The notes under the pieces are model-generated. The model was not told where the DNA came from and ran no database searches. It was given only the letters and a program-made list of their open reading frames with translations. From assembly GCA_035510735.1 (NCBI GenBank), contig DATKGN010000004.1, forward strand, positions 7,436 through 71,435: a DNA stretch of 64,000 nucleotides, in the 5' to 3' direction. Positions 1 to 64,000 of this stretch are shown here, one piece after another. Position 1 is the first letter of the stretch; each line of letters begins with the position of its first letter. Origin of the DNA: Patescibacteria group bacterium. GTDB taxonomy: Bacteria; Patescibacteriota; Microgenomatia; UBA10105; UBA927. The position numbers and the translations under genes were made by a program.

Positions 1-287
1 TTATCCCCACGGTCATGCGTGAGATCTCCCGTGCGAACCACGCGGGCGACCCGCCCGGCATCCTGCTCTGAATATTGATAAGGTGTAGCGATAAGGGGAA
101 ACTCTCGGACCGGCGCACCGCCATTGATGGCCATCGTCGAAGAACCATGTCCTCGTAATTTCCTCCTGATGAGATGAGAGTACGAACCGATCATGTGGCG
201 TATATTCATTATGCGCACTCATTCTCCAACAAACCCTGCAATTTGTACAGTGTGTTTCATCTCGAGGTTTCTATGTAAGTGAAATCA

Positions 288-878
288 TCAGGATAATTCA
301 TGGGAGAGCAACGTAATAAGAAGCATGCTGCACCGCCGGGCAAGTACAACATCATAGAGGAATGTTTTTTCTTTACTGTATGCAATATCGCTCTTCATCC
401 AGGCCTCAAAAGATTGTTTATGATATCCCTCAAGAATCCACGGAGAGATAATGCCCGGTTTTATAACATGTCGCTTCATTTGCCGGGGTGTTAATTTTTT
501 TGCCTCGTCTACTGGTAACGGGCGGGGGCCAATAAGCGCCATATCGCCACGGATGACATTTATAAGCTGTGGCAACTCATCCAAGCCCGTATGGGCTAAA
601 AACTTACCTATGCGCGTAAACCGCGGATCATTGTGTATTTTAAACACGGGACCATTGGCTTCATTGAGATGTTTCAAACGGGCCTGCTCACAATCAGCGC
701 CGACACGCATAGTCCGGAACTTATAAATGAGAAAGTGGATGTTATTTTTTCCAACCCGTATTTGACGGAACAGAATTGGTAGCCCGCTGTCAAAAATAAT
801 GAATAACGCAATGAGGCCCATAACCGGCAGTGCAATGAGAAATACTATGACAACAGCCAAACGATACAAAACCTGCAT
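288..878 (-). CDS. Polyprenyl-phosphate sugar phosphotransferase of the bacterial sugar transferase family (small PglC/WbaP-C-terminal type). This is the likely priming enzyme of the glycan locus.
   Basis: The ORF is 288..1094. The conserved core (MQVLYRLAVV...DSGLPILFRQIRVGKN...FRTMRVGAD...PRFTRIGKFLAHTGLDELPQLINVIRGDMALIGPRP) begins at an internal Met at 876-878. Upstream of that Met the frame overlaps the aminotransferase gene ending at 889. One N-terminal TM helix is followed by the catalytic domain, as in PglC. Confidence 0.8.
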   Translation of the reverse strand: MQVLYRLAVVIVFLIALPVMGLIALFIIFDSGLPILFRQIRVGKNNIHFLIYKFRTMRVGADCEQARLKHLNEANGPVFKIHNDPRFTRIGKFLAHTGLDELPQLINVIRGDMALIGPRPLPVDEAKKLTPRQMKRHVIKPGIISPWILEGYHKQSFEAWMKSDIAYSKEKTFLYDVVLARRCSMLLITLLSHELS

Positions 879-888
879 AGATGCTCCT

Positions 889-2100
889 TTAGTGGACTCT
901 TGATAATTCACGGATACAACCCGCAATATACGCAATGTCTTTCTTTGTGAGCGTTGTTGATGATGGAAGATAGAGACCGTCGCGGCACAGCTGTTCTGAG
1001 ACCGGATATCGAACATTTTTAAATAAATGCCAGTACGGCGGCTGCACGTGAAGCGGTATAAAAAATGGTCTCGTTTCGATACCACGTGCTGCAAGAAGTA
1101 TCCTAAGATGGTTTTTATCCATACCGAATCTTTTCTTATTAATTAAAATGCCGAACATCCAATAACTGTGTTGTGTCGCGGGCGCTTCATACGGAAGCGT
1201 GACTCCCTGAATATCCGAAAGCAGTTGAACATACAACCGGGCGTTGGTTCTTTTTATACTAAGGAGTTTTGTAAATCGCTCCACCTGGGCCGTACCCACG
1301 GCGGCCTGGAGGTTGGTCATCCGGTATCCAAATCCAATCATCGTATGCCAAAAGTGCATCTCTTGGGTAAACGCATTATTATGAAGAAGCCTGAGACGAT
1401 CTGCAATCTCCTCATTATTTGTTACAACCATGCCACCTTCGCCGGTCGTAATGATTTTGTTTGCATATAACGAAAACGCGCCCACATCACCGATTCCGCC
1501 AACGGGTTTCCCGTGATACGTGGCACCGTGGGCTTCAGCAGCATCCTCCACAACCCACAACTCGTGTTTACGAGCAATATGCATAATCGTATCCATATCG
1601 GCAGGAGCCCCATAGGTATGAACCGCAATAATAGCTTTTGTCCTATCGGTGATATGTTTTTCAATATCTGATGCATCCATGTTCCATGTCGTAAGGTCTG
1701 CATCAATAACAACCGGTGTCGCCCCGCAATATGCGACCGCATTTATCGTTGCAATCATAGTGAATGTCGGAAGAATAACTTCATCACCCGGTCCAACACC
1801 CAAAGCAGCTAATGCCACATGGAGCGCGGACGTCCCACTGTTCACACTTATCGCAAATTTTGTTTTTGAAACTATTTGGGCAAATAGTTTTTCAAAACGT
1901 TTGACATAGTCGCCGGTGGACGAAATCCAGGAGGAAGAAATTGCATGCGTTACATACCGTATTTCCCGTGCCGATATATTCGGTTCTGAAACAGGAATAC
2001 GTCTCCGGCCGGCAAGCCGCGGCTCCCGTGTCGGGAAAAACGGTTTCATTGCATCAAGTTCCGAAGGCAATGTCTGATAAATCGGTGCTACTGTTTTCAT
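889..2100 (-). CDS. DegT/DnrJ/EryC1/StrS-family PLP-dependent sugar aminotransferase
   Basis: 403 aa with family-typical blocks (DEVILPTFTMIATINAVAYCGATPVVIDAD; AIIAVHTYG; GDVGAFSLYANKIITTGEGGMV). About 30 aa of N-terminal extension suggest the real start may be an internal Met. Confidence 0.85.
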   Translation of the reverse strand: MKTVAPIYQTLPSELDAMKPFFPTREPRLAGRRRIPVSEPNISAREIRYVTHAISSSWISSTGDYVKRFEKLFAQIVSKTKFAISVNSGTSALHVALAALGVGPGDEVILPTFTMIATINAVAYCGATPVVIDADLTTWNMDASDIEKHITDRTKAIIAVHTYGAPADMDTIMHIARKHELWVVEDAAEAHGATYHGKPVGGIGDVGAFSLYANKIITTGEGGMVVTNNEEIADRLRLLHNNAFTQEMHFWHTMIGFGYRMTNLQAAVGTAQVERFTKLLSIKRTNARLYVQLLSDIQGVTLPYEAPATQHSYWMFGILINKKRFGMDKNHLRILLAARGIETRPFFIPLHVQPPYWHLFKNVRYPVSEQLCRDGLYLPSSTTLTKKDIAYIAGCIRELSRVH

Positions 2101-2102
2101 AT

Positions 2103-2804
2103 CTATCGCGTCAAATCCCGGGCGGTTTGCATGTACGCCACGACCATTGTAAAAAACTTTGACTTACTTTGTCCATAACGGCGCGACGGATAATACGCCG
2201 GTACCTCTTTAATCCGAAGTCCATACTGAAACGCGCGGTACACGAGTCTCAAATGATACTCCCCGTATCCTTTATAAATCGTGCGCGGATCAATGAGCCC
2301 GAGCGATGACCGTCTGATCGCATAATACCCGCTCGTATTATCCCAGATCGGAAATCCAAAACCATAATGGAGAACGAGGTTAAACACATAACTGGTCACA
2401 TATCTCCACGCGTCCCTCATGCCGCCTCCGTGAATAAAACGGGATGCAACGACAAGATCCGCATCAGACAATTTTTTTATCATAGACGCAAGCAACCGCG
2501 GATCATGATTAAAATCTGCATCCATTCCGATAATGATGGACCCTCGTGCGTATTTTAATCCGGTAAGGATGGACGCCCCTAATCCGGGGCTTGAATGACG
2601 GACTATGCACTGAACATGAGCCGTATTTCGATATGTTTGTTTTACTAAATCGCCGGTACGGTCAGGACTATTATCATCAACAACGATTATTTCAAATGTT
2701 TTATGAATCGTACGCAATTCGCCCATTATCGCAGTAATAAGCGGAATCATATTCTCCTTTTCGTTGTATGTCGGAACTATGACGGAAATATCGACTGTCT
2801 TCAT
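2103..2804 (-). CDS. GT2 polyprenyl-phosphate glycosyltransferase (DPM1/GtrB/ArnC-like)
   Basis: The N-terminus is ISVIVPTYNEKENM...EIIVVDDNSPDRTGD. It has a DAD motif (IIGMDADFNHDP) and is 233 aa long, typical of Dol-P/Und-P sugar synthases. Confidence 0.8.
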   Translation of the reverse strand: MKTVDISVIVPTYNEKENMIPLITAIMGELRTIHKTFEIIVVDDNSPDRTGDLVKQTYRNTAHVQCIVRHSSPGLGASILTGLKYARGSIIIGMDADFNHDPRLLASMIKKLSDADLVVASRFIHGGGMRDAWRYVTSYVFNLVLHYGFGFPIWDNTSGYYAIRRSSLGLIDPRTIYKGYGEYHLRLVYRAFQYGLRIKEVPAYYPSRRYGQSKSKFFTMVVAYMQTARDLTR

Positions 2805-2812
2805 AGATTTTG

Positions 2813-4408
2813 TTAGTTTGCTGATATTTTTTGAAATGTCATAAGCACTGCATAACCGAAATTAACCGGTTTGTTGATTTTTCCGTACAGCGGGTTGTGC
2901 TTTAAAAAATACGACATACAATTCCCCTCGGCTGCATCAACCGTCGGATACCAAACGCATATCAGATAAACATACGGAGTGTTGGGTCGGTCAAGAACCT
3001 TGCGGTCTATGTCATTTCCGGGCGAAACTAACGGCATCGTATAGTGTGCATAATCCCGTAAATAATACAAAAACGGATAAAGAATGTAATTCGTATAGAT
3101 GTTAGGATACCGATACGCAAGCACCGTCATGTCACCCGTTGAAATGTTAGCGCGGGCCGACTCGCGGGCAATCGTAAACGCTACGGACGACGCAAGCGCC
3201 ACGTCGCGGCGCGGATACCGTATAAGATCCGACTGAATAGACCAGATATTCGTAATGAGATAGACAATCATGACACAAATAGCGCTCGCCACAATAACCG
3301 GCTGCTTTGAAGCAAATGCCAACCGCAGCGCGAGTGTTAACAGAAGAAAAAAGAACGGCAGAAAAACATTTAACCCATATACTTCAAGATCATGCCGGAA
3401 GAACAGGAGAAGTAATGATCCGAAAACAAGAGGCCATAACGGAACAAAATCAGTGACGGCACGGTAGTAGCGATCACTCTTTGACCGGAGATAGTTACCT
3501 AACCCGATAGGAAGGAGAACCCAAAGAGCGAATGCGCCTTCAAATATAAGTATGACACCCGCTCGTATATGAAAATCATCCCGATATAAACCGAATATGT
3601 TATCGATAAATGCCCTCCCATACCGGATGATGAGACGAACCGTTGCGATAAAACCCGCCGGAGGACCAAACGACTGCGAAACCAAAGCGCCATATGTTGG
3701 AAATCCGTGTTTTACCTCATATACCATAAAGGGGGCAAAGAACGGAAAAGCACATATTGTAAGACAAAATAATACGATGCCAAACGAAACAAGGTAATTA
3801 GTTTTCATCATGTTACGTATAAACCGAACGCCCATCACTATGTAGTAGGGAAGTAACAGTATCGGGGAAACATAAATCGATAACGCAACAGCATAGCAAG
3901 CGACCGACAACAGGTAGAATACAAAAGAGCGTCGCCGGAACGCGTTAAGAAGAAGAAGCAAAGAAATTGAAAGAAACAGCGTAAGCGTATGGGGCGCCCA
4001 GATCTGTCTGCTTTCAACAGTCATGACATATGATGTCGCAAATAAGAACGCCATGATGATTCCTGCGATATCATCCATTAACAACGCGGCAACCGACACC
4101 ATACACCCCATCACGGCAACATTCATGAATGCAAACGCAAATGTGATTGCTTCTGGTGTTCGGAGAACTGAGTAAAATCCCGCAAGAATGTAATAATACG
4201 TCGGGGGCGTTTGGAAATTACTCACCGACAAAAACGGGCCAACTGGCGGCCGCCAATTATTTTCAATAATACCACGCGCGATATACAGATCACCTGCCTG
4301 ATCGCCACGAAACGCTACCGTATCGTAAAATGAATAAAATCTTGCGTACAGCGCAATGCCAACAGCGACCGAAAACCCAATGATAATTATTACCTTTCGA
4401 ACATTCAT
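2813..4408 (-). CDS. GT-C-fold integral membrane glycosyltransferase (ArnT/PMT-like, GT39/GT83-type). It is a paralog of 7925..9499.
   Basis: It has at least 10 predicted TM helices. A first-loop motif FRGDQAGDLYIARGIIENNWRPPVGPFLSVSNFQTPPTYYY aligns with WEGDQGSDFLVAQQILHGQSQTLVGPPLNVTNFYTPPTYYY of the paralog. The ORF extends to 4486. The start was placed at the internal Met (MNVRKVIIIIGF) so it does not overlap the divergent wzm start. Confidence 0.6.
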   Translation of the reverse strand: MNVRKVIIIIGFSVAVGIALYARFYSFYDTVAFRGDQAGDLYIARGIIENNWRPPVGPFLSVSNFQTPPTYYYILAGFYSVLRTPEAITFAFAFMNVAVMGCMVSVAALLMDDIAGIIMAFLFATSYVMTVESRQIWAPHTLTLFLSISLLLLLNAFRRRSFVFYLLSVACYAVALSIYVSPILLLPYYIVMGVRFIRNMMKTNYLVSFGIVLFCLTICAFPFFAPFMVYEVKHGFPTYGALVSQSFGPPAGFIATVRLIIRYGRAFIDNIFGLYRDDFHIRAGVILIFEGAFALWVLLPIGLGNYLRSKSDRYYRAVTDFVPLWPLVFGSLLLLFFRHDLEVYGLNVFLPFFFLLLTLALRLAFASKQPVIVASAICVMIVYLITNIWSIQSDLIRYPRRDVALASSVAFTIARESARANISTGDMTVLAYRYPNIYTNYILYPFLYYLRDYAHYTMPLVSPGNDIDRKVLDRPNTPYVYLICVWYPTVDAAEGNCMSYFLKHNPLYGKINKPVNFGYAVLMTFQKISAN

Positions 4409-4442
4409 ACGGGCCAATCTAACATATCGTATAATACGCTCT

Positions 4443-5210
4443 ATGAATACTGACGTACAACAGTATCTCGATCTCTTATGGGGCATGACGGAAAAAGAAC
4501 TGCGTGTCCGGTATAAATATACATTTTTTGGCTTTTTATGGATCGTCGTAAACCCGCTTCTCCAAATGTTCTTAATCGGATTTCTCCTGAGTTTATTTAT
4601 AAAACAATCGTCTGAACAGTATTATTTTCATCTATACACGAGCCTTCTTGTGTGGAATTTTTTTTCTCTTTCGTTGGTTAAAGCCACTCCGAGTATCGTC
4701 GCTGAACGATTTCTGATAAAAAAATCGATGTTTCCCCGATCTGTTATTCCTCTGTCTATTGTATTATCAAACGTCATCCATCTATTGCTGGGTATGGGGT
4801 TATTCGGCATTGTCATGATGATACTTAAAATGATGCCGGGTGGATCACTGCTGTATATACTATTCGGTCTTTGTTTATTGATAATCTTTACCTGTGGGTT
4901 TTGTCTTCTCACGTCCGCGTTGAATGTCCGCTTCCGCGATATTAAATTTATTATCGAAGCTTTGTTAGTATTATGGTTTTATGCAACTCCCGTTATCTAT
5001 ACGTTTTCCCTCATTCCGCAAAAATACATATGGATATGGCGTTTAAATCCTATGACCTCCATTATGCAGTTATTTCAATATGGTTTTATTAATGCTCCTC
5101 CTCCGGGCCCGGCAATGCTAAGCATTAATCTGATTATTATTGTCATTGTCGCATTTGCTGGTATTCGCGTATTTCGATCTGAAAGTAGTAATTTTGACGA
5201 CTGGGTTTAA
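4443..5210 (+). CDS. ABC-2 type polysaccharide/teichoic-acid export permease (Wzm/TagG-like)
   Basis: It has six TM helices and the signature LWGMTEKELRVRYKYTFFGFLWIVVNPLL. The ORF starts at 4356. The start was placed at ATG 4443 (MNTDVQQYLD). Confidence 0.8.
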   Translation: MNTDVQQYLDLLWGMTEKELRVRYKYTFFGFLWIVVNPLLQMFLIGFLLSLFIKQSSEQYYFHLYTSLLVWNFFSLSLVKATPSIVAERFLIKKSMFPRSVIPLSIVLSNVIHLLLGMGLFGIVMMILKMMPGGSLLYILFGLCLLIIFTCGFCLLTSALNVRFRDIKFIIEALLVLWFYATPVIYTFSLIPQKYIWIWRLNPMTSIMQLFQYGFINAPPPGPAMLSINLIIIVIVAFAGIRVFRSESSNFDDWV

Positions 5211-5225
5211 CCCAAACTAATACTT

Positions 5226-5927
5226 ATGAATAGCGCAATCAAGCTCACACATATTTCAAAAGAATATATTCTTCATCATGAAAAACCGACGTTGGTAGAA
5301 AAATTTGTCTCCGGAAAAGAAGAAAAGTTTGTCGCTCTTAGCCACATTAATCTTACGATATTCAAAGGCCAAAGGGTCGGCATAGTGGGCGCAAACGGAT
5401 CCGGAAAAACAACGTTACTTAAAATTATAACGGGAATAACAAGGCCTTCTTCTGGAGTTCGCAAAGCATATGGAAGATTAATTTCGTTAATAGACCTCGA
5501 TGCTGGATTTCAGGAGGATCTTACCGGCGAACAAAATATTTATCTCAACGGCATGTTGCTCGGTATGAAAAAACAAGAAATAAACCGCCATATTGAATCT
5601 ATTATTGCATATGCCGATATTAAACAGTTTATTGATGCACCGCTGTACACCTATTCTCAAGGGATGAAACTTCGGCTCGGAGTCTCTATAGCTATCAACA
5701 CAGATCCTGATATTCTCATTTTCGATGAAGGATTGGGAGTGGGGGATAAACAATTTAATAAACGGCTCCGACACACGCTTAAAACCTCTTTTCGGGACAA
5801 AACCATCATTATTGCAACGCACGATTTAGAACTCATCAAATATCAATGCAACAGGATTCTTATTATGGAACACGGAAAAATACTTCATGATGGCGGACCC
5901 CGTACGCTAAAATTATATGCCGCATAA
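5226..5927 (+). CDS. ABC transporter ATP-binding protein (Wzt/TagH-like) partnering the permease
   Basis: Walker A is GANGSGKTTLLKIITG. A degenerate signature/Walker B is YSQGMKLRLGVSIAINTDPDILIFDE. It lies directly downstream of the ABC-2 permease. Confidence 0.85.
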   Translation: MNSAIKLTHISKEYILHHEKPTLVEKFVSGKEEKFVALSHINLTIFKGQRVGIVGANGSGKTTLLKIITGITRPSSGVRKAYGRLISLIDLDAGFQEDLTGEQNIYLNGMLLGMKKQEINRHIESIIAYADIKQFIDAPLYTYSQGMKLRLGVSIAINTDPDILIFDEGLGVGDKQFNKRLRHTLKTSFRDKTIIIATHDLELIKYQCNRILIMEHGKILHDGGPRTLKLYAA

Positions 5928-7017
5928 AATTGATAATACGCACATGCCGATGATTGTCTATATAGTCCCCGGCTACCCCCCATGGAGCGCCGCTTCGGTG
6001 AATACACAGCGACGGAAACGCCTTATGGAAAAACTTGGGTATTATGTCCTATATATACAACATGAAGACCTCCGGTATGTTCATAATGTGATATCGATAG
6101 TAAAACGTCGAAAGAACATAAAGGCCATTATCATCCGGGCAGACGGCGGATGCGACGTTGACAAATACACGCTTCTAAAATTGTTGTTACCGAATATCCC
6201 GCTTATATGGGAAATACACGGATTTGCAGAAGAACAACTGACCGTTGAAAAAAATCTTTATGGAAAATGGTTCGTTTTAAAAAATAATACAAAACGCAGG
6301 ATTCTCTCCCGCCTCGTTGACTGTTGTATGTTTGTCTCCGAGGAACTCCGTGCGTTTGCCCGAGAAAAAATTACTGTTCGTCGATCTGTAATTATTCCCA
6401 ACTTTCTTGCAGACGAACACGCAGGCAACGCCAAACAATACTCTAACGCAATCATAGATGAATTACTACAAAACTATTTTGTTGTATTGTGGGGCGGTGA
6501 CGCCCGCATGCCATGGCAGGCTGTTGATACAATCTATTCGGTAGCAACGCGGATACATGAATTTGATAGGCGTATCGCGTTTATTGTGGTTGGCTCAAAT
6601 AGTTGGTCCTCTTATGGTCATATTCCAAATATGTTATGTATTAATCCGATGCCTCATGCCGATTTTATGCATCTTGTATCCAAAGCCGATGTATGTCTTG
6701 GCATCTATCATGAATCCGTTTATTTCCCGTTTTATTTTTATCCGATGAAAATTCTTGATTACATGTCAGTCGGCAAACCGGTAATTGCAACGCACCTGCG
6801 TCCAATTACCAGGTTAATTACTGATGGTGTCAATGGATTTCTTACCACAAACACGGTTAGCGATATAACAAAAAAAATTCTACTCATTAAACAAAACCGC
6901 CCTTTATCACGACGGCTTGCTCATGAAGCAAAAAAAACCGTCCAAAATAACTATTCAGAGCGTAATGCGAAACGCCAATATACACAATTATTCCTTTCTG
7001 TTAACGCGGGGATATAA
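5917..7017 (+). CDS. Glycosyltransferase, GT4-like (Glycos_transf_1 C-terminal domain)
   Basis: C-terminal block KILDYMSVGKPVIATHLRPITRLITDGVNGFL. The N-terminal half is divergent. Confidence 0.65.
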   Translation: MPHKIDNTHMPMIVYIVPGYPPWSAASVNTQRRKRLMEKLGYYVLYIQHEDLRYVHNVISIVKRRKNIKAIIIRADGGCDVDKYTLLKLLLPNIPLIWEIHGFAEEQLTVEKNLYGKWFVLKNNTKRRILSRLVDCCMFVSEELRAFAREKITVRRSVIIPNFLADEHAGNAKQYSNAIIDELLQNYFVVLWGGDARMPWQAVDTIYSVATRIHEFDRRIAFIVVGSNSWSSYGHIPNMLCINPMPHADFMHLVSKADVCLGIYHESVYFPFYFYPMKILDYMSVGKPVIATHLRPITRLITDGVNGFLTTNTVSDITKKILLIKQNRPLSRRLAHEAKKTVQNNYSERNAKRQYTQLFLSVNAGI

Positions 7018-7029
7018 TCGCCGATCCCG

Positions 7030-7803
7030 TTATTTATGGGAAACAATAATTATGCGAGGAGACCGCTTAGACCACGGCCTCCGGTCATAATCACCGTATT
7101 CGTCATCGATAATAAACCCATATTGATGCAATAGAAATTCAAGCTCACTCTTTGCATACATATATTCAATCCGTTGCGAAATCAACCGCCTATTTTCTCC
7201 ATTGTTGGTTGCTATATCCCAGATAAATAGCTGATGATGCAACCGCGTTTTGGCGATTTTTTGGGAATATACCTGCCTCAAAATCGTTAGCTTCTCTTTG
7301 GGAAATTGTTTATGCTCATAGACCCCAAAATGACGCTCATCATTCTTTATGTTTGTATTATTGTAAACGTCAAGAATAAAATGCCCCCCTGGTAGCAAGC
7401 TCGATCTGACTGACCGCATGAGAGACGACTGCTCTTGTCTTGTCGCGGCCGGAAAACCCCACGGGCAAAATACTGCGTTAAAGCGGGTTTTCGGAATTGT
7501 AAATTTCGTCGCGTCACCGAACTGTAAAGTAATATTTTCTCTAATTGCGGGTTTCGCCGTTTTGCATTTCCTTTTTGCTTCTTGAAGCATCGCCCGGGAA
7601 ATATCTAGCCCCGTGATCTGAATTCCTGCTCCTGCAATCGGCAGAGTCAGTCGCCCCGTTCCGCAAGCTAACTCAAGCACAGGGGAGCCGAATCTGTTTG
7701 CCGTTGATACCCAAAAAGCAATATCTTCCGTTCTGTCTCTAAAATATAAGTCATAATACGGCGCAATATTTTGCCATTCGATGAGATTAGTATATGCTTT
7801 CAT
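7030..7803 (-). CDS. Class I SAM-dependent methyltransferase
   Basis: Motif I VLELACGTGRLTLPIAGAGIQITGLDISRAMLQEA, and a post-I acidic residue. 257 aa. Confidence 0.85.
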   Translation of the reverse strand: MKAYTNLIEWQNIAPYYDLYFRDRTEDIAFWVSTANRFGSPVLELACGTGRLTLPIAGAGIQITGLDISRAMLQEAKRKCKTAKPAIRENITLQFGDATKFTIPKTRFNAVFCPWGFPAATRQEQSSLMRSVRSSLLPGGHFILDVYNNTNIKNDERHFGVYEHKQFPKEKLTILRQVYSQKIAKTRLHHQLFIWDIATNNGENRRLISQRIEYMYAKSELEFLLHQYGFIIDDEYGDYDRRPWSKRSPRIIIVSHK

Positions 7804-7924
7804 GGAATATCTATTTTAAATCAAAAAGCGTGCGTATTCACAATTATTACGCGTATGGTATTTGCCTTTCCATATCAAACTGTTAATTGTACTATGTAAC
7901 ATGGTTCGCTCTCACTGATTATTT

Positions 7925-9499
7925 ATGAAATTCTTATCGAATAAATATTTCAAAATTTTAGCAGTAATAAGTATACTCCTCGTGAGCGGTTTCCTTCGCC
8001 TGTATCGCATCACCGATCTTACAATATGGGAAGGGGATCAGGGCAGCGATTTCCTCGTAGCCCAACAGATTCTCCACGGACAATCGCAAACGCTTGTCGG
8101 ACCGCCGTTAAACGTCACAAATTTTTACACGCCTCCCACGTATTATTATTTACTGGCTCTATTTCTCGGGATAGTCAAAACACCGCTTTATGTTGCAATT
8201 CTATTCGCCGGACTTAACATTATCGCCGGAATTTTCATATTTTTATTAATCGGACGGTTATTTGATTTCGTGACAGGGGTCTTTTCATTGGTGTTATTTT
8301 CACTCTCCTCTGTCATGATCATGAACGCCCAGTCGGTATATCAACCGCACCCCGTTATTTTTTTTATAACTGCCTCATGGTATCTTCTTTGGGAAGCTTG
8401 GCGCAAAAAAAATTTGGCTCTTTTAACTATTTCAAATGCCATATTTATCATAGGCGCATCTATCTATCCGGCACCGTGGTTACTCGCACCGTATTTCTTC
8501 GTAAAAAATGTGCAACTGATCAGACGCTCTGCATCGCGCACAAAAAATTCATATACCATCATTGTTTCCGTAATGTTCATTGGGCTCATCGTCTACTTTC
8601 CTCAGATTATTTTTGAGGTTTCCCATGGATATCCCATGACAAAAACTATACTCCATTCTGCTCTCGGCATTCCGTTCGATCTCACATTTATATCAGATTA
8701 TATAATCTATTTTGAACAAATTATCCTTCAGTTTTTTAATTTGGACAACATTATTACACCACATCAGATTCCGTTTGTATCATCTGCACTGATATCACTT
8801 TTTATTCTCACGATCATACTATCCAGGCGGACGGTAAAAACATTACGATTAAACATACGGCATGCATATCAAACAGTGTGGACATTCATGAACCCGCTAT
8901 GGCTGTGTGTCTGTTTTATACCGGTTGTATTTTTTTGGGAAAATGCTTTCCACAGATTGAATGTCTATTACCCATTATTGCTGATCATGTTTGTCGTATG
9001 CGCCAAAATAGCTTACGTCGGCCACTCATGGTTGCTAAAATATATTGTCATACTACTATTCTGTGTTTATTGTTTTGGGGCATTAGCATCGTATCACACC
9101 ACTCTCGCGAACCATACAATCAGCGAGTATAAAGAAACGGAAACAATCGCCGATTTTATACTACAAGACTCTAGGAAACGGAAATTATCTAACTCTTTTG
9201 GAGTATTTTATTACACTCCGTATGGATACGGTAATTATAATGCGCCTGCAGTATTTTATTTCTTACAGCAGGAGTCGTCCTATCATCCGCAATTTTTATC
9301 TCCATATTGGACAGACAAGTCAACGGTAAATAGCGCAACAACGGACGCAGCATATTTAATTTGCCGGTACTATGAGACTATTGAGGATATTATGTCCCGG
9401 TGCCGGAACATGTTTCTTTTGTGGAACCCACTGTATCACGTTGCCGAGGAAAAAATATTTCCCCTGGAACAACTCTTTATATTGACAAAAACCCCGTAA
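7925..9499 (+). CDS. GT-C-fold integral membrane glycosyltransferase (ArnT/PMT-like). It is the second paralog.
   Basis: Polytopic membrane protein of 524 aa. The conserved first-loop motif is shared with 2813..4408 (see that feature). Confidence 0.6.
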   Translation: MKFLSNKYFKILAVISILLVSGFLRLYRITDLTIWEGDQGSDFLVAQQILHGQSQTLVGPPLNVTNFYTPPTYYYLLALFLGIVKTPLYVAILFAGLNIIAGIFIFLLIGRLFDFVTGVFSLVLFSLSSVMIMNAQSVYQPHPVIFFITASWYLLWEAWRKKNLALLTISNAIFIIGASIYPAPWLLAPYFFVKNVQLIRRSASRTKNSYTIIVSVMFIGLIVYFPQIIFEVSHGYPMTKTILHSALGIPFDLTFISDYIIYFEQIILQFFNLDNIITPHQIPFVSSALISLFILTIILSRRTVKTLRLNIRHAYQTVWTFMNPLWLCVCFIPVVFFWENAFHRLNVYYPLLLIMFVVCAKIAYVGHSWLLKYIVILLFCVYCFGALASYHTTLANHTISEYKETETIADFILQDSRKRKLSNSFGVFYYTPYGYGNYNAPAVFYFLQQESSYHPQFLSPYWTDKSTVNSATTDAAYLICRYYETIEDIMSRCRNMFLLWNPLYHVAEEKIFPLEQLFILTKTP

Positions 9500-9679
9500 A
9501 TTAATTACTGCTGTTAAATGAGTAAACAAACCCAGAAAGAAGAGCTTACTTTGAACTTTTTATCTCCGCATATGATATCCTGAGAATCTGCCTCATATAA
9601 TAACCGCCTGCAATCATATTTGTACTAACCGGCTGTCGGATTTATCATTGCATTACATTTATTATGCTTCGTTCGTATC

Positions 9680-10516
9680 ATGAAAATATATAAACCCATA
9701 TTTATTCTGGGCTCTGCCCGATCAGGAACGTCCATTCTATATGAACTCTTGTCCTCACACCCGGACCTCTGTTGGTTTTCAAATATAACCAATCTACACC
9801 CGGAGCATCCCGAACTTGCAGCGCTTAACCGTCTCACTAATATACCGATTATGAAATCTTTCATATATCCTTCAGAAGGGGAACGTGTGTATATGTATTG
9901 TGGTTTTCAAGATGACAGGAGAACAGCATTTGATACCCTAAACCAAACAACGTCAGCTACATTTAAAAATGTAATACAAAACCACCTCGCGGCGTCAGGA
10001 AAACCCCGATTCATTAATAAGCGGACCGCCAACACCCAGCGCCTTGACTGCCTTATTCATATGTTTCATGACGCGTACTTTATCCACATCATCCGTGATG
10101 GGAGAGCCGTAGTCAATTCATTACTACGCGTCAATTGGTGGAGCAACACGCCGTTGTGGTGGAGGTCAAATCTGACGCCTTCGCACTGGCAACGTAACGG
10201 CAATGCTCCTGAAAAATTATGTGCTCTTCACTGGAAACACAATGTAGAGGAAATCCGACGTTTTAAATCACGACTATCCAATCGGTATATTGAAATTCGG
10301 TACGAAAATTTTGTAAATGACCCTAGAGGAACAATACGCAGCTTGATTAATTATTGCCAATTAAATCCATCGATTAATTATATTTCATCACTTCCAGAGG
10401 CACTGCTTAATATGAACAATAAGTGGAAAGAAAATTTATCATCAAAACAGAAAAAAATAATTTCCGAAACGGTCGGCGACTATCTACAAAAACTCAACTA
10501 CCGTTATCTGCAATGA
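9680..10516 (+). CDS. Sulfotransferase-family protein (PAPS-dependent; Sulfotransfer_3-like)
   Basis: The N-terminal 5'-PSB loop is IFILGSARSGTSILYELLSSHP. A 3'-PB-like region is HIIRDGRAVVNSLL. The size and layout fit bacterial carbohydrate sulfotransferases. Confidence 0.7.
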   Translation: MKIYKPIFILGSARSGTSILYELLSSHPDLCWFSNITNLHPEHPELAALNRLTNIPIMKSFIYPSEGERVYMYCGFQDDRRTAFDTLNQTTSATFKNVIQNHLAASGKPRFINKRTANTQRLDCLIHMFHDAYFIHIIRDGRAVVNSLLRVNWWSNTPLWWRSNLTPSHWQRNGNAPEKLCALHWKHNVEEIRRFKSRLSNRYIEIRYENFVNDPRGTIRSLINYCQLNPSINYISSLPEALLNMNNKWKENLSSKQKKIISETVGDYLQKLNYRYLQ

Positions 10517-12018
10517 AAAAATATACACACGCTGCTCTTTTTATAATTCTCGCATTGTATGTCGGCTATATGTACCGGTACGCAGTTGATTTTAAACAGG
10601 CCATCATGGTGTCATTCGCGGTTACTGGTTTACTTTATATAATTACGAAAAATATATTATTTTCGTTGTTCTGTGTCGTATTAACATCGCTCCAATTTAC
10701 TTCTCCGGCGAAAGAGTCTTCCTTCGTCTACGCATATCCGCAGGAATATAGATATCCAATGATCCCCGGAGGAATTATTAACCGTATATATTTTACCGTA
10801 TCTGACATATGGGGATTATGGATAATCCTGTATTTTATTAACAGGACCATACACGTTATTATCAGGTCGGGTCGTGAAAAAGGTTTTACAATTATCGATC
10901 TGTGTAAAACTCCGCTGTATTGTGCAATTTTAGGCTCATGGATTGTCTATCTCGGATTGTCTTTTTGGGGCTCAATACAAAACTCGCTCTATCAAACATA
11001 TTCAGTAAACTATTTAGTCCATGAGATAAATATCATCGTACTATTTATCTGTACCGTCTACCTTCTGCTAAAAGAAAAGGGGGTGCTAAAATTTCTCTAC
11101 ATTCCGCTCACGGTTATAACAGGTTTTCAGATAGTAATCGGCTTCTTACAAGTGGGGACACTGGGAACGAACCTCGGATTTCTTCAACAACCAATTAACG
11201 CCGACACAGAACAGAGTTCTCTCATTTTTCGAATACGGGGACTCGTTGATGGGTTCGTCGATCCCAACGCATACGCGTATATGCTATCCGTTCTTTTAAT
11301 CCTCTTGTTCCCCTTTATACGAAAAACAAAATTTAATAGTGTGTTCGTATTCATCGTGTTACTCGGTGCACTAAATATTATATTTTCTCAAAGTAGAGCG
11401 GTTTGGCTTGGGACAGGAGCCGCAGCTATTTTCTTATACATTCTGGACAAACAACGGGCAAAAACTTTCGTCATAAAACATATAGTTCATATTCAAACAT
11501 ATCAGGTTGTTATATTTTTTATCGTCGTATGCATTGTTATTATCCCGAGAATAGTATCATCAATCATATATTTCCCTGATACAGGGGGTATTTTACGTCA
11601 GCGTATGATGCAGGACGGCTGGAAAATGCTTCAGATTTCGCCGTGGTTTGGCTTTGGCGCAGGGATGAACGTCAGAACCCTCCTGAATAATCTCCAAAAT
11701 GGATATATCAGTACATTTCCGTATCCGGTCCACTTCGCTTATCTGCAAATCGCCATGGAATCAGGTGTACCGGCGGCAATCGCATTTTTCATTCCGTATA
11801 TTCTCATAATCCGTGCGTTCATCATAACTTTTCATACGCGAAAAGGACGATCTGCCGAGATAGTAAGCAGTGTGTCGTGTATTTTAGTTACTCTCATATA
11901 TTTCTGTTTTCAACCTGCCCCCAACGCGTTTGAGCTTAGCATATCTGGTATAATCGTTGCGGTCGGTGCAGTATCAATCATGCGGGGACGAAACTCACAA
12001 AATTATGACGCGTATTAA
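10513..12018 (+). CDS. O-antigen ligase / Wzy-like polymerase family membrane protein (Wzy_C domain)
   Basis: About 12 TM helices and the motif FSQSRAVWLGTGAAAIFLYILD, with a periplasmic loop typical of Wzy_C. The start was placed at ATG 10513 (MKKYTHAALF), which overlaps the sulfotransferase stop as ATGA. Confidence 0.7.
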   Translation: MKKYTHAALFIILALYVGYMYRYAVDFKQAIMVSFAVTGLLYIITKNILFSLFCVVLTSLQFTSPAKESSFVYAYPQEYRYPMIPGGIINRIYFTVSDIWGLWIILYFINRTIHVIIRSGREKGFTIIDLCKTPLYCAILGSWIVYLGLSFWGSIQNSLYQTYSVNYLVHEINIIVLFICTVYLLLKEKGVLKFLYIPLTVITGFQIVIGFLQVGTLGTNLGFLQQPINADTEQSSLIFRIRGLVDGFVDPNAYAYMLSVLLILLFPFIRKTKFNSVFVFIVLLGALNIIFSQSRAVWLGTGAAAIFLYILDKQRAKTFVIKHIVHIQTYQVVIFFIVVCIVIIPRIVSSIIYFPDTGGILRQRMMQDGWKMLQISPWFGFGAGMNVRTLLNNLQNGYISTFPYPVHFAYLQIAMESGVPAAIAFFIPYILIIRAFIITFHTRKGRSAEIVSSVSCILVTLIYFCFQPAPNAFELSISGIIVAVGAVSIMRGRNSQNYDAY

Positions 12019-12856
12019 TCATGGCATCAGTCGTTGGTTCAGAAAGCTTCATCCGATTGACGTCGCGTTTATCGCCGCAGGAATCATTTTTTTAGGAGTA
12101 TTTTATATTTCCTTTCGTCGGGATGTTGCATCAATTGCTATCCGGATAATGGTAGTAAATGATAATATCGTCTACTCTGATACTGCGCCGAATAATCTGT
12201 CTGTTCCTGCATTTACCGTTGGTGACGTTGAAAGAGATGAATTGGGCCGGGTTGATTCAACAATCACAAATGTTGAATCGTACAGAATGACACCGGATCA
12301 GCGGGTAACGTACCTCGATATAAACACTAAAGCCACATATGACCCACGAAAGCGTACATATTCAATTCACGGCGAGGATATACTTTTCGGCCAAACACTT
12401 ACGTTTTCCTTTTCGCACATATATTTTAAGGGTGTCGTTGTTAGTTTACCGGGATTGCAAAAACCATTTGATATCAAGTTAAAACACACCATTGTAAAGG
12501 CGAAAAACGTAAGCGGGGGGAATCAGCAATATAGTATTTCCGGGGTACCGGACTATATTGCCGCCGCGGTAAATCCGGGAGACCAGGTTGTTGACGGCCG
12601 GGGAAATGTACTTGCAAAAATACTCGATGTCAGCGTTGTGCCCGCAAAAAGGGTCACAGAAACGAGTGACGGACAGGCACTCGTAGTAAACGATCCGGAA
12701 TTTAAAGATGTGTATTATACGATAGATCTTGCCACACAAAAACTTAACGGCAGTGTCTATATGTTCGACTACAATCCTGTATTAGTCGGGGAAACGGTGC
12801 CCATATTTACAAACAATATAACCATCTGGCCAACGATAACGGAAATCGTTCAGTAA
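12005..12856 (+). CDS. Hypothetical membrane-anchored extracytoplasmic protein
   Basis: An N-terminal TM helix (IDVAFIAAGIIFLGVFYISF) is followed by about 250 aa of beta-rich soluble sequence. No family was recognised. It is co-oriented with and overlaps the Wzy-like gene. Confidence 0.5.
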   Translation: MTRINHGISRWFRKLHPIDVAFIAAGIIFLGVFYISFRRDVASIAIRIMVVNDNIVYSDTAPNNLSVPAFTVGDVERDELGRVDSTITNVESYRMTPDQRVTYLDINTKATYDPRKRTYSIHGEDILFGQTLTFSFSHIYFKGVVVSLPGLQKPFDIKLKHTIVKAKNVSGGNQQYSISGVPDYIAAAVNPGDQVVDGRGNVLAKILDVSVVPAKRVTETSDGQALVVNDPEFKDVYYTIDLATQKLNGSVYMFDYNPVLVGETVPIFTNNITIWPTITEIVQ

Positions 12857-14097
12857 TCCTTGTTTGCATACTGTTGAAATAAATTAATCAACTTGTCTGA
12901 TACATCATCTGCTTCATAATTTTCAAGAATAGTTTTCCGCGCTTGTTCCCCCATGGCATGTCGCACCCGTGGTGGCAACCGGACAACGTTCTCTATTGCA
13001 TGTACCAATGAATCCGGACCGCTATTTTTTAGTAAAAACCCGTTTTTCTCATCCTGAATGACTTCGCGTATGCCGCCAAAATCCGGTGTAATCACGATTA
13101 GTTTCATGGCCATCGCTTCTTTTACTGCATTCGGTTGCATGTCTCTATCGCCCTGAGCATCAACAACAGAGGGCAATACAAAAACGTCAGCGGCATCAAG
13201 CAAACGGACGAACCGCGGGGTATGGGCAATTGGGCCTAATAGTGTAACAATCCCAGTTAAATGTAACGACCGTATCAACTGAAGCAATTCATGTGTCTTT
13301 GACCCATATCCGATGATCTGACAGTTTATATGTATATCCTTCTTTGTTAACGTATCAATGGCGTATATGAGCCGATCAAAACCTTTCATTTCTTCAATTC
13401 TTGCAACACTGATAATACGAAGTGCCCCGATAATTTTATATTTTGAGGGCTTTTTTTTTGGCTGAAAAAAAGCTGTATCTATACCGGTAGAAGATATTAC
13501 ATACATTTTCTTTATTACTGCCGGCGCGGCGTGCAGATAGTTTATTGCAACCATTTTCGAATAGTAAGATTGAAAGACAGAAAAATCTGTCATACTAATC
13601 TTTTCACGAAGATAGCTTTTGTCTGCAAACAAACCGTGTGTGTGGAAAATAACACCAGCGGGAATTCCGCTTAATAGTCCACAAAATAATCCGATAACAG
13701 AAATTCCTTCAGCGTCGTGAATAAATAGAAGTGAAACTTTATTCTGTTTTAACGATTTAATGAGAAGCGTTGCGCGGATAAAATAACGGATGTTAGGAGT
13801 TGATGATATAGAAATAAGGACACGAAAGGCTTTTACATATCTGGCGGGCGACCGAAGTAATAATATCAATTGGGTTTTACAAATTAGCCATGGGTGTGTG
13901 AGCAGTTTTTCTAAATAATTTATATGAAATTTCGTAAAGTGCAGTGTTCGGACTCTTGGTTGCACCGGACGAGCCATCCCGTGTTCTTCAAAATATATAG
14001 CACCGCCTATGCCACGCGCCTGGAGGTAATATAACTCATTAATAACAAACGTTTCGTTAAATGCAGGATATTCAGATAAAAAATAGGCAACTCTCAT
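12850..14097 (-). CDS. Glycosyltransferase family 4 (GT-B, Glycos_transf_1)
   Basis: C-terminal block VFVLPSVVDAQGDRDMQPNAVKEAMAMKLIVITPDFGGIREVIQDEKNGFL (E-x7-E type). It contains a homopolymeric T/A tract of about 10 nt at about 13450-13460, which encodes KKK. Confidence 0.8.
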   Translation of the reverse strand: MRVAYFLSEYPAFNETFVINELYYLQARGIGGAIYFEEHGMARPVQPRVRTLHFTKFHINYLEKLLTHPWLICKTQLILLLRSPARYVKAFRVLISISSTPNIRYFIRATLLIKSLKQNKVSLLFIHDAEGISVIGLFCGLLSGIPAGVIFHTHGLFADKSYLREKISMTDFSVFQSYYSKMVAINYLHAAPAVIKKMYVISSTGIDTAFFQPKKKPSKYKIIGALRIISVARIEEMKGFDRLIYAIDTLTKKDIHINCQIIGYGSKTHELLQLIRSLHLTGIVTLLGPIAHTPRFVRLLDAADVFVLPSVVDAQGDRDMQPNAVKEAMAMKLIVITPDFGGIREVIQDEKNGFLLKNSGPDSLVHAIENVVRLPPRVRHAMGEQARKTILENYEADDVSDKLINLFQQYANKDY

Positions 14098-14098
14098 A

Positions 14099-15199
14099 TC
14101 ATCTGTTTTTACGATTTAAGAGAGCATTTTGTATATACAGACCCATATGCTTATGAAAATTTGCTTCACTATAATGCTCCGCGTGACGACGAATGAATAT
14201 CGGATTAAACCGTTTTGGATTAAACGTCTCGAGCACTGTCACGAGGGCTGCGACGGAATGTTCCGAATAAAAGACGCCGGTTTTTTTATCAATAACCGTT
14301 TCCTTCACGCCCCCGCCGCAATAAGCAATCACGGGCACTCCATGTGCCATTGCCTCAACCGGAGTAATTCCAAAGTCTTCACTCCGCGCTGTAAATAGTA
14401 ACGCAATCGCGTGTCGGTATAATTCTAGTTGCTGGGCATCATCCTGAAATCCTAAAAATTCTATTGTCGGACCTGCAATGTGCCGGAGATACCGTTCGTA
14501 TTGAACATCTATGGATACGCCTGCTATTTTAAGGCGCACACGCAAAACATTGCATGCATGAATCGCAATCTCAATTTCTTTTGAGGCATCAATGCGGGAA
14601 ATTATTACATAATACAAACCCTGTCTGGTTTGATGATACTGCGCTGGAATAATGACGGGGGGATAAATAACTTCCGATGATACACCACAAACATTCCCCA
14701 AAGATTGTTGAATATGTTTTGAACAAACGATAATATTTTTGTATTTTCGGAGACTTTTCTTGTATAAACGGGCCAACATCGGAGAGAGGGGAAGAATCAT
14801 CTGAATTTGAGTCTTTGGCCCCAGGTGAAACAAATTTTTCGGTAGCCCATGAATATATTGTATGTGCACGGGGTGTTCAACTTCGATTATATTGGACAAT
14901 AAATAAGCAGAACTTGATATCACAACGTCGTACTGTTCTAAATGGAGACGCCTCCAAACTAAGGGCGCCAGAAACTGAAAAAGGTACGCGTGTTGCGCCG
15001 CGGGGACTCGCTGGAATGGAGAACAAAATAAGTTTGTTTTTGACAATAAAGGAAAACGAGCCTCGACCATTGCATCGTCTTTGTAAGATGTGTAGACATG
15101 CGCTTTCGGATACAACCGGAGAAGCGATTGCAATACGCGTTCCGCTCCGCCAAATTCTACCAACACATCATGGACAATGGCGATTTTCATTTGCTTCAA
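14099..15199 (-). CDS. Glycosyltransferase family 4. It is a tandem paralog of 15196..16308.
   Basis: MKIAIVHDVLVEFGGAERVLQSLLRLYPKAHVYTSY aligns with MRVAIIHDVLVEYGGAERVLQSFLRLYPTAHVYTAY of the neighbour. The C-terminal GT1 motif is EDFGITPVEAMAHGVPVIA. Confidence 0.8.
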   Translation of the reverse strand: MKQMKIAIVHDVLVEFGGAERVLQSLLRLYPKAHVYTSYKDDAMVEARFPLLSKTNLFCSPFQRVPAAQHAYLFQFLAPLVWRRLHLEQYDVVISSSAYLLSNIIEVEHPVHIQYIHGLPKNLFHLGPKTQIQMILPLSPMLARLYKKSLRKYKNIIVCSKHIQQSLGNVCGVSSEVIYPPVIIPAQYHQTRQGLYYVIISRIDASKEIEIAIHACNVLRVRLKIAGVSIDVQYERYLRHIAGPTIEFLGFQDDAQQLELYRHAIALLFTARSEDFGITPVEAMAHGVPVIAYCGGGVKETVIDKKTGVFYSEHSVAALVTVLETFNPKRFNPIFIRRHAEHYSEANFHKHMGLYIQNALLNRKNR

Positions 15200-16275
15200 C
15201 GTCTAATAACACCTTCTATATAATGCTTCATCTCCCGCTCAAAACGCTCGCGATGGAATTGTTTTGCGTAATCATACAGTGAGGTTGGAATAAATTGTTG
15301 GGGTTTCAGGTTCTGCATGGTATGCACAAGTGCCTCTATAGTATATGAATAAAAAAATAATCCCGTTTTCCGGTTCTTGAGCGTCTCCTTCGCTCCGCCG
15401 CCATAATGTGCAATTACTGGGACGCCATAAGAAATAGCCTCGAGGGGGGCGATACCAAAATCCTCCTCTTTCGGCGTAAACAAAAAAGCTATCGCGTTTT
15501 TGTATAGGTGATGAATTTTTTTATCGGACAGGCGTCCTGTAAATTCGATCGTCGGTCCCGCCAGACTATACAGATGTTGGATATATCTTCCGTCGCTTCC
15601 CGCTCCGACTATCTTTAGAGGCGCCCTCATTCTATTACACGCACTTATCATTAATTCGAGTCCCTTCGTGTTATCAAGTCGGGAAACCGCAATATAGTAG
15701 TCTCCCTTATTATGTAGGGCGGGGTGGGGCGGGATAATCACCGGAGGATATATAACTTCAGACGGTACACCGCAAATACTCCTCATAGTTTGTTGCATAT
15801 GTTTTGAGTTAACAATGATATTCTGGTACCGTCGAAGGCTTTTTATATACGACCATGCCAATATGGACGTAAGTGGGAGTAGTTTTTGAATTTTCGTTTT
15901 TGGACACAGGTTAAACAAATTTTTCGGGGGACAGTGAATATATTGAATATGAACCGGGTGTTTAACGTTGATCGTGTTAGATAACCAAAAGGCGGAGCTC
16001 GATATAACAACGTCATATTGTTCTAAGTGAAGTCTACCCCAAATCAAAGGCGCAAGGAACTGAAAGAGATACCCATATTTGCCCAACCGTAGCGTTTGAA
16101 TAGGGGAGCAGTGGAGGTTATTTTTATTTAACGGCGGAAAAAACTCCCGCACCATCACCTCATCTTTGTAGGCGGTATATACATGGGCTGTAGGATACAA
16201 CCGCAAGAATGACTGTAACACGCGCTCAGCTCCGCCATATTCGACCAGGACATCGTGGATGATAGCAACGCGCAT
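15196..16275 (-). CDS. Glycosyltransferase family 4. It is a tandem paralog of 14099..15199.
   Basis: The ORF is 15196..16308. The start was placed at the internal Met (MRVAIIHDV), which removes the overlap with the upstream GT2 gene. The neighbour alignment is given under 14099..15199. Confidence 0.8.
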   Translation of the reverse strand: MRVAIIHDVLVEYGGAERVLQSFLRLYPTAHVYTAYKDEVMVREFFPPLNKNNLHCSPIQTLRLGKYGYLFQFLAPLIWGRLHLEQYDVVISSSAFWLSNTINVKHPVHIQYIHCPPKNLFNLCPKTKIQKLLPLTSILAWSYIKSLRRYQNIIVNSKHMQQTMRSICGVPSEVIYPPVIIPPHPALHNKGDYYIAVSRLDNTKGLELMISACNRMRAPLKIVGAGSDGRYIQHLYSLAGPTIEFTGRLSDKKIHHLYKNAIAFLFTPKEEDFGIAPLEAISYGVPVIAHYGGGAKETLKNRKTGLFFYSYTIEALVHTMQNLKPQQFIPTSLYDYAKQFHRERFEREMKHYIEGVIRR

Positions 16276-16280
16276 AATTT

Positions 16281-17168
16281 TTATTGTTGAAGGGTTTTCC
16301 AGTACCAATAATATATCCAGCCGATTTTATAAAAAAAGGGATAAATACTAAGCGTTATCACAAAAAGGACTCTTTTGTATAAAGACGGCAATATAAATAC
16401 TGCCTGTTTTATACATTGTATTTTAACCGTTACCGGCACTTTGTGGGGAGCAGAATGAACATTAATATGTTTTTTATCTAATGAGTAGTGATTGCTGAAC
16501 CCTGTATATATATTTCTCATCACAAGAGATATAAACGAATTTCTGGGTTGATACAACGCACCAATAGTTTCATCATAAAACATGCCATATTTCATACGAT
16601 AAAGCTGCATACCGATATCTATATCATCATCATTAAATATTTTCGGCGCCTGTATATCGAAAACAATGTGGTCAAATATTTTTTTGCGAAAACACACAAT
16701 ATCAAAATGTAGGACCATGCCACCCGAAAAACGTCTAAGTGATCGGTGATCATAAAAATGCTCTTTCATCCAAATGACATAAAAATAGTGTTGTACTTGT
16801 GCGTATATATTAAACGGGCAACTATTTACCAAATCTCCCATCACAAGATCAACCCGTGGATTTCCGACAAAATGCAAAAGAAATTTTTCCGTCGTGTTAT
16901 CGGTAATTATGCAATCGTCGTCGACAAACATAACTAAATCTCCGCTCGCGACACGGACTCCTTTGTCTCTTGCTTGTGGAACGGTCAATGACGTATGAAC
17001 GTATACAACCCGAATATTTTTAGGCACCCTGGGCACCTGCATTCTATGTGTTGATGAATCGATAATGATAATTTCGTCCGGGGGCCGTTGCTGCAACAAA
17101 ACACTCTCAAAACAGAGCATGAATAATTCATATCTATCCTTCGTTACAATGCAAACGCTTAACTTCAT
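16281..17168 (-). CDS. Glycosyltransferase family 2
   Basis: N-terminus LSVCIVTKDRYELFMLCFESVLLQQRPPDEIIIIDSS, and DxD in LVMFVDDDCII. Confidence 0.75.
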   Translation of the reverse strand: MKLSVCIVTKDRYELFMLCFESVLLQQRPPDEIIIIDSSTHRMQVPRVPKNIRVVYVHTSLTVPQARDKGVRVASGDLVMFVDDDCIITDNTTEKFLLHFVGNPRVDLVMGDLVNSCPFNIYAQVQHYFYVIWMKEHFYDHRSLRRFSGGMVLHFDIVCFRKKIFDHIVFDIQAPKIFNDDDIDIGMQLYRMKYGMFYDETIGALYQPRNSFISLVMRNIYTGFSNHYSLDKKHINVHSAPHKVPVTVKIQCIKQAVFILPSLYKRVLFVITLSIYPFFYKIGWIYYWYWKTLQQ

Positions 17169-17227
17169 ACGATTGTTCCGTAACGGGAGCGTGATAACGG
17201 CAGGTTTTCTGGCCCAAAAGAGGACAT

Positions 17228-18214
17228 TTAAACCCTCAATTGTTTCGCTATTTCTTTTATCGTTTCGGACGCCACATAAAGCTTATTTTTCTTTATTTCG
17301 TCTTTTGCTGTACACACAATCCAACAATCATTGCAGTTGTGTGCGAGAGGGATGAGCTTGTTTTTTGCCTGGGATGTCCATATTTCATCAAACGACTGAT
17401 TCCGAAGGTTTCCGATAGGCCACATTTTTAAATGACACATAAACACGCTGCCGAATGGGTCCATATAAAAAAAGTTTTCTCCAGCTCCGCAGGGGAGCGC
17501 ACGGTGATGTGACATCATATAATAATATGACTGTTTATTAAACCACGCTTTTGCCCATTCTTTCGGATTCACGGATTGCAGCTGACGCAAAAATAGCCAT
17601 TCAAACAGGTATTTGACCTCGGGGGGGTCCGGCCGCAACCGTTCCTTCTTTGTACCGAAATATACGGGAGAGTCGTGCACGACGTTTAACGAAAATTGTA
17701 TGCGTTGTGACTTGCTGTATTGATATACCTGTTGCAATTCGTGCTTATTTTGTTTCATGAGTGTATAAATTATGCCGATGTCTTTAACGTGTTTACGCTT
17801 CAACAAATCTACGGTATGCATAACTTTTTGAAATGCCTTGGGGACGCGGCGAATCTTCTCGTGCATCTCTGGCCCTCCGTCGAGTGATAAACGAAACGCG
17901 ATGTTTGGGTCGGCGACCATAATATCATCGATCTGTTTTTCTATGTTGTGATGCAAAAAACCGTTCGTTGTAATAAGGATTCGCGCCTTTGGACAGGACG
18001 TCCTGACCGTGCGAACGATTGAAGCCATATCCGGTCTCAGAAATGGCTCTCCGCCGGTCAAGTCAACCATTCTAAGAGATGGCGGAAGTTTTTTATACAC
18101 ATCGACCGGTAAAAAATCTATCCCCCGGTGTTTCCAGATGTCACACATCACGCACCGCGCATTACAAAGAAGGGTTACTGCGATAAATGCGCTTGTTGGA
18201 TACGCCTTATTCAT
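17228..18214 (-). CDS. Radical SAM enzyme with a C-terminal SPASM/twitch-like Cys cluster
   Basis: CxxxCxxC in IAVTLLCNARCVMCDIWKH. A GGEP-like motif is DLTGGEPFLRPD. C-terminal cysteines are CGAGENFFYMDPFGSVFMCH...NCNDCWIVCT. It is embedded in the glycan locus with no obvious precursor peptide nearby. Confidence 0.8.
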   Translation of the reverse strand: MNKAYPTSAFIAVTLLCNARCVMCDIWKHRGIDFLPVDVYKKLPPSLRMVDLTGGEPFLRPDMASIVRTVRTSCPKARILITTNGFLHHNIEKQIDDIMVADPNIAFRLSLDGGPEMHEKIRRVPKAFQKVMHTVDLLKRKHVKDIGIIYTLMKQNKHELQQVYQYSKSQRIQFSLNVVHDSPVYFGTKKERLRPDPPEVKYLFEWLFLRQLQSVNPKEWAKAWFNKQSYYYMMSHHRALPCGAGENFFYMDPFGSVFMCHLKMWPIGNLRNQSFDEIWTSQAKNKLIPLAHNCNDCWIVCTAKDEIKKNKLYVASETIKEIAKQLRV

Positions 18215-18279
18215 ACATATATGATGACAATAAAACTATGAACATTATAAATTATTAAAATGTAATCTTACCAACGCTC

Positions 18280-18765
18280 CTATAATAGGTTTACCTTTGT
18301 CAGACCATGGAGGTATGTAATCAACCTCGGCAAAGACCCGCGGCCCGACGATGAACGGCGGGGCTTTTGTCGCCGACAGAGCATGGCGGCGCAACTGATT
18401 ACCGGGAATACAAGCCCCCGTTTTTTAAGTATGTCACAATAAAACACCTGATGATCATTCACGTGTTCACCAAATTTTTTTTCACGGGGCAACACAAAAG
18501 GAATTTTTCCGGCAGCAATGGCCTGATATATTGTTGCCGGCCCGCCCTGACAAACCACAACCCGAGCTTTCTGTATATATCGCTGCATTCGCTGAAATGG
18601 AAGCGTCTGATAGAGGAAAACGTTTTTACCGGAAAGCGTGCAAGCGGTATCCCCATGTTGGAAAATAATGGCTTCATTGTGTTTTCGGATAAGTATAAGC
18701 TGTTCGACAAGATCTACCATCCGCCGGAAGGGGAATGGGGTAGTGCCAACGGTAATTAATATCAT
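18280..18765 (-). CDS. Alg13-like glycosyltransferase subunit (Glyco_tran_28_C; EpsE/Cps14G/PssE-type)
   Basis: MILITVGTTPFPFRRMVDLVEQL...VVCQGGPATIYQAIAAGKIPFVLPR...GEHVNDHQVFYCDILKKRGL is typical of the catalytic C-terminal half of bipartite UDP-GlcNAc transferases. Confidence 0.7.
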   Translation of the reverse strand: MILITVGTTPFPFRRMVDLVEQLILIRKHNEAIIFQHGDTACTLSGKNVFLYQTLPFQRMQRYIQKARVVVCQGGPATIYQAIAAGKIPFVLPREKKFGEHVNDHQVFYCDILKKRGLVFPVISCAAMLCRRQKPRRSSSGRGSLPRLITYLHGLTKVNLL

Positions 18766-19220
18766 AAGGTAGCACCTGTATATTTCCCGCGCTTGTAAAA
18801 CGCAAGTTGGCGTCTGCTCTGGACTAATAACACATCGACAATCGGTTCGACTAGCTTTCCCGAAACACTCGGATACCGAACAAAATCAAAAGGCTCAATA
18901 AATACCAGCCTAACGCCGAAAAGCTTGCCGATATAAAAAAAGGGCGGGGCGATGCCTGCGCCGCAGCTGATGAGAAGCGTGGGTTTTTCTTTTACTATGA
19001 CGCGCACCGCAATACCTATATTGCGAAGCGCATTAATAATATTTCTCGACTCTGGGTAATGTGCATAATAAATTCGCTCATTTTTTAACATGGAAACGAC
19101 ATCTTCCCCCGGAAACGTTACCCAAAAACGGCTGTATGTTTTCCACCAGGGCCTAAGCCGGAACATCTGATACAGATGGCCCCCGCGTGAGGTGATGATA
19201 CCTATTTTTGGTGCGTCCAT
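18762..19220 (-). CDS. Alg14-like glycosyltransferase membrane-anchor subunit (EpsF/Cps14F/PssD-type)
   Basis: KIGIITSRGGHLYQMFRLRPWW...PTLLISCGAGIAPPFFYIGKLFGVRLVFIEPFD. The ORF extends to 19274. The start was placed at the internal Met (MDAPKIG). Its stop overlaps the alg13-like start (ATGA-type coupling). Confidence 0.7.
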   Translation of the reverse strand: MDAPKIGIITSRGGHLYQMFRLRPWWKTYSRFWVTFPGEDVVSMLKNERIYYAHYPESRNIINALRNIGIAVRVIVKEKPTLLISCGAGIAPPFFYIGKLFGVRLVFIEPFDFVRYPSVSGKLVEPIVDVLLVQSRRQLAFYKRGKYTGATL

Positions 19221-20092
19221 GTGGTCATATGGTACGTCCATACACGAACAACCGCAAGCACAATATATAAACAAGGCAACATGAAAAAGTACGTTATCTG
19301 GAACGATGTAAGGTAGAACAGCTCTCTCCTCACGGCGCTTTGGATATGGAGGATAATTTTTTTTATATACACTTCACGAAGAGAGTCTGCCCCTGGCGCT
19401 CTGAGGGCCAACAACGCCTCACTCATCGCAATGCGACGGTGTTGATCTACAAACCCCGCAAACGTCTTACGTTCGTGGTGATATGCGACAATAGACGGAT
19501 CATAGACAATTTGGACTCCTTTTCTTCGCAGACGAAGCCCCAGCTCTATATCCTCAGATCCAACAGAGAGCTGTTGGGGAAACCCCCCGCTTGCTAACCA
19601 CACGCTCCGCGGCATGGAGGCGTTTTTATTATCGAACGTCCGCATAAAAGGGGCGCTTGTTGTGTTTGCAGAAATCCAATTAACATAATGATCGCCCATC
19701 ACATCGACGTAAATATTGCCGCGCGGGATACTTATTGTTCTTCCTTGCGCTACGCGCGCGGCGTTTTGTTCATCGTGGACCCGCCTGACATGAGATACAA
19801 AATTCTTCCCCGCAATACAATCATCGTCTAAAAAAACAATAATCTTTTTAGCGCTTTTAGAAACTGCTGTATTATAGAGCTTCGGATATCCCTGAACATC
19901 CGTCATAAAATAGCGGATGGTGAAAAATCGCTTAAATGAATTAACCACATCTCGTGTATTATCCGTCGACGCATTATCAAGCACTATTAATTCGTCATCA
20001 CGTTTCAGCTGTCCGACGAGAGATTGGAGGCACAGCCGCAAAAGCGGTGCCCTGTTTTTTGTTAGCGTAATAATCGAAACGGAAACATCCAT
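19202..20092 (-). CDS. Glycosyltransferase family 2
   Basis: VSVSIITLTKNRAPLLRLCLQSLVGQLKRDDELIVLDNASTDNTRD, and DxD in IIVFLDDDCIA. Confidence 0.8.
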   Translation of the reverse strand: MDVSVSIITLTKNRAPLLRLCLQSLVGQLKRDDELIVLDNASTDNTRDVVNSFKRFFTIRYFMTDVQGYPKLYNTAVSKSAKKIIVFLDDDCIAGKNFVSHVRRVHDEQNAARVAQGRTISIPRGNIYVDVMGDHYVNWISANTTSAPFMRTFDNKNASMPRSVWLASGGFPQQLSVGSEDIELGLRLRRKGVQIVYDPSIVAYHHERKTFAGFVDQHRRIAMSEALLALRAPGADSLREVYIKKIILHIQSAVRRELFYLTSFQITYFFMLPCLYIVLAVVRVWTYHMTTWTHQK

Positions 20093-20165
20093 AGCGAGCG
20101 AAGCTATTATACAACGCGCTTGTCTGCCGCTGACGGGATGATAAGTGTGGATACCATGCGTTTAT

Positions 20166-22232
20166 TTAGTGGATGTCGATAATTTTTTGTTTATAGTATC
20201 CACTAATTGGGAGGGGCTGGCTGGAGAAGAATAGACAATCTTCCCCTGCAAAAGGAAGTTGCTGGCACGCGGAAAGCGTCTTATTGGCCAAATTTTGATT
20301 CTTTAGCCTATAAAGCGCATATGAAGCAAGCTCCAGATGGTAATACGACCACACAGGCTCTAAGAGAGCAGCTTCCGATAACAACGGAACAACTGCGTTG
20401 GGGTCAGTTCTCATTACGCTGAGCCCCCAAAGATAATAAAATTTTGAAAAAAAGTGCCAATTAACAGCAATTGCCTTTGACCCGTGCATTAGTTCGATAA
20501 ACGCCCCAATGAAAAAGGGCGACTGATAATTAATTATTGGTTTGATAACAGACGTTTGTCGTTCCGTCGCGGTTTGAAACAATAAATGCATAAGGCCGGG
20601 CGCAGTTAACCGATCCACAAATTGCGGATGGGACGCAACAAATAAGATGTATTGTCTTTTATCATCTGTGCTTGCTGGGTCCAGTTGTATCGACTCTAAA
20701 AATAATTGGTTGGAAAGATGCGGGTTGTGATCTTCGGTTGCGCGAGCCAGCGCTGCCAAAACATCCGGGTCCCATTTGTGCATAAACAAAATTGCAGAAA
20801 TTTGCCAACGGGGAAAAGCGCGACTCGACGGTAACGAATCCAAATAATCCCTTATGTTTCTTTCGTTTGGAAGCGCTGTGACAAGCGTTATCGTGTCATG
20901 GGGTTTGTAGAATTGTAACGCTGTGTGTGTTGAGTAGACAATATAAAACAGCGCCAATAAACTCAAAAGAACGACCAGTAAGAATATTGGCCCAGCTCGA
21001 CGTGAGTCCGCATTCTCTCGATCTGTGTTCAACATTCCCAAAACCGCCCAAAACAATATCCACACGGTTAAAAAATCAAAAACCATTTCGTAAAAACTAT
21101 ATACAAATAGTAAAATAGCGCCATAGAACAACCCCCACCTAATTATATTATTTCTGGTTATATTTTTTGATCCACCCCGCCGGATTGCACGAAAGCGTTC
21201 CAGAAAAACCAAAATCATGAGAACAAAATACAACATGGCCCCAATAAGACCCATTTCTTCTAATATCTGCAGAGGAAAGCTGTGGGCCCATGTTGATTTA
21301 TCAGCTGTGACTGGTCCGATTTTCGACGCAATCACAAATGTTCCGGGGCCGCTTCCCACAATCGGACTTCTCATAAATCCCGCTATTGCGCCCTCCCAAT
21401 AACCAAACCGGCCATCGTTCCACGGTGGGCTTTTTATAATCTGCTCATGAAGCGGCGCCGTCATTGTGAACCGCGGCGCGTGGAAAAACCCCGTGGAAAT
21501 GCTAAAAACAGTGAGCACGGCCAAAGCAAACAGTAGCGCGCTTATAACAATGGGGAAAACCTTCCGATTGGTAAAACGGCGACGCCAAGCCAATAGCAAC
21601 AAAAATCCGAAAGAAAGCAACCACACGCCTCGGGAAAACGTTAAGACAATGAGGGCGCACCACAAAAAGTATGCGACGATACTGCGAACGGTTGGATATT
21701 GGAGAACATAAAAAGCAAACACCGGCAGAACTAAAAGAAGCAGGTTTGCAACATAATTGTGACCGTACGTTGCAGATAATAAATTCGCCTGCGGCAAAAA
21801 CCGGGAAAGACCAGGGAAAGCCAACAACACAAGCGACACCAGCCCGGTGAAAAGACCGAGAGACACAAAAGACCTAATAAACACGCCGTTGACCCTTGTG
21901 TCGCGCGAAAGACTTCTAAATAACAGAAAGGTCAAATATCCCTCGGCCAACCGCACGAGCCAAGACAAAGAGAGGGCGACGCTGTCGGAAAAAGCCCCCC
22001 GCAGACACGTATAAACTATTAAGCAGGTCCACGCAACGGCAACGGGCTTAGACGGGGCGCCTATATCGATTTTGCTAAAAAACAACAAACCATATAACAA
22101 AATCAGCGTAATTGCAAAAAACTCTTCAACCGCCGCCTGACTCCCGTCACCTAAAAAAAGAGAGATGCATAGGCACGTAAAAAAAATAAAAACAACTGCC
22201 CATTTTACAACCCCGCGGGACATCTTTTGCAT
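20166..22232 (-). CDS. Wzy/O-antigen-ligase-like polytopic membrane protein with a C-terminal extracytoplasmic helical-repeat extension
   Basis: The N-terminal roughly 420 aa have about 11 TM helices and the motif FSRGVWLLSFGFLLLLAWRRR (Wzy_C-like). The C-terminal roughly 260 aa are soluble and repeat-like. It is the second Wzy-like gene of the locus. Confidence 0.6.
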   Translation of the reverse strand: MQKMSRGVVKWAVVFIFFTCLCISLFLGDGSQAAVEEFFAITLILLYGLLFFSKIDIGAPSKPVAVAWTCLIVYTCLRGAFSDSVALSLSWLVRLAEGYLTFLLFRSLSRDTRVNGVFIRSFVSLGLFTGLVSLVLLAFPGLSRFLPQANLLSATYGHNYVANLLLLVLPVFAFYVLQYPTVRSIVAYFLWCALIVLTFSRGVWLLSFGFLLLLAWRRRFTNRKVFPIVISALLFALAVLTVFSISTGFFHAPRFTMTAPLHEQIIKSPPWNDGRFGYWEGAIAGFMRSPIVGSGPGTFVIASKIGPVTADKSTWAHSFPLQILEEMGLIGAMLYFVLMILVFLERFRAIRRGGSKNITRNNIIRWGLFYGAILLFVYSFYEMVFDFLTVWILFWAVLGMLNTDRENADSRRAGPIFLLVVLLSLLALFYIVYSTHTALQFYKPHDTITLVTALPNERNIRDYLDSLPSSRAFPRWQISAILFMHKWDPDVLAALARATEDHNPHLSNQLFLESIQLDPASTDDKRQYILFVASHPQFVDRLTAPGLMHLLFQTATERQTSVIKPIINYQSPFFIGAFIELMHGSKAIAVNWHFFSKFYYLWGLSVMRTDPNAVVPLLSEAALLEPVWSYYHLELASYALYRLKNQNLANKTLSACQQLPFAGEDCLFFSSQPLPISGYYKQKIIDIH

Positions 22233-22299
22233 GTATATACATTTTTACATCAATCGGTTCACTTTGCCATAAGTTGTTCATAAAACGCGTGATTCTTGA

Positions 22300-22452
22300 C
22301 AGGGAGGCATTTCTCTATTACTATTGTGGACAACTTATCCCCAAACCGATCTTCCTTGCTCGCGAGCGCCACGACCTCGCCTCGCAAGAGCGAAAGTTCG
22401 GGGCAAGCCACCAAACCCGCCCATACATTAATCTTGCTTTTATCTTCAAAAT
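22300..22452 (+). promoter_or_regulatory. dnaA upstream region with DnaA-box-like sites
   Basis: TGTGGACAA (reverse of TTGTCCACA) at about 22324-22332, and TTATCCCCA at about 22335-22343, immediately upstream of the dnaA start at 22453. Confidence 0.5.
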
Positions 22453-23817
22453 ATGGACACGGAAAAACTTTGGAAATCAGTGTTAGCAGAACTTGAGCTA
22501 TCTGTCTCAAAAGCGACCTATCAAACTCATTTTGCCCATAGCGCGCTCGTTTCACTCGTAGACAATATCGCAACAATCGGTTTTGCAAACCCGCTCATGC
22601 GAACCCTTGTTGAAACCAGGTATTATTCACTCGTCAAAAGCATCCTTGATCACCATACGCATAATAATATTAGCCTTGTCTTTGCCGTTACGCCGAAAAG
22701 GGAAACGCTCACCCGCAAAGATGCGGGCCCGCTATTCACCCAAACGCTGGAGGACCAGGGGAGCGACGCTCCGATGCTCGCGAGGAGGCTCCACATCAGG
22801 CCAGACGCAACGTTTGAAAACTTTGCCGTATCGACAACCAACCAAATGGCGTATGCGGCGGCAACCGCTGTTGCTAAAACTCCGGGGACCGCATACAATC
22901 CTCTGTTCATCTACGGGGGGGTTGGCGTCGGAAAAACTCACCTCATGCACGCGGTTGCTAACGCCCTTTTGGCGAGAAAGCCCAACACGCGCGTTGTGTA
23001 TTGCATGGGCGAAGAGTTTCTGAACGAAATTATTGAAGCGATTCAAACAAAAACGGCACGCCAGTTTAAGCAAAAATACCGCTCTGCGCAACTTCTCCTG
23101 GTTGACGACGTACAGTTTATCGCAGGAAAACAGACGGCGCAGGAAGAATTTTTTCATACATTTAACGCGGTGCACCGTGAGGGAGGACAAATTATTCTCA
23201 TCTCGGACCGACCGCCAGCCGAAATATCAAAACTCGAAGATCGTCTGAGGAGCCGGTTTGAAGGAGGGCTGACCGTTGATATCGCCGCCCCAGACTTTGA
23301 GCTCCGGGTGGCAATTATTAATATTAAATCTGCAGCCATGGGACTATTGGTTCCCTCTGACGCAGCACAGCTCATCGCCGCAAACCTTCTTGATACGCGC
23401 GCAATTGAAGGCTTTTTGCGGCGCCTGACTACGGAAATCGCTGCGCGCGGAGGATCGGTAACGCAAGAGCTTGTCTCATCACTTTTAAGCATTAAGTCCG
23501 GCCCAAAAAATATAGAAGCCCAAAAACGGCGGGTGCCGCCGCAGGAGCTTTTGGATGTGGTGGCGACATATTTTGGAATAAAACCGACCGCAATTAAGGG
23601 TCCAAAACGCGACCGCCCCCTAGCGAGACCGCGACAGGTTTTTATGTATCTATGTAGGACCGAGCTTGGATTAACGCTTAACGACATTGGCGGCGCGCTT
23701 GGTGGGCGCGACCACACAACCATCATGCACGGCGTTGAGACCATAACGCGCGAGTTGTCCACAAACGAACGATTGAGAGAGGCGGTGGCGGGGATAAAAC
23801 TGAAGGTTTGGGCATAA
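22453..23817 (+). CDS. dnaA: Chromosomal replication initiator protein DnaA
   Basis: The N-terminus is MDTEKLWKSVLAELELSVSKATYQTHF. AAA+ Walker A is YNPLFIYGGVGVGKTHLMHAV, Walker B LLLVDDVQFIAGK, sensor region ILISDRPP, and a C-terminal HTH domain (DHTTIMHGVE). Confidence 0.97.
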   Translation: MDTEKLWKSVLAELELSVSKATYQTHFAHSALVSLVDNIATIGFANPLMRTLVETRYYSLVKSILDHHTHNNISLVFAVTPKRETLTRKDAGPLFTQTLEDQGSDAPMLARRLHIRPDATFENFAVSTTNQMAYAAATAVAKTPGTAYNPLFIYGGVGVGKTHLMHAVANALLARKPNTRVVYCMGEEFLNEIIEAIQTKTARQFKQKYRSAQLLLVDDVQFIAGKQTAQEEFFHTFNAVHREGGQIILISDRPPAEISKLEDRLRSRFEGGLTVDIAAPDFELRVAIINIKSAAMGLLVPSDAAQLIAANLLDTRAIEGFLRRLTTEIAARGGSVTQELVSSLLSIKSGPKNIEAQKRRVPPQELLDVVATYFGIKPTAIKGPKRDRPLARPRQVFMYLCRTELGLTLNDIGGALGGRDHTTIMHGVETITRELSTNERLREAVAGIKLKVWA

Positions 23818-24013
23818 CATACAAAGATTTCCACTTATCCACAAATGTCCGTTTTTTATCCACAATCTTATCCACCCACCAACTAACAATTTTCTCGTTT
23901 TTTAAATCCACAAAAGCTCGCCTTATAACAACCCGTTGACTTGCGGGGGCAAAAGACATACACTTTTCCACGCACGTTTTTATTACTAATACTAATTATA
24001 TTACCTATTCATT
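23818..24013 (+). promoter_or_regulatory. Putative oriC: a DnaA-box cluster plus an AT-rich unwinding element in the dnaA-dnaN intergenic region
   Basis: TTATCCACA at 23835-23843 and at 23856-23864. TTATCCACC at 23868-23876. AAATCCACA at 23904-23912. An AT-rich run TTTTTATTACTAATACTAATTATATTACCTATTCATT lies at about 23975-24012. Confidence 0.75.
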
Positions 24014-25120
24014 ATGACCATTAGCGTACTTCAGGAAAATTTATTACGGGCGCTTGCAAGAACGGGAAGAGTGGTCCCCCTTAAACCCCAGCTCCCGATT
24101 ATTCAAAATATCTTACTTTCAACGGAGGAGGGGCGGCTGAAACTGACAGCCACGAACCTCGAGACAACAGAAACCGTATTGGTCGGGGCGAAGGTAGAAA
24201 AAAACGGAGGAATCTGCGTCTCATCCCGGCTTCTTGGTGAATTTGTCTCCTCACTCCCACAAGAAACGGTTCACCTGTCTCTTAAGGATGGAGCGCTGCT
24301 CGTTCAGTGTGGTGGGTTTCGGGCTTCAATCCCCGGAGTGGCGGCCGAGGAGTTTCCAAGACTTGCAGTAGTTACAAAAGAAAAAGGGGAGGCGATTGAA
24401 AAAGAAAACTTTATAAGGGCCGTTGAGCGGGTCCTTTTCTCGGCCGCAACCGATGAAGGGAGGCCACTTCTGACGGGCGTACGAATCGCGGGGGCGGGAG
24501 ACGACACCACCATCGTCGCGACAGACGGATACAGACTCTCCCTCAATAGAATGAGTCTTAAGACAAAAAAAGAATTAACCCTCCTTATCCCCGCGCGGGC
24601 GCTCGGAGAAGTTTTGAAGGTGGGAGTTGAAGAGAAGAGCGTGAAAGACATCTATATAACTCCGCCCCTCGACGGACAGGTTTCGTTCTTCATCGGGGAC
24701 ACAGAGATTAGAACCAGACTTATTGACGGCGAATATCCAAACATTGAGAAAACGATTCCGACGAAACATAACACCCGCGTGCTCCTTGACCGAAACGGGC
24801 TTGAAAAAGCCGTAAAGGCCGCGTCAATCTTTGCCCGGGACAACGCAAACATCGTGCGGTTTCATGTTGAGAATCAAACGGTTACGATATCGGCAAACAC
24901 CCCGCAGGTCGGGGAGGACCAAATAGATATTGAAGCCAAGGTTGACGGGGAGGGAGGAGACATGGCGTTTAACAGCAGGTTTCTTCTTGAATTCTTAGCC
25001 AATTTTCACGAAGAGGAGCTTTTGTTTGAAATGACGGGGTCACTCAATCCCGGAGTCTTCCGGCCCGTCAAAGACGATTCATACCTTCATATAATTATGC
25101 CCGTGCGGGTACAAAACTGA
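24014..25120 (+). CDS. dnaN: DNA polymerase III beta sliding clamp DnaN
   Basis: MTISVLQENLLRALARTGRVVPLKPQLPIIQNILL...LKLTATNLETTE, with three-domain length (368 aa). Confidence 0.95.
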   Translation: MTISVLQENLLRALARTGRVVPLKPQLPIIQNILLSTEEGRLKLTATNLETTETVLVGAKVEKNGGICVSSRLLGEFVSSLPQETVHLSLKDGALLVQCGGFRASIPGVAAEEFPRLAVVTKEKGEAIEKENFIRAVERVLFSAATDEGRPLLTGVRIAGAGDDTTIVATDGYRLSLNRMSLKTKKELTLLIPARALGEVLKVGVEEKSVKDIYITPPLDGQVSFFIGDTEIRTRLIDGEYPNIEKTIPTKHNTRVLLDRNGLEKAVKAASIFARDNANIVRFHVENQTVTISANTPQVGEDQIDIEAKVDGEGGDMAFNSRFLLEFLANFHEEELLFEMTGSLNPGVFRPVKDDSYLHIIMPVRVQN

Positions 25121-25132
25121 GTGCCGCCCATA

Positions 25133-25780
25133 TTATTGATTGATATACCGAATGACCACGCTGGTGGCATCGCTAACGCCCCGTTGTGCCAGCCAGCTAA
25201 GAAAATTCGTTTTGTTTTGATCGTATGGTTGTGAAAGCATGACCGTGTAGACATCACTGTCATATGAATAATTAACAGCAAAACCCGGCAGTGTTATCGG
25301 TACGCTTTTACGGATATTTTCCAGTGCGGCCCCCTGCGTAGCATACTTTTGTTGATTATTTTGTTCTATCTGATTGAACATCGTGTTCCATCCCGGCGCG
25401 TTATCTATCGCCTGTTGCGTGGTGAACCTTAATATATATGGAGGATTAGTGCTCACGGAAACAGCATATTGGGTTTCCGGCAGGAACATTGATATCGGCT
25501 TGATCTGGATAGAGCTACTTGTGATGCTTATGATGGAAACGTCTGTTGTCGGAGTCACGACGACGGAATATTCTTTTGGTGTGGGGGGGCGATTGAACAC
25601 GATCGTCACGGGTAAAAAGGGGTTGTACGAGGTTCCTTCGGAAGGTGTACTGCTAATGACGGCCAACGGAACGACGGCGGGCGGACGCAATAAAATGTAT
25701 AAAACAATACCCACAACAACAACCAGACTAAATAATACAAGAAGAAGGCGCTGTCTGACAAATTCCAAAAGATTTTTCAT
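25133..25780 (-). CDS. Hypothetical single-pass membrane protein, the last gene of the T4SS-like operon
   Basis: An N-terminal TM helix (LLLVLFSLVVVVGIVLYILL) and a Ser/Thr/Pro-rich extracytoplasmic domain. There is a 4-nt overlap with the upstream gene. Confidence 0.5.
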   Translation of the reverse strand: MKNLLEFVRQRLLLVLFSLVVVVGIVLYILLRPPAVVPLAVISSTPSEGTSYNPFLPVTIVFNRPPTPKEYSVVVTPTTDVSIISITSSSIQIKPISMFLPETQYAVSVSTNPPYILRFTTQQAIDNAPGWNTMFNQIEQNNQQKYATQGAALENIRKSVPITLPGFAVNYSYDSDVYTVMLSQPYDQNKTNFLSWLAQRGVSDATSVVIRYINQ

Positions 25781-28212
25781 TGTGCGGCCCCCTTATTATT
25801 TACGACAAGCCAAATGTTGTCTATATGGTAGTCATAATTAGAAGTTGCCGCGGCGCAGGAATCAACCAAATGGAGCGTTGTGGTCTGTTCCGGGCGGGCA
25901 GGATCGAGTGCGGTTACATCGTTGGTTCCTTTTTGAACGCCGACGATTGCCACAATGTGTCCCGACGGACCGGAATTCGTAAATTTTTCACACCCGCTTG
26001 CGTACACGACGCGCGTACAATCCTGCGGCCGGGATGGGTCGGGTGGCGCATCAAATATACTCTCGAGCTCGTTCGGGTTCATGTGTGTAACACTAAGCCC
26101 TGCGGTCGTCAGGACACCGAAGGATTTGTCATTATCGGTTAGGCAGCTTGGGGCCTCACCCGGCTGAGTGTAAAGATATCCGCCAACCTTATGCTGCTGA
26201 ATCCAGACGTCTACAACCGTGTGTTGTAGGCCAAAACCATTTAGTATCTCCGTCATCGTGGCGCTTCCACACCCCGACGGTCCGATGGCACAGGCGGTGT
26301 TTGGGGCGGTACAGACGCCAACATTGGGGTCAGGGTTTACCGCCGCGCACGTAATACCGCTCCACGCGGAATCGTACTGATATATGTGGGCGTTTGTAAA
26401 ATTCGGACAGATCAACGTAACCTGCGGGGAAGCGCCTTCAACTCCTCCCAAATCTGCCGGGATAAAATTCATCTGATTCGCCTTGTTTTGTGCGGCCGCC
26501 GTCGACCAGAGGAGCACTGCTACGCCGATGGCCAATAGGGGAGCAAGGTATAACGGATTATCATACCACTCTCTTTTTGGCGCGGGTGCGGACAGATAGC
26601 TCTGGATAAGTTCGCCAATTCCGCGGCTTGCAGCGGCCACCCCGCGGTTTGCGCCGGTTGCGACCCAGTTGCCGACCGCGGCGAGCGCCCCCTTTATTTT
26701 ATCCCAGAAGGCGGTTGCAATAAAAACAGCCCACCCCAGGGGGCCTGATAGCCACTCTGCTGCGGCCGCAGGCAAAAATGTACTTAAAAATTTGAGCGCC
26801 GCTCCCTGGGCCGCTTCGCGCGTAAACGTGCCAACAGTCCCGCCCGCCGCCGTTTCGGCAGCAGCCGCGCCGCCGCCCGCCGCTTTATTTACCCCCAGGC
26901 CCACGAGCCAATCCAAAGGAGAAGCTCCCGCCGGAAAAAGCTCCGGATGCCGGCCGTAGGCGACAGAAGCTGCAATCTTGTTTGGATTAAAGTCGGGACT
27001 CGGCTGAAACGTCTGAAGCTCTATGTAATCATACATTTCTTTATTTGAAACTCCGAACCCGGAGAATCCGCTAAATATATTGCTAATGCCACCGCCCCGG
27101 CGCTCTGAAAACTGCTTGTTTCCCTCCATCACCAGAGAATCAAGCGCCTCTTTGTTGACGCCCCGACGGGTCATTTCTTCGACAAATCCCTCGGCTTTTG
27201 TTGCGCCCTCCCAGGTCCTTGCAACAACGTCAGTTATGGTTGTCTGGGTAACGCCGGGGAACACCGTTCTCGCAGCATCAACGAAGGCGCTGTTCATTCG
27301 CGCAATCGGCTGTTTTATAAAACTTTCGGGCGCATTTACGACCGTTGCCATGCGCGACAACCGGATTGCGTCCTCCGCTTTGTCTCCACGCGCAATGGAT
27401 TCAAAAATAATATTAGGGGTAGTTATTTCCGGATTTTTAGCGACGACGTCGATGGATTGAGCAATAGCTGCGAAATCGCGGTCGAGGCCCGTCTCTTCGC
27501 AATATTCGGCAGCCGCACGCTGCGCTTCCTGCTCGTTGGCCGCACCCGTCTTTTGCAGTCGTCTTGATATTTCTGCGCGGGCTTCGTCTGGTGTTAATTG
27601 TGTGAAAGGTTTGTCGATTTCCCGCTTTGCCGCTTCTAATTCTTCCTTCGTTCCGTAGACTTTTTTCTCCTCCAGAATTTTAAAGAACCTCACGACCTTT
27701 GTGTCCGTTTTTTGACGTATTTGTTGAACCGTTGATATCGTCTCCTCCCATGCTTTATCCCGGACCGCACCGCTAACAACCTCAATGGGCGTGCTTTGAT
27801 CAAGTTTTTCGTCGGCTTGTTTAAATTGTGTAAGGTTGCCGGCTCCCTCGGGAACGGGCTCCACTGCAGCGACAAGCTCCGGGCTGTTTGAAACAAGACC
27901 TTTTATGTCAACCACCGCCTCGACGGGCGACTCTGACACCAGCTTCACGACGAATTCAGGGTGGGCGGAAAAATATGCGCGATATTCTTTGTATCCTTCA
28001 GCTTGCCGCAAAAACTCTTTGACCGTGATTCCTTCACCTTTCGTGACGGCATTGTTGTCATTTATCTTGCCCAGGATTTCTTTTGAGAACGCTAAGGCAG
28101 ACTGTTCTTTTGTCTTCTTCGCCCGAGAGTTGGCGGTGTTAACCGTTTGATTTTCTGCCTCCTTGGAAAAAGCATTCGGGGATAGTGTTGTTGCATCAGC
28201 ATCTGTTGCCAT
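25777..28212 (-). CDS. T4SS-associated bitopic protein. It has an N-terminal charged cytoplasmic domain, one TM helix, and a C-terminal papain-like (C39/CHAP-like) Cys/His domain that is a cell-wall hydrolase candidate.
   Basis: 811 aa. The TM helix is LYLAPLLAIGVAVLLWSTAAAQ near residue 540. The C-terminus has SGCGSATMTEILNGFG (Cys nucleophile context) and a downstream SGHIVAIVGVQ (His context). This resembles the peptidoglycan hydrolases of Gram-positive conjugation systems such as PrgK CHAP. The domain assignment is inferred. Confidence 0.5.
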   Translation of the reverse strand: MATDADATTLSPNAFSKEAENQTVNTANSRAKKTKEQSALAFSKEILGKINDNNAVTKGEGITVKEFLRQAEGYKEYRAYFSAHPEFVVKLVSESPVEAVVDIKGLVSNSPELVAAVEPVPEGAGNLTQFKQADEKLDQSTPIEVVSGAVRDKAWEETISTVQQIRQKTDTKVVRFFKILEEKKVYGTKEELEAAKREIDKPFTQLTPDEARAEISRRLQKTGAANEQEAQRAAAEYCEETGLDRDFAAIAQSIDVVAKNPEITTPNIIFESIARGDKAEDAIRLSRMATVVNAPESFIKQPIARMNSAFVDAARTVFPGVTQTTITDVVARTWEGATKAEGFVEEMTRRGVNKEALDSLVMEGNKQFSERRGGGISNIFSGFSGFGVSNKEMYDYIELQTFQPSPDFNPNKIAASVAYGRHPELFPAGASPLDWLVGLGVNKAAGGGAAAAETAAGGTVGTFTREAAQGAALKFLSTFLPAAAAEWLSGPLGWAVFIATAFWDKIKGALAAVGNWVATGANRGVAAASRGIGELIQSYLSAPAPKREWYDNPLYLAPLLAIGVAVLLWSTAAAQNKANQMNFIPADLGGVEGASPQVTLICPNFTNAHIYQYDSAWSGITCAAVNPDPNVGVCTAPNTACAIGPSGCGSATMTEILNGFGLQHTVVDVWIQQHKVGGYLYTQPGEAPSCLTDNDKSFGVLTTAGLSVTHMNPNELESIFDAPPDPSRPQDCTRVVYASGCEKFTNSGPSGHIVAIVGVQKGTNDVTALDPARPEQTTTLHLVDSCAAATSNYDYHIDNIWLVVNNKGAAQ

Positions 28213-28218
28213 GGCGGT

Positions 28219-30174
28219 TTACTCTGTGTCGTTTACCGTTTCTATTGTAAATATCGGACGGTTTGCATTGGGCGTAGTCGCTACAGGCGGGTTTAAGGGC
28301 GGTGACTGTGTCACAGATGTCACCGGTGGTGACGATGTGGCCACCGATGGGTGCGCCTCAACGATCGGCGATTCTGCCTCCTTTTGTTTTCTCATTGCTT
28401 CGAGATCCTGCGGTTTTGTAGTAATAAGTGCATGTTCCTGCGGCGAGGATATGACCCGCATGGCGGCGTGTGACGGCCCCGCGAAAAACAACCCCTCGCC
28501 GACATTTGACGCCAGGAGCAGGTGCTTCTCTCCTTCGGAAAGGAAAAATATTTCCGCAATCCGGTCGATGGCGGCGGAGGATTGTTTGAGGAGTATTTGT
28601 AAACTGCTGTTTTGTATGATGGTTTTCCCGAGATCGACGGACAAGAAATCTTCGACATCCTGTGTAATCGTCGTTAGTCCCAGGTAGTATTTTCTGGCCC
28701 GCTTTGCAATTGAATTTAAGAACGCGCCTGAGTCAGGATATTTCATCATGTACCACGCCTCATCAACAATGAGAATCCGCCGTTTTGTATTGCGCCGAAC
28801 CTTCGTCCATATAAAATCCAATATGAGATACATAGCGATGGGCCGGAGTTCGTCCTCAAGATCGCGGATGGAAAACACGGTTAACTGATTCCGTATTTCT
28901 ACGTTTGTCTGCTGGTCAAATATTCCGACGAGGCTTCCTTTAACGAATTTTTCAATTCGGTCGGCAAGCCCCCTTGCCGTGACGTCTTCCATGCCGACGA
29001 GCGTTTTATAGAGGTCTTCCATGAGCGGCGGTTCTTTGGCTTGGGTTTCAGGATCAGGCGTAATACCTTTTTGTTTATAGGCAAGGATAAGCGCGCGATC
29101 GAGGAGGGCGTCCTCTGACGGCGTGAGCTTCCCCATGACGACGCGGAAAAAACCGTGGAGCGAAAGTATTTTTTGATTGAGCTCGCTGTCTTCCTGGATT
29201 ACTCCTTTTTGGTGGAGAAGGGCAAGGTCAAAAGGGTTTATTTTTGTCGCGGCTCCGAAGTGAAAGCGGATGTATTCGCCGCCCAAGGCATGGGTCAGCG
29301 TCTCATACTCATTCTCGGGATCGATCACGATAACCTCGGTGTCAAACATCAGGCTCCGCAGTATTTCAAGCTTTACCATGTAGCTTTTTCCTGATCCTGA
29401 TTTCCCAAATACGACGGTATTTGCGTTTTCAAGCGTAAACCGGTCAAAGATGATCAAGCTGTCATTATGTTCATTGATGCCGTAGAGAATTCCTTCGTTG
29501 GCGGTAAGCTCCGACGTGGTAAACGGAAACGTTGTTGCAAGCGAGGTCGTATCCATATTGCGCGTGATAACAAGGCGGTCTTGACCCATCGGAAGCGTAG
29601 TTTTCAGGCCCTCCTCCATTTGGAGCGTTGCACGTTTCGTGACGATGAGGAGGGAGGCGAGCGTTGCCTCCACCTGTTTTGATGTTTTATTGAGATCCTC
29701 AAGAGATCGCGCGGGGATGGTCACGTAAAGACCGAATTGAAAAAACCTTTGGGCGCCTTTGGCAAGTTCCTGTTGAAGCGAGAGAGCGTCCTCAAGCGCC
29801 ACCTGGACGGACGGTTCAATCACCCGCCCGCGCTTCATATCCGATTGAATGGTGGCCTCCATCTCGCCGACTTTCCGCTTCAGGTTCTCCAGCACCTCTT
29901 CGCTCCGCGTCGGATACACAAACATAGAAATTTCAAGCGTATGGTTAAATGAAATGAGCGGTTCAAGCCAATTGGCGCTTACGAACCGTGGGTATCCGGC
30001 GACAAACAGCGTGCGGTAAAAGTAGGTACCGATCTTTAGGAAATCAAAATCGACTTCAATTGCGGGCGGAGCGATAATATCTTTTACCGAGAGCGGCGTA
30101 TTTGAGTCTCCCGGCTTCAGGTCGTCGCTCGGCATCGGATCAAGAATTTTTTTAAGAACGGGCGGGATGTCCAT
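28219..30174 (-). CDS. virB4: VirB4/TrbE/CagE-family T4SS ATPase (C-terminal ATPase portion)
   Basis: Walker A is VVFGKSGSGKSYMVKLEILRS. Walker B is RRILIVDEAWYMM. The surrounding VirB4 blocks EVIVIDPENEYETLTHALGGEYIRF and ITQDVEDF are present. Confidence 0.85.
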   Translation of the reverse strand: MDIPPVLKKILDPMPSDDLKPGDSNTPLSVKDIIAPPAIEVDFDFLKIGTYFYRTLFVAGYPRFVSANWLEPLISFNHTLEISMFVYPTRSEEVLENLKRKVGEMEATIQSDMKRGRVIEPSVQVALEDALSLQQELAKGAQRFFQFGLYVTIPARSLEDLNKTSKQVEATLASLLIVTKRATLQMEEGLKTTLPMGQDRLVITRNMDTTSLATTFPFTTSELTANEGILYGINEHNDSLIIFDRFTLENANTVVFGKSGSGKSYMVKLEILRSLMFDTEVIVIDPENEYETLTHALGGEYIRFHFGAATKINPFDLALLHQKGVIQEDSELNQKILSLHGFFRVVMGKLTPSEDALLDRALILAYKQKGITPDPETQAKEPPLMEDLYKTLVGMEDVTARGLADRIEKFVKGSLVGIFDQQTNVEIRNQLTVFSIRDLEDELRPIAMYLILDFIWTKVRRNTKRRILIVDEAWYMMKYPDSGAFLNSIAKRARKYYLGLTTITQDVEDFLSVDLGKTIIQNSSLQILLKQSSAAIDRIAEIFFLSEGEKHLLLASNVGEGLFFAGPSHAAMRVISSPQEHALITTKPQDLEAMRKQKEAESPIVEAHPSVATSSPPVTSVTQSPPLNPPVATTPNANRPIFTIETVNDTE

Positions 30175-30179
30175 ATGAA

Positions 30180-30839
30180 TTATTGTTCTGCCACCGCCTT
30201 TTGTATGGTCTCTGTGTCAGGGGGCGGAACCCCGGGATTATATGCTGTAAAAAACAACCGAACGAGCTGTTCATTGTCCAACTGATGTGCGCGTAGGCCG
30301 ACACGGCTTAACAGCCGTATTATTTGATCGCGCTTGGGATTAAGGACGATAAGCGCCTTTTCATATATATAGGATCTTGGGTACGGCAAGCCCCGTTTTT
30401 TGCTTCCGAATAACACGCTCGGCGAGCTTCCGAGCTCAAGACTCGAAAACGGGAGGACGATGAAAAAGTTTTTATCCAACACATCCTTTTCCTTCACGGT
30501 TGCCGCGACGAACAAACGGTAATCATGAATGCTTTTGGTGAGTTTTGGGTTTTTCTCCTTCCGTTCCTGATCTTCAAGAAGTCTGAGGTACGCTGTGACA
30601 TCTTTGTGTTGCGTCCTGATCATGAGTTGGATGGGGAATGACAAGGAATTTAAAAGTCCCGCGTACGCAGAGATCATGGCATCCTGCTCTTTTTCCGATA
30701 GCAGGCCGAAGTTTACCGCCGTTGTTGTCACGACCATCGCACACGATCCGTCGGCAAACATGATGATATCATGATCGACGGCTTCGATTTCGGTAAATAT
30801 CTGTGATGATGATTTAATAGGAACAATCGGTGGGTTCAT
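30180..30839 (-). CDS. VirB4 N-terminal-domain-like protein (CagE_TrbE_VirB-type), separated from the ATPase ORF
   Basis: IIMFADGSCAMVVTTTAVNFGLLSEKEQDAMISAYAGLLNSLSFPIQLMIRTQ matches the conserved VirB4/TrbE N-terminus (DGS..a...G.d......e....l...l.....). It ends 5 nt before the ATPase ORF and in a different frame. Confidence 0.55.
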   Translation of the reverse strand: MNPPIVPIKSSSQIFTEIEAVDHDIIMFADGSCAMVVTTTAVNFGLLSEKEQDAMISAYAGLLNSLSFPIQLMIRTQHKDVTAYLRLLEDQERKEKNPKLTKSIHDYRLFVAATVKEKDVLDKNFFIVLPFSSLELGSSPSVLFGSKKRGLPYPRSYIYEKALIVLNPKRDQIIRLLSRVGLRAHQLDNEQLVRLFFTAYNPGVPPPDTETIQKAVAEQ

Positions 30840-32254
30840 GGTGTCGGTTTTCCAAAAATTTCTTTTTCAAGCTTTTCCCGGTTTACCTGTTTTTGGCTTT
30901 TTGCGATAATCTCGAGAGCCGGCACGATAGAGCCATTGAGCGTGATCTGCACGCGGTCAAAGATATATCGGACTCTCGGGTCCTCGATCTCGACGAAGTA
31001 GACGCCGTTTGCCAGGGGCGTTGACGCAGCAAACTGGCCAAGCCGGTTTGTTTTTAGCGCCCGGAGAGGGACTCCCTCTTTATCTTTTACTGTGACAAGT
31101 ACTCCGGGAAGGAATATGTTGTCACCGTCTTTAATAATCCCCGTGACGATATTCGGAAACGATGTGAGTCTGGGGAGGCCGACCCTCACCGCGCTTTCTG
31201 GGGTTATAATTTTTACCGTCGGCTGTCTTGTTACATTTGGAGAAGCCACATGTGTTCCCGATTGGCTTTGCACAACTGGCGCCGGTTTGGGCACTATGGG
31301 TGGTGGTGTAGTCGCGAGCGGATTGGCTGCCGCCTGACGCCGAAGCGCGGTCAGCTCCCGCTCCATGGTTTCGCGTTCTCCAAGCAACTCTGTTAACTGT
31401 TTTTGGAGTTCTAATACGCGCGCCTCGGTCATGGATGAGCTTGCAAGATCTTTTTTAAGCAATACAACCTGCTGTTCCAGCGCTTCTTCTTTTTGTTTGG
31501 TTTGTTCGATAGCTTCTGGAGTTGGCTTTGGCGTTGCAGGGCGGACAATCGGAGGAGGAGAAAAATCAATGTGTTTACCGGTTATCGATGGAATCGGATA
31601 GTTGGTGGTTGTAACGTTTGCATTCATCATTGTTGGTTTGGGAGTCGAAAACGTAAACAGGCCGGCGAGCCACCCCCACGCGGATTGTTTTGGATGGACC
31701 GTTACAATAGTCGGTTTCTGTGGTTGTGTCACGGGTCCCGGAGACGGTTGCGGAATTGTTTGCGTGTGGGCACCGGGAAACACGCTTTGTAAAATATCTG
31801 CTATCGGACGCGCTCCCTGTGTCGCGGTAGATGCGGCGACGCTTGAGGGGCGCTGCTGTGGAGATGGTTGTGGTTTCGCTGGTTGTATATGTTGAGCCCG
31901 CAGCACAGGTGGTGCGGGGGGTGCTGCCTGTTTGGCTGCCAATTGAGCAACGGGGGGAGCAGGCGTAACCCCTCGCGCCCATACGAATTGTGTGGGACTG
32001 TAGACGCTTTTAATAAACGACAACACCCAGATATCCATCGGACGTTCCTCGACGGGGACAAATGCGAACCCGACGCCGCCGATAGCAAAAACGGTAGTCA
32101 GGGGCCAGGTAAAAAAGAAAGGAAGCGGCAGTTTAAATGATATATATGCCAATATAGCGCCCCCGGCGAGATATCCGAACTGTTTAATCGTCATGTCGCC
32201 GATAAGGCGGAATTGAAATGTTGTGACGTTTTGAGGGACAGGATGCTGTTCCAT
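30836..32254 (-). CDS. PrgI/VirB3-like T4SS membrane protein fused to a Pro/Ala-rich low-complexity linker, a coiled coil and a C-terminal beta-sandwich (carboxypeptidase-regulatory/PEGA-like) domain
   Basis: The N-terminus is FQFRLIGDMTIKQFGYLAGGAILAYISF, with two TM helices and VPVEERPMDIWV, a PrgI-like pattern. Residues about 100-230 are P/A/Q-rich. The C-terminus is GVYFVEIEDPRVRYIFDRVQI. Confidence 0.45.
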   Translation of the reverse strand: MEQHPVPQNVTTFQFRLIGDMTIKQFGYLAGGAILAYISFKLPLPFFFTWPLTTVFAIGGVGFAFVPVEERPMDIWVLSFIKSVYSPTQFVWARGVTPAPPVAQLAAKQAAPPAPPVLRAQHIQPAKPQPSPQQRPSSVAASTATQGARPIADILQSVFPGAHTQTIPQPSPGPVTQPQKPTIVTVHPKQSAWGWLAGLFTFSTPKPTMMNANVTTTNYPIPSITGKHIDFSPPPIVRPATPKPTPEAIEQTKQKEEALEQQVVLLKKDLASSSMTEARVLELQKQLTELLGERETMERELTALRRQAAANPLATTPPPIVPKPAPVVQSQSGTHVASPNVTRQPTVKIITPESAVRVGLPRLTSFPNIVTGIIKDGDNIFLPGVLVTVKDKEGVPLRALKTNRLGQFAASTPLANGVYFVEIEDPRVRYIFDRVQITLNGSIVPALEIIAKSQKQVNREKLEKEIFGKPTP

Positions 32255-32395
32255 CGTATAATTATTGTACGGGCGTTTTTATCGCTGCGCAATAGCACAA
32301 AGCGCATCAGGACCGTGAAAACTGATATTTTGACATTTCACGGTTTTCACGAAAAAACAACCGATATTTCACGCGCGCTGTGATAAGATACAGGT
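32255..32395 (+). promoter_or_regulatory. Divergent promoter/operator region between the T4SS operon and the virD4-like gene, with repeated TTTCACG motifs
   Basis: CCGTGAAA at about 32313-32320 is inverted relative to TTTCACGG at about 32336-32343 (8-bp arms, 15-bp spacer). Two further direct copies TTTTCACG (about 32345) and ATTTCACG (about 32367) follow. Confidence 0.4.
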
Positions 32396-34585
32396 ATGGA
32401 TTCTCCGTTCGTATTATTGGAAATAAGGAATTCCAGGGATTCTGAAGAAACCCCCGCAGCAATGGAACAAATATTTGCTGCATTGGGCTCGGCGGGCGGT
32501 CACGGGGGATTATTAACAAGAATTTTTGGCCCTCGTCATGCGTCAAAATATCTTAGCTTTGAGATCGTTTCCGTTAACTCGAGAATCCATTTTTTTGTCG
32601 GCCTCCCAACATACATGCAAGCGTATGTGGAAAGCCAGCTTACTGCACACTACCCGAAGCTGCTCCTCACCGCCGCTCCCGATTACGCGCCGCATTTTTT
32701 CTCTCTTCCTCATGCGGCGGCACAGCTTGTCCTCACGAACTCCTATTATTATCCGCTTAAAACGTATAAAGACGCCAAAGACCTTGACGCGATGGCAAGT
32801 CTTCTCGGGCAGCTGGCGAAATTACCGGTCGGTGAAGCGGTTGCTATACAATTTCGCGCGGAACCGGCAGGGACGGGTTGGCAACAGGCAGCTTCAGCGG
32901 TTATCGCGCGCGGGGTGCCGGATGTGACATCGATAAACGGCCGCATGAAAGCCCATCCGCACGCACGACTCATAGAGACGAAAATATCGGAAGTCGGATT
33001 CACGACAGCTATCCGGATTGTTGCGGTTGGTGCTCAGGAGGCCCGCGCAAAAGAGCTCCTTAATTCCGTTGCCGGAACGTTTGGCGTGTTTACGCTCGGA
33101 GAGGGGAATGCATTGGCTATCGCCGAACCCGCATTTTGGCAAAAGAAGAAGCTGGAGCAGGGATTTGTTGAGCGAAGCGGGCGCGTGGCCCCACGGCATC
33201 AGGTCCTCAATGCGAGCGAACTTGCCTCGCTTTGGCACCCACCAGGGCTCACGCTTTCGATGATTAAAAATATTTCCTGGGGTGCACAGCTTACCGGAGA
33301 GGCACCGGAAAATCTTCCGGTAGCCACAGATGATGAAGAAGCCAAAAAGCGGATTAATTTCTTTGCCCGGACGGAACATAAAAATCGCACCGTTACCTTC
33401 GGGGTGCAGAAAGACGATCGGCGAAAGCACGTGTATATTGTCGGGAAAACCGGAACCGGCAAATCAACCATGATCGCCAATATGGCCATTAACGATATGA
33501 AAAACGGCGAAGGAGTTGCTGTTGTCGATCCGCATGGAGACCTTTGTGATATCCTTCTTGATTATGTGCCGTCCAATAGAATTAATGATGTTGCATACCT
33601 TGATCCGTCGGACATCGAATATCCGTTTCATCTTAACCCTCTTGAAGTAAAAAATACCGCATATCGCGAGCTTGTGTCCTCCGGCATCGTCTCTATTTTT
33701 TACAAACTGTATCACCTGAGCTGGGGGCCAAGATTGGAATACATTCTTAGGAATACAATTCTGACTCTTCTTAACGTGCCCGACAGTACGCTCCTGCAGG
33801 TTCCCGAGCTTCTAACGAATGAAAATTACCGGCTGAAAGTGGTGGGTTCGATGCAGGACCGGGTGCTCAAGAATTTCTGGATCAATGAATTTGCCAAAAT
33901 GAGCCCGCAGATGCGAAGTGAAGCGGTGTCGCCGATCCTTAACAAGGTTGGTCAGTTTCTTTCCTCCCAGACCATCCGGAATATTGTCGGAAGCCCCACG
34001 TCGACGGTCGATTTAGAGGATATGATGAACGAGGGGAAAATCGTCATTGTGAATTTGTCCCAAGGGAAGCTTGGTGAGGATAGTAGCGCGCTTTTGGGCG
34101 CCATGATTATCACGAAAATGCAGCTCGCCGCGATGAACCGGGTATATGTTGCCGAAAGCGAGCGGCGCGACTTCTACCTCTACGTCGATGAGTTCCAGAA
34201 TTTTGCGACGACCTCGTTTATTAAGATTCTTTCCGAAGCCCGTAAATACCGGCTCGATCTCACACTTGCCAACCAATATATCGGTCAAATTGATGAGGAT
34301 GTGCAAAAGGCGATATTCGGGAACGCCGGATCCATCGTTTCGTTCAGTGTCGGGGCGACCGATGCGCGGATCCTCGCTAAGGAATTCGGACTTAAGTACA
34401 AAGAGGAAGAATTGGTGGGCCTTGGTAATTATGAAGTAATCTGTAAACTTTCGATTGATAATCAGACAAGTAGCCCGTTCTCCGCCCACACGCTGCCACT
34501 TCCCAAGAGTAAAAATCAGAGTAGGGAAAAAGTGATACGCTCGTCTCGAGAGAGATACACCAAAAAGATAAATTCAAAATCCTAA
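32396..34585 (+). CDS. VirD4/TraG/TrwB-like type IV coupling-protein-family ATPase (DUF87/HerA-FtsK superfamily). It has a soluble N-terminal domain and no TM helices.
   Basis: Walker A is HVYIVGKTGTGKSTMIANMAI. VVDPHGDL is present. Walker B is DFYLYVDEFQNFATTSF. The C-terminal region is LTLANQYIGQIDEDVQKAIFGNAGSIVSF. The first roughly 330 aa are unrecognised and lack TM segments. Confidence 0.65.
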   Translation: MDSPFVLLEIRNSRDSEETPAAMEQIFAALGSAGGHGGLLTRIFGPRHASKYLSFEIVSVNSRIHFFVGLPTYMQAYVESQLTAHYPKLLLTAAPDYAPHFFSLPHAAAQLVLTNSYYYPLKTYKDAKDLDAMASLLGQLAKLPVGEAVAIQFRAEPAGTGWQQAASAVIARGVPDVTSINGRMKAHPHARLIETKISEVGFTTAIRIVAVGAQEARAKELLNSVAGTFGVFTLGEGNALAIAEPAFWQKKKLEQGFVERSGRVAPRHQVLNASELASLWHPPGLTLSMIKNISWGAQLTGEAPENLPVATDDEEAKKRINFFARTEHKNRTVTFGVQKDDRRKHVYIVGKTGTGKSTMIANMAINDMKNGEGVAVVDPHGDLCDILLDYVPSNRINDVAYLDPSDIEYPFHLNPLEVKNTAYRELVSSGIVSIFYKLYHLSWGPRLEYILRNTILTLLNVPDSTLLQVPELLTNENYRLKVVGSMQDRVLKNFWINEFAKMSPQMRSEAVSPILNKVGQFLSSQTIRNIVGSPTSTVDLEDMMNEGKIVIVNLSQGKLGEDSSALLGAMIITKMQLAAMNRVYVAESERRDFYLYVDEFQNFATTSFIKILSEARKYRLDLTLANQYIGQIDEDVQKAIFGNAGSIVSFSVGATDARILAKEFGLKYKEEELVGLGNYEVICKLSIDNQTSSPFSAHTLPLPKSKNQSREKVIRSSRERYTKKINSKS

Positions 34586-34609
34586 ACACCAAATCCAAAA
34601 TAAACTCAA

Positions 34610-34987
34610 ATGGACAAAATTCAAAGCACAAAACAGTATGATCTCGAAGATCGGACGTATGAATTTGCCAAACGCTGTCGTGATTTTGTGGTAAAACTTG
34701 CCAAGACGCAACCAAACGTGGAATACGGCGGGCAACTTATTCGATCATCCGGATCTCAAGCAGCCAATTATATAGAAGCAAACGATGCTATAAGTGCAAA
34801 AGACTTTCTCCATAGGATTAAAATTTGCAGAAAAGAAAGCAAAGAGAGTAGATTATGGTTGCGATTATGCGAAGTTGGAGCAAAAAGCGAATCTCAGATA
34901 GCTCAAAAAGAGCTCATACAGGAAGCGTTTGAACTTACGCGTATTTTTGGTTCAATTGTTGAAAAACGCAAGCAGAATCACGTTTGA
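34610..34987 (+). CDS. Four-helix-bundle protein (the family historically called the 23S rRNA intervening-sequence protein; TIGR02436-like)
   Basis: MDKIQSTKQYDLEDRTYEFAKRCRDFVVKLAKTQPNVEYGGQLIRSSGSQAANYIEANDAISAKDFLHRIKICRKESKESRLWLRL is the characteristic family pattern. The gene is flanked by imperfect inverted repeats (see findings). Confidence 0.8.
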   Translation: MDKIQSTKQYDLEDRTYEFAKRCRDFVVKLAKTQPNVEYGGQLIRSSGSQAANYIEANDAISAKDFLHRIKICRKESKESRLWLRLCEVGAKSESQIAQKELIQEAFELTRIFGSIVEKRKQNHV

Positions 34988-35054
34988 ATATTTTGAATTT
35001 TGCATTTAGAGTTTTGAATTTATTTTGAATTTTGGATTTGGGATTTGGAATTTT

Positions 35055-35615
35055 ATGAAAATAGCCCTTTTAGGCGGAAGTTTTAATCCACCGCACATAG
35101 GCCATCTGTTTATAGCACGGCAGGTACTGGATTTTACCGACACGGACGAAGTGTGGTTTTTGCCCAACTACGGCCAGAGCCCGCCGAAGCCGGTGGCAAC
35201 AGCAGAGGAGCGGCTGGCGATGACAAAGGTATTGAATTTGCCCAAGACCCGCATTTCCATGATAGAAATTGACAATAAACTCGACGGTGAAACCGTGCAT
35301 ATCCTCCCGTTTTTACCGAAGGAGCACACGTTTTCATTCATTATCGGTTCCGATCAGTTGCCGACGCTTCACCTATGGCTTGATTGGGAAAAACTCATTA
35401 CAACAATACCATTCTTAGTGTTTCCCCGATACGGCTACCCGAATGAGCCGCTCTACGGCGGGATGAAGGTCATAAACCACGAGCTATTAATCGGCAGCAA
35501 TATTTCCTCGACAAAGATTAGGGACCGGGTGGGCGAAGGCTTGCCTATCGACCAGTTTGTGCCGAAGGCAGTCGCCGAATATATCGACAGCCATAGTCTT
35601 TATAAGACCACTTAA
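35055..35615 (+). CDS. nadD: Nicotinate-nucleotide adenylyltransferase NadD
   Basis: MKIALLGGSFNPPHIGHLFIARQVLDFTDTDEVWFLPN (HxGH motif) and a C-terminal ISSTKIRDRV motif. The ORF starts at 35025. The start was placed at ATG 35055. Confidence 0.9.
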   Translation: MKIALLGGSFNPPHIGHLFIARQVLDFTDTDEVWFLPNYGQSPPKPVATAEERLAMTKVLNLPKTRISMIEIDNKLDGETVHILPFLPKEHTFSFIIGSDQLPTLHLWLDWEKLITTIPFLVFPRYGYPNEPLYGGMKVINHELLIGSNISSTKIRDRVGEGLPIDQFVPKAVAEYIDSHSLYKTT

Positions 35616-35617
35616 CA

Positions 35618-35650
35618 GGTCTTGACAAAAGACCTATTAGGCGCTATCAT
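35618..35650 (+). promoter_or_regulatory. Sigma-70-like promoter with a palindromic operator upstream of phd/relE
   Basis: TTGACA (35622-35627), a 17-nt spacer, and TATCAT (35645-35650) directly abut the ATG. The -35 lies inside the palindrome AGGTCTTGACAAAAGACCT (35618-35636). Confidence 0.5.
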
Positions 35651-35896
35651 ATGCTCATGACTACGATATCCATTTCACAGCTTAAAATAAATCCATCATC
35701 TGTTATCGCTCAGGCGGTAGATTATCCTGTGGTGGTAGAAAACCGCAATAAAGTGCAGGCGTATCTTGTGGGAAAAACATTGTTTGAAAAAATTATTGCA
35801 CTTCTTGAAGAGAAAGAGGATGTGGCCGCTGTGAAAAACACTGATTTTTCTAAAGGCAGGAATTTCGATGATGTAGCCCAAGAGCTGGGGTTATGA
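35651..35896 (+). CDS. Type II antitoxin, Phd/YefM family
   Basis: 81 aa. The N-terminus is MTTISISQLKINPSSVIAQAVDYPVVVENRNKVQAYLV (Phd/YefM fold pattern), with an acidic C-terminal tail. The stop overlaps the toxin start (ATGA). The translated start is more likely ATG 35657. Confidence 0.65.
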   Translation: MLMTTISISQLKINPSSVIAQAVDYPVVVENRNKVQAYLVGKTLFEKIIALLEEKEDVAAVKNTDFSKGRNFDDVAQELGL

Positions 35897-36156
35897 ATAT
35901 TCTGATATCGCCTCGAGCGGAGAAAGAGCTCAAAAAGCTTCATAAATTTGATCAAATTGCCGTTGTTCAAAAAATACGCTCTCTTCGACTCTCAACGCCG
36001 CATGGAGAAGAACGGCTAACCGGATATCCACATATATTTCGTGTTCGCGTAGGAAATTATCGGATTGTATACCGTAAAACACGAGACGACATATATATCA
36101 TTCTCATCCGTCACCGGAAAGACGTCTATAAAAAGCTTACGGACCTGTTGGGATAG
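35893..36156 (+). CDS. Type II toxin, RelE/ParE family
   Basis: 87 aa. HIFRVRVGNYRIVYRKTRDDIYIILIRHRKDVY is the typical RelE/ParE C-terminal pattern. Confidence 0.75.
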   Translation: MNILISPRAEKELKKLHKFDQIAVVQKIRSLRLSTPHGEERLTGYPHIFRVRVGNYRIVYRKTRDDIYIILIRHRKDVYKKLTDLLG

Positions 36157-36228
36157 TTTTGACAAAACATAGCCGATTAGGTTCAGGCGTTGACGGTTGG
36201 GCTAACGCACTTTAGACTGGAATAGTGG

Positions 36229-36360
36229 TGGACAAATTATCGATTAACAATAATATTTCCTCGACAAAGATCAGGGAACGGGTGGGCCGCGGCCTCCCGA
36301 TTGACCAGTTTGTGCCGCCTGCGGTTGCGAAGTATATTCAAGAACACAAGCTTTATACAT
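36229..36360 (+). pseudogene. Orphan 3' fragment of a second nadD allele (about 44 codons, ending TAA)
   Basis: It translates as VDKLSINNNISSTKIRERVGRGLPIDQFVPPAVAKYIQEHKLYT*. This is about 75-80% nucleotide identity to nadD 35497-35615 (IGSNISSTKIRDRVGEGLPIDQFVPKAVAEYIDSHSLYKTT*). There is no 5' portion. Confidence 0.75.
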
Positions 36361-36428
36361 AAGATCGCCTGCTTGCGTGTCCGACAACCGGCGGGATACA
36401 ATAAAATAAATAGTTAAATATATTTTAT

Positions 36429-39400
36429 ATGCCTGAAGATACCAACGAAAAGACGCCGATATTGCTTCTGAAGAAATTGTTAGAGGGGAAGCAGCCGCCC
36501 CCGGATCGTGGTGCAGACGGCCCGTTAACGGTTAAAGGCGTCCAAAGCCGCGATTTTGCCAGGCGTGAACAAAATGCCAAGGAATTGAAAAGCACCCAAG
36601 AGAGCAAAGGACCAAAACCTGAAACAGGAGTGAAGCCAAAAACGGAAGCAATTTCGGATAAATATAAGGAAGAGTTGGTCCGGAGCGGAACGCCGCTAAC
36701 GATAGAAAAAAAACTACAGATCATTGAGCATGAAGTGCCGGAAGCAAAAACGCTGGCCCTCAAACGACAATTTGAAGAGTTAAAGAACGAAATCCGCAAT
36801 AATCCTCAGGGTCCGGATTCACGGGGGAGAATACAATCTATCGTAAAAGGTATTCAAACCGACGCGGCTGTGGACAAAGACCTCAATGAGGTGGCACAGG
36901 AGATTACGCAATCCACCTACAACCACATTATGCGGAATAAAGCATATATGGTGGGCATCTCAATAGACGACCGCGCGGAAATGGGCGTGACATTTATAGA
37001 CGCCAAGTCTTCTCGTATTTATGAAGACGAGAATTATTTGCGCGATATTGGAGAAAACATACTCCGTCGGCCGTTAACAGCAGCAGATATTCAGGCTGAG
37101 GTTCAGGTTTCGGAGGATTTGGTAAAACATCTCAATGCCGGAGGTGATGAGGCGGATGTGGATTTGGTCGTTAAAACCATGCGGCCGGTTGAAAAATTGG
37201 ATGAAAAGACCGCCCGACAAAAGATTGCGGAAGGGCCCAGGTGGGTGAAAGATGCGGCAAGTAAAATTACCCGCGATTCGTACGCATTATCATTCCTCGG
37301 CGAGATGTCTGATGTGTACAAAATGAATCCTGATTTAGTTGATGATCCCACAAAGCTTAACCCCGCGCTATTGTTCACCAAAGGCGTACAGCTCCGTGTG
37401 GATAACGGTGAATTTTATACGTCGCAGGGCGAGTCTTCTGATGTCATGGCGCAAATGCAGGAAGGCACTTCAGTTCGCGATACGGTGGTCGATCAAGTCA
37501 AGCTGGCCATTGAGGGCAGGCCGATGTTTACCAGCGACCGCTGGGATGAACATTTATATCTCATGAGCGAGCCTAAGGCGTTTGCATTGGGAGCAGGAGT
37601 GGATTATGAATGGGATTCGGCGGCAGAACCCGTTCGTGCCGGCGCCCTGAAGGACCGTCTTGACGAATTTAATTCTTACGTTCACTCTCTGACCGGGGAT
37701 GTCGACGAGCAGGTTTATAAACTATACGGCGATTTACATCATGATTATCGCGCTGACTTGACGCTTGTTCCGAATCTTGTCGATAGGCTCGCAAAAAGGA
37801 TAGATGAAGTATCCAAGCTAAACGCGGAAAGACATAAAGCATTCAGCAACCTTTACTTCGAATACGTCGACCAAATGCCGGTATATCGGAACCCGGCTCT
37901 CGCTCTTCGTGAGACGCAGGACTATTACAATGAGTTGTCCCGCTTATATCCAAACACGTTCCAGGAATCGGTTGAGCGGAACCGTCAAAACATGATTTCA
38001 TTTTTAAACAGCCCGCATTTCCAGGCAGACTGGAAAGCGTTTTTTGACGATGATAAAAATTGGGGTTTCATCAATGAGGGCTACGACCCTGCGTATAAAA
38101 TTACCGTTAGAGCCGATCTTGATAAGCACCCTATGTATAAAGTCCTTAAAGATAAAAATGAATGGGCAAAATACCGTGGACAACTCGTTGACTCGTTCAC
38201 ACAAGGGGATTTATTGCAGCGCGGCGTCACAACGTTTAAGACTTCCGAAATAGAAAAAATGAGAGGCATCAATGCGTCTATCGGTGAGAAAGGGCAGATT
38301 ATATTACGGCGGGACAGAGGGGGGATCAATAATCGGGCATATTTGATTATGGATCGAAAAGGAGAATTTTCCCGTTTTGACAACGACGGAGATGAAGCGG
38401 TAGCGAGCGGACCAAATTTGAAACGGGCGGTGAATAAGGCGAAGCACGAAATGAAGAAATATAAAGAACATTATTTGCCAAAATTAGCGAAAGTATACGG
38501 TCCGAATGTTGATTTTGACACCATGGTAGATGCCGCGGTCGACGAAATGTATTCGCAGCAGATTATTGAAACGCGTCGCGCTGAGTGGATGGAATGGGGG
38601 GCGCCGATTTGGAAAGTTGGAGGGCAAAAAGATAACCCATTCATGTTTGCCGGCTTGGGCCCTGAAGCTAACGTGTTGACTGCCTGGCGCCCAATTGATG
38701 AGCTAATGGAACGCTGGGGGACGATAAGCGCTTCCGGCCGCCACGTGATTGAAGAGGCCGCTAAGAGCGATGTGATGCGTCTGAGTATTGATAAATATGT
38801 CGACCCCGCGTTGGACAAAATTGATCTGCGCACCGCGAAAGGAAAACAGGATTTCCGGCGACTTGTAAAAAATTATTTAGGAATTGTTGAGCCCGAGACC
38901 TCACCTAGATACGCGGCTATTGAACAGCAACGTCTTGTGTTTTTTGAAATTGATGAGCACGGGATTGACCTGAAGGAGCAATTACGAAATCCGACGTCAA
39001 TAGATAAATTGACCAAGAAAGACCTCCGGCGGCTGATGACGTTCACTCTGGCGAAACGCGCCGCAACAGACAGGGAGGCAACCGGCGCGTACCGGTATCG
39101 TTCGGCGTCCTGGAATGCAGACACGATGATTCAGGTTATGGACAAAAAGTACACTGGGCATAACGAAGTTTTATTACAGGAACGACTGTCGCGAAAAGTT
39201 GCTGATTTGTTTAACCCCGAAATTTCACATGATAGTATTGAGAATGCACAGTTTACTCTCACACACATTGTCCCAGAAGATCCGACAAGCGGAATGCTCC
39301 TTAAATTAGGAGAGTATTCGCCCATGCACGCGGTCGATGCGCTACAGTCGGAGTGTGATATTGAAATATTGGAATTTATTAACCGGGAGATTCCTGCAGC

Positions 39401-40490
39401 AAACCATGCGTATCATGATCCTGAAGAAGCAGGTCTCAACGCTATCGGTCCTGGCAGGCGAGATCTTTTTATGGAGCGTTTTATCATGCGTCAAGATATG
39501 ATAAATGCCGATTGTGCGGAAGCAGGAGAAATGCCCTGGAATTTTTCAAAACCAATCGCGGCTCACACCCCAAGACAAATAGCTATTGCAGCTGAAATAT
39601 GTCGGATTACCCAAACGGATATGAACGAATTTTTTGCGCTCGGCGGACGTATTTCAGAGCATGTTTTAGAACCTGAAACATTAGAGTCTCTCTCAAATCC
39701 CGCGATCGCGCAGTATTTTTTAGTCGTTCACGATCAGGATCCACGATATATAGAGTTAGATGACGGGGTCCCCGGGGATCCTGAATTTCAATATTCCCTC
39801 CAAATTGCTAAAGATGATTACGCAGGGAACAATGGAATCTATCGCAACCTAAACGATACAGTAAATGCGGCAGGTGGCGTGGTAAAGGATTTTAAACCAA
39901 TGGTTGAGGCGGGTGATGAAAAGACATTTACAGGGCATCGTGAAGCGTTTTATGCGATGACAGAAATGGTCGGCGGCTACAATACGAAAGCAGTCAATAA
40001 TCTGAAATGGACGGCAGCATGGTACGGGATGGTACGGATGGATTACGGGAAGGACATTGTGGGTATGAAGGGGGAACATCCATTTTTCCCCATGTCTGAT
40101 CACCAACGAATAGTGGGTATAGGCGGATTAGCCCTGCCTCTTGAGAAGGTGGATCTTGCATGGCATGCTGCGGACGTTGCAACAGGCGGAAAATTTCATA
40201 AATTATTTCCGCATTTAACTCATGTAACCATGAAACGATTGAACCTCATCGCCGCCGAGATTGGTTGGCCTAATTTTTTACAGGATTTTGGCAAAGCTAT
40301 TACGAAAAGGACTGGATGGAGGGGAGTAGAACGACTATTTCATCACAAATTTGAAATTCAGACCGTTTGGGTCCCGCGCGCAGTGGCATTGGCCGGTTTG
40401 GCCGTGTTATTATGGGGAACTCAAACTTGGAGTAATTTGAAAAAGGGATTTTCCGGGAACTCCTCACACGCACAACCGGAACACGGTTAA
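36429..40490 (+). CDS. Giant hypothetical protein (1353 aa) embedded in the T4SS cluster. It is mostly hydrophilic and helical, with one C-terminal TM helix.
   Basis: It is an uninterrupted 4.06-kb ORF. The N-terminus is charged and K/E-rich. There are no recognisable NTPase, relaxase (HUH) or peptidase motifs. The C-terminal TM helix is AVALAGLAVLLWGTQTW. It sits between the virD4-like and virB6-like genes. Confidence 0.6.
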   Translation: MPEDTNEKTPILLLKKLLEGKQPPPDRGADGPLTVKGVQSRDFARREQNAKELKSTQESKGPKPETGVKPKTEAISDKYKEELVRSGTPLTIEKKLQIIEHEVPEAKTLALKRQFEELKNEIRNNPQGPDSRGRIQSIVKGIQTDAAVDKDLNEVAQEITQSTYNHIMRNKAYMVGISIDDRAEMGVTFIDAKSSRIYEDENYLRDIGENILRRPLTAADIQAEVQVSEDLVKHLNAGGDEADVDLVVKTMRPVEKLDEKTARQKIAEGPRWVKDAASKITRDSYALSFLGEMSDVYKMNPDLVDDPTKLNPALLFTKGVQLRVDNGEFYTSQGESSDVMAQMQEGTSVRDTVVDQVKLAIEGRPMFTSDRWDEHLYLMSEPKAFALGAGVDYEWDSAAEPVRAGALKDRLDEFNSYVHSLTGDVDEQVYKLYGDLHHDYRADLTLVPNLVDRLAKRIDEVSKLNAERHKAFSNLYFEYVDQMPVYRNPALALRETQDYYNELSRLYPNTFQESVERNRQNMISFLNSPHFQADWKAFFDDDKNWGFINEGYDPAYKITVRADLDKHPMYKVLKDKNEWAKYRGQLVDSFTQGDLLQRGVTTFKTSEIEKMRGINASIGEKGQIILRRDRGGINNRAYLIMDRKGEFSRFDNDGDEAVASGPNLKRAVNKAKHEMKKYKEHYLPKLAKVYGPNVDFDTMVDAAVDEMYSQQIIETRRAEWMEWGAPIWKVGGQKDNPFMFAGLGPEANVLTAWRPIDELMERWGTISASGRHVIEEAAKSDVMRLSIDKYVDPALDKIDLRTAKGKQDFRRLVKNYLGIVEPETSPRYAAIEQQRLVFFEIDEHGIDLKEQLRNPTSIDKLTKKDLRRLMTFTLAKRAATDREATGAYRYRSASWNADTMIQVMDKKYTGHNEVLLQERLSRKVADLFNPEISHDSIENAQFTLTHIVPEDPTSGMLLKLGEYSPMHAVDALQSECDIEILEFINREIPAANHAYHDPEEAGLNAIGPGRRDLFMERFIMRQDMINADCAEAGEMPWNFSKPIAAHTPRQIAIAAEICRITQTDMNEFFALGGRISEHVLEPETLESLSNPAIAQYFLVVHDQDPRYIELDDGVPGDPEFQYSLQIAKDDYAGNNGIYRNLNDTVNAAGGVVKDFKPMVEAGDEKTFTGHREAFYAMTEMVGGYNTKAVNNLKWTAAWYGMVRMDYGKDIVGMKGEHPFFPMSDHQRIVGIGGLALPLEKVDLAWHAADVATGGKFHKLFPHLTHVTMKRLNLIAAEIGWPNFLQDFGKAITKRTGWRGVERLFHHKFEIQTVWVPRAVALAGLAVLLWGTQTWSNLKKGFSGNSSHAQPEHG

Positions 40491-40493
40491 CGA

Positions 40494-42035
40494 CTATTCT
40501 CCACCCCCACCATGCGAAGGAGGGCTTTTTTGGCCGGTTACGCGGTCCCATATCTGACTTGGCCAGAGAGACTTGATGTAATATGCCATTGATAGTGTTT
40601 GCAATGCTCCTCCTCCTGCCCCTCCCGTGTCGAACATTGGCATAACGGACTTTGCCTTGAGCGCTTCTTTGACCGAGCCTGCAACAGAGGGTATGGCAAA
40701 TAAGATGCCAAGCGAGATGAGTGCGCCGATTGCCGTTGTGTTACTTACAATACTCGTGTACGGCGGTACCCAAAGGTTTGTTGGTCCTCCTGAAATGCCG
40801 CCGTTTGAGAAATTAGCAAATACGGAGGAGAGCATAAACATAGCGCCTCCGATAGGGAAAACCGCGAGATTTGCTGCAAGATTTTTAATCCACGATGAGA
40901 ACGAATTAGATCCTGGGAGCGCCTCCATGAGTAATTGGAGTGGCGCCAATAGCAGCGAGATAATTATCTGGATATAAGAAGTAAGGAAGAATCCAAGCAA
41001 TCGAAGAAAGAGGAATAGTATAACGATGGCTAAAATTAAATGGACGAGCGGTAACCCGAGTCCGGCGAGACCTATCACGACTCCGGCTCCGCCTATCGGC
41101 GTGCCCGCGCCGGCAATGGCAGCTATTCCGCCGATAACTGCGCCTATAGAAGACACCATGAGGGCGGTACCGGAATTTACATTATAGCCCAAAAATTTAA
41201 GCGGGTTTATATCCACGTTGAAAAACTGTGCTCCAATGCCGCCCTGGCCGTAGAGCGCGTCATTTGTCGTAATATGATATATGCTTTGCACCTGCGCGCT
41301 CGGCGCCGGCAGATAATTTGGAATTGATTTAAAAATGGCAACGATAAAGAAAATAAGAAGATACATGATATCAATCATAAATCCGACGATTGCATAGGAA
41401 AATGTGATGAGGATAAGCGCGATGATGACACGGGGGATTGCATTTTGTGCCGTGACGACGGTTTTGGGATCAATTTTTTTCCTGAGCATGATCATAAACC
41501 CGAGAACGATCATGACAAGCGCCATAAGGAGGTAGGCGATATTCCGGAACGCTTTCCAGATGGGAAGAAGGGGTTCGAGGCCGCTGAATCCAATCCCTTG
41601 TGCATACGCCTGATCGGGGATAAATCCGAGAGAATGACCCATATCGGCTAAAAACAAACCGGAGTCGGCGGGTTTCGTTGTATACATGTCAGCAATAACG
41701 CCGCCAAGTTGCATTGCCGTGCTTCCGTTAAGGCACGTGGTAAAGTCTGTTTGTGTTTTTGCACCCGATATACAGACTGACTTGTCGATCATATCAGCGA
41801 TGTCATACGCGTTATTGGTGTTTTGGAAATGGACGGTTGATTCGGAATTAATCGAAGCCGTTCCATACACCGCGGCATTGGTATCTTGTGTAGTCGGGAA
41901 TTTCCAGGAATTAATGAGATTGGTGATAGCTGTAATCGGGTTTGCCGGGGCCGGTTGAGCAAAAACGACGCTTTTGGGTGCAAGAAATGCGAGCGAACAG
42001 AGAAGAATAAAAAACACGAGCAGACGTTTTAGCAT
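40494..42035 (-). CDS. VirB6/TrbL-like polytopic T4SS membrane protein with an N-terminal secreted domain
   Basis: It has a signal peptide (MLKRLLVFFILLCSLAFLAPKSVVFA) and an extracytoplasmic domain of about 150 aa. Six or more TM helices (LMALVMIVLGFMIMLRKK...IIALILITFSYAIVGFMIDIMYLLIFFIVAIF...) have interspersed Gly-rich loops. It lies immediately adjacent to the VirB2-like pilin array. Confidence 0.55.
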   Translation of the reverse strand: MLKRLLVFFILLCSLAFLAPKSVVFAQPAPANPITAITNLINSWKFPTTQDTNAAVYGTASINSESTVHFQNTNNAYDIADMIDKSVCISGAKTQTDFTTCLNGSTAMQLGGVIADMYTTKPADSGLFLADMGHSLGFIPDQAYAQGIGFSGLEPLLPIWKAFRNIAYLLMALVMIVLGFMIMLRKKIDPKTVVTAQNAIPRVIIALILITFSYAIVGFMIDIMYLLIFFIVAIFKSIPNYLPAPSAQVQSIYHITTNDALYGQGGIGAQFFNVDINPLKFLGYNVNSGTALMVSSIGAVIGGIAAIAGAGTPIGGAGVVIGLAGLGLPLVHLILAIVILFLFLRLLGFFLTSYIQIIISLLLAPLQLLMEALPGSNSFSSWIKNLAANLAVFPIGGAMFMLSSVFANFSNGGISGGPTNLWVPPYTSIVSNTTAIGALISLGILFAIPSVAGSVKEALKAKSVMPMFDTGGAGGGALQTLSMAYYIKSLWPSQIWDRVTGQKSPPSHGGGGE

Positions 42036-42074
42036 GTACTCTTTATTATTAACGATGCGCAGAGAACAGTCAAT

Positions 42075-42497
42075 CTACCTTTTAGGAAGAACTCCTGCGC
42101 CTGCGGATGGATTTCCTGCGGATGGATTTCCGGCTGGAATAGTGAACTTGAGAATCTGCGGTACGCCGGTGAATACGCTGATGATGCGGATGATGAGGAA
42201 CGCAGCGACAATGACAACAAGACCGATCACCGCGTTCGTGAGCGTCCCCCTGGCCTGTTCCAGTTTTTTCTGATCGCCCTGAGAAAATAAAAAGGAAAAC
42301 CCCGCAATAACAAACATGAGAAGAAGCGCAACGCCAGCTAGAGCGATCACGACATTGACGACATTGGTAAATAGCCCCTCAAGCGATTGAACGGTAGCGA
42401 CATCACCCTGTTGTAAATTCGGAAGTACGGCGGCATACACCGGGGACCCAAGAAAGAATACTAACGGGCTCATGAACACATGGACGACTTTACGCAT
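42075..42497 (-). CDS. VirB2/TrbC-like T4SS pilin-family small membrane protein (copy 1). The C-terminus carries a GNPSAGNPSAG tandem repeat.
   Basis: The core is ALAGVALLLMFVIAGFSFLFSQGDQKKLEQARGTLTNAVIGLVVIVAAFLIIRII. The motif is shared with the other copies (two hydrophobic helices flanking the G-D-x-K-K/x-L-E/x-A-R loop). Confidence 0.6.
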   Translation of the reverse strand: MRKVVHVFMSPLVFFLGSPVYAAVLPNLQQGDVATVQSLEGLFTNVVNVVIALAGVALLLMFVIAGFSFLFSQGDQKKLEQARGTLTNAVIGLVVIVAAFLIIRIISVFTGVPQILKFTIPAGNPSAGNPSAGAGVLPKR

Positions 42498-42549
42498 ACC
42501 AATATTGTAGCAGATATGAGTAGACCCAGAGAAAGAATTTACGTCTTAT

Positions 42550-42888
42550 TTAATTGCCGTATGGTTTCGGGAAGTTAAGCGCTCCGCCGATGATCGTGAC
42601 GCCCAGGAAGTTCTGGACCAAGAGCATCACCGCCCACGCCGCGCCGACGATGATGAGTCCGACGATGGCATGAGTAATTTTATTGCGAGCTGCCTCCATA
42701 CCGGCCTTATCGCCGCCGGAGGTTATCCACTGGATACCTCCCAGGATTAGGAAGAAAAATGCTAAAAGTGCAGCGATGATAAGGAGTGTGCCGACGAGAG
42801 CACTGATAAGCTGACCGATGTCAGTAATCCGGAAATTACCCGGTGTCGGGATATTAATTGTCGGATCAGCTGCAAATACCTTAAACAT
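42550..42888 (-). CDS. VirB2-like pilin-family protein (copy 2)
   Basis: LLAFFFLILGGIQWITSGGDKAGMEAARNKITHAIVGLIIVGAAWAVMLLV. Confidence 0.6.
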   Translation of the reverse strand: MFKVFAADPTINIPTPGNFRITDIGQLISALVGTLLIIAALLAFFFLILGGIQWITSGGDKAGMEAARNKITHAIVGLIIVGAAWAVMLLVQNFLGVTIIGGALNFPKPYGN

Positions 42889-42990
42889 ATCATTCCTCCT
42901 TAATTATCTCTTCGTGTAGTATACCGTACTTACTCTATTGTTGCGCAAACATTCGCCGGTTGTCAACAGTATTTTTTCGAATTCCCATCA

Positions 42991-43356
42991 TTATTGACCC
43001 GGGACAGCCGTTGGTATCGGGAGTTTTGTCAGATCGAGTCCAAAGAAATTGGCGATCAACACGGAGAGCGCCCACGCGGCGCCGACAACAACTAATCCGA
43101 TGATCGCGTTGGTTATTTCATCCCGCGCCTTTTCCAGTTTCGTTTTATCGCCGCCTGAGGTAATCCATGTAAATCCGCCCATGACTAAAAAGATGAGCGA
43201 GAGAAGAAAGCCGGCGATAAACAGCGCGCCGACAAGCCCACTGACCAAACCGCCGAGCGCCGAACCACCCTGATCCTGACTCGTGGAGATCTTGGTCCCG
43301 CCGAGACCCGTCGGGAGTACAGGATTCACGATCTGGGCAAGTAGGTGGGTAATCAT
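42991..43356 (-). CDS. VirB2-like pilin-family protein (copy 3)
   Basis: FIAGFLLSLIFLVMGGFTWITSGGDKTKLEKARDEITNAIIGLVVVGAAWALSVLI. The start was placed at an internal Met to remove the overlap with copy 4. Confidence 0.6.
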   Translation of the reverse strand: MITHLLAQIVNPVLPTGLGGTKISTSQDQGGSALGGLVSGLVGALFIAGFLLSLIFLVMGGFTWITSGGDKTKLEKARDEITNAIIGLVVVGAAWALSVLIANFFGLDLTKLPIPTAVPGQ

Positions 43357-43360
43357 AAGA

Positions 43361-43732
43361 TTAGTGTATTTGTAAGTTTGTAATAAATGCTCCCGGATCG
43401 ACAAGTGTATTAAATCCAAAGAACTGGCCGACCACAGCGGTCAGGCTCCATGCACCAACGACGATCACAAGGCCGATAAACGCATGAACGATGCGGTCCC
43501 GTGCGCTTGCTATTTTTTTGGTATCGCCGCCTGCCGACGTCCATTCGTAGCCGGCGAAAAGGATCATGAATAAAAACCAGATGCTCGCACAGATCGTCAG
43601 CATGCCGACAATAGAACTGATAATATTCAAAATACCAGTCAAACCTGCGTTTGGGCCAACGCTTTTACCGAATGGGCCTAATCCTTCTCCTCCGATTGTT
43701 CCAAGTCCTGTACCCTGTGCTAAGAGTTTCAT
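43361..43732 (-). CDS. VirB2-like pilin-family protein (copy 4)
   Basis: ASIWFLFMILFAGYEWTSAGGDTKKIASARDRIVHAFIGLVIVVGAWSLTAVV. Confidence 0.6.
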   Translation of the reverse strand: MKLLAQGTGLGTIGGEGLGPFGKSVGPNAGLTGILNIISSIVGMLTICASIWFLFMILFAGYEWTSAGGDTKKIASARDRIVHAFIGLVIVVGAWSLTAVVGQFFGFNTLVDPGAFITNLQIH

Positions 43733-43738
43733 ATGTGT

Positions 43739-44083
43739 TTATTGTCCCGGGCCGTATATAGTCGGTGACAGGATGAATGTTGCGCTTCCAAATACGATTT
43801 GGCCGACGAGTGCGGCAAGCGCAAACGATCCGATGACGATAATAATTCCAAGGAGCGAGTACCAAATGCGGTCAAGAGCAGCAGATAGAGCCTTAGAATC
43901 ACCCGCAGCACTCATGTATTGGAATCCGGCGATGATGAAGTTAATAAACGCGTAGATGCCGGCGATCACGAAAACAAGGCGCAAAATATTCGTAAAAAAT
44001 AAAATAAGCCCACCATTCGCGCCCGTGAGGCTTTGATATGGTCCGGGAAGCGGATTTGTGACATGACCGACAATTTGATCCAT
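43739..44083 (-). CDS. VirB2-like pilin-family protein (copy 5)
   Basis: IAGIYAFINFIIAGFQYMSAAGDSKALSAALDRIWYSLLGIIIVIGSFALAALV. Confidence 0.6.
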   Translation of the reverse strand: MDQIVGHVTNPLPGPYQSLTGANGGLILFFTNILRLVFVIAGIYAFINFIIAGFQYMSAAGDSKALSAALDRIWYSLLGIIIVIGSFALAALVGQIVFGSATFILSPTIYGPGQ

Positions 44084-44086
44084 AGG

Positions 44087-44398
44087 TTATTTCGGCAATA
44101 GAATAAGTCCTGTTAATTTTTCAACAATTTGTATAATCCAGAATGATCCGACGATGATGATAAGCCCTATGACAGCACCCGTGATTGCTTTTTTACCTTC
44201 CTCCAGCTTCTTCGTGTCACCGGATCCTCCTGCCATTATCATACCAAATCCACCGAAGACCAACAAAGCAAACATAATAACTCCGGCGATGACGAATGCG
44301 TTTTTTGCAACAACCGTCACAAGACTCCCGATATCGGTGAAATGGGTAATGGAGGGGAATGAGCTCTGGAGGTCGACTTCCGCATAAACCTGCTGCAT
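44087..44398 (-). CDS. VirB2-like pilin-family protein (copy 6)
   Basis: AGVIMFALLVFGGFGMIMAGGSGDTKKLEEGKKAITGAVIGLIIIVGSFWIIQIV. Confidence 0.6.
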   Translation of the reverse strand: MQQVYAEVDLQSSFPSITHFTDIGSLVTVVAKNAFVIAGVIMFALLVFGGFGMIMAGGSGDTKKLEEGKKAITGAVIGLIIIVGSFWIIQIVEKLTGLILLPK

Positions 44399-44477
44399 AG
44401 AATTAAGTGTAGTTGCTTTCCGTTTGCTTTGTCAACAACGTCCAAATTGTGGTATAGTGCATGAGTCAGACTCACTT

Positions 44478-45029
44478 ATGACAGATCAGCGGGACGAACG
44501 TGATCTTGTTGCAAAAATTCTGGCGCGGGATCGGCGGGCGTTGTCTTTTTTTTACCGCCACTATACCCCGCGGCTTTCGGCGCTTATCCGGCAAAAAATT
44601 GACAATCAAGGTGACGCCGAAGAGGTTCTCCAGGATACTCTGTTTGCATTTTTGGAGGCTATCCGTGATTTTCAGGGAAATAGCCAGCTTTCGACATTTC
44701 TCTATGCGATCGGGAATCATAAAATCATCGATTATTACAGGCGAAGAAAGTTGCGACAGGTTGTTTTTTCCAGAACGCCCAACCTTGAGGCACTTATCTC
44801 ACCAATGCTCAATCCTGAGGAGGAGCTTGATACGACCATCATGAAAGAAAAAATTCACCGCGTGCTTGCGAGGATCATGCCTCGGTATCGGCAACTCATC
44901 GTTTCCAAATACGAGGAGGATTTATCGGTTGCTGAGATTGCAAAAAAGTTTGCATTATCACTAAAAGGCGCTGAATCACAGTTGTTCCGTGCGAGAAAAG
45001 CATTTGTAGCGTTATTTTTATCGATATAG
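44478..45029 (+). CDS. ECF-type RNA polymerase sigma factor (sigma-70 family, group 4)
   Basis: Region 2 is EEVLQDTLFAFLEAIRDFQGNSQLSTFLYAIGNHKIIDYYRR. Region 4 HTH is LSVAEIAKKFALSLKGAESQLFRARKAF. The ORF starts at 44424. The start was placed at ATG 44478. A TTGTCA-18-TATAGT promoter-like pair lies at about 44431-44461. Confidence 0.85.
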   Translation: MTDQRDERDLVAKILARDRRALSFFYRHYTPRLSALIRQKIDNQGDAEEVLQDTLFAFLEAIRDFQGNSQLSTFLYAIGNHKIIDYYRRRKLRQVVFSRTPNLEALISPMLNPEEELDTTIMKEKIHRVLARIMPRYRQLIVSKYEEDLSVAEIAKKFALSLKGAESQLFRARKAFVALFLSI

Positions 45030-45112
45030 ATTTCATTGTCATTCCGGGCTTGACCCGGAATCTACCAAAAAGATAGATCCCGGCTCAAGGGCCGGGACGA
45101 CGAAAAAACTGT

Positions 45113-45343
45113 ATGAATAGCGATCTTTATCGTCGATTTGTAAAGCGTTGGGAAGAAGTAACTGATCTGCCGCCTCAAACGGTCGGGCCTCTGACACCGT
45201 TTTATAAATCGTTCGTGGGTAGGCTCAAGGTGATGCCCTGGCCGCTTCTTGTATTTGGCTCATTAGTTCTGGTCGTTGGCCTCTACGTTTTATTGGGCTC
45301 TGCGGTAACGCTTCTTGTCACGATACTCCAGAGAGGATTTTAA
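45113..45343 (+). CDS. Small single-pass membrane protein, a candidate anti-sigma factor for the adjacent ECF sigma
   Basis: 76 aa, with a cytoplasmic N-terminus and one TM helix (LLVFGSLVLVVGLYVLLGSAVTLLV). The assignment rests on position only. Confidence 0.35.
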   Translation: MNSDLYRRFVKRWEEVTDLPPQTVGPLTPFYKSFVGRLKVMPWPLLVFGSLVLVVGLYVLLGSAVTLLVTILQRGF

Positions 45344-45446
45344 TTCCTCTAACAGTCGTCTCATTGGTCCCTCCACGGCGACCCGCCGATGAGGCGGGGC
45401 GCGGGTTTTAGTCTTCCCTTTCGACTAATACTATATATGGGCCTCT

Positions 45447-46079
45447 GTGGCCCTGTTTCTTATGGTAAATGATATCTTCGTGGCCGGATATAGCTTCGCC
45501 AAGCACGTTATCGGCGTTATTCTCCGGCCGTATGAGACATATCGGAAGATTGTGAGCGACGGAAAGCCATGGGAATTAGGATACATTGCCCTGTGTGCTA
45601 TCTGTTATTTTGCGACTGCGGCACTGGTGAAAACGTCATTGTTCCGTCCGTTTTTGTTGACCCGGCAATTTTTTGCACTATTCTCAGGCGCGGCAGCAAC
45701 CTACATCATTGCCGTCGGTTTATTTTGGACTGTCGGGAAATTATTCGGCGCACGCGGAACGCTTCGCGGGCTTGGTCTTTCCTGGGGGTACACACTGCTT
45801 CCAACAATCATCTGGTTTTGGGTTACCTCACTTTTATATGTTGCTGTGCCGCCACCCCGGACAACTGCGCCAATGGGTATTGCGTTCAGTGTTTTATATT
45901 TACTGTTTTCGGCGACATTGTTGTTTTGGAAAGTAACGCTTGCGTATTTGTCGCTCCGGTTTGCCTTACGTCTTGATCTTTTAAAAATACTCGCAACAAG
46001 CGCAATCGTACTTCCCATTCTTGCTTTATATAGTGTCGGAATGTATTGGTTGGGATTATTCCGCGTCCCGTTTGTGTAA
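45447..46079 (+). CDS. Polytopic membrane protein, possibly Yip1-domain family
   Basis: Five or six TM helices. The N-terminal VILRPYETYRKI resembles the Yip1 N-terminal pattern. Low confidence. Confidence 0.4.
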   Translation: MALFLMVNDIFVAGYSFAKHVIGVILRPYETYRKIVSDGKPWELGYIALCAICYFATAALVKTSLFRPFLLTRQFFALFSGAAATYIIAVGLFWTVGKLFGARGTLRGLGLSWGYTLLPTIIWFWVTSLLYVAVPPPRTTAPMGIAFSVLYLLFSATLLFWKVTLAYLSLRFALRLDLLKILATSAIVLPILALYSVGMYWLGLFRVPFV

Positions 46080-46090
46080 GTCATTACTGT

Positions 46091-47275
46091 ATGAATATAC
46101 GCATGCTAAAATCAGCAAAAGAGAGAAGAACAGCGTTGGAGAAATTATTGCATGTCGAGTTATCATCGATCGGATCATTTTCTCTGGATGAACAAACGGC
46201 GTCAACGAGAAACTGTGAAAATATGATCGGGGCGGCTCAGATTCCCATGGGAGTTGCGGGACCACTCCTCATTAAAGCTCAAATTTCAAACCCAAATGTT
46301 CAGAAGGAAAAAGAATATTACATACCTTTGGCAACAACTGAAGGAGCGCTCGTTGCGTCTATTAACCGTGGGTGTAAGGCGATCACCCAGAGTGGCGGGG
46401 CCGTTGTGGATAGTCATCGGATCGGAGCGACGCGCGGGCCGGTTTTCCGTGTAAAAAATCTTGCTGAAAACCGGACGCTTCGGACGTTTTTGGATACGCG
46501 GTTTGATGAGCTTAAAGAAGTCGCAGCGCAAACCTCCCATCACTTAGCTCTTACGTCGTTTACGTCAACCGGCATCGGCAGATATCGCTATATACGGTTT
46601 GTTTTTGATACGCAGGATGCCATGGGACTTAACATGGTGACGATCGCAACGGAAGCGGTCGCTTCTTATATACGGGAACAAACGGGAATTGAATGTCTGG
46701 CGCTTTCCGGCAATTACTGCGTTGATAAAAAACCTTCCTGGCTTAATATTTTGGGAAAACGGGGGATAAAAGTCTGGGCAGAAGTTGTGCTGACAAAAAC
46801 AGTGCTTCGGGAGACGCTTAAAACCACAGCACGACAAGTGTACGATGTGTGGCTGGCGAAGTGTATGTTGGGGAGCGTCATGAGCGGGTCTATGGCCTTT
46901 AATGCGCAGTTTGCAAATGTTGTTGCCGCCCTATTTGCGGCAACCGGTCAGGATATTGCACACGTTGTTGAGGGGAGCTTGGGCGTGACCACTGCCGAGG
47001 TTTTGCCTGGCGGAGCGTTATATATGTGTGTCTATGTTCCTGATCTCATGATTGGCACCGTTGGCGGCGGGACGGGCTTGGGAACCCAACGGGAAGCATT
47101 ATCCATGCTGGGAGTTGCTGGGAGTTCGCCTCAGGGAGACGGTGGCACGAATGCGCGTCACTTTGCAGAAATCGTCGGTGCTGCAGTGTTAGCTGGAGAA
47201 ATATCGCTTTTGGCATCGTTAGAAGAAGGGACACTTGCAAAAGCGCATCAGTCACTTGCGCGGGGGAATCAATGA
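46091..47275 (+). CDS. Hydroxymethylglutaryl-CoA reductase (NAD(P)H)
   Basis: ENMIGAAQIPMGVAGPLLI, IPLATTEGALVASINRGCKAI, DAMGLNMVT and GTVGGGT motifs. The start was placed at ATG 46091 (MNIRMLKS). Confidence 0.9.
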   Translation: MNIRMLKSAKERRTALEKLLHVELSSIGSFSLDEQTASTRNCENMIGAAQIPMGVAGPLLIKAQISNPNVQKEKEYYIPLATTEGALVASINRGCKAITQSGGAVVDSHRIGATRGPVFRVKNLAENRTLRTFLDTRFDELKEVAAQTSHHLALTSFTSTGIGRYRYIRFVFDTQDAMGLNMVTIATEAVASYIREQTGIECLALSGNYCVDKKPSWLNILGKRGIKVWAEVVLTKTVLRETLKTTARQVYDVWLAKCMLGSVMSGSMAFNAQFANVVAALFAATGQDIAHVVEGSLGVTTAEVLPGGALYMCVYVPDLMIGTVGGGTGLGTQREALSMLGVAGSSPQGDGGTNARHFAEIVGAAVLAGEISLLASLEEGTLAKAHQSLARGNQ

Positions 47276-48327
47276 AAAACAAGACGGTCGGCATCATCTC
47301 ATATGGTACATATATCCCGCTTTACCGCGTCAAGCTTTCCGATATCGCCCACGCGTGGCGAAAAAATCCGGGCGAAGTTGTCGGATCACTTGGAATTATA
47401 GAAAAATCAGTTCCGGGTGTTGATGAAGATGCCGTTACGATTGCACTTGAGGCTGCAGTAAGCGCCTTACACTCTGGCAACGAAAAACCAACTGACATTG
47501 AAGCACTTTTTGTCGGGAGCGAGAGTCATCCGTATGCGGTCAATCCGACATCGACGATCGTCGGCGAATTGTTGGGGGTCGGAAACCATTATCTGGCTGC
47601 TGATTTGGAGTTTGCCTGTAAGGCGGCAACCGCCGGCATGCAGGCGATCGCTGGGCTTGCGACATCCGGCCACATCAGGGCGGGATTAGCAATAGGCGCC
47701 GACACTGCTCAAAGTAAGCCGCATGATGCGCTTGAATATACGTCGGCATCGGCAGGCGTTGCGTATCTCATTGGTACTGATGAGCCGGTGGCAGAGCTTC
47801 TGTCATATACGTCATATTCGTCTGATACGCCGGATTTTTGGCGAAGGGACGGCATCCGCTATCCGACGCACGCGGGCCGTTTCACCGGAGAACCCGCATA
47901 CTTTGCTCACGTAATCGGTTCTTCAAATCGGCTCTTTGAACAGGCACATATAAAACCCGGCGATATAACGCACTGCGTTTTTCATATGCCCAATGCGAAG
48001 TTTCCCCGCGATGTTGCGCGGCGTTTGGGATTTAGCCATGAGCAGCTTGCCTCGTCATTGACCGTTGATCTCATCGGCAATCCGTATTCCGCCTCGGCGC
48101 TTTTGGGACTAGCGGCGACGTTAGATGTAGCAAAACCGGGGGACATGATATTTATGGCATCATACGGATCAGGAGCCGGAAGTGATGCATTTTTATGGCA
48201 AGTGGGGAAAGGGATTGTCGATATTCAGAAGCAGCGGAAAAAAAGGGGTGAATTGGTAGATCAACAGGTTGCACATAAAATGAATATTGATTACGTCGGA
48301 TACCTTAAAAATACACATAAAATATAA
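47272..48327 (+). CDS. Archaeal-type hydroxymethylglutaryl-CoA synthase
   Basis: MKNKTVGIISYGTYIPLYRVKLSDIAHAWRKNPGEVVGSLGIIEKSVPGVDEDAVTIALEAA. There is an active-site Cys context (EFACKAATAG). It is about 350 aa, with no eukaryote/bacterial-type insertions. Confidence 0.9.
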   Translation: MKNKTVGIISYGTYIPLYRVKLSDIAHAWRKNPGEVVGSLGIIEKSVPGVDEDAVTIALEAAVSALHSGNEKPTDIEALFVGSESHPYAVNPTSTIVGELLGVGNHYLAADLEFACKAATAGMQAIAGLATSGHIRAGLAIGADTAQSKPHDALEYTSASAGVAYLIGTDEPVAELLSYTSYSSDTPDFWRRDGIRYPTHAGRFTGEPAYFAHVIGSSNRLFEQAHIKPGDITHCVFHMPNAKFPRDVARRLGFSHEQLASSLTVDLIGNPYSASALLGLAATLDVAKPGDMIFMASYGSGAGSDAFLWQVGKGIVDIQKQRKKRGELVDQQVAHKMNIDYVGYLKNTHKI

Positions 48328-48428
48328 ACTCAAAGCACAAAACTCAAAATTCAAAATAAGATTAAATTTTAAAATTCAAATTTTGAATTTATTTTGGATT
48401 TTGGACTTAGGATTTTAGATTTAAATTT
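48328..48428 (+). repeat. Palindromic intergenic element, an 'empty' copy of the inverted-repeat pair that flanks the four-helix-bundle gene at 34.6-35.05 kb
   Basis: The left arm is AAACTCAAAGCACAAAACTCAAAATTCAAAATAAG. The right arm is TTTTGAATTTATTTTGGATTTTGGACTTAGGATTTTAG. The right arm is about 85% identical to 35008-35050 upstream of nadD. Its reverse complement matches 34575-34610 upstream of the four-helix-bundle gene. Confidence 0.6.
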
Positions 48429-49583
48429 ATGAAGATTTATATTATAGGTGCCGCTACGACAAAATTTGGTGAATTATGGGGAGTCAGCCCTCGTGCATTG
48501 GCGCGGGAAGCTGTTGACAGTGCCCTTGCCGATGCAAAACTTCAGACCTCTGATGTCGACGCTCTTTTTGTCGGTAATATGCTCTCCGGCATGTTGGGTG
48601 GACAGGAACATATCGGCGCATTTTTTGCCGAGGAACTTGGGCTCTCAGTTCCTGCATTTAAGATTGAGGGCGCTTGTGCATCGGGCGGATTGGCCCTTCA
48701 CAATGCGGTAAATAGCGTATTGTCCGGTCAATATACAACTGTTGTTGTTTTGGGGGTCGAAAAAATGACCGATCATAAACCCGAGGACGTCGCAACAGCG
48801 CTTATGGGGGCGGGTCGGGAAGGCGAGCGACTGGCGGGTGCAACATTTCCCGGGCTTTACGCGCTTCTTGCGCGGGTGCATATGGCGACATTCGGCACAA
48901 CCGAAGAACAACTTGCGGCAGTTGCAGTGAAAAATCATTATCATGCAAGTCTTAATCCTAATGCACAATTTCAAACGCCTATCACCATCGCTCAGGTGAT
49001 GAAAAGCTCGTGTGTTGCGGACCCGTTGAAATTACTCGATTGTTCACCGATTTCCGACGGCGCTGCGGCACTCATCATTACAAGTGATAAGCGGCAAATT
49101 ATTGACAAAAAACCCGTTGAGATTATTGCGTCCGTCACGGCCACTGATTCATTGGGACTTGCGCAGCGGGAGAGCCTACTGGAACTGAAATCGACGAAGA
49201 AAGCAGGGCAAAAAGCATATGCATTAGCCCATATGGCGCCAGAGGACATTGGTGTTGCTGAGGTCCATGATTGCTTTACGATTGCTGAGGTACTCGCAAT
49301 GGAAGATTTAGGATTTTACAAGAAAGGAAAAGCGGCGATTGCCATCGCAAATGGGGAAACAACGCTCGGAAAATCGAAACACCTCGTAGTAAACCCGTCG
49401 GGAGGCCTGAAAGGGTGCGGTCATCCGGTCGGTGCGACGGGAGTGAAGCAGGTGGTCGAGTTGGTTGATCAATTAAAGGGCCGTGCAGGGAGGCGTCAGT
49501 GCGGAAACGCGCGTATCGGGCTTGCACATAACGTCGGCGGTAGCGGAGCAACAGCGACCGTTCATATATTAATGAGAGATTAG
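48429..49583 (+). CDS. Acetyl-CoA C-acetyltransferase (archaeal-type thiolase that pairs with HMGCS/DUF35)
   Basis: MKIYIIGAATTKFGELWGVSPRALAREAVDSALADAKLQTSDVDALFVGN. There is a catalytic Cys (EGACASGGLALHNA) and C-terminal His/Cys blocks (GHPVGATGVKQVVEL). Confidence 0.9.
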   Translation: MKIYIIGAATTKFGELWGVSPRALAREAVDSALADAKLQTSDVDALFVGNMLSGMLGGQEHIGAFFAEELGLSVPAFKIEGACASGGLALHNAVNSVLSGQYTTVVVLGVEKMTDHKPEDVATALMGAGREGERLAGATFPGLYALLARVHMATFGTTEEQLAAVAVKNHYHASLNPNAQFQTPITIAQVMKSSCVADPLKLLDCSPISDGAAALIITSDKRQIIDKKPVEIIASVTATDSLGLAQRESLLELKSTKKAGQKAYALAHMAPEDIGVAEVHDCFTIAEVLAMEDLGFYKKGKAAIAIANGETTLGKSKHLVVNPSGGLKGCGHPVGATGVKQVVELVDQLKGRAGRRQCGNARIGLAHNVGGSGATATVHILMRD

Positions 49584-49652
49584 AGCGTAGAGTTTAGAGA
49601 TTAGAGTTTAGTTTAGCTAAACTCTAATGCTCTAAGTTCTAAGTACTAAATT
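49584..49652 (+). repeat. Palindromic intergenic element between the thiolase and the DUF35 gene
   Basis: GAGCGTAGAGTTTAGAGATTAGAGTTTAGTTTAGC|GCTAAACTCTAATGCTCTAAGTTCTAAGTACTAA is an imperfect dyad centred near 49618. Confidence 0.5.
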
Positions 49653-49952
49653 ATGATTAGTCCTGTTAAAGTTTGGCGGAATCAAAAATTTGTCGCGCGC
49701 ATGGTTGCAAGACGCGGCGTCGTTGTTTCTTGGACCGTGATCCGCGTGCCCCCTGCTGACTTTGGGTATCAGGCCCCGTATCCCGTCGTCATTGTGCGGC
49801 TTGATGGTGGCGAGTCAATCGCCGCCCAGATGGTGGATTATGAGGAAAAGCACCTGGCTATCGGTCAAAAGGTCATTTCTGTCGTTCGCCGGACGATCCA
49901 AACGGAGACGGATGACGTTATCCCGTATGGGATAAAAGTCAAGCCAATATAG
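49653..49952 (+). CDS. DUF35 OB-fold/Zn-ribbon-family protein, the scaffold subunit of the thiolase-HMGCS complex
   Basis: 99 aa. RGVVVSWTVIRVPPADFGYQAPYPVVIVRLDGGESIAAQMVD is a DUF35 OB-fold pattern. It sits directly after the thiolase, as in archaea. Confidence 0.75.
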   Translation: MISPVKVWRNQKFVARMVARRGVVVSWTVIRVPPADFGYQAPYPVVIVRLDGGESIAAQMVDYEEKHLAIGQKVISVVRRTIQTETDDVIPYGIKVKPI

Positions 49953-49961
49953 ACGGGGTAT

Positions 49962-50924
49962 ATGAAAAAAATACGCGTATCAGCACCGGGGAAAGTTCAT
50001 CTTATGGGCGAGCACGCCGTTGTGTACGGCAAGCCGGCACTACTCGCGGCAATTGATCTCCGGCTTTTCGTGACGATAGAGGAACTGGAAAAAAATAATT
50101 CTATCAAGGAACAAATTACTATTGTTTCTAGGGAGCCGACCGATCATGCACGATACGCTATAGATTTTCTTCTTAAGGAGTTAAAAATAACGGATTACCC
50201 TCCAATTAAAATTACCATAGATTCTCAAATTCCGGCTGGATTTCATTTGGGTTCATCGGCCGCGGTCGCTGTGGGACTAACGGGTGCAATTATCTATTTT
50301 TTCAAAAAACTCTGGAACCCGATCCGGATTAATGAATTGGCATATGAGATTGAGAAAAAACAACATGGAAATCCATCGGGAGGAGATAATACAGCGGTGA
50401 CGATGGGAGGATTTATATGGTTTCGAAAAGAGCTTGAGTTTTTAAAAAGTATTTGGCAGCTTCCGTTTAAGCCGCACGTGACAACTAATCATTTTTTTCT
50501 GATTAATACGGGAAAGCCGAAAGAAACAACGGGAGAGATGGTTGCGTTTGTAAAAGAAAAGGTATCAAAGAATCCTGCGGAGATGCAAAAACTCCTTGAT
50601 CTCAATGAACAACAGGTGAAACGTGTGACGGTAGCACTCAAAGAAGGCAATGAGTCCGAATTAATTGATGCAATACGAATCGGCGAGAGAACGTTGGAGG
50701 GAATGGGAGTCGTAAGCCGAAAGGTTCAGCCGCTTATGCGGCAAATTGAAGAAGCGGACGGCGCGGTTAAAATTTTAGGTGGCGGGGGAGTAAGTGAGGG
50801 GGTCGGTTTTCTGCTTTGTTATCATCAAAATCTTGCGAAAGTTGAGTCAATCTGCAGGAATTATAGTTTTTCGTTACGTAACATAAAACTTGGTGAAGAA
50901 GGAGTCCGATTGGATGAAAAATAA
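49962..50924 (+). CDS. Mevalonate kinase (GHMP kinase family)
   Basis: SAPGKVHLMGEHAVVYGKPALLAAIDLRLFV, with a GHMP motif PAGFHLGSSAAVAVGLTGAI. Confidence 0.8.
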   Translation: MKKIRVSAPGKVHLMGEHAVVYGKPALLAAIDLRLFVTIEELEKNNSIKEQITIVSREPTDHARYAIDFLLKELKITDYPPIKITIDSQIPAGFHLGSSAAVAVGLTGAIIYFFKKLWNPIRINELAYEIEKKQHGNPSGGDNTAVTMGGFIWFRKELEFLKSIWQLPFKPHVTTNHFFLINTGKPKETTGEMVAFVKEKVSKNPAEMQKLLDLNEQQVKRVTVALKEGNESELIDAIRIGERTLEGMGVVSRKVQPLMRQIEEADGAVKILGGGGVSEGVGFLLCYHQNLAKVESICRNYSFSLRNIKLGEEGVRLDEK

Positions 50925-52401
50925 TCAGTCGATAACGGCAAGCGCCCCCGGGAAATTGCTTCTGATGGGAGATCACGCAGTAGTGTATGGGTATCCCAGT
51001 ATCGTGACTGCGATAAATGAGCGGATGTTTGCGACTGTATCATTAACCGAGGAAAAAACATTCGTATTGAATGCGCCGAACGTAAACGTTACCGGATATA
51101 AAAAATCGTTAAGCGATCTTGGAGCGGGAGACGTATCCGTCGGTGCTCGGTTTGTTGAGGTCGCCGTAAAAAATTTCCACGCGGCACACCCGATGAACTG
51201 CGGGGTAACTATTACTATACGATCCGAGTTTTCTTCACAATACGGATTCGGATCGTCCTCCGCTTCGACGGTGTCGATTCTAAAGGCGCTATCTGAGCTA
51301 TTTGATCGAAAACTAGATAATAGACAACTATTTGATCTCGCATATAAAACAGTGTTGGATATTCAGGGCGTCGGGAGCGGATTTGATGTTGCAGCTGCTA
51401 TCTGGGGAGGAACGCTGTATTTTACGGGCGGCGGGCGCGTGATTGAGCCCATGGAAATCGGCGAAATTCCCTTAATAGTCGGATATACCGGCATCAAAGC
51501 GGACACAAAAACGCTTATCGGTACGGTCGCTAAGTTAAAAGAACAATATCCGGAGAAAGTTGCGCGTATTTTTCAGGCTATTCAAAAGCTTGTCGATGAG
51601 GGGAAAGTGCGTATTGAAGATGGCGATTGGCAGCGCACGGGCACGCTTATGAATTTTAACCAGGATTATCTTCGCGATCTGGGAGTAAGCTCAGAAAAGC
51701 TAGAGTCACTCATCAGTGCAGCAAAAGGAGCGGGTGCGTATGGAGCGAAATTATCCGGTGCCGGAGGCGGGGATTGCATGATCGCCCTTCACCCTGATGG
51801 GGTAAAGGGTAAACTTGTCGTTGAGAAGGCGATCACTGCGGTTGGTGGCACTGTTCTCACAGTAAGTCCAAATGCAGAAGGGGTTCGCGTGGAAACAACG
51901 GATGATCAAAAAGAATTATTTATTGTCGTTGATAAAAACGATGAGATCGTCGGTTATAAAACACGATACGAATGCCATCATGATAAAACGCTCATTCATA
52001 GGACGGTGGGCGCGCTCATTTTTAACGACAAGGGTGAACTCCTGCTCCAAAAACGCAGCATGACCAAGGATATGGAAGCCGGGTTGTGGGGAATTTCCGC
52101 AGCAGGTCACGTGACAAAGGGTCAAACGGACGAAGCGGCCGTACACCGTGAGCTTCAGGAAGAGGTAGGCGTCGATATGCCTCTTACATTTGTTAAAAAA
52201 TTTATTACCTCAAACGAATTTGAAACTGAACGGGCCGCATTATTTCGGGGGTTATGCAATGGCCCGTTTACACCGGACGCCCAGGAGGTTGCCGATCTTA
52301 CGTTTTTCGCCCCGCGCGAAATTGCATTATTTGTGGCGAGTAAAAAATTGATTCTGACCTCTGCAGCCGCTCAAGCACTTAAGGAGGTAGGTGTGTTATG
52401 A
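50914..52401 (+). CDS. GHMP kinase (phosphomevalonate-kinase candidate) fused to a C-terminal IDI-1/Nudix-like domain
   Basis: The N-terminus is SAPGKLLLMGDHAVVYGYPSIVTAINERMF, with a GHMP motif EFSSQYGFGSSSASTVSIL. The C-terminal roughly 170 aa (TLIHRTVGALIFNDKGELLLQKRSMTKDMEAGLWGISAAGHVTKGQTDEAAVHRELQEEVGV) aligns with type-1 isopentenyl-diphosphate isomerase. The catalytic Cys (CGHP/CCSHP) is replaced by Ala (AAGHV). Confidence 0.7.
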   Translation: MKNNQSITASAPGKLLLMGDHAVVYGYPSIVTAINERMFATVSLTEEKTFVLNAPNVNVTGYKKSLSDLGAGDVSVGARFVEVAVKNFHAAHPMNCGVTITIRSEFSSQYGFGSSSASTVSILKALSELFDRKLDNRQLFDLAYKTVLDIQGVGSGFDVAAAIWGGTLYFTGGGRVIEPMEIGEIPLIVGYTGIKADTKTLIGTVAKLKEQYPEKVARIFQAIQKLVDEGKVRIEDGDWQRTGTLMNFNQDYLRDLGVSSEKLESLISAAKGAGAYGAKLSGAGGGDCMIALHPDGVKGKLVVEKAITAVGGTVLTVSPNAEGVRVETTDDQKELFIVVDKNDEIVGYKTRYECHHDKTLIHRTVGALIFNDKGELLLQKRSMTKDMEAGLWGISAAGHVTKGQTDEAAVHRELQEEVGVDMPLTFVKKFITSNEFETERAALFRGLCNGPFTPDAQEVADLTFFAPREIALFVASKKLILTSAAAQALKEVGVL

Positions 52402-53378
52402 AAGCGACCGCTCAAGCACCTTCCAATATCGCATTTATCAAATATTGGGGGAAAAGAGACGATGCGCTTCGTATTCCGTCAAATTCATCAATCTCGATGA
52501 ATTTATCGGGCGCAACAACGACAACGACAGTCGAATTTTCTTCTCATTTTTCCGAGGATTCGGTTGAATTGGTTGGTGACAAGTTTTCCGCCGCAGAAAA
52601 ACAGAAAGTGATTGATCATGTTGACAGAATTCGCAAGAGAGCAAAAAGTACTAACCGGGTGAAGGTGAAAACAAAAAATACGTTTCCCCGCGGCGCAGGG
52701 ATTGCGTCGTCTGCCTCCGGGTTTGCAGCGCTCACAGAAGCGGGTTGTAAAGCCGCAGATTTGAGGCTTTCCCAACAAGAGCTCACTGTCTTAGCGCGCA
52801 TTGGATCCGGTTCCGCGTGTCGGTCTATACCCGACGGATTTGTCAAATGGGAAGCGGGTACTACATCACAAAGCTCATTCGCGTATTCACTATATCCCAA
52901 TACGTACTGGGATCTCCGGGATATTCTTGTGATTGTTGATCAAAAACAAAAATCAGTTTCTACAACTGCCGGCATGGAAGCTGTTGCGACCAGTCCGTTT
53001 TGGCCCTTACGCATTCTGGGAATTGATGCACGATTAACGCGTGTTGAAAATGCGTTACAAATAAAAGATTTTAACATGTTGGGAGAAACTATTGAGGAAG
53101 ATTGTATATCGATGCACGCAGTTGCTATAACGCAAAAGCCGTCACTTTTCTATTGGAGTGAAGCAACAATCGAGTGTATACGCGCTGTGATCCGCTGGCG
53201 GAAAGCAGGATTACCGGTGTTTTTTACCATTGATGCCGGTCCAAACGTCCATTTGATTTGTGAAGGAAGAAATGAAAAGCACGTTACCGATGGATTGAAA
53301 GAGACTTCTCATATACAATCAGTGTTGGTCAATAAACCGAGCGCCGGGGCGCGGATAGTTGATGCACATTTATTTTAA
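52398..53378 (+). CDS. Diphosphomevalonate decarboxylase
   Basis: KATAQAPSNIAFIKYWGKRDDALRIPSNSSISMNLS, with a GHMP-like fold (GAGIASSASGFAALT). Confidence 0.85.
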   Translation: MKATAQAPSNIAFIKYWGKRDDALRIPSNSSISMNLSGATTTTTVEFSSHFSEDSVELVGDKFSAAEKQKVIDHVDRIRKRAKSTNRVKVKTKNTFPRGAGIASSASGFAALTEAGCKAADLRLSQQELTVLARIGSGSACRSIPDGFVKWEAGTTSQSSFAYSLYPNTYWDLRDILVIVDQKQKSVSTTAGMEAVATSPFWPLRILGIDARLTRVENALQIKDFNMLGETIEEDCISMHAVAITQKPSLFYWSEATIECIRAVIRWRKAGLPVFFTIDAGPNVHLICEGRNEKHVTDGLKETSHIQSVLVNKPSAGARIVDAHLF

Positions 53379-53383
53379 AATTT

Positions 53384-54082
53384 ATGAAATCACAACACAT
53401 TCCAAAACACATCGCGATCATCATGGATGGCAACAGACGGTGGGCAAGAGAGCACAATTTGCCGGTTCTTGAGGGGCACAGGCGTGTCGCAAACAGCATA
53501 CTGGAGCCTCTCATTAAACACGCATCGGAGATGGGCATCCAGTACCTTACGTTTTGGGCGTGGTCAACGGAAAATTGGAACCGCGATATTGGTGAAGTGA
53601 AAGGAATTATGAATTTACTTCAGTGGGGGTTCGGACATTTCGGCGAAAAATTGCACAAAAACGGAGTCCGTATTCGGATGATTGGAGATATATCAAAGTT
53701 TGATCATAACATTCAGCGGCAAATAACCGCGCTCATTGAAAAAACAAAAAACAACACCGCAATTACTGCAATATTCGCACTAAATTATGGCGGACGCGAT
53801 GAAATGCTTCGTGCAATTGCAAAATGGCATAAAGATCAAAAAAACGAAACCCGTGAGATTACCTCTAATGAGTTTTCTCAGTATTTAGATACTACGGGCA
53901 TTCCCGATCCAGAGCTTATCGTGCGCACAGGGGGCGAAAAGCGGTTAAGCGGATTTTTGTTGTGGCAGAGTGAATACAGTGAGTTATATTTTGCCGACTG
54001 GCACATGCCGGATTTCACCGTAACCAGATTTGATGAAATTGTCGGCGACTTTGAGCTGCGTCAGAGGAGATTCGGAAAATAG
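53384..54082 (+). CDS. uppS: Undecaprenyl-diphosphate synthase (cis-prenyltransferase)
   Basis: HIAIIMDGNRRWAREHNLP, GH..G, FWAWSTENWNR and LNYGGRDE blocks. Confidence 0.9.
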   Translation: MKSQHIPKHIAIIMDGNRRWAREHNLPVLEGHRRVANSILEPLIKHASEMGIQYLTFWAWSTENWNRDIGEVKGIMNLLQWGFGHFGEKLHKNGVRIRMIGDISKFDHNIQRQITALIEKTKNNTAITAIFALNYGGRDEMLRAIAKWHKDQKNETREITSNEFSQYLDTTGIPDPELIVRTGGEKRLSGFLLWQSEYSELYFADWHMPDFTVTRFDEIVGDFELRQRRFGK

Positions 54083-54084
54083 CA

Positions 54085-54435
54085 CTACCCGAAGATATTT
54101 TTAATCGCATCGACACCGAATATTATCCCCAATGCCTGAACAAGCCAGTATGCCACAAAGATAATTAAGAATCCGAGGAGCGCATTGGTTAGCTGCTGTT
54201 GCCCTTTTTCCAGTTGTTTTGGATCGCCTGCGCTTGTTAAAAAGGTGAATCCACCCGCAAGCAGCATGATGAATAATCCAAATCCGGCAAAGATAAAAAC
54301 GAATGTTATAGCACGGGAAAGTATTGCTCCAAGCGACGGATTTGTCCCCAGTGGTCCACCCTGTAGGGGCCCATTGATTTTCGCGGGGCCATTTGTCCAA
54401 GGAATTGTTAATGATTGGGCGAGTATATGGTTCAT
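54085..54435 (-). CDS. VirB2-like pilin-family protein (copy 7, displaced from the main array)
   Basis: FVFIFAGFGLFIMLLAGGFTFLTSAGDPKQLEKGQQQLTNALLGFLIIFVAYWLVQAL has the same motif as the 42.1-44.4 kb array. Confidence 0.6.
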   Translation of the reverse strand: MNHILAQSLTIPWTNGPAKINGPLQGGPLGTNPSLGAILSRAITFVFIFAGFGLFIMLLAGGFTFLTSAGDPKQLEKGQQQLTNALLGFLIIFVAYWLVQALGIIFGVDAIKNIFG

Positions 54436-54445
54436 AAAGAATATA

Positions 54446-55066
54446 TTATCGAGGACCCATTGTCCCTTGTTGTCCCGTTGCGAATCCAGGAATCCCTATA
54501 ATATTAATTCCGATAAATGATAATAAAAAGACGGAAAAGATAATGAGAATAAGGCCGGTTATCGCGGAGCTGACGAGTTCGCGTCCGGCATTAAGCTGCT
54601 CAGGATTGCCTGCGCTGGTCATAATCTGCAGTCCGCCGAAGAGAATAAGAAGAAACGCTATGCCGCCTGCTAAACCCATACCGAGTTTGATAATCCATCC
54701 AAGGAGATCATTCGGATCAGTCTGAATGCATCCGATTGCGGTCCACGTCTTCTGAGTCGAATCGCCCGTATTTGTCATGCAACCTATGCAGGCAGCATGT
54801 TGAGCATCTGGAACCGAGTCGCAAATATTATACGTTTGTGAAACCCCCGCGGGGCGAGTGCCTGACGGACATTCTGCAGCGGTATCACAACATTGTCCAG
54901 TGAAGTTCACTGGACCATTGCCGATGCATTGAACCTGGGTTTTTGTGCACATTACGGTTTGCGAGAATAGATTTTGTGCTGCTCCATTACATGCGGCCTG
55001 GACTTTCGTAGTCGGGATAAGCCAAAACACCAAAAATAGCGCGACAATAAAGCCAAATATCCGCAT
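54446..55066 (-). CDS. Pilin-family protein with a Cys-rich secreted N-terminal domain (copy 8)
   Basis: It has a signal peptide (MRIFGFIVALFLVFWLIPTTKVQA) and a domain with about 11 Cys residues (CNGAAQ...CTKTQVQCIGNGPVNFTGQCCDTAAECPSG...CIGCMTNTG). The C-terminal pilin core is LAGGIAFLLILFGGLQIMTSAGNPEQLNAGRELVSSAITGLILIIFSVFLL. The start was placed at an internal Met. Confidence 0.5.
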   Translation of the reverse strand: MRIFGFIVALFLVFWLIPTTKVQAACNGAAQNLFSQTVMCTKTQVQCIGNGPVNFTGQCCDTAAECPSGTRPAGVSQTYNICDSVPDAQHAACIGCMTNTGDSTQKTWTAIGCIQTDPNDLLGWIIKLGMGLAGGIAFLLILFGGLQIMTSAGNPEQLNAGRELVSSAITGLILIIFSVFLLSFIGINIIGIPGFATGQQGTMGPR

Positions 55067-55125
55067 AAATTCAGTGTAACAAATACGATCGGGAAAATAA
55101 AGAATGGTACAATAGTAACGCTTCA

Positions 55126-56910
55126 ATGAAAAAGACCGTCTTACTATTTTCAATAGGTTTATTCATGCTCGTTGTCGCGGTGCGTGTACATGCGTGTGAT
55201 TCAAGTGTGACCTGTGAAAATGTGACGCAAGCAAACCTTGAATCATGTAATCCGAATGAAGTCACCATGATTAGCGCAAAATGCAGCGAGGCATTCTCTA
55301 ATATTGAAAAAGCCGCACAGCCGCACCGCGCGGAACTTGATAAAATGAACCAGGCAATCGCAGCTTTCCAGGCTCGCATTCAACAAATCGAGGCCGATGT
55401 AGCACAAAAGACAATTGCAATAGCCCTAGGGGAGAAGCAGTTGGAAGGATTATATACGGTTGCAAGCGCTCGGATTCGGGAGTTCTATATTCGCTCGTTT
55501 ACCAATAATGTGATTGCACTTTTCTTTTCATCGACAAATATTGGTTCGGCATTTCGGACAATCGGGTATCAGCAGGCTGCAGTCAATGAAGATAAAAAAG
55601 TGATTACACAGACTGCGCTTGTCGTCCAGGACTTGGAGACCAAAAAAAAAGAACTAGTTTCTGAACAGGCGTCGCTTGCCCAGCTTAAGGCAGATACGGA
55701 TAAGCGTGCAGAGACAATACGGAAATTATTAGCACAGGTAGCAGCGTATGAAGGGCAACTTCAGAGTGCGATGGCCGCAATATCAGCCCGTCAACAGGAG
55801 TTTTTGGCACAAAAACTTGCGGGACTTGGAATCCCCCTTTTTGCCATAAGCGGCGGAGGATGTTCGAGCGATTTAACCAATGGTAAAGATCCGGGGTTTG
55901 GCGGCGCTTTTGGGTTTTTTACTTTCGGCGTGCCGAATCGCGTGGGGTTAAATCAATATGGAGCATTAGGGAGGGCTAAAGTAGGACAAAATGCTGATAC
56001 TATTCTCCATGCATATTACAATTTTGACGGGTATCAGAGCGTTGACGCGAACATTACGATAAAAGTAAACGACAGTAACAGCGTGAATCAAGGGAACATT
56101 ATTTGGAGCGGAAAATTAAATGATTATGTGAAACGGATCTACGAGGTTCCTGGTGATTGGCCTTCAGAATCGTTAAAAGCACAGGTGATAGCCATACGTT
56201 CGTACGTACTGGCGACGACAAATAACGGCAATATGTCTATTTGTGCGAATCAGTATTGTCAGGTGTTTCAGTCCGGCGAAAAGGGAGGCGCCTGGAATCA
56301 GGCTGTAGACGATACGGGAACACAGGTTATGGTGCAAGGGGGAAATCCGATTAAAGCATTTTTTTCTTCGACGCATGGGGGATATGTCTATAGCACGGGT
56401 GATTTACAGGGGTGGTCAGCCACGAGCTACACTAAAAGAGCAGTGGATACGACAAGCGGAAGTGTGTCGGGATTTTCGGATTTGCGAAGTAACGCGTATG
56501 ATCGTGACAGTCCATGGTTTTATTGTGATTGGGGCGCGCGCAGTCAAAACGGTGGCACTGCGTGGTTAAAACCTGAAGAAGTCGCCGATATCGCCAATGT
56601 GATTCTTTTGGCCCATCAAGACGGCTCATCACAGCAACACCTCACTCAACCCGATAAACCGAATCCCGACGGTGTCGATACATGGGATGCGGCGACCGTT
56701 CGATCGAAACTCGGTGACCGTGCATATAATTCAGTATCCAATGTATCAATGAGTGCGGATTTTGGCACCGGCAGGGTAACATCCGTCTCCGTATCGGGAG
56801 ATGGGAAATCCGACACATTTGACGGAGGTGACTTTAAAACCTATTTTAACCTCCGGGCGCCCGCAAATATTCAAATCGTCGGACCGCTCTATAACGTTGA
56901 GAAAAAGTAA
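55126..56910 (+). CDS. SpoIID/LytB-domain protein with an N-terminal signal peptide and a coiled-coil region
   Basis: A coiled coil of about 200 aa (QARIQQIEADVAQKTIAIALGEKQLEGL...) is followed by SpoIID/LytB blocks: ESLKAQVIAIRSYVLA, CANQYCQVFQSG and FFSSTHGGYVYSTGD. Confidence 0.75.
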   Translation: MKKTVLLFSIGLFMLVVAVRVHACDSSVTCENVTQANLESCNPNEVTMISAKCSEAFSNIEKAAQPHRAELDKMNQAIAAFQARIQQIEADVAQKTIAIALGEKQLEGLYTVASARIREFYIRSFTNNVIALFFSSTNIGSAFRTIGYQQAAVNEDKKVITQTALVVQDLETKKKELVSEQASLAQLKADTDKRAETIRKLLAQVAAYEGQLQSAMAAISARQQEFLAQKLAGLGIPLFAISGGGCSSDLTNGKDPGFGGAFGFFTFGVPNRVGLNQYGALGRAKVGQNADTILHAYYNFDGYQSVDANITIKVNDSNSVNQGNIIWSGKLNDYVKRIYEVPGDWPSESLKAQVIAIRSYVLATTNNGNMSICANQYCQVFQSGEKGGAWNQAVDDTGTQVMVQGGNPIKAFFSSTHGGYVYSTGDLQGWSATSYTKRAVDTTSGSVSGFSDLRSNAYDRDSPWFYCDWGARSQNGGTAWLKPEEVADIANVILLAHQDGSSQQHLTQPDKPNPDGVDTWDAATVRSKLGDRAYNSVSNVSMSADFGTGRVTSVSVSGDGKSDTFDGGDFKTYFNLRAPANIQIVGPLYNVEKK

Positions 56911-56931
56911 GCTCTTTAGTACAATACTTCT

Positions 56932-57588
56932 GTGCCGACATTATTTGATTCAGCTAACCATAGTCCGCCAATAAATGCGCAGCAGAAAACCACAGCAAAT
57001 ACCACGTTTGGCGCCGGCAGTGAACACACTCCCATGACGCCGTTAACCAGCTTTGCGGTACATCCCGATAGTGTTCGATTTGAGACTCAGGAAGAACAGG
57101 AGACGGTTATTTTATTTTTACGGCAACATTTTATCGTGAACGTTCCCTGGATACTTATCGCGTTTATTATCGCAATTGCGCCGACTGTTATTTTCCCATT
57201 GGTTACTCATATATTACCGATATCGTTGTCCATACCTATCGGGTACATCATTATTGGTACTGCATTATGGTATCTTGCAACTCTCGGATTTGTTCTCGCG
57301 AAATTCTTAGGATGGTTTTTTAATATTTATATTGTAACCAACGAACGGGTTATTGATATTGATTTTTTTTACTTACTCTACAAAAAATTTTCTGAGGCGG
57401 AACTGAACAAAATTCAGGACATCTCATTTACCTCAGGGGGAATTTTTGCCGCAATATTCAATTATGGTAACGTAAAAATTGAAACGGCCGGAGAGGCCCC
57501 AAATCTGGAATTTGAGATGATTCCGTTCCCTGAGCGCGTTGTCGAAACGATACGGAGTCTCACGGAGGGGTTGCCAAATTCTATATGA
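56932..57588 (+). CDS. Membrane protein with a bacterial PH (YdbS/YdbT-like) domain
   Basis: Two TM helices are followed by GWFFNIYIVTNERVIDIDFFYLLYKKFSEAELNKIQDISFTSGGIFAAIFNYGNVKIET (bPH_2-like). Confidence 0.55.
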   Translation: MPTLFDSANHSPPINAQQKTTANTTFGAGSEHTPMTPLTSFAVHPDSVRFETQEEQETVILFLRQHFIVNVPWILIAFIIAIAPTVIFPLVTHILPISLSIPIGYIIIGTALWYLATLGFVLAKFLGWFFNIYIVTNERVIDIDFFYLLYKKFSEAELNKIQDISFTSGGIFAAIFNYGNVKIETAGEAPNLEFEMIPFPERVVETIRSLTEGLPNSI

Positions 57589-57806
57589 TTACACAAACGT
57601 TCCCCGGGACATTATGGCTTATTGCAAAATTGTTTACCCTTTTAGGTGTCGCAGTCTATATCGTATTTGCCGGAGTCATGGTGCGGCAGGAACACCTGAT
57701 GGCAAATGTTCTCGAGGAGGGATCAGAGGCGATCCTTCGCATTCTCACCTATATTCATTTAGCCCTCGCAATCGGTATTTTTATCCTTGCGCTTATTATC
57801 CTTTAA
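57585..57806 (+). CDS. Small hydrophobic protein (two TM helices), translationally coupled to the upstream gene
   Basis: 73 aa. LWLIAKLFTLLGVAVYIVFAGV...LALAIGIFILALIIL. There is a 4-nt overlap with the upstream gene. Confidence 0.3.
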   Translation: MITQTFPGTLWLIAKLFTLLGVAVYIVFAGVMVRQEHLMANVLEEGSEAILRILTYIHLALAIGIFILALIIL

Positions 57807-57829
57807 TTGCTTCGTGATAAGATAAAGAT

Positions 57830-59683
57830 ATGCGGATAAAGTCCTCTATAGGTCTTGCTGTTGGACCCGTTGATGCAACGCATTGGGGACAGGTGCTCGT
57901 GTTGCCTTCGGTATACGGCGTCGTCGAGATTCAGGACCCGGCAGGTAATGCCCAAGAAGAGGGGGTTGCCACATTGTCTCTTTTAGGCGATGCATTAAGC
58001 CACGAAATTTCAAGCCTCCGTGCGCTTGAAGATATCGCTGACCGCGCTAATAGTCCACATGTTCAAAGCATGATGCTCCTTTTATCCGTCGGACGCGTGG
58101 TGTATATCGTTTTCCGCGGCAAGGGGAACGTCTATCTTAAGCGGGGGCGGGAGCTTGCAAGTCTCATGCATCGTGACGGGGGGATATCCGGAGAGGTCCG
58201 CTCGGGTGACACGTTTCTTTTATCATCGGGCGGATTTGCCGCAATACTTCCCCATGAGGAGCTTACGCATCTTTTTGATCATCTGCCGGCTCCTGAAATT
58301 GCCGAAAAATTAACGCTCCTTCTTCACGAAAAAAAAGGCGGAGAGGGGAGTGTCGCACTGGTATTTGAAGCCGTCGATTTAGAGGAAAATCAATTGAAAG
58401 ATGAATCGCCGCCCGTAATTTCTCAGGAACCGGTTATTGTCCAAAAAAACGATGTTTCTCAAACTCCCGATATTTTCAAAAAACATGATCACCAGCCAAT
58501 GAATTTTTCCGGATTCATTTCCAGGGTAAAAACGTACATTGAAGCATTGCGACGGGATAAAAAACATCTCAATGCAACCATTGTCGTCGTACTAATCGGA
58601 TTTTTTGCCGTGAGCGTCCTATTAGGTGTTATAAAACAGGTGTCGGTGAAGCGAAATCAGGCAATGTACAGCGCGATGTCGGACGCGCAGCATGCACTTG
58701 ATGAAGGCGTCGCTCTAATTCCTCTCAATCCGCTTAAAGGGAGGGAACGCCTAACAACTGCTAAACAATTGCTTGATCCGTATATGCAAAGAATATCGCC
58801 CAATACAACAGACGGATATCAACTCGGCGTGTTGTATAGAAAAGTTACCGATAATCTGTCTCAGGCGATGCAGATTGTTAATACGACACCGTCCCTATTT
58901 TACGATATGGGACTTATCAAAAAAGGGGCAACCGCGACAAATTTTGCTATAGACGGCACGACACTAGCTATAGGGGATGGCGCCACCGCCACCGTGTATT
59001 CGCTTGATATTACGTCCAAAAATGCCCAAATAATTGCGGGCGGAAGCGGGATGAAAGGAGTTTCATCCGTTGCGGTGCACGGGGATCAGCTTTATGCATT
59101 GACCGGAGACGCAATCACGCAATTTGATATGAGCAGTAATAATAAGGCGACAAAAGTCGTAAAGCGTGATCCTTCGTGGAACTTGGTGACGAATCTCACA
59201 TCCTTTGGCGGTAATTTATATCTACTGGATGTCGGAAAAAGCAGGATCTGGAAATATATTGCGACAGACACGAACGCAAGCGGTAGCGCTGGGTTTTCCG
59301 ATATTCGTGAATATTTGAATCCCGACACGCTGCCGGATTTTTCCGGCGCGACCTCACTTGCGATTGACGGATCGGTTTGGGTTGGGACAACCGACGGAAA
59401 AATTCTCCGGTTTACTCAGGGTCAGGTAAACCCGTATCTTGCCCAAGGCGTGGATCCTGCGTTTGGGAAGCAGCTTGTGGTTTATACGACCGATGACGCA
59501 AAAAATATTTACGTGCTTGATACACAGAATAACCGCGTCGTCGTTTTGGATAAAGACGGGATGTACGCGGCTCAATATCGCTGGAGCACGGGATTTAGTC
59601 CCACGAACATCGTAGTATCCGAGTCAAATAAGAAAATACTGCTTCTTGCAGGCGGCAAAATCTATTCCATTGTCCTCAAATAG
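57830..59683 (+). CDS. Membrane protein with an N-terminal PP2C-like (SpoIIE-type) domain, a central TM helix and a C-terminal NHL-repeat beta-propeller
   Basis: The N-terminal region VGRVVYIVFRGKGNVYLKRGRELASLMHRDGGISGEVRSGDTFLLSSGGF resembles the PP2C core. The TM helix is IVVVLIGFFAVSVLLGVI. The C-terminus has repeated YLLDVGKSRIWKY and NIYVLDTQNNRVVVLDKDGMY (NHL-like). Low confidence. Confidence 0.5.
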   Translation: MRIKSSIGLAVGPVDATHWGQVLVLPSVYGVVEIQDPAGNAQEEGVATLSLLGDALSHEISSLRALEDIADRANSPHVQSMMLLLSVGRVVYIVFRGKGNVYLKRGRELASLMHRDGGISGEVRSGDTFLLSSGGFAAILPHEELTHLFDHLPAPEIAEKLTLLLHEKKGGEGSVALVFEAVDLEENQLKDESPPVISQEPVIVQKNDVSQTPDIFKKHDHQPMNFSGFISRVKTYIEALRRDKKHLNATIVVVLIGFFAVSVLLGVIKQVSVKRNQAMYSAMSDAQHALDEGVALIPLNPLKGRERLTTAKQLLDPYMQRISPNTTDGYQLGVLYRKVTDNLSQAMQIVNTTPSLFYDMGLIKKGATATNFAIDGTTLAIGDGATATVYSLDITSKNAQIIAGGSGMKGVSSVAVHGDQLYALTGDAITQFDMSSNNKATKVVKRDPSWNLVTNLTSFGGNLYLLDVGKSRIWKYIATDTNASGSAGFSDIREYLNPDTLPDFSGATSLAIDGSVWVGTTDGKILRFTQGQVNPYLAQGVDPAFGKQLVVYTTDDAKNIYVLDTQNNRVVVLDKDGMYAAQYRWSTGFSPTNIVVSESNKKILLLAGGKIYSIVLK

Positions 59684-59713
59684 CGTACAATATGGGCGTG
59701 TATAGCGGGGCAT

Positions 59714-60157
59714 ATGAATATCAAAAACACCAAAGTCGGCTATGAATATGAAATTCTGGAGCGCTTTGAAGCGGGCGTAGTTTTGACGGGCGCTGAGGTA
59801 AAATCCTTGAAAGGTGGCCATGCAACGCTTGACGGCGCATTCGTGCGGATTATCGGGTCCGAGGCATATCTTGTGAATGCACAGGTTTTCCCGTTTATCT
59901 ACGCACGGCCTGAAGGGTACGACCCAAGGCGCACGAGGAAACTTTTGATGCATAAAAAGGAACTACTGAGCGTAAAAAGTAAGACGGACGGCGCTAATTT
60001 GACCCTTATACCCCTCTCTTGGTATACTAAAGGCCCCCTAGTGAAGCTTGAGATCGCTCTCGCGCGCGGGAAAAAGCAATACGAGAAGCGTGAAACGAAG
60101 CGGAAGCGCGACCAACGGCGGGAATTAGAGAGGGAGTTTCGGGGGAAAGTGAAATAA
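59714..60157 (+). CDS. smpB: SsrA-binding protein SmpB
   Basis: VLTGAEVKSLKGGHATLDGAFV...KLLMHKKEL, and a basic C-terminal tail. Confidence 0.92.
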   Translation: MNIKNTKVGYEYEILERFEAGVVLTGAEVKSLKGGHATLDGAFVRIIGSEAYLVNAQVFPFIYARPEGYDPRRTRKLLMHKKELLSVKSKTDGANLTLIPLSWYTKGPLVKLEIALARGKKQYEKRETKRKRDQRRELEREFRGKVK

Positions 60158-60248
60158 TAATCGAATAATAGAATAACCTAATAAACGAATGATTTTCATT
60201 AGATTATTGGATTATTCATGTATTGAAATTCGATTCGTTTATTTATTA

Positions 60249-60649
60249 TGGGGATGAATGATTCGACGGGAGTGGCACATTAAAAACTGCAAGCCGGCGA
60301 TGATAAAAGAGCCGCAAAACATTATCAAACAATAATTGCTGAGACTAAACTTAGCGAGTTGGACGAGCGGGCGCTTTATGCGATTGCTTTCCAACGACAT
60401 CAGGCAGGAATTGCGTTAGCACTGAATGCTTAATGTCCGTCCATACATTCTTTCTTCCGGTGAAGGTGTGTGGGCGTAAAAACAGCCGGAACGTCAGGGA
60501 TCAATTGACCGCTTGATTCCGGAGCAATTTGGTCAACCCTTTCCGGCCTATTTTGTCCGTTTCGACGGTCGGGAAGAATTAAATGGACTACGCTTGTAGA
60601 TGTTTTTAGGTTTCACTTTCGGACCCGGGTTCATTGCCCGGCATCTCCA
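60249..60649 (+). ncRNA. ssrA: tmRNA (ssrA), immediately downstream of smpB
   Basis: The 5' end GGGGATGAATGATTCGACGGGAGTGGC matches the conserved tmRNA 5' tRNA-like half (GGGG..GAUUCGACGGG). The 3' end has a T-arm CCGGGTTCATTGCCCGG, then CATCTCC pairing with the 5' GGGGATG (with a G3:U wobble as in tRNA-Ala), then discriminator A at about 60649. An internal reading frame ends ...GIALALNA-TAA at about 60420-60422 (tag candidate). The ORF-track ORF 60600..60782 overlaps the 3' end. Confidence 0.7.
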
Positions 60650-60753
60650 CAGACAGTTAATGAACGAAGTGAATTTACTGCTGTGGACGTCGTGTAATCG
60701 CGACGCCACGAGGCACCGTCTTCCTGTATTATGGAGTAAGAAGGCGGATTTTT

Positions 60754-61443
60754 GTGGGCATTTTAGATTTCATTTTCCCTAAGCGTTGTGTCGGGTGCGG
60801 CCGGTTGGGGCGGTATATCTGTGACCGGTGCCGGAAGCTCGTCATCCCCATTGCACCCAATGAATGCATCTGTCCGATGTGTGAAAAACCGGCAATCGGA
60901 GGCGTCACGCATCCCAGGTGCCGGTCGCGGTATGGACTAGATGGTTTAAGTAGTTTCTTTTATTACAACCATATCGTGCGGGCGGCAATTAAAGAAATAA
61001 AATATCGTTTCGTTTCTGATTTAGCCCACGAGTTTATTTCGTTTGTTCCGCTGTCAGCGTACGAGATGTATGCACTCAAAGGTGATACCTCAGCATTTTT
61101 GGTTCCTGTCCCGCTCCATAAGACGCGACTTCGGTATCGTGGGTTTAACCAATCGGAAGTGTTAGGGAAATTACTCGCCGTGCGGTTGCAGATTCACGTC
61201 CGTACCGATATACTTGGGCGCACTGCAGTGACCGTTCCGCAGGTCGAACTGCCGAATAAGGATATGCGCCTCTCAAATATGAACAATGTTTTTGGCATCA
61301 ATAAACCAGCCCCCGCCTTAAAAGGATCAACCATTCTTTTGTTTGATGACGTGTTTACGACAGGCGCAACCATGCGCTCCGCGGCCAACGTGTTAAAACG
61401 GGGCGGCGCAAAGGTTGTTTGGGCGGTCACGATGGCAAGATAA
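60754..61443 (+). CDS. comFC: ComF-family protein (ComFC-like phosphoribosyltransferase-domain protein)
   Basis: An N-terminal Zn-finger (CVGCGRLGRYICDRCRK...CPMC) and a C-terminal PRTase motif (ILLFDDVFTTGATM). The start codon is GTG according to the sequence. Confidence 0.8.
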   Translation: MGILDFIFPKRCVGCGRLGRYICDRCRKLVIPIAPNECICPMCEKPAIGGVTHPRCRSRYGLDGLSSFFYYNHIVRAAIKEIKYRFVSDLAHEFISFVPLSAYEMYALKGDTSAFLVPVPLHKTRLRYRGFNQSEVLGKLLAVRLQIHVRTDILGRTAVTVPQVELPNKDMRLSNMNNVFGINKPAPALKGSTILLFDDVFTTGATMRSAANVLKRGGAKVVWAVTMAR

Positions 61444-61478
61444 GAAGTATTCGCATGTTAACATGTTAGCATGATGAT

Positions 61479-62117
61479 ATGAATAAACGTATTTGTATTG
61501 TTGCAAACGGAAGATTAGAACCAATTCTTTTGGAATCCATTGCCGTTGGTGACATGGTTATCGGCGTTGACCGGGCAGCTTTTTGGCTTATTCAACATGA
61601 GGTCCTACCCGATGTGGCGATAGGGGATTTTGATTCGGTGACGCCTGAAGAGATGAAGATGATTTCGAAGAATGTTGAGGAGGTGAAGTGTTATAAACCA
61701 GAAAAAAATTACACGGATACAGAACTCGCGCTTCGGTTTGCCATCCGGTTCCATCCCGTATCAATCATAATTCTCGGAGGAAGCGGGACGAGACTTGATC
61801 ACACGATGGGAACGCTTCAACTTCTTGAGGCGTCTGCTAAGTGCGGGATACCTACCGTATTTCGGGATGAGACAAACGAGGTAGTAGTGGTGGGGAGAGG
61901 TCGCACAATATTGATAAAGAGGGGAGGGTGCCGGTATGTTTCGTTTATTCCTATCACCAACACAATTCAATTGACGTTATCGGGTTTTAAATACGAAATT
62001 ACGAAAAAAACAATTCATCGTGGCCAAACCATCGGTATCAGCAATGAATTTACCGGCCGGCAGGCGGACGTTACGATCCATCGCGGCCGTGCTTTCATCA
62101 TACAAAGTAGAGATTGA
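61479..62117 (+). CDS. Thiamine pyrophosphokinase
   Basis: IVANGRLEPILLESIAVGDMVIGVDRAAFWLIQHEVLPDVAIGDFDSV...PEKNYTDTELALRFAI (TPK catalytic domain), with a C-terminal thiamin-binding domain. Confidence 0.8.
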   Translation: MNKRICIVANGRLEPILLESIAVGDMVIGVDRAAFWLIQHEVLPDVAIGDFDSVTPEEMKMISKNVEEVKCYKPEKNYTDTELALRFAIRFHPVSIIILGGSGTRLDHTMGTLQLLEASAKCGIPTVFRDETNEVVVVGRGRTILIKRGGCRYVSFIPITNTIQLTLSGFKYEITKKTIHRGQTIGISNEFTGRQADVTIHRGRAFIIQSRD

Positions 62118-62127
62118 TGTTATTTTG

Positions 62128-62209
62128 CGGAGGGTACAGGGGTCGAACCTGTTAGGGATTACTCCCACTAGTTTTCAAGACTAGCGCGTTACCGTCCCGC
62201 CCACCCTCC
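62128..62209 (-). tRNA. tRNA-Ser (anticodon UGA)
   Basis: The hand-folded minus-strand sequence is GGAGGGTGGGCGGGACGGTAACGCGCTAGTCTTGAAAACTAGTGGGAGTAATCCCTAACAGGTTCGACCCCTGTACCCTCCG. It has a 7-bp acceptor stem, a 3-bp D-stem, an anticodon stem CTAGT/ACTAG with loop CTTGAAA, a long variable arm (GGGA/TCCC), a T-arm ACAGG-TTCGACC-CCTGT and discriminator G. CCA is not encoded. Confidence 0.8.
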
Positions 62210-62273
62210 TCGTTATCCAGATTTTGATGTATGTTAAGCCAGCTTGTATTTAGATGGAATTCCTCATTTTATT

Positions 62274-62358
62274 GCGGAGAGTGTGGGAGTCGAACCCACT
62301 CGGGAGTATAAGTCCCGCGAGTTTAGCGAACTCGTGCATAACCGTTCTGCCCACTCTC
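62274..62358 (-). tRNA. tRNA-Ser (anticodon GCU)
   Basis: The minus-strand sequence is GGAGAGTGGGCAGAACGGTTATGCACGAGTTCGCTAAACTCGCGGGACTTATACTCCCGAGTGGGTTCGACTCCCACACTCTCCG. The anticodon stem is CGAGT/ACTCG with loop TCGCTAA (position 33 reads C, not U). It has a long variable arm, a T-arm GTGGG-TTCGACT-CCCAC and discriminator G. Confidence 0.75.
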
Positions 62359-62552
62359 CCTTGGCTTTCCAGCCTCCTGATTATATCAAAATTGACTATT
62401 GTACGTGGCGCATCGGTTTAGATTTGAGAAATATCTCAAATCCGGTTTTGGAAGAAGATTTTTAAAGAAACACAAAATTGTGGAAATTTAATGTCTTTTA
62501 TTGTCGTGGTGGGCTATAATTTAGATTAAATAGCAAAGCAAAGTGAATATGT

Positions 62553-63485
62553 ATGACTAATAATGAACTTGCTGGACAAAGTATTGCGCCCATAGATTTT
62601 GGAAATCCTTATCAAAAAGGATACCCACTCTTAAAAAGAGCGCGTAAAGAATTTGGCATTGATCAACCGGAAATAGTTGAATCCGCGCGGGAAATGGTTG
62701 GCTCTGTGCGTTTTGCGGCGATTATTGGTTTTCAAAACGATCACGTCTTAACTTTTCCAAACGGGATAACAAACAAAAAGCATAGAGGTATCGCAATGGT
62801 AAAACAAGCTTTACGAGACATCTCAGTAGAAACATTTGTTAATACGGCCGGTGAGCTTGGCCTCAATCAATTACCATTAGCACTCACGGATATAAAAAAT
62901 CCAGAAATGAAGAGAGTGCCTTTTGATCCTGAACGTGAATTGTTGGTGCCTATTGCTGTCTACGAGACAAATATACAGCCGACAGTATCAAAGGAGAAGG
63001 AATATGCACAAAATTTTTTTGATCAGGCAATGAAAGCTCCATATGGGGAGATTTACGAGCAATATGGAAGCATTTATTCATGTCGTGTTGGGTATATAGA
63101 TCGTCCTGACATACAAGGATACTCAGAATTATTTTTAATAGGCGTAATGGGCGAAAGTGGTCATTTACGATTTAATGATCTATTGGTTTCTATTCTTATG
63201 AAAACGAAAAATATTCAACGATTTATGAAAATTGCATCAAAAGACATTCATGGGGCTTTTGGAGGGTTACTTTCCATGAGCTTATCTCCCGATCTTGTTG
63301 ATTATTATTACTGTCCGGAATTTGAAAGTCCAGAGAAACAAAATTTGAAGCAAATTGGATGGAGACTTAAAGATGTTGGTTATATGCAAAGCGCTATACT
63401 CGGAAATAATGCCTGGTATCACCTCGCGCGAAATGAAGATCATACATTTAAAGTGGTAGAAGAAATTCCAGTAGAGTCATTGTAG
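62553..63485 (+). CDS. Hypothetical protein (310 aa), with no recognisable domain
   Basis: It is an uninterrupted ORF with ordinary amino-acid composition. It lies downstream of the tRNA-Ser pair. No TM helices and no known motifs. Confidence 0.45.
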   Translation: MTNNELAGQSIAPIDFGNPYQKGYPLLKRARKEFGIDQPEIVESAREMVGSVRFAAIIGFQNDHVLTFPNGITNKKHRGIAMVKQALRDISVETFVNTAGELGLNQLPLALTDIKNPEMKRVPFDPERELLVPIAVYETNIQPTVSKEKEYAQNFFDQAMKAPYGEIYEQYGSIYSCRVGYIDRPDIQGYSELFLIGVMGESGHLRFNDLLVSILMKTKNIQRFMKIASKDIHGAFGGLLSMSLSPDLVDYYYCPEFESPEKQNLKQIGWRLKDVGYMQSAILGNNAWYHLARNEDHTFKVVEEIPVESL

Positions 63486-63604
63486 AAGTCTGTTTATTAA
63501 AGGATATCGTGAGTTTGAGAGCTTAGGTTTACCAATCTTTTCCTGCGTTTTCAAATTGCCCCTATCCGTTATAATACCCTTGTGCAGTAACGTACAATAA
63601 AACT

Positions 63605-64000
63605 ATGGATATCCAGGTGGCAGATGAGCGCATATTAGTCTTTAAAGAACAACTCGCAAAAGACGAGGCAAAAAAACGCGCGTGGGAAAAGAAAATCGAC
63701 GCATTTGGCGCCATAAGTAAAGTCGCAAGCTTCCTCTCAAAGCCGAAAGACGAGGATTTTACGATCATTCACGAAGAGCACCGCCTCGAGCCATTCTGGC
63801 ATGTGGCGGCAAGCGCCCATTACGTCTATGACCGCAGCACCATGTATCAGGTCCCCGTGACCGGAAGTGAAGTGCAATCCGTTACTGTTGAGGGAAAAGA
63901 GTATACGACGATGAACGGACATATTCATACACCGGTTATTGAACATTGCACCGAAGACTTAAAAGAGGAAGTATATGTTGATGGAATAACGGGGGAAAAG
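63605..64000 (+). CDS. Hypothetical protein, 5' partial (runs off the window end)
   Basis: ATG at 63605 (MDIQVADERILVFKEQLAKDEAKKRAWEKK...) is open for 132 codons to the end of the window. It is not in the ORF track because no stop is reached. Confidence 0.4.
   Translation, partial: MDIQVADERILVFKEQLAKDEAKKRAWEKKIDAFGAISKVASFLSKPKDEDFTIIHEEHRLEPFWHVAASAHYVYDRSTMYQVPVTGSEVQSVTVEGKEYTTMNGHIHTPVIEHCTEDLKEEVYVDGITGEK

What the first reader, a model, noticed from the sequence alone, without database searches (positions are those of the whole stretch)
35497..36360. Phd/RelE cassette inserted behind nadD with a duplicated, diverged nadD 3' end, imperfect direct repeats, and a leaderless palindromic-operator promoter
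An intact nadD ends at 35615. About 600 bp downstream (36229-36360) lies an orphan copy of the last about 44 codons of nadD. It is about 75-80% identical at the nucleotide level. It still ends in TAA and has no 5' part. Between the two copies sits only a Phd/YefM-RelE/ParE pair.

The cassette is bracketed by imperfect direct repeats. One is TCTTGACAAAAGACCTATTAGG at 35619-35640. The other is TTTTGACAAAACATAGCCGATTAGG at 36158-36182.

The first repeat doubles as a near-consensus sigma-70 promoter: TTGACA, a 17-nt spacer, then TATCAT. Its -10 directly abuts the annotated ATG, so the transcript is probably leaderless and starts at the second ATG (35657). Its -35 lies inside a perfect 5-bp-arm palindrome, AGGTC-TTGACAAAA-GACCT. 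This is the classic architecture for antitoxin autorepression.

A gene-3'-end duplication flanking foreign cargo is the signature of site-specific integration with an element-borne replacement 3' end. Usually that is seen at tRNA genes or other conserved 3' ends. Alternatively, a TA-bearing nadD allele was acquired by homologous recombination. No integrase is present. So this is either a degraded element or a different insertion mechanism.
Basis: seen in the sequence. Interest (0 to 1): 0.6.

Follow-up and report, generated by a model that had tools for sequence, protein, structure and literature searches.

The report
Toxin-antitoxin cassette with nadD recombination scar
A small toxin-antitoxin gene pair sits behind the NAD-synthesis gene nadD in an uncultured Gottesmanbacteria (CPR) genome and is followed by a leftover copy of nadD's tail; this is a real but fairly ordinary recombination scar in a variable hotspot, not a recognisable integrase-driven mobile element.

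Summary
An intact nadD (35055-35615) is followed by a Phd/YefM-RelE pair (35657-36156). Next comes an orphan copy of the last ~44 nadD codons (36225-36362), 75-79% identical to the intact 3' end (score 91 against a shuffle maximum of 33).

The TTGACA-17-TATCAT promoter and its palindrome are real and conserved in every related cassette. The palindrome has 7-bp arms, AGGTCTT-GACAA-AAGACCT. Homologues support a leaderless start at ATG 35657.

Relatives show empty sites, with nadD stop, about 8 nt, the promoter motif and the giant gene. The orphan carries exactly that empty-type end, so it marks the ancestral junction. The same cassette sits behind nadD in at least five other Gottesmanbacteria lineages without an orphan, and no integrase is nearby.

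Only one sister species shares the orphan. The duplication predates their split. A 692-bp core (35596-36287) is 94.7% identical against 77-82% in the flanks, so it was exchanged later (dS 0.1-0.3 against 1.1-2.4).

Similar 3' remnants and promoter duplications flank other cassettes in this hotspot. The best reading is integrase-free recombination, possibly with one homologous and one illegitimate joint. That mechanism is inferred, not shown.

This is a new member of known kinds, of modest interest.

The parts
35055..35615 (+). Intact nadD (nicotinate-nucleotide adenylyltransferase), 186 aa. It ends LYKTT*, the cassette-type end.
   Evidence: PF01467 E = 1e-19. TIGR00482 scores 126 bits, above its cut-off. 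Homologues align from Met 35055.
35499..35604 (+). Copy A of the duplicated nadD 3' segment, inside the intact gene.
   Evidence: 106 nt, 75-79% identical to 36252-36357.
35604..35650 (+). TA promoter and operator. Half-site AAGACC at 35604-35609. Palindrome AGGTCTT-GACAA-AAGACCT at 35617-35635. The -35 TTGACA is at 35622-35627 and the -10 TATCAT at 35645-35650.
   Evidence: The GGTCTTGACAAA core is present in every related cassette except the L100 lineage, which has GGTCTTGACAGA. Binding by Phd is inferred.
35657..35896 (+). phd/yefM-family antitoxin, 79 aa from the second ATG. The mRNA is probably leaderless.
   Evidence: PF02604 scores above its gathering threshold. The start position is conserved in L090, L099, L100 and L103.
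35893..36156 (+). relE/parE-family toxin, 87 aa. Its start overlaps the phd stop (ATGA).
   Evidence: PF05016 E = 7e-11. The nearest solved relatives are 2khe and M. jannaschii RelE3 (3bpq).
36157..36224 (+). Unique spacer. The first 17-25 nt (DR2, TTTTGACAAAACATAGC...) are the left arm of a palindromic element that follows relE in related cassettes. It also holds a weak promoter-like site, TTGACG-17-TAGACT, at 36190-36218.
   Evidence: It shows no homology to nadD and has no meaningful Rfam match.
36225..36362 (+). Orphan nadD' (last ~44 codons, GTG to TAA). Nucleotide homology runs 36252-36357. It ends LYT*, the empty-site type.
36373..36402 (+). Conserved promoter-like motif of the giant gene: TTGCGT, 18 nt, TACAAT. 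Across lineages it reads CTTGCG-N17/18-GATACAATAAGATAA.
   Evidence: It lies at the same distance from the nadD stop in empty-site relatives. Its function is inferred from conservation. It fell below the threshold of the scan.
36429..40490 (+). 1353-aa protein of the T4SS-like or pilus cluster. It is the right-hand neighbour of the hotspot.
35596..36287 (.). Tract recently exchanged with the sister species (L090). It is 94.7% identical, against 77-82% in the flanks.
   Evidence: Fisher p = 2e-13; dS 0.10-0.30 against 1.1-2.4.

Best explanation
The locus is a chromosomal type II toxin-antitoxin cassette. It consists of a Phd/YefM-family antitoxin and a RelE-family mRNA-interferase toxin. It is transcribed from its own near-consensus promoter as a probably leaderless mRNA. 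It is presumably autorepressed through the palindrome that overlaps the -35 box.

The cassette lives in a variable hotspot between nadD and a giant gene of a conserved T4SS-like or pilus cluster in Candidatus Gottesmanbacteria.

The orphan nadD' is the 3' end of an empty-site-type nadD allele, still attached to the native promoter of the giant gene. It was left behind when a TA-bearing nadD allele, whose last codons (KTT*) and operator belong to the cassette, was joined to it by integrase-free recombination.

The most likely route is one homologous joint in or upstream of nadD and one illegitimate joint at about nadD codon 141. This is homology-facilitated illegitimate recombination, as known from naturally transformable bacteria. 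The event predates the split between this species and its sister (L090). Later, a ~0.7-kb core carrying the TA pair was exchanged between the two species by ordinary homologous recombination.

Shown here: gene identities, the duplication, empty sites, the junction types, the age order of events and the recent tract. Inferred: repressor binding, the leaderless start, toxin activity and the exact recombination mechanism.
For: **Identities.**

**Empty sites and the collinear promoter.**

**Junction types.** The orphan ends LYT* followed by CTTGCG...GATACAAT, as empty sites do. The intact gene ends LYKT., with AAGACC fused to the operator, as in the TA-bearing lineages L099 and L100.

**The cassette without an orphan.** It is found behind nadD in L099, L100, L103/L104, L105-L109 and L195.

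**Age of the duplication.** Over the 105-nt segments, intact-intact identity is 79% and orphan-orphan 80%, while intact-orphan identity within a genome is 75% and 73%.

**Recent tract.** It is 94.7% identical against 77-82% in the flanks (Fisher p = 2e-13). dS is 0.30 for phd and 0.10 for relE, against 1.1-2.4 for five host genes.

**Recurrent scars elsewhere in the hotspot.**
- L100 has a decayed relE' fragment (codons 55-80) 62 nt after relE.
- L105-L109 have a 13-codon relE' remnant plus the palindromic element, after a second cassette.
- L099 and L194 have duplicated giant-gene promoter sequence flanking cargo.

**No recombinase nearby.** None is annotated in the ~6-7 kb flanks of the collinear loci.

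**Background.** Patescibacteria are reported to retain homologous-recombination genes and competence machinery (PMC12455944).
Against: The donor context of the 68-nt spacer was not found, so the illegitimate joint and any microhomology cannot be shown.

The event is old and has been overprinted by later recombination and by gene conversion. In L090 the two nadD copies share a 43-nt block with only 3 differences. Donor and recipient parts therefore cannot be assigned.

A Campbell-type single crossover of a circular fragment gives the same final architecture.

The 3' half of the orphan has diverged less than neutral sites have (26% differences, against pS of about 0.6). Its dN/dS is 0.23 over 24 codons. 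A pure scar does not predict this unless gene conversion or regulatory constraint is invoked.
Confidence: 0.5

Rival explanations
1. Campbell-type integration. A circularised fragment carrying the nadD 3' end, the TA pair and the spacer entered an empty-site nadD by a single RecA-dependent crossover. This duplicated the homologous segment and is reversible by recombination between the repeats.
For: Direct repeats of the homologous segment flank the cargo. The 5' half of the orphan lies inside the recently exchanged tract. In L090 the two copies show a gene-conversion-like block, so the copies do recombine.
Against: The L100 relE' remnant has no cargo between the copies, which a circle does not explain easily. 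No excised or empty variant was found among contigs of the same strain. A model with independent integrations at different crossover points failed: the window orphan and the L090 intact copy are only 70% identical.
Confidence: 0.2
2. Site-specific integration into the nadD 3' end by a tyrosine or serine recombinase, with an element-borne replacement 3' end. The recombinase is now lost or acts in trans.
For: A gene 3'-end duplication flanks foreign cargo and relatives have empty sites. In L099 the cassette lies exactly between the last nadD codons and the native promoter, which looks like a precise insertion.
Against: No recombinase gene is annotated in the flanks. The repeats are 75-79% identical rather than sharing an identical core. 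Other lineages carry the cassette at the same junction without any repeat. DR1 and DR2 are the operator and a palindrome arm, and they lie inside the duplication. The recently moved tract is not bounded by the repeats.
Confidence: 0.1
3. The orphan is kept because it does something. It could be a small expressed NadD C-terminal peptide, or regulatory DNA upstream of the giant gene.
For: The ORF and the stop position are retained in both species. dN/dS is 0.23 in the diverged half, and divergence is below the neutral expectation. A promoter-like site, TTGACG-17-TAGACT, ends 6 nt before the GTG.
Against: Only 24 informative codons are available. Gene conversion from the functional copy mimics constraint. 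The promoter match is weak (9 of 12) and about 3 such hits are expected by chance in the region. Leaderless translation normally needs AUG, not GUG (established knowledge). A 45-aa tail of a Rossmann-fold enzyme is unlikely to fold alone. The orphan is absent from all other lineages.
Confidence: 0.07
4. A purely local tandem duplication of the segment from the nadD 3' end through the TA pair, followed by deletion of the second TA copy.
For: The direct repeat could come from unequal crossing-over.
Against: The orphan carries the empty-site-type end (LYT* plus the native promoter). A tandem duplicate would have the cassette-type end (KTT* plus the operator).
Confidence: 0.03

Closest known systems
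Phd/YefM-RelE (RelBE, YefM-YoeB class) type II toxin-antitoxin operons
   Same: The antitoxin gene comes first and overlaps the toxin gene. Both proteins pass the Pfam thresholds (PF02604, PF05016). A palindrome overlaps the promoter, as in conditional-cooperativity autoregulation. The toxin aligns to RelE3 of M. jannaschii (3bpq).
   Different: The mRNA is probably leaderless. The operator extends into the last codons of the upstream housekeeping gene. No NCBIfam equivalog matches the toxin. Activity is untested.
Genomic islands integrated into 3' ends of conserved genes (tRNA/tmRNA islands, SCCmec at rlmH, ICESt3 at fda; from my own knowledge)
   Same: The target gene is kept intact, a displaced partial 3' copy lies on the far side of the cargo, and relatives have empty sites.
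   Different: There is no integrase. The repeats have diverged and share no identical core. The cargo is only 0.5 kb. The same cargo occurs at the same site without repeats in other lineages.
Homology-facilitated illegitimate recombination during natural transformation (Acinetobacter baylyi, Streptococcus pneumoniae; from my own knowledge)
   Same: One joint is homologous and the other illegitimate. This leaves truncated resident sequence next to the incoming DNA and needs no element-encoded recombinase. The host group is reported to be competent (PMC12455944).
   Different: It has not been demonstrated here. The donor and any microhomology at the joint are unknown.
TA cassettes in chromosomal superintegrons (Vibrio; from my own knowledge)
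   Same: Small TA and defence cassettes are stacked at one chromosomal spot, each with its own promoter.
   Different: No IntI gene was seen in the annotated flanks and no attC site was identified. The palindromic element after relE (TTTTGACAAAA...TTTTGTCAAAA) was not compared formally with attC.

Membership tests
Type II TA, Phd/YefM-RelE/ParE | Antitoxin with a Phd/YefM domain above the curated threshold | tested here: met
   PF02604 scores 34.3 bits against a cut-off of 29.8. NCBIfam phd_fam is below its cut-off (16.2 against 20.8).
Type II TA, Phd/YefM-RelE/ParE | Toxin with a RelE/ParE fold domain above the curated threshold | tested here: met
   PF05016 scores 43.1 bits against a cut-off of 23. 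PDB relatives are 2khe and RelE3 3bpq.
Type II TA, Phd/YefM-RelE/ParE | Bicistronic operon, antitoxin first, with overlapping or adjacent genes | tested here: met
   ATGA overlap at 35893-35896.
Type II TA, Phd/YefM-RelE/ParE | Palindromic operator at the promoter, bound by antitoxin or the TA complex | tested here: inconclusive
   A 7-bp-arm palindrome overlaps the -35 box. It is conserved in all related cassettes. Binding itself cannot be tested here.
Type II TA, Phd/YefM-RelE/ParE | Toxicity that is neutralised by the antitoxin | not testable with these tools
   Needs expression experiments.
Integrase-mediated island at a gene 3' end | Element-encoded site-specific recombinase | tested here: not met
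   The cargo is only phd and relE. The neighbours are PrgI-like, TraC-like, DUF87/TraG-like, IVP, pilins and the giant gene.
Integrase-mediated island at a gene 3' end | attL/attR direct repeats containing the target 3' end, with an identical core | tested here: inconclusive
   A 106-nt repeat is present but only 75-79% identical. The longest exact run is 20 nt, AATATTTCCTCGACAAAGAT.
Integrase-mediated island at a gene 3' end | The same element is bounded by the same repeats in other genomes | tested here: not met
   L099, L100, L103, L105 and L195 carry the cassette without a nadD repeat.
Integrase-mediated island at a gene 3' end | Empty site in relatives | tested here: met
   L095, L010, L012, L014, L024 and others.
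Homology-facilitated illegitimate recombination scar | Truncated resident sequence abutting incoming DNA, with only one homologous flank | tested here: inconclusive
   The architecture fits, and it recurs in L100, L105, L099 and L194. The donor is unknown.
Homology-facilitated illegitimate recombination scar | Microhomology at the illegitimate joint | not testable with these tools
   The spacer has no match outside the window and L090 lineages.

The most novel reading that the evidence does not exclude
The nadD-to-giant-gene hotspot of Gottesmanbacteria gains and swaps TA and defence cassettes by a systematic, integrase-free route. Transformed DNA is anchored by homology in the conserved upstream gene and joined illegitimately downstream. 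Each event leaves a 3' remnant or a promoter duplicate. The remnants then serve as handles for later exchange between species, as seen in the 692-bp tract.
Probability: 0.2. Interest if true: 0.5.

Novelty: new member of a known kind. Interest (0 to 1): 0.3.

Why it matters
The locus gives a concrete, sequence-resolved example of how streamlined CPR bacteria gain and exchange small selfish or defence cassettes without element-encoded recombinases. These bacteria are often said to be poor in TA and defence systems. It also shows cross-species recombination of a sub-kilobase tract between genomes whose synonymous sites are saturated. It does not reveal a new kind of system.

Tried and rejected
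- **Does the spacer 36157-36251 continue the nadD homology?** No. Its score of 23 was reached by 410 of 1000 shuffles.
- **Rfam on 35400-36500.** The only hit was a chance sub-threshold viral match.
- **Spacer against the relE-downstream regions of L105 and L099.** The alignment was unconvincing.
- **Spacer in all fetched loci and in viral contigs.** It occurs only in the window and L090 lineages. relE has no close relative in viral contigs.
- **Independent insertion of one circle into both species at different crossover points.** Rejected: the window orphan and the L090 intact copy are only 70% identical.
- **An empty or excised variant of the same strain, sought through exact nadD and exact 1353-aa look-ups.** None was found.
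- **More orphan-bearing lineages among about 60 Gottesmanbacteria-type loci.** None was found beyond L090.
- **Phylogenetic assignment of which nadD 3' copy is foreign.** It could not be resolved: both copies are closer to each other than to any other lineage, whose identity is at most about 71-75%.
Full report
**What is in the sequence**

Reading 34800-36700 and listing ORFs gives the following layout.
- nadD runs 35055-35615. Homologues align from the ATG at 35055, not from the upstream TTG.
- A 41-nt gap follows.
- phd runs 35651/35657-35896.
- relE runs 35893-36156, with an ATGA overlap on the phd stop.
- A 68-nt spacer follows.
- A 45-codon ORF runs 36225-36362 and ends in TAA.
- 66 nt further on, a 1353-aa gene runs 36429-40490.

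Pfam assigns CTP_transf_like to nadD, PhdYeFM_antitox to phd and ParE_toxin to relE, all above their gathering scores. NCBIfam TIGR00482 (nadD equivalog) scores 126 bits against a cut-off of 112. The 45-aa orphan matches positions 157-194 of the same model (E = 7e-10). The toxin's nearest solved relatives are 2khe and RelE3 of M. jannaschii.

**The duplication is real**

A local alignment pairs 35499-35604 with 36252-36357 at 79% identity. The score is 91, against a mean of 18 and a maximum of 33 in 500 shuffles. The repeat finder reports the same pair at 75% ungapped. The spacer 36157-36251 shows no significant similarity to upstream nadD.

The arrangement is present in at least four independent assemblies of the same strain and at least two of a sister species. 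It is therefore not an assembly artefact.

**Promoter and operator**

TTGACA (35622-35627), a 17-nt spacer and TATCAT (35645-35650) match 11 of 12 consensus positions.

A third AAGACC half-site lies in the last nadD codons (35604-35609).

The core GGTCTTGACAAA is present in every related cassette fetched, including cassettes next to an ISL3 transposase or a PaaX-like gene. The one exception is the L100 lineage, which reads GGTCTTGACAGA. The motif is therefore part of the cassette.

In L099, L100, L103 and L090 the antitoxin starts at the Met that corresponds to 35657, 6-8 nt after the -10 hexamer and with no Shine-Dalgarno sequence. This supports a leaderless mRNA that starts at or near 35657. 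That start is inferred, not measured.

**Organism and neighbourhood**

The nearest genomes are Candidatus Gottesmanbacteria (Patescibacteria/CPR) MAGs. The locus lies in a conserved T4SS-like or pilus cluster. The cluster contains VirB4-like, TraC-like and PrgI-like genes, a DUF87/TraG-like ATPase, then nadD, the giant protein, a 513-aa membrane protein and pilins. I did not run Pfam on the window's own flanking ORFs. The Pfam annotation of the collinear loci L090 and L095 lists no recombinase gene within about 6-7 kb on either side.

**Empty sites**

In about 40 related loci, nadD (184 aa, ending LY[RKQ]*) is followed after 7-9 nt by a conserved motif, CTTGCG-N17/18-GATACAATAAGATAA, and then the giant gene. 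L095, whose nadD is 80% identical, has a 72-nt intergenic gap.

The orphan in the window ends LYT* and is followed by exactly this motif (TTGCGT 36373-36378, TACAAT 36397-36402). The orphan therefore sits in the ancestral position.

**The cassette is widespread at this spot and usually has no orphan**

RelE homologues of 69-83% identity lie directly behind nadD in L099, L100, L103/L104 and L195. In L105-L109 they lie at the same locus, with a PaaX-like gene or an ISL3 transposase in between.

In L099 and L100 nadD ends LYKT[-/S]* with AAGACC (AAAACC in L099) fused to the operator. This is the same left junction as in the window. In L099 the relE stop is followed at once by the giant-gene promoter motif.

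Only the window and L090 (nadD 85% identical) carry nadD'.

**Order of events**

Over the 105-nt 3' segments the identities are as follows.

| Comparison | Identity |
|---|---|
| Window intact vs L090 intact | 79% |
| Window orphan vs L090 orphan | 80% |
| Window intact vs window orphan | 75% |
| L090 intact vs L090 orphan | 73% |
| Cross comparisons | 70-73% |
| Either copy vs any other lineage | at most about 71-75% |

The duplication therefore predates the split between the window species and L090.

The region 35596-36287 covers the last five nadD codons, the operator, phd, relE, the spacer and the 5' half of the orphan. It is 94.7% identical between the two species. The nadD 3' end before it is 77% identical, the orphan's 3' half 75% and the promoter region 82% (Fisher p = 2e-13).

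Synonymous divergence tells the same story.

| Segment | dS |
|---|---|
| phd | 0.30 |
| relE | 0.10 |
| Orphan 5' half | 0.23 |
| traG-like, nadD, PrgI-like, TraC-like, membrane protein | 1.1-2.4 |

The TA core was therefore exchanged between the species long after they diverged. Its boundaries do not coincide with the repeat ends, which points to ordinary homologous recombination.

**DR1 and DR2**

The two sequences are more alike than chance for this pair of windows: gapped score 25, reached by 1 of 5000 shuffles. The 9-mer TTGACAAAA occurs 4 times in the 64-kb window against 1.26 expected, and 6 of 100 shuffles reach 4.

DR1 is the cassette's operator and -35 box. DR2 is the left arm of a ~34-nt palindromic element, TTTTGACAAAA-N-TTTTGTCAAAA. 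That element follows the relE stop in L105-L109, where L105 has three copies, and in L195, where it encloses a GC-rich hairpin and looks like a terminator. In the window the element is truncated after its left arm. Neither repeat bounds the nadD duplication.

**Recurrent scars in the hotspot**

- L100 has a decayed relE' (codons 55-80) 62 nt after its relE.
- L105-L109 have a 13-codon relE' tail (KIVVYKKLIDLLE*) plus the palindromic element. It lies between a second cassette (93 aa and 91 aa) and the giant-gene promoter.
- L099 has the giant-gene promoter motif on both sides of a 2.3-kb island that carries AbiEii and an MNT/HEPN pair.
- L194 has a partial CGGCTTGCG motif upstream of the cassette and a full one downstream.

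In every case a resident 3' piece or promoter survives just downstream of newly arrived DNA.

**Mechanism (inferred)**

The product contains both junction types. The intact nadD has the cassette-type end, and the orphan has the empty-type end with the native promoter. A TA-bearing allele and an empty allele must therefore have recombined.

Replacing resident DNA with a donor fragment does this if the fragment is joined homologously on the left and illegitimately at about nadD codon 141 on the right. No recombinase is needed. The same process explains the L100 and L105 remnants. Patescibacteria are reported to retain recombination genes and competence machinery (PMC12455944).

A Campbell-type single crossover of a circular fragment gives the same architecture and cannot be excluded. 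Site-specific integration is the least supported reading, for three reasons: no recombinase is present, the repeats lack an identical core, and the same cassette occurs elsewhere without repeats.

**Loose end**

The 3' half of the orphan has diverged less than neutral expectation (26% differences, against pS of about 0.6). Its dN/dS is 0.23 and the stop position is kept.

L090's two copies share a 43-nt block with only 3 differences, including the lineage-specific residues K and KE. Gene conversion from the functional copy is therefore the simplest explanation.

A weak promoter-like site ends 6 nt before the orphan's GTG. However, about three such hits are expected by chance in the region, and leaderless GUG starts are poor (established knowledge).

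**Verdict**

The TA, promoter and leaderless readings are supported. The integration-element reading is not. The locus is a new member of known kinds: a chromosomal Phd-RelE cassette in a variable hotspot, with a gene-remnant recombination scar. The modest added interest lies in the recurrent scars and in the cross-species exchange of a sub-kilobase tract in a CPR lineage.

Noticed in passing
window 34610-34987: The 125-aa '23S rRNA intervening sequence protein' (four-helix-bundle) gene between the traG-like gene and nadD is itself a presence/absence and position polymorphism. It is absent in many relatives and lies upstream of nadD in some (L011, L014, L119, L127). It lies downstream of nadD in others (L016, L116, L122-L124). 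In L090 it is degenerate, at 33% identity and split into two ORFs. Both flanks of nadD are therefore variable.
   Followed up: partly
window 36429-40490: The 1353-aa protein evolves very fast. It is 45% identical in amino acids to its L090 orthologue, while neighbouring genes are 82-96% identical. Nucleotide identity falls to about 30-55% over 37550-40550. It has no Pfam domain.
   Followed up: no
window 32100-32400: The divergent intergenic region between the PrgI-like gene and the traG-like gene is 93-95% identical to L090. This is the only other stretch in 13 kb that approaches the TA tract, and it is presumably a constrained bidirectional promoter.
   Followed up: no
L099 5265-7675: A 2.3-kb island lies between the TA cassette and the giant gene. 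It holds 93-aa and 91-aa genes, an 86-aa gene with AbiEii, and an NTP_transf_2/HepT (MNT/HEPN) pair. Two copies of the giant-gene promoter motif flank it.
   Followed up: partly
L105 2201-2234, 3614-3650, 4327-4360 (also L106-L109, L195 ~770-840): A ~34-nt palindromic element, TTTTGACAAAA...TTTTGTCAAAA, recurs at cassette boundaries: after the nadD stop, after relE and before the giant-gene promoter. In L195 it encloses a GC-rich hairpin. It may be a terminator or a recombination hotspot.
   Followed up: partly
L106, L107, L109 (ISL3 transposase) and L105, L108 (PaaX-like gene): Strains of one lineage carry alternative genes immediately upstream of the same TA cassette, either an ISL3-family transposase or a minus-strand PaaX_M-domain gene.
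   Followed up: no
L004 / L110 (JGI Ga0182022_1179827) 1964-2204: In a strain variant of the window organism, phd matches only in three overlapping pieces and the traG-like gene is also fragmented. This could be a frameshifted or partly duplicated antitoxin, or a poor assembly.
   Followed up: no
L193 1-2730: A relE homologue of 79% identity sits in a tight array of small cassettes (an 87-aa gene, an 85-aa gene with AbiEii, phd-relE, and DUF433 with a partner). The cassette also occurs in multi-TA arrays.
   Followed up: no

Follow-up and report, generated by a model that had tools for sequence, protein, structure and literature searches.

The T4SS locus of Microgenomatia carries a previously undescribed giant gene, hereafter BIG, that is replaced faster than any other element of the locus and yet is under purifying selection within its allele classes. 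In the window, by which we mean the whole 64-kb stretch of Patescibacteria DNA analysed here, BIG occupies positions 36429-40490 of the forward strand and encodes a giant protein, predicted to be all-alpha, whose family is unannotated and hyper-divergent. We tentatively favor a reading, to which we give somewhat less than even confidence, in which BIG is a specificity module that the T4SS can exchange, is probably exported or faces the host, and would act as a tail-anchored substrate at the site of host contact.

The reading frame opens with ATG and continues without an internal stop for 1353 aa, the single unbroken 4-kb ORF of the preliminary description. Within allele classes, where dN/dS could be estimated, it amounts to 0.06-0.08, and the identical sequence turns up in several independent samples; BIG is a real gene under purifying selection. 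Its composition (K 6.9, E 7.8, D 7.8 and R 6.1%) and an all-alpha AlphaFold (AF2) model with ~70 helices (pLDDT 79, pTM 0.68) bear out the earlier characterization of a hydrophilic, Lys/Glu/Asp-rich and helical protein, and cysteine is scarce (0.18%, vs 0.57% in other ORFs). The protein has no known fold: a fold search of the model against the PDB and BFVD found no structural neighbour, no PDB relative was found, and the best-scoring matches, all non-significant, are alpha-solenoids. Pfam, NCBIfam, PHROGs and PADLOC gave no match at all, and the NTPase, relaxase, peptidase and adhesin signatures that had gone unrecognized in the first reading are likewise missing from searches of these four collections. 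Internal repeats were sought in BIG and none was found.

Despite this divergence, all members of the family share one architecture and lack a signal peptide: a short amphipathic helix at the N-terminus leads through a linker rich in Pro, Lys and Glu into a helical body, and a C-terminal helix of moderate hydrophobicity is followed by a Gly-rich tail ending in His. In the window the N-terminal helix spans aa 9-20 (TPILLLKKLLEG; 36453-36488, forward strand), and a resembling helix of unrelated sequence lies within the first ~10-40 residues of most of the 44 family N-termini, a few of whose ORF calls bear spurious upstream extensions. It is followed by a Pro/Lys/Glu-rich linker (aa ~21-75; 36489-36653), probably disordered judging from the composition per 100-aa block and also found in other members, and then by a helical body of ~1200 aa. 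Only 22 columns of the family alignment are at least 70% conserved, and the top-conserved polar motif, R1139-x3-D1143 (consensus R-x-x-G-D; 39843-39857), is kept in 93-95% of the 46 members. Near the C-terminus, basic and aromatic residues (WVPR) precede a Gly/Ala-rich, Gly-zipper-like hydrophobic helix (aa 1318-1337, AVALAGLAVLLWGTQTWSNL; 40380-40439), whose uncharged run leaves 16 residues for a polar, Gly-rich tail with a His near its end (KKGFSGNSSHAQPEHG; 40440-40487). Motif counts place this tail in 68% of the BIG family, in 43% of the VirB6-like proteins and in 5% of other ORFs. The preliminary description had proposed a single C-terminal TM helix, and the helix is indeed single, with no Sec-type signal peptide and no hydrophobic segment elsewhere in the protein. 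Its status as a TM helix is borderline: the 19-residue Kyte-Doolittle window peaks at 1.69 (aa 1310-1328), the family median of the best such window is 1.52, and a value of at least 1.6 is reached by only 20 of 44 members. Uncharged runs in the family extend over 7-23 residues (typically 12-23, mean 16.6) and in many members over only 14, a short stretch to cross a bilayer; net charge around the helix is +1.9 before and -0.4 after it.

The genes around BIG are those of a T4SS interleaved with unrelated functions. The reverse strand carries one part of the T4SS block (25133-32254), with a 215-aa exported protein, an 811-aa protein in the position that is the hydrolase slot in relatives, VirB4 (28219-30174), a 219-aa TraC-like protein and a 472-aa PrgI/VirB3-like protein (30836-32254). 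A VirD4-like coupling protein (T4CP; 32396-34585, forward strand), 96% identical in the closest relative, L001, lies 1.8 kb upstream of BIG. The claim that BIG is embedded between virD4 and virB6 holds in a loose sense: on the virB6 side only 3 nt intervene, and on the virD4 side four unrelated genes lie between (34610-36156, forward strand): a four-helix-bundle protein (34610-34987), nadD (35025-35615), Phd (35651-35896) and ParE (35893-36156). Phd and ParE fill a variable cargo slot that in other loci holds PaaX_M, AbiEii, HicAB with AAA_14, or nadE. Convergent to BIG is a polytopic protein of 513 aa (40494-42035, reverse strand) with ~7-8 hydrophobic segments (AF2 pLDDT 77), identified as VirB6-like by fold search: R388 TrwI/VirB6 accounts for each of the eight best Foldseek matches in the PDB (E 0.046-1.4), the first two of which have a probability of 0.99-1.0, and Pfam TrbL appears only below threshold, in one orthologue. 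The protein has 805 homologues, some of them attributed to Ca. Gottesmanbacteria and Ca. Blackburnbacteria, and in related loci its gene is short (460-550 aa). Next comes an array in which five genes encode VirB2-like T4SS pilins (PF18895; 42075-44398, reverse strand). The region adjoins dnaA/dnaN, a mevalonate operon lies downstream, and the gene order is conserved.

BIG had been called an orphan, which it is not: an exhaustive phmmer search of 1.84e9 representatives recovered 17 distant relatives, and profile iteration on related loci raised the family to 46 members. Iterative profiles on 80+ related loci show that nearly all T4SS loci of the Microgenomatia type have a positional orthologue (980-1450 aa), so that "lineage-specific" understated what is a conserved positional family across Microgenomatia. 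The order is constant, with VirD4, nadD (with or without cargo) and BIG followed by the convergent VirB6-like gene and the VirB2-like pilin array. BIG is present in all examined related T4SS loci with a VirD4 at least ~65% identical and enough flanking DNA (L001, L012, the P0001 contig, L015, about 30 among L019-L093, L096 and L098) and was not found in loci whose VirD4 is at most 59-60% identical. Standard annotation and word-indexed searches of billions of proteins overlook the whole family.

Conserved position is combined with extreme allele turnover. Against L001, the N-terminal module (aa 1 to ~390; 36429-37598) is 81% identical in amino acids (dN/dS 0.08), and a sharp breakpoint near 37600 opens a divergent cassette (37600-40550) across which DNA identity is ~45%, against ~80% before it, and rises again directly after the stop codon; from aa 396 to the end the proteins are 33% identical, and dN rises from 0.116 in the N-part to 0.715 in the C-part. 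At the junction stands a block of 59 nt of perfect identity (37515-37573), a candidate crossover site that ties as the third-longest identical run in 14 kb, with synonymous sites saturated (dS ~1.3-1.4). The two parts are incongruent, since L001 and P0001 are 44% identical in the N-part and 54% in the C-part, compared with 81% and 33% for L001 and the window; the C-part of L001 is thus nearer to P0001. BIG is a mosaic gene. Searches of the 64-kb window with tblastn and blastn turned up no second copy of any BIG segment and no silent cassettes.

Grouped at 40% identity, the BIG proteins of 29 loci form 17 classes, and BIG identity shows no positive correlation with that of VirD4 (Spearman -0.12, 406 pairs). 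In L046, L047 and L092, VirD4 is 92-95% and pilin-2 94-95% identical, and VirB4 is 93% identical between L047 and L092, whereas BIG is 0-22% identical and BLASTP of the L046 protein in this comparison gives no match; the VirB6-like protein is 51-58% identical where the ATPases are at 92-95%. Variability declines from BIG through the hydrolase-slot protein, the VirB6-like protein, the PrgI-like protein and the pilins to the ATPases, a gradient of the kind expected of outward-facing parts. In the clade L038/42/43/64/66/69, where VirD4 is itself variable and therefore an imperfect yardstick, BIG equals VirB4 and DnaA in conservation (78-82%); therefore, rapid change is episodic and not universal. 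Overall, these sequence comparisons indicate that BIG diverges independently of its neighbours and is exchanged among lineages far faster than they are.

Several known classes do not accommodate BIG. VirB6/TrbL proteins have at least five TM helices and a VirB6 fold; BIG has a single hydrophobic segment and no Pfam TrbL match. A PrgB-type surface adhesin is rejected by the lack of a signal peptide, LPXTG, Pfam domains and internal repeats, and a conjugative relaxase (HUH/MOB) by the absence of any Pfam or NCBIfam match in 14 members and of an HUH motif among the 22 conserved columns. There is no P-loop or SMC match, and the model, built of many short helices, has no long coiled coil of the kind that an SMC-like ATPase would show. 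Polymorphic toxins fare no better: the variable part of BIG is ~950 aa long and collinear and homologous throughout, no toxin domain is present, and the downstream gene is VirB6-like and conserved in all loci. As to a DGR target, the 64-kb window holds no template copy and the divergence spans 2.9 kb.

The preliminary description had suggested a T4SS component or a secreted or surface substrate. That suggestion is plausible because the remote-homology search found neither housekeeping nor SMC-like relatives and because BIG is kept at the same place beside the T4SS in related loci, and it is strengthened by allele turnover uncoupled from the neighbours. BIG would then belong specifically to the T4SS locus of Microgenomatia, which is chromosomal and of monoderm type (MPF-FATA-like), and would be its main exchangeable specificity module. 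Made without a Sec signal, it would be handled by VirD4 and the T4SS as a tail-anchored transmembrane substrate; the helix at its C-terminus would initially make contact with the VirB6-like channel protein, bearer of the same tail, and would then anchor BIG in a membrane at the epibiont-host contact, where the helical body may encounter a variable partner on the host or inside it. The many ancient allele classes could be maintained by frequency-dependent selection that this partner exerts, and homologous recombination in the conserved flanks, sometimes inside the gene, may shuffle alleles between lineages. In favor of export we count the missing signal peptide, the all-alpha body, the low cysteine content, the single moderate hydrophobic segment in the last ~40 residues and the tail in common with the VirB6-like protein. 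Against it, the positive-inside rule would leave the bulk of the protein in the cytoplasm and only ~16 residues outside, and a resident tail-anchored protein fits equally well; the hydrophobic runs of only 14 residues in many members and the good conservation of BIG in the L038/42/43/64/66/69 clade also speak against it. Housekeeping genes (nadD, nadE) separate BIG from VirD4, which counts against a T4SS link, and because they lie between, co-transcription of BIG with T4SS genes is only putative. The T4CP is reported to be non-essential in S. epibionticum.

A serious, if rather unlikely, rival is that BIG is a resident scaffold, an inner-membrane protein anchored by its tail with its 1300-aa body in the epibiont cytoplasm at the base of the T4SS. 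There it would supply in trans the large hydrophilic helical domain that an extended VirB6 carries in cis, docking VirD4, VirB4 or substrates, and would vary because its substrates or partner subunits vary. The absent signal peptide and positive-inside charges agree with this, as do the short (460-550 aa) convergent VirB6-like gene with its shared C-terminal tail, an anchor helix whose Gly-zipper-like character suits packing against other TM helices, the alpha-solenoids among the non-significant fold matches, and the good conservation of BIG in one clade. S. epibionticum, for which no separate giant gene is listed, has two essential VirB6-like proteins of ~1000-1090 aa, SEML1_0011 and SEML1_0013, with C-terminal ARM-repeat-like helical domains. 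However, cytoplasmic machine parts rarely diverge beyond detection while their ATPase partners stay 92-95% identical, BIG class co-varies with neither VirD4 nor the VirB6-like protein, and the soluble part of BIG precedes its membrane segment, the reverse of the order in extended VirB6.

It is distinctly improbable, in our estimation, that BIG is a self/non-self or exclusion determinant in the manner of IdsD/IdsE or TraG-Eex, presented or delivered to neighbours by the T4SS so as to spare kin or prevent redundant contacts. Many discrete, anciently diverged allele classes kept and exchanged among lineages would suit such a role, together with the membrane-anchoring helix near the C-terminus and an adjoining variable polytopic protein (51-58% identical where ATPases are 92-95%) that could be a cognate partner; but that neighbour resembles a VirB6 channel subunit and not a dedicated partner, coupling of BIG class to VirB6-like similarity is not obvious, and the mutual targeting of these bacteria that it presupposes would be hypothetical. 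We hold it highly improbable that BIG has nothing to do with secretion and is a cytoplasmic protein with a tail anchor, such as a tether of the envelope or cytoskeleton, that happens to lie in a conserved origin-proximal block with nadD and T4SS genes. The interleaving of nadD, nadE and toxin-antitoxin cargo with the T4SS block would allow this, as would the conserved order of a region beside dnaA/dnaN with the mevalonate operon downstream; yet BIG occurs only in T4SS loci with an adjacent VirB6-like gene and pilin array and is missing from more distant VirD4 loci, it has a rare C-terminal tail in common with the VirB6-like protein, and its turnover is like that of other outward-facing T4SS parts and unlike that of housekeeping genes. 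A chance ORF or decaying remnant, which the lack of homology to anything annotated might suggest, is refuted by conservation and constraint, with a 4-kb frame intact at the same position in 40+ lineages, dN/dS of 0.06-0.08, a confident AF2 model and identical sequence from several independent samples.

Among known systems, BIG resembles in architecture the extended VirB6 domains of SEML1_0011/0013, the F-plasmid TraG C-terminal domain and the Rickettsia RvhB6 paralogues, which are likewise large, helical, poorly conserved and tied to a VirB6 subunit; it differs in being a separate polypeptide, 2-3 times larger, with its soluble part first and a single C-terminal anchor. A variable segment of F/SXT TraG sets partner (exclusion) specificity. 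Extended VirB6 proteins are essential in Saccharibacteria, and a review describes the role of their extra domains as unknown (PMC12857230). BIG also has sequence traits described for T4SS tail-anchored effectors of Legionella, Coxiella and Rickettsia (PMC12981334), with a moderately hydrophobic segment in the C-terminal ~65-70 residues, a short tail and no Sec signal, as well as a T4CP in the genome, low cysteine and a helical body. The known effectors, however, are much smaller, genome-scattered proteins of diderm pathogens of eukaryotes, whereas BIG is a fixed, single-copy member of a T4SS locus in a monoderm CPR bacterium. CagA and CagY of the Helicobacter pylori cag T4SS are locus-encoded proteins of >1000 aa engaged in host interaction, CagA being largely helical with a novel fold and CagY variable by recombination. 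Neither is homologous to BIG; CagY varies via internal repeats, which BIG lacks, and CagA has no membrane helix. Finally, the diversity of VirB2 pilin arrays and VirB6 paralogues in Anaplasma, Bartonella and Patescibacteria has been read as adaptation to host surfaces (PMC12102498). Pilins and the VirB6-like protein vary here too, less than BIG, but in those arrays diversity comes from paralogues within one genome, whereas single-copy BIG varies between genomes by allele replacement.

The T4SS of Patescibacteria is widespread and lies on the chromosome, and the literature describes what sets host specificity as unknown (PMC12102498, PMC11665869, PMC12857230). Published work says the same of its function and substrates, reports neither a relaxase nor an adhesin, PrgB-type adhesins included, and finds the system essential in the one species tested, a Saccharibacterium (PMC12102498, PMC10633639, PMC11665869). 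In its boldest form, which we consider unlikely, the specificity-module reading would make BIG an exchangeable host-range cassette, a new-fold helical protein exported by the T4SS that plants its C-terminal helix in the host envelope as a contact or translocon element and whose allele class sets the host; if true, a substrate or specificity factor would for the first time have been identified for a CPR T4SS. BIG is in any case a concrete candidate for a host-facing or specificity component of the Microgenomatia T4SS, and its allele classes, its recombination breakpoints and the tail motif shared with the VirB6-like protein provide a comparative handle that may be set against host identity in metagenomic, Hi-C and co-culture data.

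Overall, the 1353-residue protein, here termed BIG, is a constant part of the T4SS locus of Microgenomatia, one that standard annotation and word-indexed searching miss. Its gene is, as the preliminary description had it, a single unbroken open reading frame at 36429-40490; it lies on the plus strand and begins with ATG. The protein is indeed hydrophilic (Lys 6.9, Glu 7.8, Asp 7.8, Arg 6.1, Cys 0.2%). Of the C-terminal transmembrane helix proposed there, what stands is a sole hydrophobic segment near the C-terminus; its strength is borderline, with a best 19-residue Kyte-Doolittle window of 1.69 at residues 1310-1328. Nor is BIG quite embedded between virD4 and virB6: the VirB6-like gene adjoins it, but VirD4 (32396-34585, plus strand) lies 1.8 kb upstream, with four unrelated genes intervening. 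One encodes a four-helix-bundle protein and another NadD; the remaining two form a toxin-antitoxin pair, Phd/ParE. Finally, BIG is no orphan, but belongs to a hyper-divergent positional family (17 phmmer relatives, 46 profile members).

BIG has no match in Pfam, NCBIfam, PHROGs or PADLOC, 14 family members have none in Pfam, and neither single-sequence nor profile comparison found one among PDB sequences. Internal repeats were not found, and Foldseek comparison of the all-alpha model with PDB and BFVD gave only non-significant alpha-solenoid or tape-measure-like matches (TM about 0.1). Queried whole against 5.8 billion clusters in a word-indexed search, the protein retrieved nothing, its own sequence included; the N-terminal domain matched only P0002, a fragment from L001, the closest related locus, and a metagenome scan with N-terminal patterns had no matches. 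Exhaustive phmmer searching with residues 120-1319 against 1.84 billion representatives yielded only 17 proteins, mostly of 1220-1433 residues and 23-35% identical, and a GTDB scan yielded one full-length relative, that of L001, at 45% identity. Because the word-indexed search missed both these 17 relatives and identical genes on record in Logan and ENA contigs, its negatives are unreliable for proteins of this type. A promoter and terminator scan gave no signal above chance.

The family is instead held together by position. In L001 and in the loci of P0004 (L012), P0001 and P0017 (L015), VirB4, TraC-like and PrgI-like genes are followed by VirD4, the four-helix-bundle gene (present in most loci; no such ORF in L001), nadD, variable cargo and BIG, and then by a convergent polytopic gene and a pilin array. 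In the window, the polytopic gene (513 residues; 40494-42035, minus strand) is convergent to BIG at a distance of 3 nt and precedes five tandem, divergent VirB2-like pilin genes (PF18895; 42075-44398, minus strand), while further upstream of BIG the minus strand carries PrgI/VirB3-like, 219-residue, VirB4, 811-residue and 215-residue exported proteins, then dnaN and dnaA. A metagenome scan with a VirD4 alignment supplied 80 more loci. Where VirD4 is at least about 65% identical and enough downstream DNA is available, nearly every locus has a largest downstream ORF of 980-1450 residues, followed by the convergent polytopic gene; where VirD4 identity is at or below 59-60% (L073, L075, L078, L081-L086, L088, L095), there is no BIG-like ORF within 10 kb. 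Seeded with the first 14 relatives, a profile reached convergence after four rounds with 46 members, each of which is one of these positional orthologues. Profile-positive orthologues are also present on L096, a contig of Gottesmanbacteria type, and on L098, an NCBI genome contig of 1.07 Mb. In the Blackburnbacteria contig L097 (GCA_016198465.1; 1630-5274, minus strand), a 1214-residue gene has the position and architecture of BIG, including the N-terminal helix, linker and C-terminal helix-plus-tail, and is convergent to a VirB6-like gene, yet goes undetected by the 46-member profile; the family thus extends beyond the reach of sequence methods.

A T4SS adjoining dnaA, with an MPF-FATA-type VirB4, a pilin array and no relaxase, is the layout described for Patescibacteria, and especially Microgenomatia (PMC12102498). 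The window agrees with it, and the source is therefore a Microgenomatia-type CPR bacterium. Homologues of the VirB6-like protein come from genomes named Ca. Gottesmanbacteria, Ca. Blackburnbacteria and 'Patescibacteria group', and related loci come from contigs of 1.07-1.17 Mb and from the 0.1-µm fractions of groundwater; the window sequence itself is repeated, without any change, in several samples of peat and permafrost type. L001 (CAYLQG010000035.1) is recorded as 'uncultured Gammaproteobacteria bacterium', a label that is probably wrong: its monoderm-type T4SS, PF18895 pilins and synteny with Gottesmanbacteria-type contigs point to Patescibacteria/Microgenomatia. The T4SS block is flanked on one side by dnaA/dnaN (22453-25120). 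On the other (44424-53378) lie genes for an ECF-type sigma factor and a Yip1-domain protein, together with a mevalonate-pathway operon that is complete: HMG-CoA reductase and synthase, thiolase and three GHMP kinases/decarboxylase, one of them fused to NUDIX. The P0001 contig, L012 and L098 all keep this whole arrangement. The stretches 60250-60652 (plus) and 62128-62359 (minus) contain a tmRNA of the standard one-piece kind (129 bits) and two tRNA genes.

The convergent neighbour is reasonably well placed as VirB6-like on the strength of its predicted fold. The AF2 model (44 sequences; pLDDT 77) has TrwI/VirB6 of R388 as all eight of its top Foldseek PDB matches (E 0.046-1.4), with probabilities of 0.99-1.0 for the first two; Pfam TrbL is reached only below threshold, and in a single orthologue. 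Among 44 full-length BIG family members there is no signal peptide and no hydrophobic segment in the body. Most begin with a short amphipathic helix within the first 10-40 residues or so, followed by a Pro/Lys/Glu-rich linker. Near the C-terminus, basic and aromatic residues (mean net charge +1.9) precede a stretch of 7-23 uncharged residues (mean 16.6; 12-23 is typical, and many have just 14; the best Kyte-Doolittle window has a median of 1.52), and the proteins end in a polar, Gly-rich tail of about 16 residues with His last in 25 of the 44. Cysteine makes up 0.18% of the family vs 0.57% of the other ORFs of the loci, only 22 alignment columns are at least 70% conserved, and the best polar motif is R1139-x-x-G-D1143. 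Unexpectedly, VirB6-like proteins carry, behind their final hydrophobic helix, the same kind of Gly-rich, His-terminated tail (…GQKSPPSHGGGGE, …LTGGGGKKDAH). The motif, taken as at least two Gly among the 14 terminal residues with a His among the last five, occurs in 68% of BIG members, 43% of 119 VirB6-like proteins and 5% of 661 other ORFs (proteins P0018-P0137 among those examined); the hits among the other ORFs are structured NadD and YbeY-like ends, a few small miscellaneous ORFs and, in L031, a membrane protein adjacent to BIG. The order, helix and then motif, is unlike any known sorting signal, and the likeness of the two C-termini may hint at the same destination or the same partner.

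Conserved in position and design, BIG is nonetheless replaced more often than any other part of the locus. Proteins neighbouring it are 80-96% identical between the window and L001, whereas BIG is 45% identical: 81% over residues 1-395 and 33% over the remainder. DNA identity falls from about 80% to about 45% near 37600 and is regained near 40556, just past the stop codon; a perfect 59-nt identity run at the breakpoint (37515-37573) is joint third in length among the identical stretches of 14 kb, although synonymous sites are saturated. The C-terminal part of L001 BIG is 54% identical to P0001 vs 33% to the window, and its N-terminal part 44% vs 81%. These are the marks of recombination within the gene, the partner being a distant allele. 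At a 40% cut-off, 29 loci hold 17 BIG classes, and BIG identity does not track that of VirD4 (Spearman -0.12, 406 pairs). Among L046, L047 and L092, VirD4 is 92-95% and Pilin-2 94-95% identical, and between L047 and L092 VirB4 (not present on L046) is 93% and nadD 82% identical, while BIG is 0-22% identical, with no BLASTP match for L046. From most to least variable, L047 and L092 differ in BIG, the hydrolase slot (52%), the VirB6-like protein (58%), the PrgI-like protein (70%), the pilins and the ATPases. Within classes, BIG is under purifying selection (dN/dS 0.08 for the N-terminal part against L001, 0.06 for L044 vs L074), and the notion that it is not a gene is effectively refuted.

In one clade, that of L038, BIG is as conserved as VirB4 and DnaA (78-82%). 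The outlier there is VirD4 (VirB4 is 86-89% identical), which makes it an unsafe yardstick by itself, and a transfer of BIG in this clade, argued from BIG being more conserved than VirD4, was rejected for that reason. Contig breaks at codon 416 in L005 and L006 had suggested co-existing alleles, a reading dropped because the same-run downstream contig L102 carries the same allele, all strain contigs are identical and another sample breaks elsewhere. Within the 64-kb window, a DGR, silent cassettes and internal repeats are excluded: neither a template repeat nor any other second copy of a BIG segment occurs there.

Other segments of the locus also vary. A hot spot for cargo genes lies between nadD and BIG, with Phd/ParE here and PaaX_M, AbiEii, HicAB with AAA_14/DUF4143, an HTH protein or nadE elsewhere. 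The toxin-antitoxin module and BIG upstream region (35651-36262) are 93-97% identical to L001, the flanks 80-85%, and stretches of 94 and 67 nt match perfectly, which suggests a recent exchange. The four-helix-bundle gene (23S rRNA IVS-type; 34610-34987, plus strand) is only 45-49% identical in DNA to L001, which has no equivalent ORF. Its counterpart in L015, a more distant locus, is 86% identical, and the gene is another segment that was replaced locally. The 811-residue ORF (25777-28212, minus strand), positional counterpart of the T4SS cell-wall hydrolase, is itself swapped and shows only a faint Peptidase_C39_2 hint, in a Cys-containing C-terminal domain; the slot holds Peptidase_M23 proteins in L012 and L047, and the L047 protein has no detectable similarity to that of the window. 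Individual pilins are 61-95% identical between close relatives, and a sixth, overlapping ORF in the array (42991-43419) also has a pilin-like C-terminus.

BIG, then, is a real gene under constraint; its product has an unusual architecture that is conserved, and no known fold. Its allele-class diversity and recombinational shuffling are typical of proteins that meet a variable external partner. In a presumed epibiont with a T4SS believed to work on its host (PMC11665869, PMC10633639), that partner would most simply be a host structure. Lack of a Sec signal, a helical, Cys-poor body, one moderately hydrophobic C-terminal segment and a conserved tail are traits of T4SS transmembrane effectors, for which a two-step route through the donor membrane has been described (PMC12981334). 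Because BIG matches these traits at the sequence level, its putative translocation as a tail-anchored substrate, handled by VirD4 and the T4SS and ending up at the epibiont-host interface, would be the most economical mechanism, one we hold tentatively, at rather less than an even chance. The main rival, less probable still, makes BIG a resident scaffold, tail-anchored at the base of the T4SS on the cytoplasmic side, which would be the counterpart in trans of the ARM-like helical domains that the VirB6-like proteins of S. epibionticum (about 1000-1090 residues) carry as fusions; the charge distribution around the anchor favours such a cytoplasmic topology, but the extreme divergence of BIG beside nearly invariant ATPases speaks against it. 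A role in kin recognition or exclusion, or a tail-anchored protein unrelated to the T4SS, we rate below both. VirB6 itself, a PrgB-type adhesin, a relaxase, an SMC protein, a polymorphic toxin and a DGR target were each rejected, their defining features being absent.

Public genomes annotate BIG as a hypothetical protein, and neither the papers dissecting Patescibacteria T4SS loci nor the other literature searched describes or mentions it. BIG is best seen as a variable, possibly exported, protein of the T4SS locus, and there is a real, if slim, chance that it represents an exchangeable host-range or translocon element of CPR type IV secretion systems.

Follow-up and report, generated by a model that had tools for sequence, protein, structure and literature searches.

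Introduction

Type-1 isopentenyl-diphosphate isomerases (IDI), such as E. coli Idi and human IDI1 and IDI2, are built on a Nudix-derived fold, and at the site of the Nudix box known IDIs carry RRxxYE or RRxxAE (PMC5389931). No substrate has been assigned to E. coli YfcD (PDB 2FKB), a Nudix protein that resembles IDI. It has a canonical Nudix box (REAEEELGI) and a small residue at the site of the IDI catalytic Cys67. YfcD is not known to lie in an isoprenoid gene context. Methanosarcina mazei MM_2582, which Ishibashi et al. are said to have described in 2022, is reportedly a Nudix hydrolase that prefers IPP and DMAPP and yields monophosphate products. Rose and Arabidopsis NUDX1 are prenyl-diphosphate Nudix hydrolases as well; like human NUDT15 and NUDT18, they are MutT-like and not IDI-like, and have no His3Glu2 site. 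Human NUDT15 and NUDT18 also hydrolyse prenyl diphosphates (bioRxiv 10.1101/2023.11.29.569174).

The mevalonate pathway of CPR bacteria was surveyed by Hoshino & Gaucher 2018 (PMC6107057). The passages of the survey that bear on our locus describe, as here, an archaeal-type thiolase, HMG-CoA synthase and class I reductase, and a synteny of two GHMP kinases, decarboxylase, 'IDI-I' and cis-prenyltransferase, with IPK also syntenic with 'IDI-I'. In these passages IDI-I is universal in CPR and IDI-2 sparse; all BLAST-level IDI-1 homologues are taken as IDI-I, with a BLASTp cut-off that would take in the family described below, and CPR IDI-I is noted only as non-monophyletic. The searched passages neither separate genuine IDI-1 from a Cys-less paralogue nor mention fusions, and our literature search found no published description of the Cys-less family or its fusions. 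In genome-based reconstructions such a protein is read as the CPR IPP isomerase, or merely as 'mevalonate kinase', and these reconstructions are used in arguments on the ancestry of isoprenoid biosynthesis.

Results and Discussion

A mevalonate operon with a kinase-Nudix fusion gene

The stretch of DNA analysed here (the window, 64 kb) contains a mevalonate operon and two upstream genes whose position is kept in relatives:

44424-45029, + strand: ECF-type sigma factor, kept upstream of the operon in relatives
45447-46079, + strand: Yip1 membrane protein, kept upstream of the operon in relatives
46046..49952, + strand: upper mevalonate pathway block (Pfam), with the next four genes
46046-47275, + strand: HMG-CoA reductase (Pfam)
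47272-48327, + strand: HMG-CoA synthase (Pfam)
48429-49583, + strand: archaeal-type thiolase (Pfam)
49653-49952, + strand: DUF35/OB protein (Pfam)
49962..50924, + strand: divergent mevalonate-kinase-like GHMP kinase, candidate phosphomevalonate kinase (TIGR00549, 176 bits)
50914..52401, + strand: fusion of mevalonate kinase and IDI-like Nudix domain, 495 aa (ORF list, start context, Pfam/NCBIfam domains)
52398..53378, + strand: diphosphomevalonate decarboxylase (TIGR01240, 267.9 bits, cut-off 171; Pfam MVD-like_N, MDD_C)
53384..54082, + strand: cis-prenyltransferase (undecaprenyl diphosphate synthase; Pfam Prenyltransf, 1.4e-70)

The fusion ORF starts with the ATG at 50914, with GGAG 8 nt 5' of it, and its stop codon ends at 52401; it shares 11 nt with the stop end of the upstream GHMP kinase gene and 4 nt with the start of the decarboxylase gene. 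An identical protein is present in the public protein collection (P0001). The upstream GHMP kinase also passes TIGR00549, matches PDB mevalonate kinases at about 73 bits, and keeps its place 5' of the mevalonate kinase gene in related operons.

A search of the 64-kb window by tblastn with CPR IDI-1, IPK and trans-IPPS queries, and by Pfam on 38 ORFs, found no second IDI-1, IPK or trans-IPPS, and no IDI-2-type Pfam match was obtained among the IDI-2-sized ORFs. The initial annotation had stated that the operon has no separate IDI, which is true of the window but not of related operons, some of which carry a genuine IDI-1. It had also pointed to the alternative archaeal mevalonate routes, for which we find no support: TIGR01240 identifies a classical decarboxylase, there are two GHMP kinases, and IPK is missing from the window. 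A route through phosphomevalonate decarboxylase and IPK was rejected for the window on the same model scores and the absence of IPK.

The following features lie within the fusion ORF (residue numbers of the fusion protein, with E. coli IDI equivalents where given):

50914..51894, + strand: archaeal-type mevalonate kinase half, residues 1-327 (TIGR00549, PDB matches, motifs)
50947-50991, + strand: kinase motif I, PGKLLLMGDHAVVYG, residues 12-26 (direct reading)
51244-51267, + strand: kinase motif II, GFGSSSAS, residues 111-118 (direct reading)
51373-51411, + strand: kinase catalytic Asp loop, GSGFD, residues 154-166 (direct reading)
51748-51777, + strand: kinase motif III, KLSGAGGGDC, residues 279-288 (direct reading)
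51895..52398, + strand: IDI-like Nudix domain, residues 328-495 (Pfam, NCBIfam, AF2/Foldseek)
51973..51999, + strand: CHHDKTLIH, with Cys354, His355 (= IDI ligand His25) and His362 (= His32) (alignments, direct reading)
52102..52104, + strand: Ala397, site of E. coli IDI catalytic Cys67 (HMMER and MAFFT alignments)
52105..52173, + strand: Nudix box GHVTKGQTDEAAVHRELQEEVGV = Gx5Qx7REUxEExGU, with Glu413, Glu416 and Glu417 (direct reading)
52222..52230, + strand: Glu437-x-Glu439 = IDI metal/catalytic Glu114 and Glu116 (alignments, direct reading)

The kinase half scores 209.6 bits against TIGR00549 (cut-off 163) and has the three GHMP motifs and the catalytic Asp, these motifs being invariant in 106 relatives. 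Its best PDB matches are the archaeal-type mevalonate kinases 8teb, 4hac and 6mde (146-151 bits), with which it aligns end to end, and in this comparison it resembles the Methanosarcina-type enzymes; we thus assign it as a mevalonate kinase, with a substrate specificity that is predicted from these matches. Unlike those kinases, the fusion protein continues without a linker into a C-terminal Nudix domain, which starts with TTDDQKE, the N-terminus of standalone homologues. Pfam places GHMP_kinases_N at residues 81-166, GHMP_kinases_C at 235-305 and NUDIX at 362-470, and the full-length AF2 model has a pLDDT of 94.9 and a pTM of 0.84. The ORF at 50914-52401 thus encodes, as first annotated, a GHMP kinase fused to an IDI-like Nudix domain, the kinase being a mevalonate kinase of archaeal type and the junction direct. 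The C-terminal 170 aa match type-1 IDI far beyond chance (NCBIfam PRK03759, 2.3e-24; PDB 3hyq, 8.5e-12).

A paralogue family of type-1 IDI

The domain scores 63.5 bits against Pfam NUDIX (gathering score 21.1) and falls below the cut-offs of both NCBIfam IDI equivalog models, with 86.1 bits against PRK03759 (cut-off 127) and 60.3 bits against TIGR02150 (cut-off 105.8). Its AF2 model (pLDDT 95.7) has IDI, YfcD and DR0079 as Foldseek neighbours; the type-1 IDIs are matched at 3e-13 to 1e-10 with a TM-score of about 0.78. YfcD is the top PDB profile match and superposes best (98 bits with the family profile; TM-score 0.82/0.87, rmsd 1.7 Å). Together with relatives from CPR bacteria and from some archaea, the C-terminal domain forms a separate and conserved family of type-1 IDI paralogues, which we call 'CHHD-Nudix' after its CHHD motif.

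With YfcD and DR0079 among the closest solved structures, and with archaeal and some CPR relatives lacking isoprenoid neighbours (L017, L023, L036, L039-L041), the domain could be a generic house-cleaning nucleotide hydrolase like DR0079 (CDP/CTP) or YfcD, its isoprenoid link being incidental. We regard this as very improbable. The Microgenomates gene lies in isoprenoid clusters of three pathway types and is fused to two isoprenoid enzymes, and the domain keeps IDI-specific metal and IPP-diphosphate residues that are mostly absent from YfcD, which has no counterparts of His25, His69, Glu114 and Glu116 in the HMMER alignment. The 62 bits of the domain against the YfcD-type Nudix model NF011922 fall short of that model's cut-off, 152.

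NF041653, the model of a Methanosarcina-type Nudix hydrolase, is matched by all 99 family members tested (45-80 bits, best E-value 3.5e-22; archaeal relatives 52-80 bits) and by the domain itself at 44.8 bits. These scores are far under the cut-off of 300, so the domain is not an orthologue. MM_2582, possibly the basis of NF041653, would likewise be a Nudix enzyme, one that turns IPP and DMAPP into monophosphates.

Residues lost and kept relative to IDI

AAGHV of the fusion protein aligns with VCGHP, placing Ala397 in the Cys67 column, both with HMMER (against the IDIs of E. coli and Salmonella) and with MAFFT. The annotated replacement of the catalytic Cys by Ala is thus borne out, and a Cys shifted by misalignment is ruled out, as the HMMER, MAFFT and profile alignments all give Ala at Cys67 and position 66 is also Ala (Cys in 23 of 118 fused relatives). 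One sequence stretch quoted in the initial annotation is correct; the other, TLLHRAFSCYLFDEQGRLLVQRR, given there as E. coli, differs from the actual E. coli sequence in the HMMER alignment to E. coli IDI. We compared 227 relatives from Microgenomates, 118 fused and 109 standalone. The Cys67 column is occupied by Ala (89), Gly (20), Ser (8) or Thr (1) in the fused proteins and by Ser (44), Gly (35), Ala (17), Thr (12) or Cys (1) in the standalone ones, and all 70 more diverse family representatives have no Cys there.

Position 83, a basic diphosphate contact in IDI, is Glu in 227/227 relatives. This exchange of Arg83 for Glu restores the hydrolase motif REUxEE, read here as RELQEEVGV (residues 412-420) with all three glutamates; in E. 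coli numbering they are E83, E86 and E87, and every relative compared has them (118/118 fused, 109/109 standalone). At the opening Glu of the Nudix box (Gx5E) the fusion protein has Gln, and 75 of the 109 standalone members have Glu. Tyr104, the acid helper of IDI, and Trp161, its carbocation stabiliser, are not maintained in the family, their columns varying among V/T/S/I and A/G/C/W/F in a part of the alignment that is less certain than that near Cys67.

The five IDI-specific metal ligands His25, His32, His69, Glu114 and Glu116, the last also catalytic, are kept as His355, His362, His399, Glu437 and Glu439. Conservation of these five among relatives is at least 95%, and the family also retains Arg/Lys21, Arg51 and Lys55, which bind the diphosphate. 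The domain thus shares with type-1 IDI the metal site, the diphosphate clamp, Glu87 and a location in a mevalonate operon, and differs from it at Cys67, Arg83, Tyr104 and Trp161. Cys354, beside the His25 ligand, is invariant in the 227 close relatives. Its role as a relocated catalytic thiol was considered and is disfavoured: 32 of the 70 more distant representatives have Ala or Val instead, and 26 of the 70 lack Cys at each of positions 24, 66 and 67, so that no thiol is common to the whole family.

A genuine IDI-1 family exists in the same phyla. Its 120 sequences pass the NCBIfam IDI cut-offs (133-237 bits), with Cys67 as Cys in 113 and Ser in 7, Arg83 in 119 (Arg or Lys in 120/120), and Tyr104 and Trp161 in 120/120 each. 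These enzymes also have Glu86-Glu87, hence the 'restored' motif differs from theirs at position 83 only. The Ser-bearing members suggest that Cys67 may be more dispensable in this group than the textbook IDI implies. The two families form separate clades, and they co-occur and are fused together. One contig, SRR29054603_56438, is shared by matches to both families and is the key locus.

Genomic context

The claim that the fusion is unusual needs qualifying. The best 120 database relatives of the fusion protein are all fused, and in sister lineages the kinase and Nudix genes are adjacent, 5-10 nt apart, so that the fusion simply merges two neighbouring genes, probably by loss of a stop codon; it would give one polypeptide with two pathway-linked activities. 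A neighbour-joining tree does not separate one origin of the fusion from several. In Microgenomates the CHHD-Nudix gene stands inside isoprenoid clusters of mevalonate, IPK-only/IPK-UPPS and MEP type (the last being one IspE-IspG-UPPS cluster), usually with UPP synthase, whose gene it abuts or overlaps in five clusters.

At least seven loci (L013, L014, L021, L035, L042/L043, L056, L096) have a genuine IDI-1 and a CHHD-Nudix gene in one cluster, the IDI-1 genes being of differing subtypes and in differing positions. L042/L043 is syntenic with the window and encodes the same kinase-Nudix fusion (53% identical); a genuine IDI-1 gene stands there between the Yip1 and reductase genes, which abut in the window. 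In addition, mevalonate operons of Beckwithbacteria and others encode single proteins that combine both domains in either order, the IDI-1 domains scoring 132-170 bits and the CHHD-Nudix domains 97-105 (cut-off 127). In the window and in 33 of 37 species-representative loci no other IDI was found within 10 kb, although the operon encodes all the remaining pathway enzymes.

These observations bear on the possibility that the domain is a thiol-independent IPP isomerase, in which Glu116 and the metal would protonate the double bond as in IDI-1 and the C2 proton would go to another base, for which a Glu of the Nudix box, the diphosphate or water could serve, as could Cys354 in close relatives. Such an enzyme would explain the conserved place in mevalonate operons where IDI is the only missing enzyme, the lack of another nearby IDI at most loci, and the position of the gene in IPK clusters, where CHHD-Nudix in L016 and L018 takes the place held by genuine IDI-1 in L045 and L070. 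The metal ligands and diphosphate binders, the invariant Cys354 and the tolerance of Ser at Cys67 in 7 of 120 genuine enzymes would fit it too, as would the counting of IDI-I as universal in CPR in the relevant passages of the survey (PMC6107057). We nevertheless consider it unlikely, since a genuine IDI-1 is present in the same cluster at seven loci and fused to the domain in several proteins, and the same function for both is hard to explain in reduced genomes; moreover, Cys67, Tyr104 and Trp161, near-invariant in the IDI-1 of the same phyla, are lost, position 83 is charge-reversed, and the diverse members with no Cys at 24, 66 and 67 leave no shared thiol.

The joining of the domain to mevalonate kinase in this protein and to IDI-1 in others could also reflect a catalytically silent IPP/DMAPP-binding module, a sensor or partner regulating either enzyme. 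Methanosarcina-type mevalonate kinases are not known to be feedback-inhibited, so a sensor attached to a kinase half of this type could be useful, and in the full-length model the two domains have a fixed predicted arrangement (pTM 0.84). This reading is quite improbable: the three Nudix glutamates and Glu114/Glu116 are kept across hundreds of sequences, a conservation of both metal sites that is typical of catalysis, and standalone copies predominate outside the Gottesmanbacteria-like lineage, including clusters without mevalonate kinase such as L013-L018.

Proposed function

Of the three readings offered in the initial annotation, the phosphohydrolase is best supported, by the restored and invariant REUxEE, the loss of three isomerase residues, and the genuine IDI-1 that accompanies the domain or is joined to it in relatives; the isomerase with another proton donor is weakened and the inactive regulatory domain unlikely. 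We tentatively favour, on this residue pattern and gene context and in the knowledge that it may well be wrong, a domain that is not the isomerase of the pathway but a Mg2+-dependent Nudix pyrophosphohydrolase of an isoprenoid diphosphate. The Arg/Lys clamp and the His3Glu2 metal site of the pocket inherited from IDI would hold the substrate, and the restored MutT-type glutamates would hydrolyse the diphosphate to monophosphate and phosphate. IPP, DMAPP and longer prenyl diphosphates with a DMAPP-like head group are the candidate substrates. NUDX1, NUDT15 and NUDT18 carry out this chemistry on a Nudix scaffold and, unlike the domain, have no operon or fusion link to mevalonate enzymes.

Several observations stand against a hydrolase. 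All five IDI metal ligands are kept, which an ordinary Nudix hydrolase does not need and YfcD mostly lacks. Most loci have no other IDI within 10 kb, and if such genomes truly contain none, CHHD-Nudix would have to make DMAPP. It is hard to see why a reduced genome would keep an enzyme that destroys the pathway product, and beside IPK a hydrolase would create a futile cycle.

A more specific form of the hydrolase reading, which we rate as rather improbable, is a cytoplasmic prenyl-diphosphate phosphatase that makes the monophosphate carrier from newly synthesized undecaprenyl (or shorter prenyl) diphosphate. The IDI-derived clamp would grip the DMAPP-like head group, the Nudix glutamates would cleave it to the monophosphate carrier, and loss of the pocket-closing Trp161 and Tyr104 would open an exit for the polyprenyl chain. 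This is the only candidate step still without an enzyme across the mevalonate, IPK-only, MEP and genuine-IDI-1 clusters. If true, it would fill the long-unassigned cytoplasmic-side dephosphorylation of de novo polyprenyl diphosphate.

If CHHD-Nudix is not an isomerase, many CPR genomes would either encode, at another site, an IDI that has escaped recognition or have a true gap at the DMAPP-forming step, together with a conserved extra enzymatic step in isoprenoid or cell-wall-carrier metabolism. If instead it isomerises IPP without Cys, Tyr and Trp, it would represent an IDI-1 with a new mechanism and a living intermediate between Nudix hydrolases and IDI. Natural comparators are at hand in the genuine IDI-1 of the same operon and in the IDI-1::Nudix fusions.

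Domain architecture and operon of the kinase-Nudix fusion

The mevalonate operon of the window runs in the order HMG-CoA reductase, HMG-CoA synthase, archaeal-type thiolase, DUF35, GHMP kinase 1, kinase-Nudix fusion, diphosphomevalonate decarboxylase and UPP synthase, preceded on its 5' side by an ECF sigma factor and a Yip1 protein. Two of its genes encode GHMP kinases:

49962-50924, + strand, divergent mevalonate-kinase-like GHMP kinase (about 73 bits on 8teb/4hac/6mde)
50914-52401, + strand, kinase-Nudix fusion ORF of 495 aa (ATG start, GGAG 8 nt 5')

The first 11 nt of the fusion ORF overlap the end of the preceding gene, stop codon included, and its last 4 nt the start of the next, so it is translationally coupled inside the operon. 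It contains the Pfam domains GHMP_kinases_N, GHMP_kinases_C and NUDIX. Its kinase half (residues 1-327) carries three GHMP motifs and the catalytic Asp loop, scores 209.6 bits on the mevalonate kinase equivalog TIGR00549, passing the cut-off of 163, and aligns end to end with the archaeal-type mevalonate kinases 8teb, 4hac and 6mde at 146-151 bits. The upstream GHMP kinase is the obvious candidate phosphomevalonate kinase; we infer the mevalonate and phosphomevalonate roles of the two proteins from similarity only.

The initial annotation had described the C-terminal 170 or so residues as IDI-1-like with the catalytic Cys replaced by Ala, and both points were confirmed: this region matches NCBIfam PRK03759 (E = 2.3e-24) and PDB 3hyq (8.5e-12), and Ala397 was aligned to Cys67 of E. 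coli IDI in all alignments. The first stretch that it quoted as E. coli IDI differs from the real E. coli sequence. The Nudix half (residues 328-495) begins with TTDDQKE, the exact N-terminus of standalone homologues, and there is no linker to the kinase. AF2 models were confident (Nudix domain pLDDT 95.7; whole protein pLDDT 94.9, pTM 0.84), and Foldseek assigned the modelled domain to the Nudix-fold branch that includes IDI, YfcD and DR0079. It superposed best on E. coli YfcD (TM-score 0.82/0.87, rmsd 1.7 Å), compared with a TM-score of ~0.78 and 2.8 Å for E. coli IDI. YfcD was also the closest solved relative at the profile level (98 bits, against 87 for human IDI2 and 58 for E. coli IDI). 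The domain falls below both IDI equivalog cut-offs, as well as those of YfcD and NF041653.

Conservation of the Cys-less Nudix family

The Cys-less Nudix domain represents a conserved family, not a degenerate copy. The best 120 relatives of the whole fusion protein were all kinase-Nudix fusions (Patescibacteria, Gottesmanbacteria, Microgenomates), while the Nudix domain alone retrieved standalone proteins of 163-175 aa from Roizman-, Gottesman-, Davies-, Pace- and Wirthbacteria, with further relatives in Bathyarchaeia and Aenigmatarchaeota. An exhaustive profile search yielded 379 clusters at the 50% identity level (E <= 1e-30).

Table. Residues of the Cys-less family in 118 fused and 109 standalone members (E. 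coli IDI numbering)
Cys67: catalytic in IDI-1; A/G/S/T, one Cys in 227
Tyr104, Trp161: catalytic helpers in IDI-1; unconserved, in an alignment less secure there than at Cys67 and the Nudix box
Arg83: diphosphate binding in IDI-1; Glu in 227/227
Glu86, Glu87: Nudix box; invariant
His25, His32, His69, Glu114, Glu116: IDI-1 metal ligands; conserved
Lys21, Arg51, Lys55: diphosphate clamp; conserved, position 21 being Arg

With Glu in place of Arg83 and Glu86 and Glu87 invariant, the Nudix box of the family, Gx5(E/Q)x7-R-E-U-x-E-E-x-G-U, is the canonical hydrolase motif. Known IDIs carry RRxxYE or RRxxAE at the site of REUxEE (Srouji et al. 2017, PMC5389931). In its residues, the protein pairs a substrate and metal site of the IDI type with a catalytic site of the MutT type. 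That it might instead serve as a silent sensor or partner seems improbable to us.

Genuine IDI-1 in the same phyla

ORFs adjoining the Cys-less family at loci L021, L014, L013 and L035 of other genomes score above the IDI equivalog cut-offs (134-237 bits). A search seeded with one of them recovered 120 CPR proteins, in which position 67 is Cys in 113 and Ser in 7, Arg83 is kept in 119/120, and Tyr104 and Trp161 are each kept in 120/120. Some of the proteins with Ser67 (L013 7839-8390 and the seven of the 120) are otherwise canonical, retaining Arg83, Tyr104 and Trp161 and scoring above the IDI cut-off. A neighbour-joining tree separates the Cys-less family, as a clade of its own, from the genuine IDI-1 proteins. 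A third IDI-like paralogue occurs near some mevalonate operons (L022 3773-4294, - strand; L028 11506-12015, - strand; L032 7324-7842, - strand), with GATH replacing VCGH, an IDI-type RRC..E box, an ENEHCC motif and a below-cut-off score of 71.7 bits on the IDI model.

At L013, L014, L021, L035, L042/L043, L056 and L096 a genuine IDI-1 gene and the Cys-less Nudix gene occur in one cluster, the IDI-1 genes being of differing subtypes and in differing positions. L042/L043 is syntenic with the window and encodes the same kinase-Nudix fusion (related protein P0092, 53% identity), in the order trans-IPPS, sigma factor, small ORF, Yip1, IDI-1, reductase and, further on, fusion, decarboxylase, UPP synthase, pilins and SpoIID. 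There IDI-1 lies between Yip1 and the reductase; in the window these two genes are directly adjacent. The 64-kb window as a whole yielded no IDI-1 and no trans-IPPS, in agreement with the earlier remark that its operon has no separate type-1 IDI.

Single proteins also combine a genuine IDI-1 domain with a Cys-less domain, in either order (132-170 bits versus 97-105 bits). They are encoded within mevalonate operons, in Beckwithbacteria and a second CPR lineage (L126 10001-11068, L127 10001-11047; P0361-P0367). The maintenance of two ancient paralogues side by side and their repeated fusion, in genomes as small as these, speak for distinct functions that are nonetheless linked. Tandem Cys-less/Cys-less and three-domain proteins were found as well, and the IDI-1-type domain of P0364 and P0367 carries Ser in place of Cys67.

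A published survey already covers the operon and its 'IDI-I' call, and remarks that CPR IDI-I is not monophyletic (PMC6107057). The split into two families, genuine IDI-1 and the Cys-less paralogue, would account for that remark. Our literature search found no description of CPR 'IDI-I' as genuine IDI-1 plus a separate Cys-less paralogue with a Nudix box, of the co-occurrence and fusion of the two, or of the paralogue fused to mevalonate kinase. Databases name the Cys-less protein 'mevalonate kinase' or 'isopentenyl-diphosphate delta-isomerase'.

Genomic context

The gene order of the window's operon recurs across Microgenomates. In most of their lineages a gap of 5-10 nt separates the gene for kinase 2 from the Nudix gene, so that the fusion corresponds to read-through of adjacent genes. 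Among 37 species-representative loci carrying the Cys-less family, the Nudix is fused to the kinase in 8; within 10 kb, mevalonate genes are found at 21 or more, UPP synthase at 20 and an amino-acid-kinase-family gene ('IPK' in the literature) at 5, with the layout IPK-(ORF)-Nudix-UPP synthase in 4 of these 5. At one more locus the Nudix gene is flanked by IspE-IspG and UPP synthase. The archaeal copies, and a few of those in CPR, have no isoprenoid genes beside them.

ORFs of 240-290 aa adjoin the IPK or Cys-less Nudix gene in clusters with no other mevalonate genes (L014 9253-9999, L016 9114-9995, L031 2-730, L013 8387-9187). A Pfam scan of those in L014, L016 and L013 gave no match; all except the L013 ORF weakly resemble the window's upstream GHMP kinase (59-100 bits). 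In L127 (11040-12991) a single GHMP kinase separates the double Nudix protein from the decarboxylase, leaving the cluster without the usual second kinase, the candidate phosphomevalonate kinase.

An ECF-type sigma factor gene is found directly 5' of the HMG-CoA reductase gene in the window (44424-46079), L001, L003, L042, L126 and L127, with a small ORF between the two and, in the window and L042, also a Yip1-domain membrane protein; the sigma factor could be one that regulates this operon specifically. Small membrane proteins on the opposite strand flank the operon in the window (43739-44398, - strand; 54085-55153, - strand) and at the same five loci. The PF18895 (T4SS_pilin) matches are to flanking ORFs of the related loci, to which the window ORFs are likened by position. 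This arrangement is kept across Microgenomates, sometimes between the decarboxylase and UPP synthase genes.

Proposed function

The conservation, genomic context and fusions are observed; as to chemistry and substrate, we infer, with somewhat less than even confidence, that the Cys-less domain is most likely a Nudix pyrophosphohydrolase acting on an isoprenoid diphosphate. The IDI-derived pocket would recognise the substrate, and the REUxEE glutamates would split the diphosphate, leaving the monophosphate. IPP and DMAPP are candidate substrates, as are longer prenyl diphosphates, because their head group resembles that of DMAPP; loss of the bulky Trp161 and Tyr104 could open the pocket for the chain. 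A Methanosarcina mazei Nudix enzyme, to which we assume NCBIfam NF041653 to correspond, is reported to use IPP and DMAPP. Precedents exist for Nudix enzymes that hydrolyse prenyl diphosphates (bioRxiv 10.1101/2023.11.29.569174).

We consider it unlikely that the domain is a thiol-free IPP isomerase, a reading to which several observations nevertheless lend weight. The His3Glu2 site, unneeded by an ordinary hydrolase, is fully conserved; 33 of the 37 loci, the window included, lack a further IDI within 10 kb, even though the rest of the pathway's genes are clustered; and the one published survey found reports IDI-I as universal and IDI-II as sparse in CPR (PMC6107057). Cys354, beside His25, is invariant in close relatives, but it is missing from many distant ones, and 26 of 70 family representatives lack Cys at all three of positions 24, 66 and 67, which rules out a relocated thiol as a family-wide solution. 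If complete genomes proved to have no other IDI, the Cys-less protein would have to make DMAPP by a thiol-free mechanism. A generic nucleotide Nudix is, in our estimate, a very improbable identity for the domain. Some other function takes up what probability remains beside the pyrophosphohydrolase and the alternatives named.

Other features of the window

The dnaA (22453-23817) and dnaN (24014-25120) genes lie at the cumulative GC skew minimum, and the window probably spans the chromosomal replication origin. Positions 1-20100 hold a large polysaccharide/glycan gene block encoding a polyprenyl-phosphate sugar transferase, a DegT aminotransferase, several GT2 and GT4 glycosyltransferases, two Wzy-like proteins, an ABC-2 exporter, a sulfotransferase and a radical SAM/SPASM enzyme. 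The products of this block would consume polyprenyl phosphate, the carrier that is made downstream of the operon.
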